The notes under the pieces: generated by a model | The model's database searches: none | Seen by the model: only the letters and a program-made list of their open reading frames with translations | What the model was told of the DNA's origin: nothing | Assembly (NCBI GenBank): GCA_038227875.1 | Contig: JBBRPR010000088.1 | Span: 1 to 26,992, forward strand | DNA length: 26,992 bases | Origin: Planctomycetota bacterium | GTDB taxonomy: Bacteria > Planctomycetota > SZUA-567 > H5-PLA8 | Direction: 5' to 3' | Program-made: the position numbers and the translations under genes | Shown: one piece after another, positions 1 through 26,992 of the stretch | How positions within the stretch are numbered: the stretch's first letter is position 1 | Layout of the letters: the number at the start of each line of letters is the position of its first letter

Positions 1-1
1 A

Positions 2-160
2 AGGGAGTTCGGTTCGTTCTCCGGTACGCTGACGTACACACCGGGGAATGGCTACCGGCTGAAGTTGTCGCGCGACCGTTTCAAGCGGCAGATCCGCGAA
101 GCGGTCCGCAACGACGAGTTCATCGACAAGCTCGTGCACGGAATGTTCGTTGTGCGTTGA
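2..160 (+). CDS. 3' end of a hypothetical protein (partial, starts before the window)
   Basis: Frame +2 is open from base 2 (REFGSFSGTLTYTPGNGYRLKLSRDRFKRQIREAVRNDEFIDKLVHGMFVVR) to TGA at 158-160, with GC-rich third positions. Confidence 0.6.
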   Translation, partial: REFGSFSGTLTYTPGNGYRLKLSRDRFKRQIREAVRNDEFIDKLVHGMFVVR

Positions 161-363
161 GTAGTTGTTGCAAAAAGTCCGGGCGGCTCGAAGTGCTTCC
201 GCGAGTCGCCCAGACACGCATTCTCACGGGAACTGCTGCGGGTGGCCCGGCTCCTCGCGGGTTTGGGCGACTAAGACGGGAACGCCGATCTCCCGCTCTC
301 GGGTTCAGCATTCATCTTTCATCGTTCAGAATTTCAAAGGCCCCTGCTACGCGTCGTTCAGGC

Positions 364-397
364 ACGAAAAAACCGGCATCGCTGCCGGTTTTTTCGT
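364..397. terminator. Bidirectional intrinsic terminator
   Basis: acgaaaaaaccggca-tcgc-tgccggttttttcgt is a perfect 15-bp inverted repeat with A6/T6 tracts, lying between convergent genes. Confidence 0.85.
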
Positions 398-419
398 TCG
401 TTCAACAAACAGATCAGGC

Positions 420-1007
420 TTACTTGTCTTTCGGAGCTTCGTCGGCCTTGGGTGCTTCCTTCGGCGCGTCGGCCTTGGGAGCGTCCTTCGGGGCGTCAGC
501 CTTGGGGGCGTCGGTCTTCGGCGCATCGGTCTTCGGCGCTTCGGGCGTCACGGCGGCCGGCGCAGCTGCGGGACTGTGATCTCCAGCCAACAACGCCTTC
601 ATCTGCTTTTCCTGGTCCGGGCGGTCCTTCGAGGCGGTCAGATTGTCGCCGTCGCGCTGGATCGAGTACTGCAGCGGGTCGTAACCGGCCGGCCACTCGT
701 AATCTTTCTCAGGAAAGTCGATCGTTTCCTTCGGGTAGAGGCTCTTGACAACCTTTTCCCATTCCTTCTTGTCGGTCTCGGTCAGTTCGAAATTCTCAGG
801 ATACTTTTCCGGATCCTTGTTGATCGTGGTGATGTGAACGGCGCGGTCCTGCCATTCTTCCTTCTTGTCGAAGTAGTGCCACGTCTTGGCCAGATCGTCG
901 CCCAGCATCCACGTCGCCGCACCGGTGAAGATGAAGGTCAGGATAATGAGCATGGCATAGACGTTGAACGGAATCTTATCTGGAATTTTATCAGTTGTGG
1001 CTGGCAT
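420..1007 (-). CDS. Hypothetical single-pass membrane protein with a C-terminal APK(T/A)D repeat tail (195 aa)
   Basis: ATG at 1007 preceded by GGAG; hydrophobic segment VYAMLIILTFIFTGAATWML; low-complexity tail; typical codon bias. Confidence 0.8.
   Translation of the reverse strand: MPATTDKIPDKIPFNVYAMLIILTFIFTGAATWMLGDDLAKTWHYFDKKEEWQDRAVHITTINKDPEKYPENFELTETDKKEWEKVVKSLYPKETIDFPEKDYEWPAGYDPLQYSIQRDGDNLTASKDRPDQEKQMKALLAGDHSPAAAPAAVTPEAPKTDAPKTDAPKADAPKDAPKADAPKEAPKADEAPKDK
423..545 (-). repeat. Coding tandem repeat (12-18-bp units, peptide APKxD/APKD)
   Basis: Translation EAPKTDAPKTDAPKADAPKDAPKADAPKEAPKADEAPKDK. Confidence 0.85.
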
Positions 1008-1081
1008 GGCTTTAAAACTCCGACTGCTTTTTTCCGGTTGCTGCCTGCGGCCCGCTGCGGGCCGCATCCCGCCGAATCAGC

Positions 1082-1957
1082 TTAGCGCGTGATGACTTCG
1101 TCGTTGATTTCGACTTCGCGGCCTTCTTTGTTCATCAGGCCTTCGACGTAGCGCGCGGAGCTCATGTCAGGATAAACCTTCTCGACGATCACCTTGGTGA
1201 TGTACTGGTCGCCGCGCTTGATCGTGTACTGGAAGCCGGGCTTCACGCCCTGCTGCGAACCGATCGAGAGCATGACCAGCTTGATTTCCGGGCGCACGCC
1301 CAGGACGCGGCCGTCGGAGATGAACGGCTGGGTCGCGGTGGCGTCTTCACCCAGCAACTGAGCGATCGGCACGCCGTTCTTCAGGAGGCGTTCGATGCGG
1401 CTGGTCTGGAGGGCCAGGTCTTCTTCGATGCTGTGCTTGTCGCGGTTGAGGGCGGCCAGCGTCTGCTTGGTGACGTTGAGTTCGTTTTCCATTTCGGACT
1501 TTTCGTTCTTGGCGCGAACGGCGTTTTCGCGTTCGACGATGACGGCCTGCTGCTGCTTGACCACGACGCCCTTGAGCTTGACGATGTCGTCGAAGTAGCG
1601 CTTGTTTTCGCGGATGTACTCCTGGTTTTCAGCCAGCAGCATACCCTTTTCGTTCTCGGCGGTGGCCAGCTTGACCAGCGCGTCCTGCTTGGCATCGCGT
1701 TCCGCGTTGAACTTCAAACGCAGTTCCTGGTTCTGGCGCTTCTGGTCGGCGTTGATATTGGTCTGCTTCAACACCTCCAGCGAGAGGTCGCGTTCCCTCT
1801 TCTGAGCCTTGGCCACGAACTCAACGTTGTTCTTCTTCTCCAGCTCGTACATTCTCTGCCATTTGGTCTGGGCCACCCAGATGTTCATGGCGAAGATCAT
1901 GAACGTGACGGAGATCACGAGGTTGAGCACGACGAAAACTTTAGCGACAAGACTCAC
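1082..1957 (-). CDS. N-terminally anchored long coiled-coil protein with a small C-terminal beta domain (291 aa)
   Basis: GTG start with GGAGG RBS; N-terminal TM VFVVLNLVISVTFMIFAMNIWV; ~165-aa heptad-rich region; C-terminal LSIGSQQGVKPGFQYTIKRG resembles FlgT_C-like barrels of planctomycete hypothetical proteins (from recall). Confidence 0.8.
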   Translation of the reverse strand: MSLVAKVFVVLNLVISVTFMIFAMNIWVAQTKWQRMYELEKKNNVEFVAKAQKRERDLSLEVLKQTNINADQKRQNQELRLKFNAERDAKQDALVKLATAENEKGMLLAENQEYIRENKRYFDDIVKLKGVVVKQQQAVIVERENAVRAKNEKSEMENELNVTKQTLAALNRDKHSIEEDLALQTSRIERLLKNGVPIAQLLGEDATATQPFISDGRVLGVRPEIKLVMLSIGSQQGVKPGFQYTIKRGDQYITKVIVEKVYPDMSSARYVEGLMNKEGREVEINDEVITR

Positions 1958-2054
1958 GGGATATCTTCCTCCCCTTAACTATGAACACGCCTCAACGCAT
2001 TGCCATCAATGACAACAACATCAAGCGTGGTTTCTGATTGGAAAGTTCCGCGTG

Positions 2055-2082
2055 ATTATCGTGAGCGACCAAAATCTGTCAA
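2055..2082 (-). promoter_or_regulatory. Putative sigma70 promoter for the 1957 operon
   Basis: Minus strand TTGACA-N16-GATAAT with an A-tract just upstream of the -35. Confidence 0.55.
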
Positions 2083-2205
2083 GGTTTTTTCACGCCACAC
2101 GTTCGGCTCTTGTGCTGAACGTAACCCCTTGCTCAAAACGGTCACTACGGCGCTCTCACCTATGTAAAATGGGGCTTTCGACACCCGTTTAAGCTCCTTT
2201 CTATA

Positions 2206-2233
2206 TTATCGGACGCGCCGTCTTAAAAACTTA
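2206..2233 (-). promoter_or_regulatory. Possible sigma28 (FliA)-like promoter
   Basis: Minus strand TAAG-N16-TCCGATAA versus consensus TAAA-N15-GCCGATAA. Confidence 0.3.
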
Positions 2234-2511
2234 TTAGTCTTTTTTACAGACGGCTTTGCAGAAACCTCATGCATTTATAACGGGTCTTTTGTCCCGTTTA
2301 GGTGAAATTTGACCCTCAAAGCGCAAAGTTTGAATGCCAGCCGGGCAAGATCGTCTTTACGTAGCACGTGCGCCCCCTTATAAGCGTAGCCCTTGGATTG
2401 GCAGCCCTCGGAAAAAAATCCGGGCCTACGCCGTAAAATGCCGTTTCTGCCCGGCCTTTTACGGAGACGCCCGGCAAAATTTGAGTTTTCAACGGGCTGC
2501 CGGGAAACACC

Positions 2512-3633
2512 ATGTTCGCACTGGCTTTACGCATCATCTTTCACCAACCTCTGCGCTACATTGTGGCGCTGGCCGGCATTTCCGTCGCCGCGGGCCTGGC
2601 CTTTATCCAGCTGGGCCTCTACGTCGGTTTCAAAGAAAATGCCTCCATTATTGTGGACCATACCGACGCGGACATCTGGATCTGCTCCAAGTTTCACGAA
2701 AACTTCGACTTCCCCAAGCCGCTCAACCCCCGCGTGCTCGACATTGCCCGCTCCACGCGCGGCGTCCGGGCCGCCTACCCCATGCTGATCGTGTTCAGCA
2801 AATGGAAGCTTAAAGACGGCGCGGAAAAGACCGTCCAGGTCGTCGGCTACGATGTCGACCATAAGATGGGACGTCCCTGGCAGATGCTCTGCGGCTTTCC
2901 CGATGAACTTTCCGACCCCGGCGCCGTCACCGTCGACACCACCGCCGCCCGCAAACTCAACGATGCGGACATCGGCACGACCACGGAGATCGGCCAGGTC
3001 AGCGCGCAGGTCGTGGGCATCACCGACGGCATCCGTTCGTTCCAGGGCAACCCGATGATCTTCACCGACCTGAACAACGCCCGCTCGTTCGGGCATCTCA
3101 GTTCGGATGCGATGCATTATGTCATCGTGCGGCTCGACCAGACCGCCGATAAGACCGAAGTGCTCAACAATCTCCGCAACATCGAATACGCCGAAGCCTA
3201 CACCAAGGAAGAATTCTCGAAGAAAGCCCAGGATTACTGGCTCAACGCCACCGGCGCCGGACCGGCGCTGGCAATGTCAGCGCTGATGGGCCTGATCGTC
3301 GGCGTGGTCGTCGCCGGCCAGGTGCTCTACACGTCGACGCTCGAGCACTTGAAGGAATACGGCACGCTGAAGGCAATGGGCGCGTCGAATTTCCAGGTGA
3401 CCGGCGCGATCGTTTCGCAGGCGATGGTCGGCGCGCTACCGTCGCACGTGATCGCCGGCGGGCTGCTGATGGTCGCGCAGCGTTTCATCGGCGGAAAAGG
3501 CATTCACATTTCGATGGATTTCAGAACGTATTGCATCCTGGGGTTGTTTACGGTGGGTGTCTGTGTCGTTGCGTCAATGCTGTCGGTCTTCAAGGTGATG
3601 CGCCTGGAGCCGGCAGAGGTCTTTAAGGGATAG
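2512..3633 (+). CDS. ABC transporter permease, DevC/FtsX/MacB-like (373 aa)
   Basis: N-terminal TM, then 'IVDHTDADIWI', a periplasmic domain, and a C-terminal FtsX-type motif EHLKEYGTLKAMGAS with three TMs; ends LEPAEVFKG. Confidence 0.9.
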   Translation: MFALALRIIFHQPLRYIVALAGISVAAGLAFIQLGLYVGFKENASIIVDHTDADIWICSKFHENFDFPKPLNPRVLDIARSTRGVRAAYPMLIVFSKWKLKDGAEKTVQVVGYDVDHKMGRPWQMLCGFPDELSDPGAVTVDTTAARKLNDADIGTTTEIGQVSAQVVGITDGIRSFQGNPMIFTDLNNARSFGHLSSDAMHYVIVRLDQTADKTEVLNNLRNIEYAEAYTKEEFSKKAQDYWLNATGAGPALAMSALMGLIVGVVVAGQVLYTSTLEHLKEYGTLKAMGASNFQVTGAIVSQAMVGALPSHVIAGGLLMVAQRFIGGKGIHISMDFRTYCILGLFTVGVCVVASMLSVFKVMRLEPAEVFKG

Positions 3634-3635
3634 CC

Positions 3636-5321
3636 ATGTTGCGTTCGATTGCCTGGGTTGTAGTGCTGCTGATGCTGCTGGGTCTGGCGGCGGTGGTGTA
3701 TCTTGGCGGAACCAAAGGTCCGCCGGATGAAACGTACGTCACCACCATCGGCATGGTGAAGCGTTCGGTGAAGGGGCTGGGCCGCGTCGAAGGCGTCGCC
3801 GAGTCGAACATGTCGTTTGGCCGCCCCGGCCGCCTGGACACGGTGCTGGTAACCGAAGGCCAGGAAGTGGACGTGAACGATATTCTCGCCGAGATGAACC
3901 CGTCGGAAGTCGACGCGCAGATCGAGCAGGCGCAGGCCGACCTGAAGACTGCCAAGGCGAAACTGGAACTGGTGCGCGTGCAGCGCGCTCCGCAGGTAAT
4001 CGATCAGGCCAATGAAAAGCTGCGGCAGGCGACCGATGAAATCAAATCCGCCGAAGCCCGGTTGAAGGCGCTGGAAGATCCGCCGATGCCGCCGCCGGCG
4101 ACCAAGTCGCAGATCGAAGAGCAGGACTTCGTGATCCTCAAGGAAGTCCAGAACGTGGCGCTGGCGCAGGCGGCATTGAAGCAACTGAAGTCCTCGCCCA
4201 CCTCCGACGAACTGGCTGTCGCGGCCGCCAACGTCCGCGCGGCGCAGATCGACCTGGACGGCGCGATGAAAAAGTACGACGGCGTCAAGCCCGGCGTTTT
4301 TGGCGGCACGTCGCCAATCAAAACCGACGCACAGATCGCTGTCGACCGGGCGCAGGCTCAGGTGGAATTGCAGCAGGCGCAGTACGACCGCGTGAAACGC
4401 GGCCCCCGCCCCGAAGAAATCGAAGCGGCCACCGCGCGCGTGGCGCTGGCCCAGATCCAACTCGACAGCGCCAGGGCCGCGAAAGCGCGCCTGGAATCGC
4501 CGGAAAAGCCGCCGAAGGCGCCGACGTATGAAATCGAAGGCGCCCGCGTGGAACTGCTGAAGGCGCGGTCGCGCGAAAACATCGCGCGGCTGGTCGTCGA
4601 TGAACTCAAGCGCGGCACCGAACCGGCCGAAGTCCATCTCGCCGAAGCCGCCGTGGAAAAAGCCAACGCCTCGCTGGAATGGCTGAAGAAGAGCCGCGAA
4701 GGCCTGAAGCTGCGCGCGCCGTTTGCCGGCATCATCACCCATCGCCTGTCGGAACCGGGCAGCATGGTCCAGGCGACGACGACGATCGTCTCGATCATCG
4801 ACTTCACCACCAAGCGCGTGCGCGCGGAGTTTGACATCCTGCGCCTGGGCGAAATCAAGCAGGGCATGCACGTGGATCTTTCCAGCCGCGCGCTGGGTAA
4901 GGAGACACTCGACGGCAAGATCGACAAGATCCTGGGCGTCGGCACGCGCAAGCTGACCAACGACGATCCTGCCGCGGTGAAGGGCGGCGAAGTGGCCGAA
5001 GTCATCATCACGCTCGACGAACCCAAGAGCGACCTGAAGAAGGCCGCGTTCGCCGTGCTGCGTCCCGGCCTGCGCATGGATTCCGACGTGACGCTGGACA
5101 AACGCGACAACGTGATCATCGCGCCGAAGGCCTTCATCTCGCAGAAGGACGGCAAGGAATACGTCCAGACGCTGGAAGGCAAAGCCGGCCCGAACGCATC
5201 CGACAGCATTAAACAGCGCGACGTGACCACCGGCATGCGCGACGAACAGTACGCGGAGATCACCAAAGGCTTGAGCGAAGGGGATGTGATCGTGAAGCCG
5301 AAGACGATTAACCCCCACTGA
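3636..5321 (+). CDS. HlyD/DevB/MacA-type periplasmic adaptor (membrane fusion protein) with an extended coiled coil (561 aa)
   Basis: N-terminal TM; lipoyl half motifs PGRLDTVLVTEGQEV and LRAPFAGII; LRPGLRMDSDV; C-terminal VTTGMRDEQYAEITKGLSEGDVIV. Confidence 0.9.
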   Translation: MLRSIAWVVVLLMLLGLAAVVYLGGTKGPPDETYVTTIGMVKRSVKGLGRVEGVAESNMSFGRPGRLDTVLVTEGQEVDVNDILAEMNPSEVDAQIEQAQADLKTAKAKLELVRVQRAPQVIDQANEKLRQATDEIKSAEARLKALEDPPMPPPATKSQIEEQDFVILKEVQNVALAQAALKQLKSSPTSDELAVAAANVRAAQIDLDGAMKKYDGVKPGVFGGTSPIKTDAQIAVDRAQAQVELQQAQYDRVKRGPRPEEIEAATARVALAQIQLDSARAAKARLESPEKPPKAPTYEIEGARVELLKARSRENIARLVVDELKRGTEPAEVHLAEAAVEKANASLEWLKKSREGLKLRAPFAGIITHRLSEPGSMVQATTTIVSIIDFTTKRVRAEFDILRLGEIKQGMHVDLSSRALGKETLDGKIDKILGVGTRKLTNDDPAAVKGGEVAEVIITLDEPKSDLKKAAFAVLRPGLRMDSDVTLDKRDNVIIAPKAFISQKDGKEYVQTLEGKAGPNASDSIKQRDVTTGMRDEQYAEITKGLSEGDVIVKPKTINPH

Positions 5322-5793
5322 GTTTTTGATCTCACGCAAAGCCGCGAAGTCGCAAAGAACGGCGCTGGGTGAGGACGTTTTGATTTCGGCTTGAGCTCAA
5401 ATCACAAGCCCGAGTGCCACCCGTCTCGCCGTTGAGAGGGGTGCGGGAGTCGCGCGGCGCTTACAATTTGAGCCGCCAGTGAGAACTCGCGGACAACCGT
5501 CGCCCCTGTAATCGCTCAGATCGCGTTGTTTCCGAATCATCGTTACCAAACGAACCAGCGTATTCAATGTCTCACCATCCGATCCACCTGTTCGCGTGGG
5601 CGGCACTGGTGGCTAAACAGCCATCCACCAGTGGCACACAACAGCAGTCGAAATTACAAACGCTGCGTCTAACTCGCACCCGTCTCAACGGCGAGACGGG
5701 TGGCACCCTCGTTTGTGATTTGTGCTCAAGCCGAATTCATGACGTCCACCACAAAAGCTGTTCTTTGCGGCTTTGCGTGAGATTAAAAACTCA
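5319..5793. repeat. Long inverted-repeat element (MITE/REPIN-like); arms ~5319-5472 and ~5648-5793, with three REP-like hairpins
   Basis: The left arm tgagtttttgatctcacgcaaagc...ttcggcttgagctcaaatcacaa...gtgccacccgtctcgccgttgagaggggtgcg matches the reverse complement of the right arm; hairpins at 5414-5444, 5603-5637 and 5676-5706. Confidence 0.9.
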
Positions 5794-6606
5794 CGAACCG
5801 GCGCCGGAATATCGCCGCACGCCTGAATGCCACACGGCTCGCCCGATTATCAGCATCAAGATCCCAACCAGCGGCACGATGTACGAGAATTCCTTGAACG
5901 CGGCGCCGCGTTCGACGAAGGCGGCGGACGGGTAGAACGCCACGAACCCAAACGGGATGATCCACGTCAGCAGGATGCGGATGAAGGGGCGGTAGATGTT
6001 CAGCGGGTAGCGCGCGAAGTTGAGCAGGTTATAGACGGGTGGCAGAATTGTCACGCGGTCTTCGGTCCAGAATGAGATCGACGTCAGGCCCAGGAAGACG
6101 CCGGTCAGTACGCCCCACGCGCCGAAGACGCTCGCGAAAAATTGGAGCACGATCAGCGGCGTGATCGGGGGCCCAACGGCGCGCCACGCGTAGGTCAGCA
6201 CCGCGATGCCCAGCGTCAGATCGGCGAGGAAATCGAAGCTGATCCCTTCAAGAATAAGCTGAAAGAGCGACGAGAGCGGGCGCAGCAGCAGGCGATCGAG
6301 TTCGCCCTGGACGATGTATTTGTCGGAGAACATGTAGAAGTTCATCGCGAAGGCATCGAAGAGCGCCATGGGCAGCAGCGAAAAGCCGTAGATAAAAAAT
6401 ACTTCCTCGCGCGTCCAGCCTTTCATCGACTGGAACGAATTGAAGAGGAACGTCAGCGTCAGCAACCCGGTCGCCTGTTGCAGCAGCGAGGCGAGGCATT
6501 CCATTAAAAAATCGGCGCGGTACTCCATGCGCATCTTCAGCGCCTGGAGAAAGTAGAAGCCCGCGATCTTCAAATTGTAAAGCAGCCGCCGCATCGATTT
6601 CGTCAT
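5791..6606 (-). CDS. ABC-2 family exporter permease (DUF990-type)
   Basis: MEYRADFL, GWTREEVFFIYG, IVQGELDRLLLRPLS, FARYPLNIY, YSGAGS; ATG overlaps the upstream stop (ATGA). Confidence 0.9.
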   Translation of the reverse strand: MTKSMRRLLYNLKIAGFYFLQALKMRMEYRADFLMECLASLLQQATGLLTLTFLFNSFQSMKGWTREEVFFIYGFSLLPMALFDAFAMNFYMFSDKYIVQGELDRLLLRPLSSLFQLILEGISFDFLADLTLGIAVLTYAWRAVGPPITPLIVLQFFASVFGAWGVLTGVFLGLTSISFWTEDRVTILPPVYNLLNFARYPLNIYRPFIRILLTWIIPFGFVAFYPSAAFVERGAAFKEFSYIVPLVGILMLIIGRAVWHSGVRRYSGAGS

Positions 6607-7484
6607 CCACCCAGTATGCTCAGGCGCCGCCGCACGGCGTTCCACATCCACGAACACAGCAGCAGCAGCGCGATCGTCCACGCCGTCTGCAGGATCAGCT
6701 CGCGCTGCAGTTGGTCCGTGGGGTAGCGGCCGAGGTAAATGTTCATCGGCGTGTCGGCCAGGCCTTTGAACGGCAGCAGATTGAAGACGCGCTGCAGCGG
6801 CGCGGGGAAGAACGTCAGCGGCAGCAGCAGCCCGGACATGAACTGCAGCAGCATGAACTTGGCCCAGAGGAAGCCCTGGATTTTCTCGGTGTACGCGGCG
6901 CAGAGTCCGGTCAGAAAATTCACGGCGAAGAAAATATTGAAAGCCAGCACGATGCTGTAAGCGAAAAGCACGCCGCTGAGCGCGCTGGCCGGCGGCTGGA
7001 TGTTGAAGATCCAGAGCGCCAGCGCCAACACCGGCAGCGCCATAAAGAAGATGCGGAAAACGGCTTCACCCACCGCCGAGCCGTAAAATTGCAGAAACAG
7101 CGACGTCGGGCGCATCAGGTCGGTGCTGATTTCGCCCTTGTTGATCCGCGCGGCGAGAATGTTGTCGGAATTGGAAAAGTACGCGCTGCGCACAATCCAG
7201 TTCACGCAGACGTACGTCTGCATTTCGGGGAGCGTCCAGCCCGAGCGTACGACGCCGGGGTTGCTGTTAAAGAGCGCGTCCCACAAATAGTAATTCACCG
7301 CGCAGTACGTGATGTAATTGACGATGCCGATGACGTAGCGCACGCGATGCGCGAGCATGATCGCGAAGCTGGACTTCGCGAAAACCAGCGAGAGCGAGAA
7401 CGTGTTGAGCAGCCGCGCTCCAAAGGTGTGGGGGCGCTCGGCAGGCGTGAAGGACGGAGCATCGATCAGCGCGCCGTTGCCCAC
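6603..7484 (-). CDS. ABC-2 family exporter permease (DUF990-type)
   Basis: INKGEISTDLMRPTS, SGLLLPLTFFP, PMNIYLG, ends LSILGG; about six TMs; GTG start with GGGAG RBS. Confidence 0.9.
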   Translation of the reverse strand: MGNGALIDAPSFTPAERPHTFGARLLNTFSLSLVFAKSSFAIMLAHRVRYVIGIVNYITYCAVNYYLWDALFNSNPGVVRSGWTLPEMQTYVCVNWIVRSAYFSNSDNILAARINKGEISTDLMRPTSLFLQFYGSAVGEAVFRIFFMALPVLALALWIFNIQPPASALSGVLFAYSIVLAFNIFFAVNFLTGLCAAYTEKIQGFLWAKFMLLQFMSGLLLPLTFFPAPLQRVFNLLPFKGLADTPMNIYLGRYPTDQLQRELILQTAWTIALLLLCSWMWNAVRRRLSILGG

Positions 7485-7490
7485 TGGACG

Positions 7491-8498
7491 CTATCTCCCC
7501 GCCGCGTAGATGCGCTGCACAACCTGCTCGATATTGGCTTCTTCGATCGCGATGTCCTGGATGTTCTCGCCGTAGCGGTCGAGCACCGAGCGGATGACTT
7601 CGGCGCGGTGTGGCGCTTCCTTGCTGAGCGTCGCGGTGAGCGTCGCGCCCTTGGTGTCCCAGGCGATGCCCTGCACCGGCAGGCCTTCGGGCGTCCAGCC
7701 AGTTTCCACCGAGCGCGTGAGCGAGAACGTGAGCTGGCCAGTGTCGGTGGCTTTCGCGCGGAGTTCGTCGAGCGTGCCGTCGAAGATGATCTTTCCCTTG
7801 TCGAGAATGATCACGCGCGAACAGAGCTCCTCAATGTCGCGCAGGTCGTGCGTGGTGAGGATCACGGTGACTTTCCGTTCGCGGTTGATCCGTTTCACGA
7901 ACTCGCGGATCGACTGCTTGGCAGCGACGTCGAGCCCGATGGTCGGTTCATCGAGGAACAGGATCGGCGGCCCGTGAATCAGCGAGGCGGCCAGTTCGCA
8001 GCGCATTTTCTGGCCGAGCGAGAGCTTGCGCGCGGGCGTTTTGATGAAGTCGCTGAGCTTCAAGACGTGTTCGAATTCTTCCATGCGCGCGGCGTATTCG
8101 GCCGGCGGCACGTTGTAGATGCGCGCGAGCAAGCGGAGCGATTCGCCGGCGGCCAGATCCCACCAGAGCTGCGAGCGCTGGCCGAAGACCGCGCCGATGT
8201 GTTGGACGTGTTCTTCGCGGTCGATCCACGGCACGCGGCCGTCGACTTTCACGATCCCGGAGGACGGGAACAGGATGCCGCAGAGCGCCTTGATCGTGGT
8301 CGACTTGCCCGCGCCGTTGGCGCCGATGTAGCCGACCATTTCGCCGCGCTGAATTTCAAACGAGACGCCGTCGACGGCGCGGAGCGTTTTGTACTCGCGC
8401 GAAAACAAATCCTTGAACGCCCCGCCAATGCCGGCGCGGCGGTCGTACGTTTTGTATTCCTTCACGAGGTCTTTGACGACAATCAAGGGTGCGGACAT
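7491..8498 (-). CDS. ABC transporter ATP-binding protein (ABC-2/NatA-like)
   Basis: Walker A GANGAGKST, signature LSLGQ, Walker B LFLDEPT, H-loop TTHD. Confidence 0.95.
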   Translation of the reverse strand: MSAPLIVVKDLVKEYKTYDRRAGIGGAFKDLFSREYKTLRAVDGVSFEIQRGEMVGYIGANGAGKSTTIKALCGILFPSSGIVKVDGRVPWIDREEHVQHIGAVFGQRSQLWWDLAAGESLRLLARIYNVPPAEYAARMEEFEHVLKLSDFIKTPARKLSLGQKMRCELAASLIHGPPILFLDEPTIGLDVAAKQSIREFVKRINRERKVTVILTTHDLRDIEELCSRVIILDKGKIIFDGTLDELRAKATDTGQLTFSLTRSVETGWTPEGLPVQGIAWDTKGATLTATLSKEAPHRAEVIRSVLDRYGENIQDIAIEEANIEQVVQRIYAAGR

Positions 8499-8504
8499 GC
8501 GTGT

Positions 8505-8532
8505 AGTTTAGCAAGTGCCCACAGAATGGCGA
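8505..8532 (-). promoter_or_regulatory. Putative extended -10 sigma70 promoter giving a leaderless mRNA for the ABC operon
   Basis: Minus strand TCGCCA-N16-TAAACT with TG at the extended -10 position; ATG follows 6 nt after the -10; no Shine-Dalgarno. Confidence 0.45.
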
Positions 8533-8571
8533 TGTCAGATGGGTCTAGCGGTATCGTGCGAAGTGCCCTTT

Positions 8572-8746
8572 GTAGTCCGGGCGTCTCGCCCGGTCTAACT
8601 TCGGAACAAGCAGGAATGGCAACTTCGTTCGTTGAAGCGCTCTACCGCGAAGCAACACCGTTTGCTTCGCGGTAAAGTAAGCAACGCTCGGAACCTTCCG
8701 GCATTCGGCTCCGGTGTAGTTAGACCGGGCGGGACGCCCGGACTAC
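8572..8746. repeat. GTAG-tagged REP doublet (REPIN-like) with a central hairpin
   Basis: gtagtccgggcgtctcgcccggtctaact (8572-8600) and an inverted copy at 8718-8746 (28/29 identical); central 13-bp perfect stem taccgcgaagcaa/ttgcttcgcggta (8643-8674). Confidence 0.85.
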
Positions 8747-8766
8747 GAACTGCCAACGCCAGACAA

Positions 8767-11592
8767 TCAAACGTGCCAAATCTGCACATCACCATTCTTC
8801 AGAAACAGCGCGTACTCATCCACGCCTTCCGCCGGCAGCACCGCGTACGGTTCTTCGCCCGGTCCGGCGACGCTGCAGGAGATGACGAGAGTTTCGCCTT
8901 CGGTATGATAGACGCGCACTTCCGTCTTCGTCGCGGCGATGAGATCGCCGCCGCGCGTGAAGCCGATCACCGGCGCGAACATGCCCTGCCCGAAGTTGAT
9001 CCTGTTCTGCTTCCCACCCTTCCCCTCCGGCCAAAGGACCACGCCGCCCTCCTCCATCGCGATGGCAATGCGCGTGCGGGTGAACGGGGCGGAGGCGACG
9101 ATGCTGCGGATCGTCCGGTGGAGTTGCGTGACTTCGGATTTGCCGGCGTGGAAGGTGATCAAGCCGGATGCGCCGTCGGAGATGTAGGCGTGATCGTTTC
9201 GAACGGCCATGGGGACGGGAAAAACGGGTTCGTCTTTGGAGCCGACAAAATGTGGAATGTCATGGCTCGCAAACAGCTTGTTGCCCCTACCGAAGACCTC
9301 TAAGTTGCAGTCGATGGCGTCAAAGGCACCGTCTACGCGGAGGATATACGTTACATCGCGTTCATCATACCTGAATGCAACAGTATCGGGAGTTAGCTCG
9401 TCCGGCCTTTCAAAAACGAACTCATTCCACTTACCCCCAATATGCCGATGTTTTTTGTTTAGAATCACGATGTCATGATGTTCATTGTGCGGGGCACAAA
9501 TTGCCAATTCGTCCCCAGAACCTATGACCTCAAATTTCTTTCCTACCTGAGTTTTTCCATTCCAGCTACCCCGTACAATCTTCGTAAGAATGTGATCCTT
9601 CGAACCCCCTCCGATTGCAAGAAATCCATCAGCATAGCTTACGGCCGATGACCACTCGTTGCTTATTTCTTTCAGCGATATCGTCCGCACCAACTTCCGC
9701 GTCACCGGCTTGTTCGACACCTTTAGCGCCGGCTTGTGCGGCTTCGGCGCGGTCTGGCGTTCCTTCTTCAATCGATGCTCGATGTACCGGCCCGCGTCGC
9801 GCGAGAGCAGGCGGTCTTCTGGGGCGAGGTTGGCCACGGCGGTGGTTAGCGCGCGGACGCGGTCGGTGGCTTTGGCCATCAATTGTCCGGCCAACACGCG
9901 CGTGGTGTCGGCGGATTTGGCGCGGAACGCGGCGTCGGGATAGACCAGGCTCTGCCGCGAGCAGATTTCCACCGCCGTCTGCGTCTGCCAGTCGGGAAGT
10001 TTGTGCGCGCGCAAGCCCTGCACGACTTTCAGCGCGGCACCGTGGCGGCCGAGCTTTCCCAGCAGCGCGAACTGCGCGGTCAGGCACTGCTCGGCCTGCG
10101 GCGTGTCCGGCCAACCGGCGCTCAACGCGGCCAGCGCTTCGTCGTGCTCGCCCATCGAGTCGCTTAAAATCCGCGCGGCGCTGACCCGGTCCATCCGCGC
10201 GAGCGCTTCATCCACGGCTTTGCGGTACGCGGCGCGGGCTTCGTCGGGGCGTTCGATCCTGGTGTAGAGCCGCGCGACCTCCAGCCACTGCTTGAGCTCT
10301 TCGCGCAGCGCGATCGCTTCGGTGATTAGCCCGCCTTCTTCCAGGCATTCGGCGGCCAGCGCCTTGTTTTTAATCAGGTCGCGGTAGATCACGGCGGCTT
10401 CGCGGAAATGGCGGCCCTGCTTCAGCGCGTTGGCGGCGGCGTTGTGATCGCCGAGCAGTTCGGAAAAAATATACGCGGCGCGGCGGAAACGCCCGAGCGC
10501 CAGTTCGCGGTTGGCGGCCTTGAGGTACTTCTGCCGCAGCTCCATGCGCATTTTTTCCGACATGCCCCACGGATCGACAGCCTGGCCGCCGCGCAAATTG
10601 TTGAGACTGAAATTGGTTCCGCGCCGGACCAGGCTCGCGCCCGGCGGCGACGCGCCGCGCGGCTGGCCTTCCTTGCCGGCCAGCGGAATCGCGTAGCTCA
10701 AGCCGTTGTCGGGATCTTCGTCGAGCATGCGCGAGAGCCGGTCGAGCTCCTTGTTGCGCGCGTTTTCCAGTTGCTCGCTAAGACGCTGAACGTGCGCGGC
10801 GGCCCATTCTTTGAATGCGTCGAAAAGTCCGCCGCCCGCGCCACCCCCGGAACTTCCAGCACTGCCGCTGGCACCCGCTCCGCCGAAGCCGCCCAGTCCG
10901 CCGGGGATCAGGCTGCCGATTCCCGCGGCGAGGCCGCCGAGCGCGCCGGCGATCGCTCCCGCCGCGCCGAGGCCCGCGATCATCACTCTGCCGGCGAGCG
11001 GGTTGGTTTCTTTGCTGTGTGGCGGCAGCGTCTCGGGCGATTTCGAACCGATGTTGCCGCGGCCGGCCTCCATTAATTCGTCGAGCGAAATGATCACGTC
11101 GGGTTCGACGCTGATAAGCCGGGGATACGGGGAGGCGCCGGGCTTGGCGCGGTCCCAGAGATCGGCGCGGCGCTCGGGAAGTTGCAACAGGTCGGCGACG
11201 GAGATCGCGTCGGCCGAGCGAAAACCGGTGAGTCCCGCGCCCGGATGGACGACGCTGATTTCAAACGCAGCCAGGTCGCTCAATTCCGCGTCGGTCACCG
11301 GCGGATCGAACTGCGCGTTGACCGGCAGGTAGACGCGTCCGGCGACGCAGCCGTAACTTTCCGCGCGCAGCATCTCTCGCGGTTTTGCACAGTCCAGCAG
11401 CACCAGCACACCAGTGGCATCGCGGTTGGAGACGGACGTCGCGAGCACGAACAATTTCGCCTTCGCCAGCGGCACATTCCAGCGCGCGAGTTCTTCGAGC
11501 CAGAGCGCCGGATCGCTACCGCCAATGAACCACGCCGCCGGCGCGTGCATGGCGTGAGGGAGTCGCGTGAGGCGGAGCGGGAGGCGGATCAC
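8767..11592 (-). CDS. MoxR-vWA-beta-propeller ternary system component (bpX3-like N-terminus, TPR-like helices, C-terminal beta-propeller; 941 aa)
   Basis: N-terminal AAWFIGGSDPALWLEELARW and VYLPVNAQFDPPV; LDEDPDNGLSYAIPL; TPR-like RRAAYIFSELLGD...EAAVIY; beta-rich C-terminus; operon context. Confidence 0.75.
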   Translation of the reverse strand: MIRLPLRLTRLPHAMHAPAAWFIGGSDPALWLEELARWNVPLAKAKLFVLATSVSNRDATGVLVLLDCAKPREMLRAESYGCVAGRVYLPVNAQFDPPVTDAELSDLAAFEISVVHPGAGLTGFRSADAISVADLLQLPERRADLWDRAKPGASPYPRLISVEPDVIISLDELMEAGRGNIGSKSPETLPPHSKETNPLAGRVMIAGLGAAGAIAGALGGLAAGIGSLIPGGLGGFGGAGASGSAGSSGGGAGGGLFDAFKEWAAAHVQRLSEQLENARNKELDRLSRMLDEDPDNGLSYAIPLAGKEGQPRGASPPGASLVRRGTNFSLNNLRGGQAVDPWGMSEKMRMELRQKYLKAANRELALGRFRRAAYIFSELLGDHNAAANALKQGRHFREAAVIYRDLIKNKALAAECLEEGGLITEAIALREELKQWLEVARLYTRIERPDEARAAYRKAVDEALARMDRVSAARILSDSMGEHDEALAALSAGWPDTPQAEQCLTAQFALLGKLGRHGAALKVVQGLRAHKLPDWQTQTAVEICSRQSLVYPDAAFRAKSADTTRVLAGQLMAKATDRVRALTTAVANLAPEDRLLSRDAGRYIEHRLKKERQTAPKPHKPALKVSNKPVTRKLVRTISLKEISNEWSSAVSYADGFLAIGGGSKDHILTKIVRGSWNGKTQVGKKFEVIGSGDELAICAPHNEHHDIVILNKKHRHIGGKWNEFVFERPDELTPDTVAFRYDERDVTYILRVDGAFDAIDCNLEVFGRGNKLFASHDIPHFVGSKDEPVFPVPMAVRNDHAYISDGASGLITFHAGKSEVTQLHRTIRSIVASAPFTRTRIAIAMEEGGVVLWPEGKGGKQNRINFGQGMFAPVIGFTRGGDLIAATKTEVRVYHTEGETLVISCSVAGPGEEPYAVLPAEGVDEYALFLKNGDVQIWHV

Positions 11593-14363
11593 TTCGACCT
11601 CCGCAGCAGGCCGCTGATTTTATCGAAGAGATTTTTGGCGGAGACTTTCATGACATTCGCCTGCAGATAGAAATTAATCCCGCATTGTTCGCCATCGGAA
11701 CTCCAGCACGCGACCTCTATATCATCGAGTACGAACGAAATTTCCGGCAGCGATTTATCCCCGCTCTTCAGATGCAACAATCCGCGCGAGTCATGAAACA
11801 CAGTGACGCCATCCGGCAGGCGGGCGATTGTCACCCTGTACCGGGTGTCCGGCGGCCGCGTCGTCGGCGAGAACGCGACCATCCGCGCGGACGGACCCAC
11901 CCACTTCTCAAATGCGAGCCGGTCCTGTGTCGGATTGTGGACCAACCGGTAGACTGTGCCGCTCTTGGCGCCAATCAGCAGTGTGCCGTTGCCGCTAAGC
12001 CCCACGCTCTTCAAGCGCGAGCGCAATGGGGGCGGGTGGTTCATCGCAGCGAGTCGCATATCGAGCCAGAATTCCCCCGGCGATGTGCCGAACACTACCT
12101 TGTTCATGTCCGCGTCGAGCACCGCGTACGAATTGTCCGTCATCTTCACCAGCAGCCGATTGCCGTCGTCGGTCGCGTCCAGCAGCTGTGCGATCATCTT
12201 GCCTTGCAGATCAAACTGCACCGCCTCGCCCTGCAGCGACGGCGTCAGCGCTCCGGTTTTGCTTAACGCCCACGGGCCGATGCCCTTCGTCTCGCGCCGC
12301 GCGAGGATCAGCGCGACGCAGTCTTTCGCCGGATGCTCGATCAGCGCCACGCGGCCACTGGGTGTGCTCAAGGTCAGTTGGTACCAGGTTAGATAGCGCT
12401 TGAAAAATCGCCCGTGAACCCACTTCTCGTGGCGTGAATTCAATTCATACGTCGAAAGCGGATTTGTATTGCCGCCAGATTGACGGCGAGGCTGATAGAC
12501 GTCGATCTGGCGATCATAAATTACAACGAAGAGTCCGTTCTGGAGCAGCACCTCTTGAGGTACTTTGCCTCGACCTTTCAATGGAAGGCAACCTGATATT
12601 GTGGGTCGTGAATCAGCGGACATGGCGTTGTACAGCAGCAAGTTGCCACCCTGCTGAGGGTCAATGACTACATAAACATTCTGTTCGCCATCGACGATAA
12701 TCTTGCGGACCGCGCCTGCCGGCACCTTGTCGCTCAACTGCCGCGCGCCGGTCTTGGAGGACTCGCGGCGCAGTAGCCGGCCGTCACGCGTGACGGTGTA
12801 GAGCGCTCCTTTTTCCGTCATGCGGCAGCGCTTCGGCTCGTACGGATACGGCAGCAGAAACGGGAATTCTTCGAGCGACAGAATCACCGGCAGATTCGGA
12901 TCGATCTTCTTGTCCTTCAGCGGCACGACGCGCGGAGAATCCGAGCGCGGCGCGAAGATCGCTTCGATTTCGAATTTTGCCTCCCGCACCAGCGTGTGAC
13001 CGCTGGGCGTAAAATGGAGCAGACGGAAATTCCCTTCCCGGTCCACGCTCGCCGCGTAGAGATTCAAATCCGGAATCGCCGCGAGCGCCGTTCTGAATTC
13101 CGCGTCGTCCAGAGCGTCGGGATGCGTGATGAGAATCGCGTCGGCCGCGCCGGCGGAATCCGGCCGCGCGTTGACCGCGTTCATGAATTCACGCACGGCC
13201 TCCGCCGGATGCGGTTCCGATTCCAGCGCGCCGAGATGCTCGACCAGCCCCGCGCGCTCGACCAATTCGGCGGACAGGAGCATCGCGCCGCTGGCGCGGT
13301 AGCAGTGGATTTCGCTCTCCGTTTCGGCCGTCGCGATCAGCGCCAGCGCCACCGACGCGGCAAACGCGCGCGGCAGCCCCCACATGCGGATGCCGCTGTC
13401 GATCAGGATTTCGCGGTGCTGCGGCGGCGTGCGCGGCGGCGATTCGCGGCGCAGGTAAAGCGCTTCGTTCAGCGCGACGCGCACAGAGAGCGTCAAATCG
13501 TCGTGCGCCAGTTCGCTGATCAACAAACGGTCCAGGTGCCCGCGGTTGGAAATGTCGGTGAAGCCGCCGAGCGGCAGTTCGTCGCACTGCGTCAGCGTGC
13601 GCGGCACGTGGACGGCCGCGAGCAGATCCAAGGCCAGCCGCGCGAGTCCCGAAAGCTCCGCGTCGTTGTCGCTGCGCAGCGCTTCCAGCAGTTTGCGCGC
13701 GCGGTCGGGCAGCGGCGCCTCGCGTTCGGCGGCCACGGGCGTCTCGTCGAGTCCCGTTTCGTGGCGGAGTTCCAATTCGCCCGTGTTCATCTTGGACGAG
13801 CAGAGCACATCCAAATCGGCCAGCAGCGATTCGCCGCTGTCGAAATCCACTGGCTGCAGCATCTCGCGCGGAATCCCGCGGCGCAGCCCCTGCAGCATCA
13901 TCTCCGCATCCGGCGGACGCACGCGCCGCTCAGCCGATTCGAAAATACTTTCTGCCAGAAAGGCCTTGCCCTGCGGCGTGCGGCGAAGGTCGTGCTTGAG
14001 CAAGTTAACGCCGTCGAGCTCCGCGAGAATTCCGGTGACGCGGCGGCTGACAATCACGTCGATGGAGCGCGCGATCACTGTTCCCGCCGACTTTGTCACC
14101 GGACAGGAGATTTGCGCAATCGCGCCGCGCAGCTCGACATCGTCCTTCCAGCCGTCGCGGCACGCGGCCAGCAGCAGCACGATCGCGCCGAACGGCGGCA
14201 GGCCTTTGGGCGCGAGGCGTTCGATCACGGCGTCGATTTCCTGCGTGAAGGCGATCGTCTTTCCGCCAAACGTGGTGATGGCACTGCCGTCGGCGCTCCA
14301 GCGCCAGAGCGGCTCGCGCGGCGGCGCGAAATAGCGGGCGACCACTTCGTCGGAGACCGTCAC
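11589..14363 (-). CDS. MoxR-vWA-beta-propeller ternary system component (bpX0/bpX1-like, degenerate vWA plus beta-propeller; 924 aa)
   Basis: GLPPFGAIVLLLAA; LPLGGFTDISNRGHLDRLLISELAHDD...RVALNEALYLRRESPP; vWA-like ILIDSGIRMWG; C-terminal DSRGLLHLKSGDKSLPEISFVL; GTGA overlaps on both sides. Confidence 0.8.
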   Translation of the reverse strand: MTVSDEVVARYFAPPREPLWRWSADGSAITTFGGKTIAFTQEIDAVIERLAPKGLPPFGAIVLLLAACRDGWKDDVELRGAIAQISCPVTKSAGTVIARSIDVIVSRRVTGILAELDGVNLLKHDLRRTPQGKAFLAESIFESAERRVRPPDAEMMLQGLRRGIPREMLQPVDFDSGESLLADLDVLCSSKMNTGELELRHETGLDETPVAAEREAPLPDRARKLLEALRSDNDAELSGLARLALDLLAAVHVPRTLTQCDELPLGGFTDISNRGHLDRLLISELAHDDLTLSVRVALNEALYLRRESPPRTPPQHREILIDSGIRMWGLPRAFAASVALALIATAETESEIHCYRASGAMLLSAELVERAGLVEHLGALESEPHPAEAVREFMNAVNARPDSAGAADAILITHPDALDDAEFRTALAAIPDLNLYAASVDREGNFRLLHFTPSGHTLVREAKFEIEAIFAPRSDSPRVVPLKDKKIDPNLPVILSLEEFPFLLPYPYEPKRCRMTEKGALYTVTRDGRLLRRESSKTGARQLSDKVPAGAVRKIIVDGEQNVYVVIDPQQGGNLLLYNAMSADSRPTISGCLPLKGRGKVPQEVLLQNGLFVVIYDRQIDVYQPRRQSGGNTNPLSTYELNSRHEKWVHGRFFKRYLTWYQLTLSTPSGRVALIEHPAKDCVALILARRETKGIGPWALSKTGALTPSLQGEAVQFDLQGKMIAQLLDATDDGNRLLVKMTDNSYAVLDADMNKVVFGTSPGEFWLDMRLAAMNHPPPLRSRLKSVGLSGNGTLLIGAKSGTVYRLVHNPTQDRLAFEKWVGPSARMVAFSPTTRPPDTRYRVTIARLPDGVTVFHDSRGLLHLKSGDKSLPEISFVLDDIEVACWSSDGEQCGINFYLQANVMKVSAKNLFDKISGLLRRSK

Positions 14364-15088
14364 GTCGCGTCGTTCTCCACTGGAGTTGCCGCAAACGACT
14401 GCCGCACCGCGCTACGCGTGGCCGAGACAAACAGCCCGCCGACGATCACGTCCCACTGGCCGTCCTCGCGAAAGAGGGCCAGATCGCCCTCGGAAAGCTG
14501 GAGCAGCGGGCGCAGAATTTCCGGATCAGAAAGCGGATGGAGGGCAAACCCACTGGGCACCGCCAGCCCGCGGTCTTCCACATATTGCACGCCGGCGATG
14601 GCCGGAACCGGGCGTCCCCAGATCACCGCGTGCGACGAGGAGAGCGCGAATTTCAGCGGGCGCAGACGGACCGTCGAAATGGAGAGCGCAAAATCGCGCC
14701 ACGTTTCGCATGTTGCCACGAGCAGGTTTGATTCGCGGATGTTCTCCGTCCGAATCAGGCGCAGCGGAACCTTTTTCGGCAGCGTTCCCGGCAGCGCGCT
14801 CGTCGGCGCGGTGACGGAGATGCCGTTCGATAGCGCGACCCAAGGCCGGGCCGGCAAGCGACCCGTTGGCACGCGCGCGCCGGCGGGAACGATCAAGCCA
14901 TCAGCGGACACCATGAAGAGCTGCGCACCCGGTAGCGCGGCCAGCGCCGCCTGGATCTGTTCGAAAGGCTCCGATCCGCGCAGCCAGACTTGATCCGCGA
15001 CCGTGCAGAATTCCACGGGCCGCAAACGCAGGCTGCTCGCGGCGGCGAGCGAAGTTTCCGGAATCCTCGCGGCCCACAGAGCGTTCAC
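14360..15088 (-). CDS. MoxR-vWA-beta-propeller ternary system component (bpX2-like; 242 aa)
   Basis: GTG at 15088 overlaps the MoxR stop (GTGA); motifs VWLRG, RVPTGRLP, RLRPLKFA, LAVPSGF, ATRSAVR. Confidence 0.7.
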   Translation of the reverse strand: MNALWAARIPETSLAAASSLRLRPVEFCTVADQVWLRGSEPFEQIQAALAALPGAQLFMVSADGLIVPAGARVPTGRLPARPWVALSNGISVTAPTSALPGTLPKKVPLRLIRTENIRESNLLVATCETWRDFALSISTVRLRPLKFALSSSHAVIWGRPVPAIAGVQYVEDRGLAVPSGFALHPLSDPEILRPLLQLSEGDLALFREDGQWDVIVGGLFVSATRSAVRQSFAATPVENDAT

Positions 15089-16263
15089 GCCGCGCCTCCC
15101 GGCTTCTGCGGAGCGGCGGATTCCGTCGCTTTCCACAACGCCTCGATGCGCTTCATCAAAAACGCACGCTGCTCGTCGTTCTTCACCCACTGACAGCGCC
15201 CCGAGAGCACGCTGACGCGGTCCTTCAGGACGGCGCGTTCGGAGGCCTGCAGCTCCTTGTTTTCCAGCTTCGCCGCGATGCCGTCGAGATCGCGCGCAAT
15301 CGCTTCCGGGTCGGGCGCGTCGGCGTGGTGCGCGCGCGGATGGTCGGCCGCGTCGGGCGGTTTGGCTTTCAGGAGCTCATCGACAATCGACGCGAGCACT
15401 TCGCGCTGCTCCAGCCGGTCCCAGATGTAACGGAAGACCCACAGGTCCGAAACGATCGCGCTGCCGCGTCCGCAGAGCAGCGCGCTGGCCGCGACGAGGC
15501 GCTGCATTTTCACGGCGCGCCGGTCGGAGACCTGGATCCCCGCGCGGCGGAGCCGGCCGACCAGATCCACGATCGGCGGACGCACGGCGCTCATGTCGAC
15601 GGTGCTCAAGATCGCCTGCAGTTTCGCGACATCGGCGACTTTCAGCGGCGGCGGGCCGCCGGCATTCCTGCGGCGCTGATCGAGCGCCCAGCCCGCGTCG
15701 AGGACGCTGCCGAGGCGCTCGGGCGGCACGTTTTCGCAGCAGACGCGCATCAGGAAGCGGTCGAAGAGCGCGTTGAGCGCGTCGTCTTCCGGCAGCCGGT
15801 TGCTGGCGCCGACGACCATCAGCGTCGGCAGCGCGCGCGTCTCACGGCCGCGGCGGAAGACGCGTTCGTTCAGCACCATCAGCAGGCTGTTGAGGATGGC
15901 GCTGTTGGCGTTCAACAGTTCGTCGAGAAAGACCAGCGACGCTTCGGGGAGCATGCCTTCGGTGTTGGTGATCAATTCGCCTTCGCGCAGTTTGCGGATG
16001 TCGAAGGGGCCGAAGATTTCATTCGGTTCGGTGAAGCGCGTGAGCAGGTAATCGAAAACATTTCCGTCCAACTTGCGCGCGAGTTCCTGAACCAGCGCGC
16101 TCTTGGCCGTTCCGGGCGGGCCGAGCAGGAACAGGTTCTCACCGCCGACGAGGCAGACGCCCATCAGGTCGACGATTTCATCCTTGCCGACGAAGGCCTG
16201 CTTAATCGGCGCGAGCGCTTCCTGCGTGAGGCGGCGGCCGAGTTCCAGAATTTCATCGGACAT
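15085..16263 (-). CDS. MoxR/RavA-family AAA+ ATPase (bpMoxR-like; 392 aa)
   Basis: Walker A GPPGTAKS, YLLTRFTEPNEIFGP, Walker B VFLDE, ASN sensor, ALFDRF arginine finger, SDRR sensor-2. Confidence 0.95.
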   Translation of the reverse strand: MSDEILELGRRLTQEALAPIKQAFVGKDEIVDLMGVCLVGGENLFLLGPPGTAKSALVQELARKLDGNVFDYLLTRFTEPNEIFGPFDIRKLREGELITNTEGMLPEASLVFLDELLNANSAILNSLLMVLNERVFRRGRETRALPTLMVVGASNRLPEDDALNALFDRFLMRVCCENVPPERLGSVLDAGWALDQRRRNAGGPPPLKVADVAKLQAILSTVDMSAVRPPIVDLVGRLRRAGIQVSDRRAVKMQRLVAASALLCGRGSAIVSDLWVFRYIWDRLEQREVLASIVDELLKAKPPDAADHPRAHHADAPDPEAIARDLDGIAAKLENKELQASERAVLKDRVSVLSGRCQWVKNDEQRAFLMKRIEALWKATESAAPQKPGGAA

Positions 16264-16267
16264 AAAT

Positions 16268-16909
16268 TCAAACCTCCTGAGTCTTTAAATCCGCCGCGAG
16301 CGCCGGACAGAGTTCCGGAAACGCGCCGATGCCTTCGCGCACTGCTTCGATCACGCGCGGATCGTCCAACCGCGAGCGCTCCGCAAATTGAATAATGCGA
16401 TCCGCATAAAGCCGTCGCAGACTGGGATGCGCGATGAACAGGGCGAGTTCCGTCGCCAGCACCGGCGGCAGATTCTTGATGCCCACCGACGAAAGCGGCC
16501 ATGCTTTCGCCAACGCCAGCAGTCCGACGTTGAGCGGATCTTCCTCCGCGGCGCCGCGCGCCAGCGCGAGCAGATCGGGCAGGTAGCGCAGAGAAAGATC
16601 GACGGAATAGCACACCGCTGGCGACGGCTGTTCCGGGCATGGCACCGAAAGCGCCGCGCGCACGGTCTCGGCGCTGACTTCGCGAAAGATCAGAAACTGA
16701 CAGGCCTGGTGCAACAGCGTCGCCGCCCAGAGTGCCGCGTCGGGGCGGAATTCCGGCACGTCCCCGGCGAGTTCCGCGCGAGCGAGCAGATCCATCTCGC
16801 GCAGTTTGGACTCGGCGTGAGCGCGCGCGTCCGGCGTTTTGTCCGGCACAATGGACACGCGAACGCGGCCATTCTCATGCAACGCCGTTAAAAATGCAGG
16901 AAGCGACAT
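16268..16909 (-). CDS. MoxR-vWA-beta-propeller ternary system component (bpX4-like; 213 aa)
   Basis: FLTALHENGRV, AALWAATLLHQACQFL, YSVDLSLRYLPDL, WPLSSVG, LRRLYADRII; ends 4 nt before the MoxR start. Confidence 0.75.
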   Translation of the reverse strand: MSLPAFLTALHENGRVRVSIVPDKTPDARAHAESKLREMDLLARAELAGDVPEFRPDAALWAATLLHQACQFLIFREVSAETVRAALSVPCPEQPSPAVCYSVDLSLRYLPDLLALARGAAEEDPLNVGLLALAKAWPLSSVGIKNLPPVLATELALFIAHPSLRRLYADRIIQFAERSRLDDPRVIEAVREGIGAFPELCPALAADLKTQEV

Positions 16910-17095
16910 GCAGTGATCCCGGTGCGATAAATAGTGGTTTTGAGAGTAACCGGCGATGGCAGACGATCAAGGCGCCGTCCCGGCGGATTTTCCAAACAGA
17001 TTTTTTTAATATTTCGTTATTCAAACCCTCACCCGTGACGGCCAATCCATAGAGGGAGCGAAAAGGGGCTGCTGCCTCGATCGGCGGAGACTACA

Positions 17096-18550
17096 ATGGT
17101 TCGCGAACCGATCTTTCAACCTGTGGCGGGTGGCTCAGTTGTGGATGATAGAGACGACATCTCGCTGATCGCCGCCGTCTCCACCTACCGCGATCGCGAT
17201 GCGTTTGCGGAACTGTGCGAACGCTTCCGCGAACGCGCTTTCAGCATGGCGCTGCGCATCCTGCGCGACCGCGATCTGGCCGAGGACGCCGTTCAAGAAG
17301 CGCTGCTCTCCCTCTGGCGCAACCCTCAAACGCCCCCTTTAAAAGATGCCTGCGGCTGGATCTTGAGCATCGTGACGGCCAAGAGCATCGACTTGGGACG
17401 CAGCCGCAGCCGGCGCGTAAAGCGAGAGACATCCATGGCGACGAAGCAGAATCACTCCAGCGCATCGGCAGCCGAAGCCCTGGAAGAAAACGAACTGATC
17501 GGTTTGCTGCGAAGCCAGATCGACGCGCTTCCGGAACTGGAGCGCACCTTGCTGGCATGCAGTTACTGCGCCAACATGCCGCAGCGCGAAATCGCCAAGC
17601 TGGTCGGTGTCTCGCAGATGACCGTCTCGAATAAAATTCAGCAGGTGCTGGAACGGCTGCGCCTGAATCTCTCCAAGGCCGGTGTCGCCGCCCCTATCAT
17701 GGTGCCGCTGCTGAGCTCCGAAAAATTATTCGAAGCGATGACCTGCGACAGCGCCTGCCCGACGGGATTGACCGAGCGGCTGCTGGGAAGGCTCGACGCG
17801 CCGCCGATTCACAAGAACGCCGAATCGCTGCGCCGAGCCTCGCCGCTGGGAAAATCCAGCGCGTGGACGTTCGCCGCAGTTGCCGTCGTCGCCGTTGCGG
17901 CGGGCGGAGCGTGGTGGGCCGCGCAACGCGCAAATCCTTCCGCTCCGATCGGCGCGACTCCGTCCTCCGTTCAGGCCATGGTGCAGCCCGGCGGAACCTT
18001 TCGTGGCCACTGGGACTTCAGCAAAGGACCGCCGGCCGATCTGACGACGTTTCAAGGCGCGTGGGAATGGCAGAGCGGCAAACAGCCACCGGTTGCCGGC
18101 ATGAAGGTTACGTCAAAGCTCGACGCAGCTCTGCTGCTGCCCGGAACTGTTCCGGCTTCGCCCATGATGCTGAAGATCAAGTTCTACATCAAGCCCAACG
18201 ACATCGCGCACTTTGGCTGCTACTGGGCGGATGAAAACCATGTGTTCGAAAGCCGATCGTGGAAGCGGTCGATGTCGGTTCCATCGGATCATCCCATTCA
18301 GGGCAGTGGATACCTGATTGGGAAATACATCGTGATGTGCCAGGACGATCACGTCGTCAGCGTCGTTGACTACCCGCGCGAGTATCCGGGAAATCGGATC
18401 TGTCTGACCTTCCAGCATCTCATCGCCATCGAGGTTGACGCGCGCTCTGTCACCCTCGACGAAATTCCGGCCAACTTTCGCGATCCGGAGAAATTGCTCA
18501 AGGACATGGATGGCTCGCCCGTCGCCGGGCATGAATACCTGTTTAAGTAG
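17096..18550 (+). CDS. ECF sigma factor fused to a TM helix and an extracytoplasmic domain (484 aa)
   Basis: sigma2 DLAEDAVQEALLSLW; sigma4 MPQREIAKLVGVSQMTVS; TM AWTFAAVAVVAVAAGGAWWAA; ~185-aa beta-rich C-terminus starting GHWDFSKG. Confidence 0.9.
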   Translation: MVREPIFQPVAGGSVVDDRDDISLIAAVSTYRDRDAFAELCERFRERAFSMALRILRDRDLAEDAVQEALLSLWRNPQTPPLKDACGWILSIVTAKSIDLGRSRSRRVKRETSMATKQNHSSASAAEALEENELIGLLRSQIDALPELERTLLACSYCANMPQREIAKLVGVSQMTVSNKIQQVLERLRLNLSKAGVAAPIMVPLLSSEKLFEAMTCDSACPTGLTERLLGRLDAPPIHKNAESLRRASPLGKSSAWTFAAVAVVAVAAGGAWWAAQRANPSAPIGATPSSVQAMVQPGGTFRGHWDFSKGPPADLTTFQGAWEWQSGKQPPVAGMKVTSKLDAALLLPGTVPASPMMLKIKFYIKPNDIAHFGCYWADENHVFESRSWKRSMSVPSDHPIQGSGYLIGKYIVMCQDDHVVSVVDYPREYPGNRICLTFQHLIAIEVDARSVTLDEIPANFRDPEKLLKDMDGSPVAGHEYLFK

Positions 18551-18616
18551 CCGTAGCCGCAACCAACTTCCACATCCGTTCGAAGCAGAGCCGATCCACC
18601 GGCCAGGGGTGTCGCT

Positions 18617-18958
18617 TTGAAATCGCAGAACGCGCCAGACCCGTCGCAACCTGCTCCGCCAGCGCCCTGGAGCGTCGACCGCTACGGCCGCCTGCTGGCG
18701 GGATCTTCCGTGCTGCTGACCACGGTGCTCGGCATCGTGCTTCATCCCGCATGGCTCGCCGGAACAGTGCTGATCGCCACAAATCTCGTGGTCACGTCCC
18801 TGACCGATCACTGCGCTCTGCGCGATCTCCTGCTGCGGGCCGGAGCCAAGGAACGGGAAGATCTGTTTATTCCAGGCGGGCGAATCCGGGCAGAAGTCCT
18901 CGCCACGTCCGCGACTCCAGACGACCACCGTGCCGAAAGGGGAGCCAACGCATGCTGA
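18617..18958 (+). CDS. DUF2892/YgaP-like small membrane protein (113 aa)
   Basis: SVDRYGRLLAG, two hydrophobic segments, LTDHCALRDLL (conserved Cys); TTG start after AGGGG. Confidence 0.75.
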   Translation: MKSQNAPDPSQPAPPAPWSVDRYGRLLAGSSVLLTTVLGIVLHPAWLAGTVLIATNLVVTSLTDHCALRDLLLRAGAKEREDLFIPGGRIRAEVLATSATPDDHRAERGANAC

Positions 18959-19803
18959 CTGCCGAAGATCGCGATGTGCTGGGAATGGCGCTGGAAACAC
19001 CGAGGGCCAACCGGCCGAGCGCCGTGTCGCAGATTCTACGCGCGCTGAACGACGACCTGGAGCACGGCATTGCCGCGTGGAAATTCTCCGGCTCGACGTC
19101 CCATCCAGCGGGGTACAACATGGTGGTGGCGACTGGCCGCGCCATGCGGGTGCGCGCCCATGCCTTGGCGCACCGCGTCTACTCCAGTCGCGGCTATGTG
19201 TCCGCCGCTGACGAATCCCCGTTGCCGGCGTTCGACGGGGACCCGCGAACCCTGACGCTCCTGGCGCAGGACGATGCCGGCCACGATGTCGGAACCGTCT
19301 CACTGGTTTTCGATTCAACGGCGCTGCTGCCCTGCGATGAAATTTATCCCGCCGAACTCGCCGGCCTCCGCGCCCGGGGCCGCTGGATGGCGGAAGTCAC
19401 ACGCCTGGCCATCGATGAACGCCATCAGCTCTCCAGCACGCTGTTGATTCGACTTTTTAACTTCATCTATATTTTCGCGCGCCGGGTCAACGGCCTCGAC
19501 GATTTTGTCATCGAAGTCAATCCGCGCCACGTCGCCTATTACCGCCGCCTGCTCGGCTTCGTACAAGAAGGACCCGAGCGCCCCTGCCCGCGCGTGCGCG
19601 GCGCTCCGGCGGTGCTGATGCGACTGGATCTCGCCGAGGGTGAACGCACGATCCGGAGCGTCGCCGGAAAACGCGCCTGCTCCCATGCACGCTCTCTTTA
19701 TCCGCATTTCTATTCGTGGCTTGAGGAAGGCGCCGTGGCCGAATTCCTCGCGCGCAGCCACCCGCCCATGAGCCCGGACGCCGCGCGCTTTGAATTGAAG
19801 TAA
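18952..19803 (+). CDS. FeeM-type long-chain N-acyl amino acid synthase (GNAT fold; 283 aa)
   Basis: RVYSSRGY, GTVSLVFDS..LPCDEIY, EVTRLAID, FVIEVNPRHVAYYRRLLGF, APAVLMRLDL; ATG overlaps the DUF2892 stop; GGGAG RBS. Confidence 0.85.
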   Translation: MLTAEDRDVLGMALETPRANRPSAVSQILRALNDDLEHGIAAWKFSGSTSHPAGYNMVVATGRAMRVRAHALAHRVYSSRGYVSAADESPLPAFDGDPRTLTLLAQDDAGHDVGTVSLVFDSTALLPCDEIYPAELAGLRARGRWMAEVTRLAIDERHQLSSTLLIRLFNFIYIFARRVNGLDDFVIEVNPRHVAYYRRLLGFVQEGPERPCPRVRGAPAVLMRLDLAEGERTIRSVAGKRACSHARSLYPHFYSWLEEGAVAEFLARSHPPMSPDAARFELK

Positions 19804-19846
19804 GGCGCCGGCCGAAGGTCACGCTCGGAAAACAGGGAGACCAGGC

Positions 19847-20389
19847 ATGCTCGCGTTGTATCGAACCTCCACGGCGGTCGCCGTCGGCAGCGGCAATGAC
19901 GCCTCCTTTTGCACGCTCTACGATCAGCACGCCCCCGCCGCCATGAGTCTTGCGCTGCGCCTGACCGAAAACCATGCTCTGGCCGAAGACGCCGTTCAGG
20001 AATCGATGTTGCGGGTCTGGCGCGCGCTGCCCTCCTTTCGGCCGGGCAACGTCCGCTCCTGGATCCTGCGCATCGTCGCCCGGGTCTGCTTCCGCCTGAT
20101 GCACGCCCGCAAGCGCGAACGCGCGTATCTCGCTAATCCCGTTTCGCTTCCGCTCTACGCGGCAACGGAAGACTCCAGCGAATGCGCCGAGCGCGACCGG
20201 ATGCTCGCCGCTCTGCGCGGAGCAGTCGCAACACTGCCGCCACTGGACCGCCGCCTGGTCGAATCCCACTTCGCTCTGCGCCAGTCGCAACGCGAGATCA
20301 GCGCTGCCACACGCCTGCCCCAGCAGACCATCTCCTATCGCCTGAAACGCATCTCCGCCTCCCTCCGCACGCGCCTCAGCCACGTCTGA
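19847..20389 (+). CDS. Soluble ECF sigma factor (180 aa)
   Basis: LAEDAVQESMLRVW, RSWILRIV, SQREISAATRLPQQTISYRL; GGGAG RBS. Confidence 0.85.
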   Translation: MLALYRTSTAVAVGSGNDASFCTLYDQHAPAAMSLALRLTENHALAEDAVQESMLRVWRALPSFRPGNVRSWILRIVARVCFRLMHARKRERAYLANPVSLPLYAATEDSSECAERDRMLAALRGAVATLPPLDRRLVESHFALRQSQREISAATRLPQQTISYRLKRISASLRTRLSHV

Positions 20390-20430
20390 GAGCGAAGCCC
20401 GATTCCGTTCATGCCATTCATCCCGTTCTC

Positions 20431-20458
20431 TTGAGAACCCCACCGCATCGGTTACCAT
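20431..20458 (+). promoter_or_regulatory. Putative sigma70 promoter of leuB
   Basis: TTGAGA-N16-TACCAT, 42 nt upstream of the ATG. Confidence 0.4.
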
Positions 20459-20500
20459 CTCAACGGCGTTTTCACTTCACATCAGTCCTTGAGGATACCC

Positions 20501-21574
20501 ATGAATTTTCACATCGTAGTGCTTCCCGGCGACGGCATCGGGCCGGAGATCATCGCTGAAACGCAGAGCGTCCTGCGCCGCATCGGCGAGCTTTTCTCGC
20601 ACACCTTTGAATTCGAACCGCAGGCCGCCGGCGGCAACGCCATCGACCGCTTCGATACGCCGCTCCCCGACGCGACGCTCAACGCCTGCAAGAACGCTCA
20701 GGCCGTGCTCAAGGGGCCCTTCGGCGGACCCAAGTGGGACAAGATTGAAAACAAGAAGCGACCCGAGGCCGGGATCCTCGCGCTGCGCAAAGGCCTGGAC
20801 CTCTACGCCAACCTGCGCCCCGTCAAGCTCTATGATGCGCTGGCTGACGCATCGACGCTGAAGTCCGAAGTCGTCAAAGGCACGGACATGCTGATCGTGC
20901 GCGAATTGATCTCGGGCATCTACTTCGGCGAACCACGCGGCATCTTCGGCGAAGGCGCTGCGCGCTATGGCGTCAATACGGAAATCTACCGCACGCCGGA
21001 AGTCGAACGCATTGTCACGAAGGCCTTCGAGCTCGCCCGGCTGCGCCGCAAGAAGGTGATGAGCGTCGACAAGTTCAACGTACTGGAATCCTCGCGGCTG
21101 TGGCACGATGTCGCCGAAGGCATCGCGCAGAAGAATCCCGACGTCGCCTTCGAACACCAGATCGTCGACAACGCCGCGATGCAGTTGATCCGCGAACCGA
21201 AGCAGTTCGACGTCCTCGTCACCACCAATATGTTTGGCGACATCCTCTCCGACGAAGCGGCGATGCTGACCGGCTCGCTGGGCATGCTGCCCTCGGCCAG
21301 CCTCGGCGGCAAGGTCGCCCTCTACGAACCGTCGCACGGTTCGGCGCCGGACATCACCGGCACCGGCAAGGCCAACCCACTGGCCACGATTCTTTCGGCC
21401 GGCATGATGCTGAAGTACAGCTTCCAGCTCCAGAAGGAATCCGACGCGATCGAGAACGCTGTCGAAAAAGCGCTGGCCGACGGCCTGCGCACCGCCGATC
21501 TTGCCGGTAAAGGCGCGAAATTTGTAACGTGTGCCGAAATGGGCGCGGCCGTGTTGAAGAATCTCAAAGCGTAA
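20501..21574 (+). CDS. leuB: 3-isopropylmalate dehydrogenase (357 aa)
   Basis: LPGDGIGPEI, RPEAGILALRK, ANLRP, VRELISGIYFGEPRG, NMFGDILSDEA, YEPSHGSAPDI, ANP; GAGGA RBS. Confidence 0.97.
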   Translation: MNFHIVVLPGDGIGPEIIAETQSVLRRIGELFSHTFEFEPQAAGGNAIDRFDTPLPDATLNACKNAQAVLKGPFGGPKWDKIENKKRPEAGILALRKGLDLYANLRPVKLYDALADASTLKSEVVKGTDMLIVRELISGIYFGEPRGIFGEGAARYGVNTEIYRTPEVERIVTKAFELARLRRKKVMSVDKFNVLESSRLWHDVAEGIAQKNPDVAFEHQIVDNAAMQLIREPKQFDVLVTTNMFGDILSDEAAMLTGSLGMLPSASLGGKVALYEPSHGSAPDITGTGKANPLATILSAGMMLKYSFQLQKESDAIENAVEKALADGLRTADLAGKGAKFVTCAEMGAAVLKNLKA

Positions 21575-21593
21575 GGGGCGACTCGCGTCCAAA

Positions 21594-21694
21594 GGTTAGT
21601 GGGCAGGGGTCAGCAGTCAGGGGTCAGAAGTAGGTGGGCGCAGGGCTGTTGCGCCTAGCGTTTGCGTGGTCGAGGCAGAAGGCAGTTGGCGGTC
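21594..21694 (+). repeat. Degenerate heptamer tandem repeats
   Basis: ggttagt gggcagg ggtcagc agtcagg ggtcaga (21594-21628) and ggcagaa ggcagtt ggcggtc (21674-21694). Confidence 0.5.
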
Positions 21695-21756
21695 ACGGAA
21701 TCGCGGGTTTCACAAGACGCTCGTGTACATTTTTTCTTCAATCTCTGGTCAAAAAC

Positions 21757-22425
21757 ATGAATAACGCCCCACCCCTATCGTCAAACACTCAGGAGCCCGG
21801 TGCGTCGGGTCGGGAAGACGCAGAAGATCCGGGCCTCGTTGAGCGTTCGCTGAAGGGCGACGCGGCGGCGTTCGAGCAGTTGTTCGTGAAGTACCGCCAG
21901 CGTGTGTTTGCGGTGGCGTGGCGCCTGGTCGGCGATGAGGACGCGGCGCTCGATGTGGTTCAGGACGCGTTTGTGCGCGCCTACGAAGAGCTGGAAAAGT
22001 TGCGCGGCGAGACGCGCTTTTTTCCGTGGGTCCGCCGGATCACGGTGAACCTGGCGATCGACAAGCTGCGCGCCATCAAGCGCAGCCGGGAAGTCAGCCT
22101 GTTCGCCACAAGCCAGGAAGACGAAGACGGGCGCGAAGAATTGACTGCGGTGGGGCAGGCGATGCCGGAGCGCGAGCAGGACAACCCGGGCCGGCAGGCC
22201 GAACTCTCCGAATTCTCGTCCGCGCTGACCGACGCGCTGGCGAAGCTCTCCGAAAGCCACCGCGCGGTGTTCATGCTCCATGCCGCCGAAGGCATGAGCT
22301 ACAAGGAAATCGCCGAAGCGCTGGGCTGCAATATCGGCACCGTAATGTCGCGCCTGTTCTACGCTCGAAAACGCCTGCAGGAGCTGCTCGGCGCGCACGT
22401 GAAACACCTGAGTCCGGATGCTTGA
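21757..22425 (+). CDS. RpoE-like ECF sigma factor (222 aa)
   Basis: GDAAAFEQLFVKY, AALDVVQDAFVRAY, FFPWVRRITVN, EGMSYKEIAEALGCNIGTVMSRLFYARKRL. Confidence 0.93.
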   Translation: MNNAPPLSSNTQEPGASGREDAEDPGLVERSLKGDAAAFEQLFVKYRQRVFAVAWRLVGDEDAALDVVQDAFVRAYEELEKLRGETRFFPWVRRITVNLAIDKLRAIKRSREVSLFATSQEDEDGREELTAVGQAMPEREQDNPGRQAELSEFSSALTDALAKLSESHRAVFMLHAAEGMSYKEIAEALGCNIGTVMSRLFYARKRLQELLGAHVKHLSPDA

Positions 22426-22427
22426 CC

Positions 22428-23399
22428 ATGAACGCCCAGGACCTCCAACACCAACGGCAGCTCATCGCGCTCTCCGCGTACGCCGACGGCGAGTTGGGCG
22501 GTCATGCGCGCACGGAGCTTGAAGCGGAACTGGCCCGACGCCCGGAACTGCGCGCGGAATTGCAGCTCATCAAGCAGCTCGACGTTCACGCCGCGAAACT
22601 CCCCGTGCCGGATGTCGCCGCCAAACTCAACGCGATCATGAACGCGCCAGCTTTGCGCGACGCCTGTACAAAACCGCTGCCGGCCGATTGGCTCCAACAG
22701 ATCCAGCGCGTCCCAGACGTGAAGCCGGAGCGCTTCGCCACAGTTTGGAAGGCCATCGCCGCTCGCACTGTCGCGCTGGAAGGCAGCGATGCGATGCGCG
22801 CCTCGGCGCTGGCTGACGGTGAGCTTGCCGAAGGCGGCGCCGCACTGAGCGCCAATTCCGGGCTCGCCACCGAGATGGCGCTGTGGAAGAAGCTCGACGC
22901 TGCCGCTGCGAACCTGCCGGTGCCGAATTTGCGCGATCTGACTGAACGCGAAACGGCCCGCGCGATCGCCACACGAATCCACGAGACCCAGCGCGCGCGC
23001 TATGCTCTCTCCGCAAGCGCGGAGTCCCCGGCTGCCGTGCCGCAGGTCAGCAAGGAAAAGTGGGACGGCGTCTGGAAGAAAATCGAGACGCGCGTCTCGG
23101 AACGCTCCGCCGCACCGACCAACATCGTACCGCTTCCGACGCGCAAGGTTTCGCGCTGGCGCTGGATGACCGGCGCAGCGGTCGCCGCCGTCGTGCTGGT
23201 GGCGCTGCTGCTCAAATTTTATCCGCACGATCAGCCGCCGCCGGACGAAGGCGTGGCGCTGGACATCCCCAAGTCGGTCAACGAGCGCTACGACATCACC
23301 GTCGAGTACGTCAAGGGCGACCCCGTGGTCTGCTACTACCTGAAGCCGGAAGCGCGCTTGAGCGACGCCAACCGGGACTGGCGCTGGCTTCCAGACTAA
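22428..23399 (+). CDS. Membrane-anchored anti-sigma factor with a duplicated N-terminal domain (323 aa)
   Basis: Starts 2 nt after the ECF stop; RseA_N-like LSAYADGEL and a second ASALADGEL; TM WMTGAAVAAVVLVALLL; short C-terminal domain. Confidence 0.8.
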   Translation: MNAQDLQHQRQLIALSAYADGELGGHARTELEAELARRPELRAELQLIKQLDVHAAKLPVPDVAAKLNAIMNAPALRDACTKPLPADWLQQIQRVPDVKPERFATVWKAIAARTVALEGSDAMRASALADGELAEGGAALSANSGLATEMALWKKLDAAAANLPVPNLRDLTERETARAIATRIHETQRARYALSASAESPAAVPQVSKEKWDGVWKKIETRVSERSAAPTNIVPLPTRKVSRWRWMTGAAVAAVVLVALLLKFYPHDQPPPDEGVALDIPKSVNERYDITVEYVKGDPVVCYYLKPEARLSDANRDWRWLPD

Positions 23400-23449
23400 A
23401 ATTGGTGTAAGACCACGCGCACTCTTAATAGGTGGTGGGGGGTAACAGC

Positions 23450-23899
23450 GTGCCGTGCCGAGCCGTAATTGCGTTTCTGATGTGTGCCAGCGCCTTGTTC
23501 GCGAGCGGCAGTGTGAGCGCTGAAGACGTGACCGTGAGCGTGCAAGCCGTCGCCGCCTCCAATCCGGGCGCGAAGCAGTCGATTCCAGCCTCGCTGAAAG
23601 CCTACGAAGCGCAGCTGAAGGACGCCGGCCCGTTCGGCACGTTCACCGATGCCGGCAAGGACGCCGTGAAAGCCGCCGCGGGTGCCAGCGGCAGCGTGAG
23701 CTTGAGTGGCTATGCCGTGGAAGTCACCGTGCTGAGCAAGGCCGAAAAGGGCCGCGCCAAGGTTCAGATCACGATCAAGGAAAACGGAAAAGCGATCGGC
23801 TCGCCGTTGAAGACGGAACTTTCGAGCCGCCCGTTCATGACCAAAGCCGGCGACCCCAACGCGCCGAAGATCTTCTTATTCACGATCAAGGACGAATGA
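23450..23899 (+). CDS. Hypothetical secreted protein (start GTG 23450, or 23432)
   Basis: Signal peptide RAVIAFLMCASALFASGSVSA|ED; beta-rich mature part; third gene of the ECF/anti-sigma locus. Confidence 0.75.
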   Translation: MPCRAVIAFLMCASALFASGSVSAEDVTVSVQAVAASNPGAKQSIPASLKAYEAQLKDAGPFGTFTDAGKDAVKAAAGASGSVSLSGYAVEVTVLSKAEKGRAKVQITIKENGKAIGSPLKTELSSRPFMTKAGDPNAPKIFLFTIKDE

Positions 23900-23945
23900 A
23901 GCAAGCAGTCGCGCAGGTCCGCAGGACATCCAAACGAGTGCAAGT

Positions 23946-24018
23946 GGCCGGGTAGCCCAACGGCAGAGGCAGGGGACTTAAAATCCCTTCAGTGCGGGTT
24001 CGATTCCCGTCCCGGCTA
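23946..24018 (+). tRNA. tRNA-Leu(TAA), short variable loop, CCA not encoded
   Basis: Acceptor ggccggg/cccggct plus discriminator A; D arm gcc..ggc; anticodon stem gggga/tccct with loop ct-TAA-aa; T arm gcggg-ttcgatt-cccgt. Confidence 0.93.
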
Positions 24019-24068
24019 TCGCAATTTTACCTATGATCATAGGAGAATAGTTCCACGTTCGCGTTTTG

Positions 24069-24113
24069 ACGTCACGCAAATTTCAAAGAAAAACGTTACG
24101 CAAACGTTACGCA
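24069..24113 (+). repeat. Direct repeats, putative integrase arm-type sites
   Basis: aaacgttacgc twice in tandem (24091-24112) plus acgtcacgca (24069-24078). Confidence 0.6.
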
Positions 24114-24172
24114 GTTCGTTATGATCCTGACCCAGAAATGATGACCTGACTTGTGGGTTTGGGGCTTAGAAA

Positions 24173-25660
24173 ATGGCGAAACACTCCGATGGCATGAAGC
24201 AGCAGAGCATTGAGGCATATCAGGTCAACGCCAGACCGGGTTGGCGGGTTGACTGGTATGACCGCAAGGGCGTGCGTAGGACGGCCTCCTGCGGTACGCG
24301 CGATAAGTCGGAGGCGAAGGCCGTAGCGCTCGGCCTCGAACTATTGGCCAATGATCCCTCGGCCTACGATGCCGAACCCAACAACGTAAGGTTCGAATCA
24401 ATTCACGGAAGGGCCAAGCAGATTTTCTGGGGTCTGGAAGTCCCACCCACACCACCTCCCGCGCGCATGCCCATCGGCGAGCGGGAGATTGGCGAGCGAC
24501 TGGCCAAGACTGGCAAGGCCGGGTTCAGCGCCCCCAAGGGCAAGCGCTGGACAATGGTTCCGAATCCCGAGGTCGATGAGGAGCGCCGCAAGCGCATCGA
24601 CGCCGAGCGAAAGGCCGCGACGCTGGAGCGCGAGAAGAAGTCCTGGGAGCAGGAGCGGTTGGAGTACGTCCGACGGCTGAACGACCATTGCGACGTGACG
24701 GTCGACGAGGCTGTCGCCGCGTTCGAGGTCCACTACACGCCCGACCACGACAGCCACACCGTCGGCCAGGTCATGCGCGTCAACCGCGAGCTGGCCGAGA
24801 TGATCGGCGGCGACGCCCGCGTCGGAGAGGTCGCCGGAGGCTGGATCAACGACTACATCGAGGGCTACGGGGACGGCGAGTCCGGTTTGGCAACGCGGCG
24901 GAAGGTCCGCGCTTACATCTCGACGTTCTGGACGTGGGCCGTGAAGCAGTACCTGCTGAATGGCAACCCCATGGACCACGTTCACTCCGTCAGCGCGGAC
25001 TCGCCGGAGAACATCCGTGCCTTCCGCGACTGGACAAAACTTGAAGCGTACCTCGACGCGCTGAAGCCGTGGCCGTACTGGCGGGCATGGGTCGCGTTCG
25101 CCACGCTCGCCGGGCCGCGATGGTGGGAGCAGACCCGGGTCAAGACGGGTGATATCCACTCGGCCCTGGGGTACGTGCGCATCTTTGCCCGCAAAACGGG
25201 CAAGGAGCGCAACGTCCCCATCGAGCGTAAGGTGCTCAAGCCTATTCTTTCGGAGTACCTTGAGAAGCACCGGGACAAGGTCATCCCTGAAAAGAAAGAT
25301 TTCCCGTGGCTGTTCCCGACGGGGTTCGTGGGGCACGGAGCGAAAGGAGACGGCCTCTGGCGCGCCTCGACCTGGCACAAATTCTGGCGCGGGGGGCGCA
25401 ACCCTAGGAGCGCGGACGGAACGCCCGGCAAGGTCATCGTCGGCGTCCGAAACGAGGCGGCTGGCAAGAGCAAGGACGAGTGCTGGGAGTACGGGCCAGC
25501 GGAATGGCGCCACTGCGCGGGGACGGCGATGGGGCACGCAGGAGTTTCTGGACTGCGCATCTCACAGTGGCTGGGGAACAGCGAGGCGATATGTCGTCGG
25601 CATTACATCGCAGACGTCGGGGCTGAGGACTGGCCGTTGAGCTGGGGCAATGGGACGTAA
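24173..25660 (+). CDS. Tyrosine recombinase/integrase (495 aa)
   Basis: Arm-binding-like N-terminus WRVDWYDRKGVRRTASCGTRDKSEA; core ATRRKVRAYISTFWTWA; catalytic AGPR, KTGKERNVPI, WRH, LGNS...HY. Confidence 0.88.
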   Translation: MAKHSDGMKQQSIEAYQVNARPGWRVDWYDRKGVRRTASCGTRDKSEAKAVALGLELLANDPSAYDAEPNNVRFESIHGRAKQIFWGLEVPPTPPPARMPIGEREIGERLAKTGKAGFSAPKGKRWTMVPNPEVDEERRKRIDAERKAATLEREKKSWEQERLEYVRRLNDHCDVTVDEAVAAFEVHYTPDHDSHTVGQVMRVNRELAEMIGGDARVGEVAGGWINDYIEGYGDGESGLATRRKVRAYISTFWTWAVKQYLLNGNPMDHVHSVSADSPENIRAFRDWTKLEAYLDALKPWPYWRAWVAFATLAGPRWWEQTRVKTGDIHSALGYVRIFARKTGKERNVPIERKVLKPILSEYLEKHRDKVIPEKKDFPWLFPTGFVGHGAKGDGLWRASTWHKFWRGGRNPRSADGTPGKVIVGVRNEAAGKSKDECWEYGPAEWRHCAGTAMGHAGVSGLRISQWLGNSEAICRRHYIADVGAEDWPLSWGNGT

Positions 25661-25740
25661 CGGTCACTGGAATGATTTAAGTTCTATTCCGCACCTATTC
25701 ATCATCCTGTCTTGAGTAACGCTCCTGGAGTAACGCGACT

Positions 25741-26103
25741 ATGCCCCGAAAACGTAAACTTGAACGTCCTTCCGCCTGGACCCGCGCCCTAGACGACGCA
25801 GACGTTAGTGCGGCGCTTGAGGATGCAACCGTGGACGCGTACGGCGAGTCCGAAGAACACTCCGGGCTGCTCACCTTGATTGAGGATGAGTTGCAGTTCC
25901 CTTTTCGCGCCAGGATTTTGGGCGAGGAAGTTTCGATCGTTGGCATGGAGTGGCCGGACGACGATAGCTTCGGACTGAACCTGATCTGCGAAACTGGCAG
26001 AAAGAAGTATCTGGTCGAGGCTCGCTCTTTCAAACTGATCGCGCCGTTTCCGAAAGGCCACCTCTATCTGGCTGCGTATCTGGAGTGGAAGAGCAGACTC
26101 TAA
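25741..26103 (+). CDS. CcbP-like ('calcium-binding protein' family) small protein (120 aa)
   Basis: ATVDAYGESEE..G.L..IEDELQFPF.A and terminal LAAYLEW pattern recalled for this family; GGAG RBS. Confidence 0.65.
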   Translation: MPRKRKLERPSAWTRALDDADVSAALEDATVDAYGESEEHSGLLTLIEDELQFPFRARILGEEVSIVGMEWPDDDSFGLNLICETGRKKYLVEARSFKLIAPFPKGHLYLAAYLEWKSRL

Positions 26104-26540
26104 ACTCCGTTTGATCTGAACCGAAGTAGTCCGGCGCTCCAAAGCCGAAAAATCCCGATGGTAGCTCACTTCTCAGCGAACCAAATTGCCGTCTTATATT
26201 TGTCCAGCCGTCCCCGAGATTGAGTACACGCCGAGAAAACTCATGCCAGAATACGTTACATTTACGCCCTCAGACCGCTTTGCCGTCCGCCAGCAAAACC
26301 CCATTTGTCGGCATAGCCCCTCGCCCCCAAGGGCCATATTGGACGCTTTACTGACAAATCCGAAGGCGATTCGACGGCGTTCCAGGCGACCAGATCGCGG
26401 TCGGTGGGCCGACCATAGCCATTTTAGAGCGATATTTGAAAAATCGTGAGGCCTCGGGGGCGCGCTGCCAAAGCCGGCTTGCGTAGTGCGACCCCCAGAT
26501 CCTATATTGGCGTCTTCCACTATTTGAATGGAGAGAAGTT

Positions 26541-26717
26541 ATGGCCGTAAAATCGCGCGTGAAATCGAAGGTAAGGCTGTACGACGAGGTGCTGGCGATC
26601 GAACGGCGCGCTGTCCGGGCGCGAGTTGCCGGCATCTCGCCGCCGAATCCGTACGCCAACGTCCATCGTAAATTAAAGCGGGGCAGCCGGAACGCCGGCC
26701 GCTCCGCTTCTGAATGA
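26541..26717 (+). CDS. Small basic hypothetical protein (58 aa; below the ORF track cut-off)
   Basis: GGAG RBS, then ATG; MAVKSRVKSKVRLYDEVLAIERRAVRARVAGISPPNPYANVHRKLKRGSRNAGRSASE; TGA at 26715-26717. Confidence 0.45.
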   Translation: MAVKSRVKSKVRLYDEVLAIERRAVRARVAGISPPNPYANVHRKLKRGSRNAGRSASE

Positions 26718-26740
26718 TTTTACTGAGTGTCTTCCGGACC

Positions 26741-26992
26741 TCAGGACACCTTCACGCCCTTGAACGCCTCGTTGACGCCCTGCGTGACGCGGTCGAGGTA
26801 GCGCTGGGTCGTCTTCAGGTTGCTGTGCCCCAGCGCTCGGCGGATGGACTCGGCGCCCGCGCCGTTCTCGTGGGCCTCGGAGGCGAAGTAGTGCCGCAGG
26901 CAATGCGGCGACGCCCACTTCGGCAGCTTCGCCTTGGCGACGATCCGCTTGAACCTCTTATAGATTGTGGCGGGCGGAATGCGCAGGTCCGC
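26741..26992 (-). CDS. XerC/D-type tyrosine recombinase, C-terminal part (partial; absent from the ORF track)
   Basis: Minus-strand translation ...RFKRIVAKAKLPKWASPHCLRHYFASEAHENGAGAESIRRALGHSNLKTTQRY...KVS*, with canonical HxLRH, LGH and catalytic Y. Confidence 0.92.
   Translation of the reverse strand, partial: ADLRIPPATIYKRFKRIVAKAKLPKWASPHCLRHYFASEAHENGAGAESIRRALGHSNLKTTQRYLDRVTQGVNEAFKGVKVS

Follow-up and report, generated by a model that had tools for sequence, protein, structure and literature searches.

Synonymous low-GC patch in the variable beta-propeller blades of a predicted MoxR-vWA-beta-propeller operon from a Planctomycetota bacterium

Introduction

The MoxR-vWA-beta-propeller ternary systems, classified as subsystem 4, have been predicted to play a role in biological conflict (Kaur, Burroughs, Iyer and Aravind 2020, eLife, PMC7159879). 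According to the parts of that study considered here, the third component of the ternary systems consists of a globular N-terminal domain, a membrane-spanning segment, a TPR region and a C-terminal beta-propeller, and bpMoxR often contains the P-loop variant GXXXTAKS. The same parts describe a system in which no effector can be recognised and for which no trigger is known (PMC7159879), and diversification based on reverse transcriptase is reported there for some related conflict systems (Kaur et al. 2020). The names bpMoxR, PF19919 and PF20030 were not mentioned in the literature that we searched.

Here, we describe an operon of this family in which a segment of the propeller has an aberrant nucleotide composition. 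The operon is located on a contig of 26,992 nucleotides from a Planctomycetota bacterium (JBBRPR010000088.1), the whole of which is referred to as the window. An initial annotation, made from the letters of the window alone, had suggested that several propeller blades were swapped in by recombination or are hypervariable.

Results

Organization of the operon

The operon consists of 5 contiguous genes on the minus strand, at positions 8767 to 16909, and all genes and segments for which coordinates are given below are located on that strand. The first gene (16268..16909) encodes the accessory protein bpX4 (Pfam PF19920, E = 8.5e-52), followed by the gene for the bpMoxR AAA+ ATPase (15085..16263), which matched PF20030 above the cut-off (E = 1.7e-97) and contains the Walker A sequence GPPGTAKS in its translation. 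The listed reading frame of the third gene (14360..15190), which encodes the accessory protein bpX2 (PF19918, E = 2e-46, amino acids 42 to 264), overlaps the bpMoxR gene by 106 nt, and its true start is therefore probably located downstream of the listed GTG. The fourth gene (11589..14363) encodes the putative vWA-type component, a protein of 924 amino acids here called P0002, which matched bpX0 (E = 3.4e-16) and bpX1 (E = 4.5e-12) above the Pfam cut-offs, with an alpha/beta core and a beta-rich, propeller-like region between them. The AF2 model of this protein (mean pLDDT 81.5) contained N-terminal helices, the alpha/beta core at residues 316 to 463 and strands at residues 502 to 888, and its Foldseek matches to propellers, BamB and WIPI among them, had low TM scores of 0.3 to 0.46. 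A same-strand homolog of P0002 of at least 450 amino acids was present in 64 of the 80 related loci. The last gene (8767..11592) encodes the third component, a protein of 941 amino acids here called P0001.

As far as the ternary system is described in the parts of PMC7159879 considered here, it corresponds to the window in its bpMoxR with the GXXXTAKS variant, its accessory genes bpX2 and bpX4, the linkage of the genes in one operon, and a host from the Planctomycetota; P0002, with its bpX0 and bpX1 matches and its propeller-like region, is a candidate for the vWA-type protein. The architecture of the third component is likewise found in P0001, which contains a bpX3 domain, a helix at residues 198 to 228, a solenoid and a propeller of 28 strands. 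No significant match to a known defence family was obtained for any of the 5 operon proteins with PADLOC; 3 had no match at all, and the other 2 had weak matches (E = 0.004 to 0.009) to unrelated models.

Domains and fold of P0001

A search with P0001 yielded 94 proteins at E <= 0.001, including the window's own entry, 91 of which contained PF19919; the match of P0001 itself to this family, bpX3, covered amino acids 5 to 176 (E = 5e-38). The AF2 model had a mean pLDDT of 83. The N-terminal globular bpX3 domain (amino acids 1 to 176; 11065..11592; GC3 0.79) was modeled as a mixed alpha/beta fold with a pLDDT of about 90, and is followed by a predicted membrane-spanning helix (amino acids 198 to 228; 10909..11001), which is helical in the model and where the top hydropathy windows of 19 amino acids start at residues 203 to 211. 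A linker rich in Gly, Ala and Ser comes after the membrane helix, with pLDDT values below 50 at residues 224 to 255. The TPR-like alpha-solenoid (amino acids 346 to 614; 9751..10557; GC3 0.83) was modeled as helix pairs with a pLDDT of 92 to 98 in all blocks of 10 residues except one, and had a weak match below the cut-off to Pfam TPR_8 as well as weak profile matches to TPR proteins in the PDB.

The C-terminal part of the protein (amino acids 633 to 941; 8770..9696) was modeled as a beta-propeller with 28 strands over residues 633 to 940. By our own grouping of the strand list, these strands form 7 blades, at residues 633 to 676, 681 to 722, 725 to 767, 773 to 815, 818 to 854, 863 to 896 and 903 to 940. 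Foldseek matched the propeller to 7-bladed propellers of the WD40 type with TM scores of 0.55 to 0.69; the PDB matches included TLE1 WD40 (1gxr_B, 0.62), RACK1 (6zxf_g, 0.67), virginiamycin B lyase (2z2p_A, 0.69) and a prokaryotic WD40 protein (5yzv_D, 0.66), with the values given as TMt. Sequence searches of the PDB with the propeller gave no significant match, and neither the patch described below nor blades 5 to 7 matched any Pfam family when searched alone. The ESM Atlas provided a lead to propeller-like clusters, with a best score of 0.82. Blades 5 to 7 form a conserved C-terminal anchor (amino acids 816 to 941; 8770..9147; GC3 0.69 to 0.88). A complex prediction for amino acids 625 to 941 of P0001 and 500 to 924 of P0002 returned a score of 0.00, which gives no verdict and is neutral on binding.

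A synonymous low-GC patch in blades 1 to 4

The initial annotation had placed a low-GC cassette at positions 9240 to 9680, inside the propeller, and the features that it listed were reproduced. Direct counts gave 104 G or C in 240 nt (43.3%) at 9361 to 9600 and 87 in 120 nt (72.5%) at 10021 to 10140, exactly as before. The plus-strand TAA at 9301 to 9303 is an in-frame leucine codon, TTA, on the coding minus strand (codon 764), and the reading frame of P0001 runs unbroken from 8767 to 11592. No stretch of 240 nt in the contig had a lower GC content than 9361 to 9600 (mean 0.616, sd 0.054). Only one other region, near 2011 to 2300, had a nearly equally low GC content.

The low GC content of the patch is mainly due to third codon positions, where the drop along the gene that the annotation implied was recovered by a change-point fit, with limits close to those it had given. 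The core (9346..9672) covers codons 641 to 749, corresponding to blades 1 and 2 and most of blade 3, and has a GC3 of 0.42 as compared to about 0.81 to 0.83 in the remaining gene. It is flanked by a shoulder (9190..9345; codons 750 to 801) over the end of blade 3 and the first half of blade 4, where GC3 is 0.65 (z = -2.2 relative to the amino acid-matched expectation). The patch thus spans several blades of the C-terminal propeller, as had been proposed. Its 5' edge in the direction of the gene is sharp, near 9672 to 9700, and its 3' edge is gradual, down to about 9190 across about 50 codons.

None of 2,000 shufflings of the third positions of P0001 gave a window of 110 codons with so low a GC3. 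Furthermore, the GC3 expected from the amino acids in the patch and the codon usage in the other genes of the window was 0.752 (sd 0.038) for the core, as compared to 0.422 observed (z = -8.7), and none of 20,000 simulations was as low, by which amino acid composition was ruled out as the cause of the dip. The AT-richness of the patch is synonymous in origin. At four-fold sites, the GC content was 0.36 in the core versus 0.88 in the remaining gene, with an increase in A of 0.27 and a decrease in G of 0.17. The change in the patch as a whole spans all codon positions. A scan for promoters and terminators at 8400 to 9900 identified sites no more commonly than in shuffled sequences.

The dip is not a feature of the family at this position. 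In the 78 of the 80 relatives in which the region was present, the difference in GC3 between the patch and the N-terminal part was -0.003 on average (sd 0.06, minimum -0.18), as compared to about -0.39 in P0001. It was also noted that a scan for the minimum GC3 in each gene produced deeper z-scores in several loci at query positions 1 to 28, which we regard as artefacts because the stop-to-stop reading frames include upstream sequence.

A second synonymous dip is located in the gene for P0002 (12384..12698; codons 556 to 660), 2.7 kb from the patch, with a GC3 of 0.52 versus 0.805 expected (z = -7.8). The corresponding difference in 64 relatives was -0.022 on average (sd 0.052, minimum -0.22), and there was no excess of amino acid divergence in this segment on the branch of the window (0.23 versus 0.23). 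The hypothesis of a family-wide coupling of the 2 dips was rejected, since they were uncorrelated in 62 loci (r = 0.04).

Divergence from the closest relatives

The closest relatives of the window's protein come from metagenomes, and the 2 nearest of these, P0004 and P0005, were compared with it as proteins. The identity to both was 0.17 to 0.39 in blades 1 to 4 (about 0.3 in the shoulder) versus 0.56 to 0.83 elsewhere, with 0.67 to 0.68 in the TPR part and 0.60 to 0.83 in blades 5 to 7. Conserved flanks around a divergent core, as anticipated from the composition, were thus observed. In the family as a whole, conservation is also lowest in blades 1 to 4 (mean identity 0.18 to 0.28 versus 0.36 for bpX3), which bears out the suggestion of a variable zone.

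In a 3-taxon test with the window, P0004 and P0005, the branches were of equal length outside the zone (ratios 1.1 to 1.3), whereas the branch of the window was 0.52 for codons 641 to 749 as compared to 0.23 and 0.22 for the other two (p-distances). The excess divergence was confined to the branch of the window and started at residues 631 to 641, exactly where GC3 falls. Similarly, in a maximum likelihood tree of residues 641 to 801 the end branch of the window was 1.52, as compared to 0.44 and 0.47 in its sisters and to 0.23 to 0.24 for the same branch in trees of the flanking parts.

The topologies of the separate trees for the patch and its flanks did not bring out the conflict expected from a foreign segment. 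The trees of the patch grouped the window with P0004, P0005 and P0006, with support values of 99/92 for residues 641 to 801 and 92/92 for residues 641 to 726, and a clade of the window, P0004 and P0005 was not rejected by the AU test (p = 0.595). The clade-specific motif PD..P.DT..F.YDE was retained within the AT-rich core. In the tree of residues 822 to 941, the window was placed in a starred clade of 4 rows, where P0005, P0004 and P0006 were nearest to it by path length and its end branch was 0.24. Import from a distant lineage of the family was rejected, since the patch remained in its own subclade of 4 members; the congruence at the level of the subclade argues against distant import and leaves recombination as such unproven. 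According to the initial annotation, the idea of a swapped module was to be abandoned if the patch was as conserved as its flanks and had a congruent phylogeny: the former was contradicted (17% to 39% versus 56% to 83%), and the latter was observed at the subclade level.

The dN/dS values for the zone ranged from 0.07 to 0.26 in 8 of 10 ordinary close pairs, those for which dS was estimable, which is purifying selection, with no average signal of positive selection in these pairs. In 2 close pairs, L018/L030 and L001/L009, dS was saturated.

Similar mosaics in other loci

A divergent core with depressed GC3 between conserved flanks was also found in an independent trio of related loci, L018, L030 and L024. 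The TPR parts of L018 and L030 shared 87% identity and their zones 30%, with sharp breaks in nucleotide identity near query positions 603 and 872, and a divergent segment between conserved flanks was found in both their P0001 and P0002 genes. GC3 in the zone was 0.45 to 0.66 versus mostly 0.6 to 0.85 in the flanks, and in the trio the ratio of path lengths between the zone and the N-terminal part was 4 to 14 as compared to about 2 in the family.

The opposite pattern was seen in L003 and L040, the zones of which were more alike than the flanks (amino acid identity 0.91 to 1.0), which fits an exchange of this segment between lineages. Their identity at third positions was 0.54 to 0.83 in windows of the zone, with a peak of 0.71 to 0.83 at query positions 701 to 820, versus 0.38 to 0.70 in all flank windows except one, and the GC3 of L040 was raised in the zone. 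Across 39 loci, an excess of divergence in the zone was associated with lower GC3 (Spearman -0.50, nominal p = 0.0013); with reciprocal pairs counted once, the correlation was -0.46 (17 pairs, p = 0.065), and -0.35 after the removal of L018/L030 (p = 0.19). The pairs L077/L080 and L007/L010 diverged fast with no dip, at GC3 differences of +0.01 to +0.06.

Searches for a donor and for repeats

A search with residues 631 to 821 against 1.84 billion representative sequences yielded 95 proteins at E <= 0.001, of which only the window's own matched along the full length; the best stretches listed for the other 94 were all located within residues 725 to 821. A word search with residues 636 to 805 in 5.8 billion protein clusters identified the window's own protein and no other among 151 candidates, and tblastn against the window and the 80 loci gave only weak matches (E >= 0.004) to the first 40 residues or so. 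There was no match of the patch DNA to plasmids, where the whole P0001 protein had only 2 distant matches, both to megaplasmids of Bacteroidota, and no second copy or silent cassette of the patch in the window. The proposed swapping of blades by recombination is thus left with no donor that we could find. Tandem Repeats Finder reported no rows for 8700 to 9800, and no family of direct repeats was found within 8767 to 9750, by which diversification of blades through tandem repeats, as in proteins of the NLR/HET-E type, was rejected. The window also lacked the hallmarks of a diversity-generating retroelement target, with no template repeat in its 27 kb and no reverse transcriptase among the 24 reading frames scanned.

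Discussion

The patch probably points to the region of the protein that determines recognition by the system. In the explanation that we prefer, to which we give roughly even chances, the propeller contains a diversifying recognition module, the present allele of which has a separate history and was most likely replaced by recombination. The TPR-like solenoid and blades 5 to 7 would then serve as a conserved scaffold on either side of blades 1 to 4, which would form a surface that recognises a ligand or a partner and that diversifies. In the lineage of the window, these blades are several-fold more diverged than in the sister genes and written in AT-rich synonymous codons at odds with the usage of the host, and would represent an allele with a separate history. 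Such an allele could have replaced the previous one by homologous recombination, with the conserved flanks as anchors, and its donor would be an unsampled, more AT-rich member of that subclade or of the mobile gene pool on which the subclade draws. Since the trees of the patch stay with P0004, P0005 and P0006, any donor must be a close but much more AT-rich relative, and no known member of the subclade appears AT-rich by amino acid composition. The failure to find a donor and the gradual 3' edge also count against recombination, and the dip in P0002, with no excess of divergence, is not predicted by simple import.

Rapid divergence in place, which we consider possible although rather unlikely, would account for several of these observations. 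It supposes recurrent selection on blades 1 to 4, with fixation of linked AT-biased mutations and no foreign DNA, where the weak forces that maintain GC3, such as codon selection and GC-biased conversion, become ineffective in a segment that sweeps or is too divergent to recombine. That linked selection pulls on codon usage is expected from theory. A long branch in trees that are congruent at the subclade level, the lack of a donor and the persistence of the motif within the AT-rich core all agree with this explanation, as do the negative correlation over the 39 loci and the HKST trio of L018, L030 and L024, the members of which are still each other's nearest rows, with inflated paths and depressed GC3. 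However, the correlation weakened when reciprocal pairs were counted once, and 2 pairs diverged fast with no dip. Moreover, a fall in four-fold GC of 0.5 that is limited to about 110 codons requires synonymous change close to saturation in that segment alone, and a gain of A that exceeds the loss of G means that a simple decay by transitions is insufficient.

An assembly chimera, in which the homolog of an AT-richer co-occurring organism was joined in at shared k-mers during metagenome assembly, is distinctly improbable. Assemblers are known to have difficulty with hypervariable regions, metagenomes are the source of the closest relatives, and the window's protein is listed in the protein database on a single contig of 26,992 nt, as long as the window; but a chimera needs 2 in-frame, colinear joins between very different codon usages, one edge of the patch is a gradient over about 50 codons with no step, the mosaic in L018, L030 and L024 is found in 3 independently assembled genomes and a second dip is present 2.7 kb away in the next gene. 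We attach a smaller probability still to programmed slow translation, by which rare AT-ending codons would give the helical domain ahead of the propeller time to fold before the latter leaves the ribosome. Such codons are indeed rare in this genome, and the dips start 27 codons past the last helix of the solenoid (residue 614) in P0001 and about 90 codons past the last strand of the alpha/beta core (residue 463) in P0002. Yet the dips are neither conserved in the relatives nor correlated with each other, known pause clusters are far shorter than runs of about 105 to 110 codons, and the excess of amino acid divergence is left unexplained. Least probable of all, at a very slight chance, is targeted hypermutation of the propeller by a diversity-generating retroelement or another local mutator. 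The involvement of reverse transcriptase in some of the related systems, in the account of Kaur et al. considered here, speaks for it, as does a local change that affects all codon positions. Against it stand the lack of a template repeat of the patch within the 27-kb window and of any reverse transcriptase domain in the 24 reading frames of the window scanned with Pfam. Typical variable regions of retroelements are also shorter than the tract of about 330 to 480 nt.

The recombination explanation could be extended to a module in 2 parts, an idea that we put forward as speculative and improbable. Blades 1 to 4 of P0001 and variable blades in the propeller of the vWA component might together hold old, clade-restricted alleles (trans-specific polymorphism) that are shuffled by recombination in the flanks, with AT-rich codons as a sign of recent introgression, so that the pair of propellers and not the N-terminal domain would set the response of an effector-less, membrane-associated MoxR-vWA switch. 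The divergent segments in both genes of L018 and L030 and the codon anomaly in both genes of the window hint in this direction.

A discrete segment of about 180 to 200 residues turns over abruptly between otherwise similar operons, and the TPR scaffold and blades 5 to 7 remain fixed. Blades 1 to 4 are therefore a concrete candidate for the specificity determinant and show where natural chimeras are tolerated. The patch is also a worked example of how a dip in synonymous composition within a gene flags a variable module, and other predicted conflict systems could be searched for the same signal. If rapid adaptation in place produced the dip as a by-product, the patch would be a clean example from bacteria of codon bias that is lost locally under linked selection.

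Comparison with known systems

Mosaic genes are well known from the target-recognition domains of type I restriction HsdS proteins, from penicillin-binding protein genes and from low-GC O-antigen loci. The patch resembles these in its conserved flanks, its highly divergent core and a local composition foreign to the host genome. It differs in that donors or multiple alleles are documented for them, whereas neither was seen for the patch, which stays in its own subclade in trees with no incongruent segment phylogeny.

Hypervariable WD40 and TPR sensor repeats are also found in immune proteins of the STAND/NLR type, such as those of the fungal HET-E type. In the Branchiostoma TRADD-N WD40 proteins, recombination has been proposed as a source of diversity, in the part of that study considered here (PMC8195603). 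The likeness lies in a recognition propeller or solenoid that diversifies beside a conserved signalling scaffold, as it may do in the window. However, the STAND/NLR-type proteins contain highly similar tandem repeats that recombine, whereas the propeller DNA of the window has neither tandem nor direct repeats and the window has no STAND NTPase.

In the Esr threat-sensing pathway of oral Actinomycetota, as far as it is described in the part of the report considered here (bioRxiv 10.64898/2026.09.08.750141), a MoxR and vWA pair is likewise coupled to a beta-propeller protein. There, EsrA forms a secreted filament on the surface, with Ig-like repeats and a WD40 domain at its N-terminus, and signalling involves an FHA protein as well as a kinase/phosphatase pair. 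The window lacks all of these parts, and Esr is likened to it by description. To the description of the ternary system in PMC7159879, with no mention of variable blades in the parts considered here, the window adds variable blades 1 to 4, episodic replacement-like divergence and a codon anomaly.

Operon context and composition anomaly

Five consecutive minus-strand genes were assigned by Pfam to a MoxR-vWA-beta-propeller ternary system, namely bpX4 (16268-16909), bpMoxR (15085-16263, E 1.7e-97), bpX2 (14360-15190), the 924-amino-acid bpX0/bpX1 protein P0002 (11589-14363), and the 941-amino-acid bpX3 protein P0001 (8767-11592), which is the third component. The Walker A motif of the MoxR protein, GPPGTAKS, fits the GXXXTAKS variant that is named for the MoxR of this subsystem in the corresponding passages of Kaur et al. 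2020 (PMC7159879), where the third component is described as having a variable N-terminal globular domain, a membrane segment, TPRs, and a C-terminal propeller, and where the system is termed enigmatic because it lacks a conventional effector. The family has already been defined in Pfam and in print, and this operon is an ordinary representative of it. As annotated, the bpX2 gene shares 106 nt with bpMoxR, and GC3 is at its lowest within the bpX2 gene (0.55) over the first 40 codons; the true start is probably located downstream, because the Pfam match begins only at amino acid 42.

Adjoining the operon, 3 genes for sigma-70/ECF-type sigma factors (17096-18550, 19847-20389, and 21634-22425) were located inside 5.5 kb and had in common a conserved segment of 53 nt (identity 75% and 60%). 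The first of them is extended at its C terminus by about 300 amino acids with no family assignment. A tRNA-Leu(TAA) gene at 23945-24020 was followed 150 nt further by an open reading frame (24173-25660) that weakly matched a phage integrase (E 4.4e-4, under the Pfam cut-off), and the two may mark an integration site at the right end of the contig. Distant homologs of the third component (33% identity) were found on large non-mobilizable Bacteroidota plasmids of Hymenobacter yonginensis (NZ_CP115397.1, 245 kb) and Chondrinema litorale (NZ_CP111047.1, 310 kb), and the family is therefore not purely chromosomal.

The 3 hand counts of the initial annotation were reproduced exactly, with 104 GC of 240 nt at 9361-9600, 87 of 120 at 10021-10140, and an in-frame TTA leucine codon of the P0001 gene at 9301-9303. 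The segment 9361-9600 is the GC minimum among all 240-nt windows of the 26,992-nt contig (mean 0.616, sd 0.054), and the drop is mainly at third codon positions. A change-point fit placed a core with a GC3 of 0.42 at codons 641-749 (9346-9672) and a shoulder of 0.65 at codons 750-801 (9190-9345), compared with 0.81 in the remaining gene, and none of 2000 shuffles reached so low a value. When the expectation was computed from the amino acids of the patch and the window's own codon usage, the observed GC3 of 0.422 contrasted with an expected 0.752 (sd 0.038, z -8.7, reached in 0 of 20,000 simulations), and GC at four-fold sites was 0.36 in the core versus 0.88 in other parts of the gene. Taken together, the third-position drop, the amino-acid-matched simulations, and the four-fold sites show that the anomaly is genuine, strong, and synonymous. 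The sole other stretch as GC-poor as the patch (0.44 to 0.45 in 240-nt windows) was at about 2011-2300, upstream of MacB/HlyD-type transporter genes. Two inverted repeats were also noted, one of 32 nt (8569-8600/8718-8749, 94% complementary, with a GC-rich hairpin within each arm) between the P0001 stop codon and the ABC transporter genes, the other with 127-nt arms (5343-5469/5651-5777, 78%) upstream of the transporter's last gene; both may be REP-like elements or terminators.

Divergence of the first four propeller blades

An AlphaFold2 model of P0001, based on a 38-row alignment of the query and 37 of 93 other matched proteins chosen for near-full coverage, had a mean pLDDT of 83 and contained the bpX3 domain, a helix at 198-228 coincident with the hydropathy maximum, a helical solenoid spanning 346-614, and 28 strands across 633-940, which we read as 7 predicted four-stranded blades. 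In Foldseek searches against the PDB, the model matched WD40-type seven-blade propellers (TM 0.55 to 0.69), and Raptor for its solenoid-plus-propeller layout. The strands and the WD40-type matches bear out the earlier placement of the patch inside the C-terminal propeller; the low-GC3 core spans blades 1-2 and most of blade 3, and the shoulder extends to mid blade 4.

A protein search returned 94 matches to P0001 (E<=0.001, the window's own entry included), those with names being mainly from Planctomycetota metagenome-assembled genomes; the closest were P0004 (56%), P0005 (55%), and P0006 (43%). Identity to P0004 and P0005 was 0.56 to 0.58 in bpX3, 0.67 to 0.68 in the TPR part, 0.17 to 0.39 in blades 1-4, and 0.60 to 0.83 in blades 5-7, so that the expected pattern of conserved flanks (0.56 to 0.83) around a divergent core was indeed found. 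In blades 1-4, P0004 and P0005 were still 0.50 to 0.56 identical to each other, and the mean pairwise identity across the family bottomed there at 0.18 to 0.28, versus 0.44 in the TPR part. A three-taxon comparison gave equal branches to the window, P0004, and P0005 outside the divergent zone (ratios 1.1 to 1.3), but for codons 641-749 a branch of 0.52 to the window versus 0.23 and 0.22 for the others. The excess sets in at amino acids 631-641, coincident with the GC3 drop, and dwindles at about amino acid 830.

A scan of 185,579 species genomes yielded 196 confirmed relatives, and the 80 best of them were retained as loci. In 78 of these (L019 and L036, which lack the region, were excluded), GC3 of the patch minus that of the N-terminal part averaged -0.003 (sd 0.06, minimum -0.18), compared with about -0.39 in the window, which rules out low patch GC3 as a habit of the family.

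Origin of the patch

In a maximum likelihood tree (LG+C20) of amino acids 641-801, the window grouped with P0006, P0004, and P0005 with support of 99/92, on an end branch of 1.52 versus 0.44, 0.47, and 1.14, and an AU test did not reject a clade of the window, P0004, and P0005 (p 0.595). Placement was the same for amino acids 641-726 (92/92), where the end branch was 2.43; in trees of the flanking parts the window's end branch was 0.23 to 0.24. An exhaustive HMMER search of 1.84 billion representatives found no donor for amino acids 631-821: among the matches listed, 95 proteins had E<=0.001, the only full-length match being the window's own protein, and for the other 94 the best stretch listed in each case fell inside amino acids 725-821. 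Those 94 are long multi-repeat proteins, and we read their matches as generic blade similarity. A word search of 5.8 billion clusters with amino acids 636-805 returned, among 151 candidates, solely the window's own protein, and tblastn found no second copy or good match of the patch in the window or any of the 80 loci. Since the patch trees lie in the protein's own subclade and no donor was found, import from a distant lineage was excluded.

The evidence on whether the patch was imported is mixed. The initial annotation had proposed that the blades were swapped in by recombination or are hypervariable; that blades 1-4 are the family's least conserved part supports this, whereas the congruent trees and the lack of a donor in these searches do not.

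Recurrence in other loci

In 10 close pairs of loci, conservation of amino acids 641-801 (the zone) was as a rule a little lower than that of the TPR part (identity typically 0.57 to 0.80 versus 0.78 to 0.90), and dN/dS in the zone was 0.07 to 0.26 in the 8 pairs with estimable dS, L018/L030 and L001/L009 being saturated. The outlier was L018/L030, with 87% identity in the TPR part and 30% in the zone. Together with L024, these loci form a trio from 3 Planctomycetaceae genomes with operon flanks alike at 75% to 83% nucleotide identity, differing mutually by 53% to 80% from about query position 600 to about 860. Between L018 and L030, nucleotide identity was about 0.75 before a drop near position 603 to about 0.48, and was again 0.79 to 0.89 near position 872, and amino acid identity in the last 60 residues was back at 90% to 97% (the L024 contig ends before). 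GC3 in the zone was 0.45 to 0.57 in L018 and 0.47 to 0.66 in L030, with flanks mostly at 0.6 to 0.85. Path lengths in the zone within the trio were 4 to 14 times those of the TPR part, versus about 2 times in the family, and the nearest rows of each member in the zone were the other members. Two segments of L018 (9832-10647 and 7098-7675) had no detectable nucleotide match in L030 or L024 and had depressed GC3; the unmatched segments correspond to third-component propeller blades and one segment of the vWA component.

The reverse was seen in L003/L040, where zone identity exceeds flank identity: amino acid identity at query 621-820 was 0.91 to 1.0, and third-position identity was 0.54 to 0.83 across zone windows, with a maximum of 0.71 to 0.83 at 701-820, versus 0.38 to 0.70 in all flank windows but one. 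GC3 of L040 was slightly higher in the zone. The pattern hints at a recent exchange of the segment. Excess zone divergence correlated with lower GC3 across 39 loci (Spearman -0.50, nominal p 0.0013), a hint only, since counting each reciprocal pair only once left 17 pairs and a value of -0.46 (p 0.065), and of -0.35 (p 0.19) without L018/L030.

A second dip in the neighboring gene

The P0002 gene also contained a synonymous GC dip, at codons 556-660 (12384-12698; GC3 0.52 versus 0.805 expected, z -7.8). The last 64 codons of the gene formed a further, weaker dip (861-924; 11592-11783; GC3 0.64, z -3.1). Over codons 556-660 the GC3 difference in 64 relatives averaged -0.022 (sd 0.052, minimum -0.22), and the segment, like its counterparts in the relatives, is rich in Phe, Tyr, Met, Ile, Asn, and Lys. 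Unlike in P0001, the dip was without excess amino acid divergence on the window branch (0.23 versus 0.23 for the relative P0192), and the stretch most divergent from P0192 (amino acids 741-840, identity 0.29 to 0.36) had normal GC3. Between L018 and L030, the P0002 difference was likewise maximal at positions 681-820, where GC3 of L030 was 0.38 to 0.46. The dips in P0001 and P0002 were uncorrelated across 62 loci (r 0.04). A model of P0002 (mean pLDDT 81.5) had a beta-rich region at 502-888 that only loosely resembled propellers in Foldseek. The P0002 dip speaks against a simple single-import account of the patch.

Discussion

Two conclusions are robust: blades 1-4 are a module with abrupt turnover between conserved anchors in at least 2 clades, and the window carries an extreme allele of this module with codons mismatched to its host. 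With about even confidence, and ahead of all rivals, we favor allele replacement by recombination as its origin, for which an AT-richer, unsampled allele from within the subclade may have been the source. Very rapid divergence in place, with loss of GC3, is also possible and would agree with the placement of the patch in its own subclade, but we hold it to be distinctly less probable. A chimeric assembly, in which the patch would be an artifact, is improbable, turnover of the same module being seen in the trio. A programmed slow-translation tract is a still weaker candidate, given the mean GC3 difference near zero among relatives, and targeted hypermutation seems the least credible of all; the patch was not repeated anywhere in the window, and a scan of 24 of the window's ORFs turned up no reverse transcriptase.

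No variable half-propeller, episodic replacement-like divergence, or codon anomaly is described in the propeller passages of the main text of PMC7159879. Literature searches by the family's Pfam names gave no match for bpMoxR, PF19919, or PF20030, and the 10 matches listed for bpX3 and bpX0 were unrelated. A homotypic association between the system's 2 propellers has been suggested by Kaur et al.; a complex prediction of P0001 amino acids 625-941 with P0002 amino acids 500-924 scored 0.00 and was uninformative either way on binding. The finding is a pointer to the system's candidate specificity determinant. Blades 1-4 may serve recognition, by analogy with the MoxR/vWA-linked Esr pathway, for which a sequence-diverse propeller is put forward as the sensor (bioRxiv 10.64898/2026.09.08.750141), and with the propeller and TPR arrays of other predicted conflict and immune proteins, for which recognition of invader molecules has been proposed (PMC8195603).
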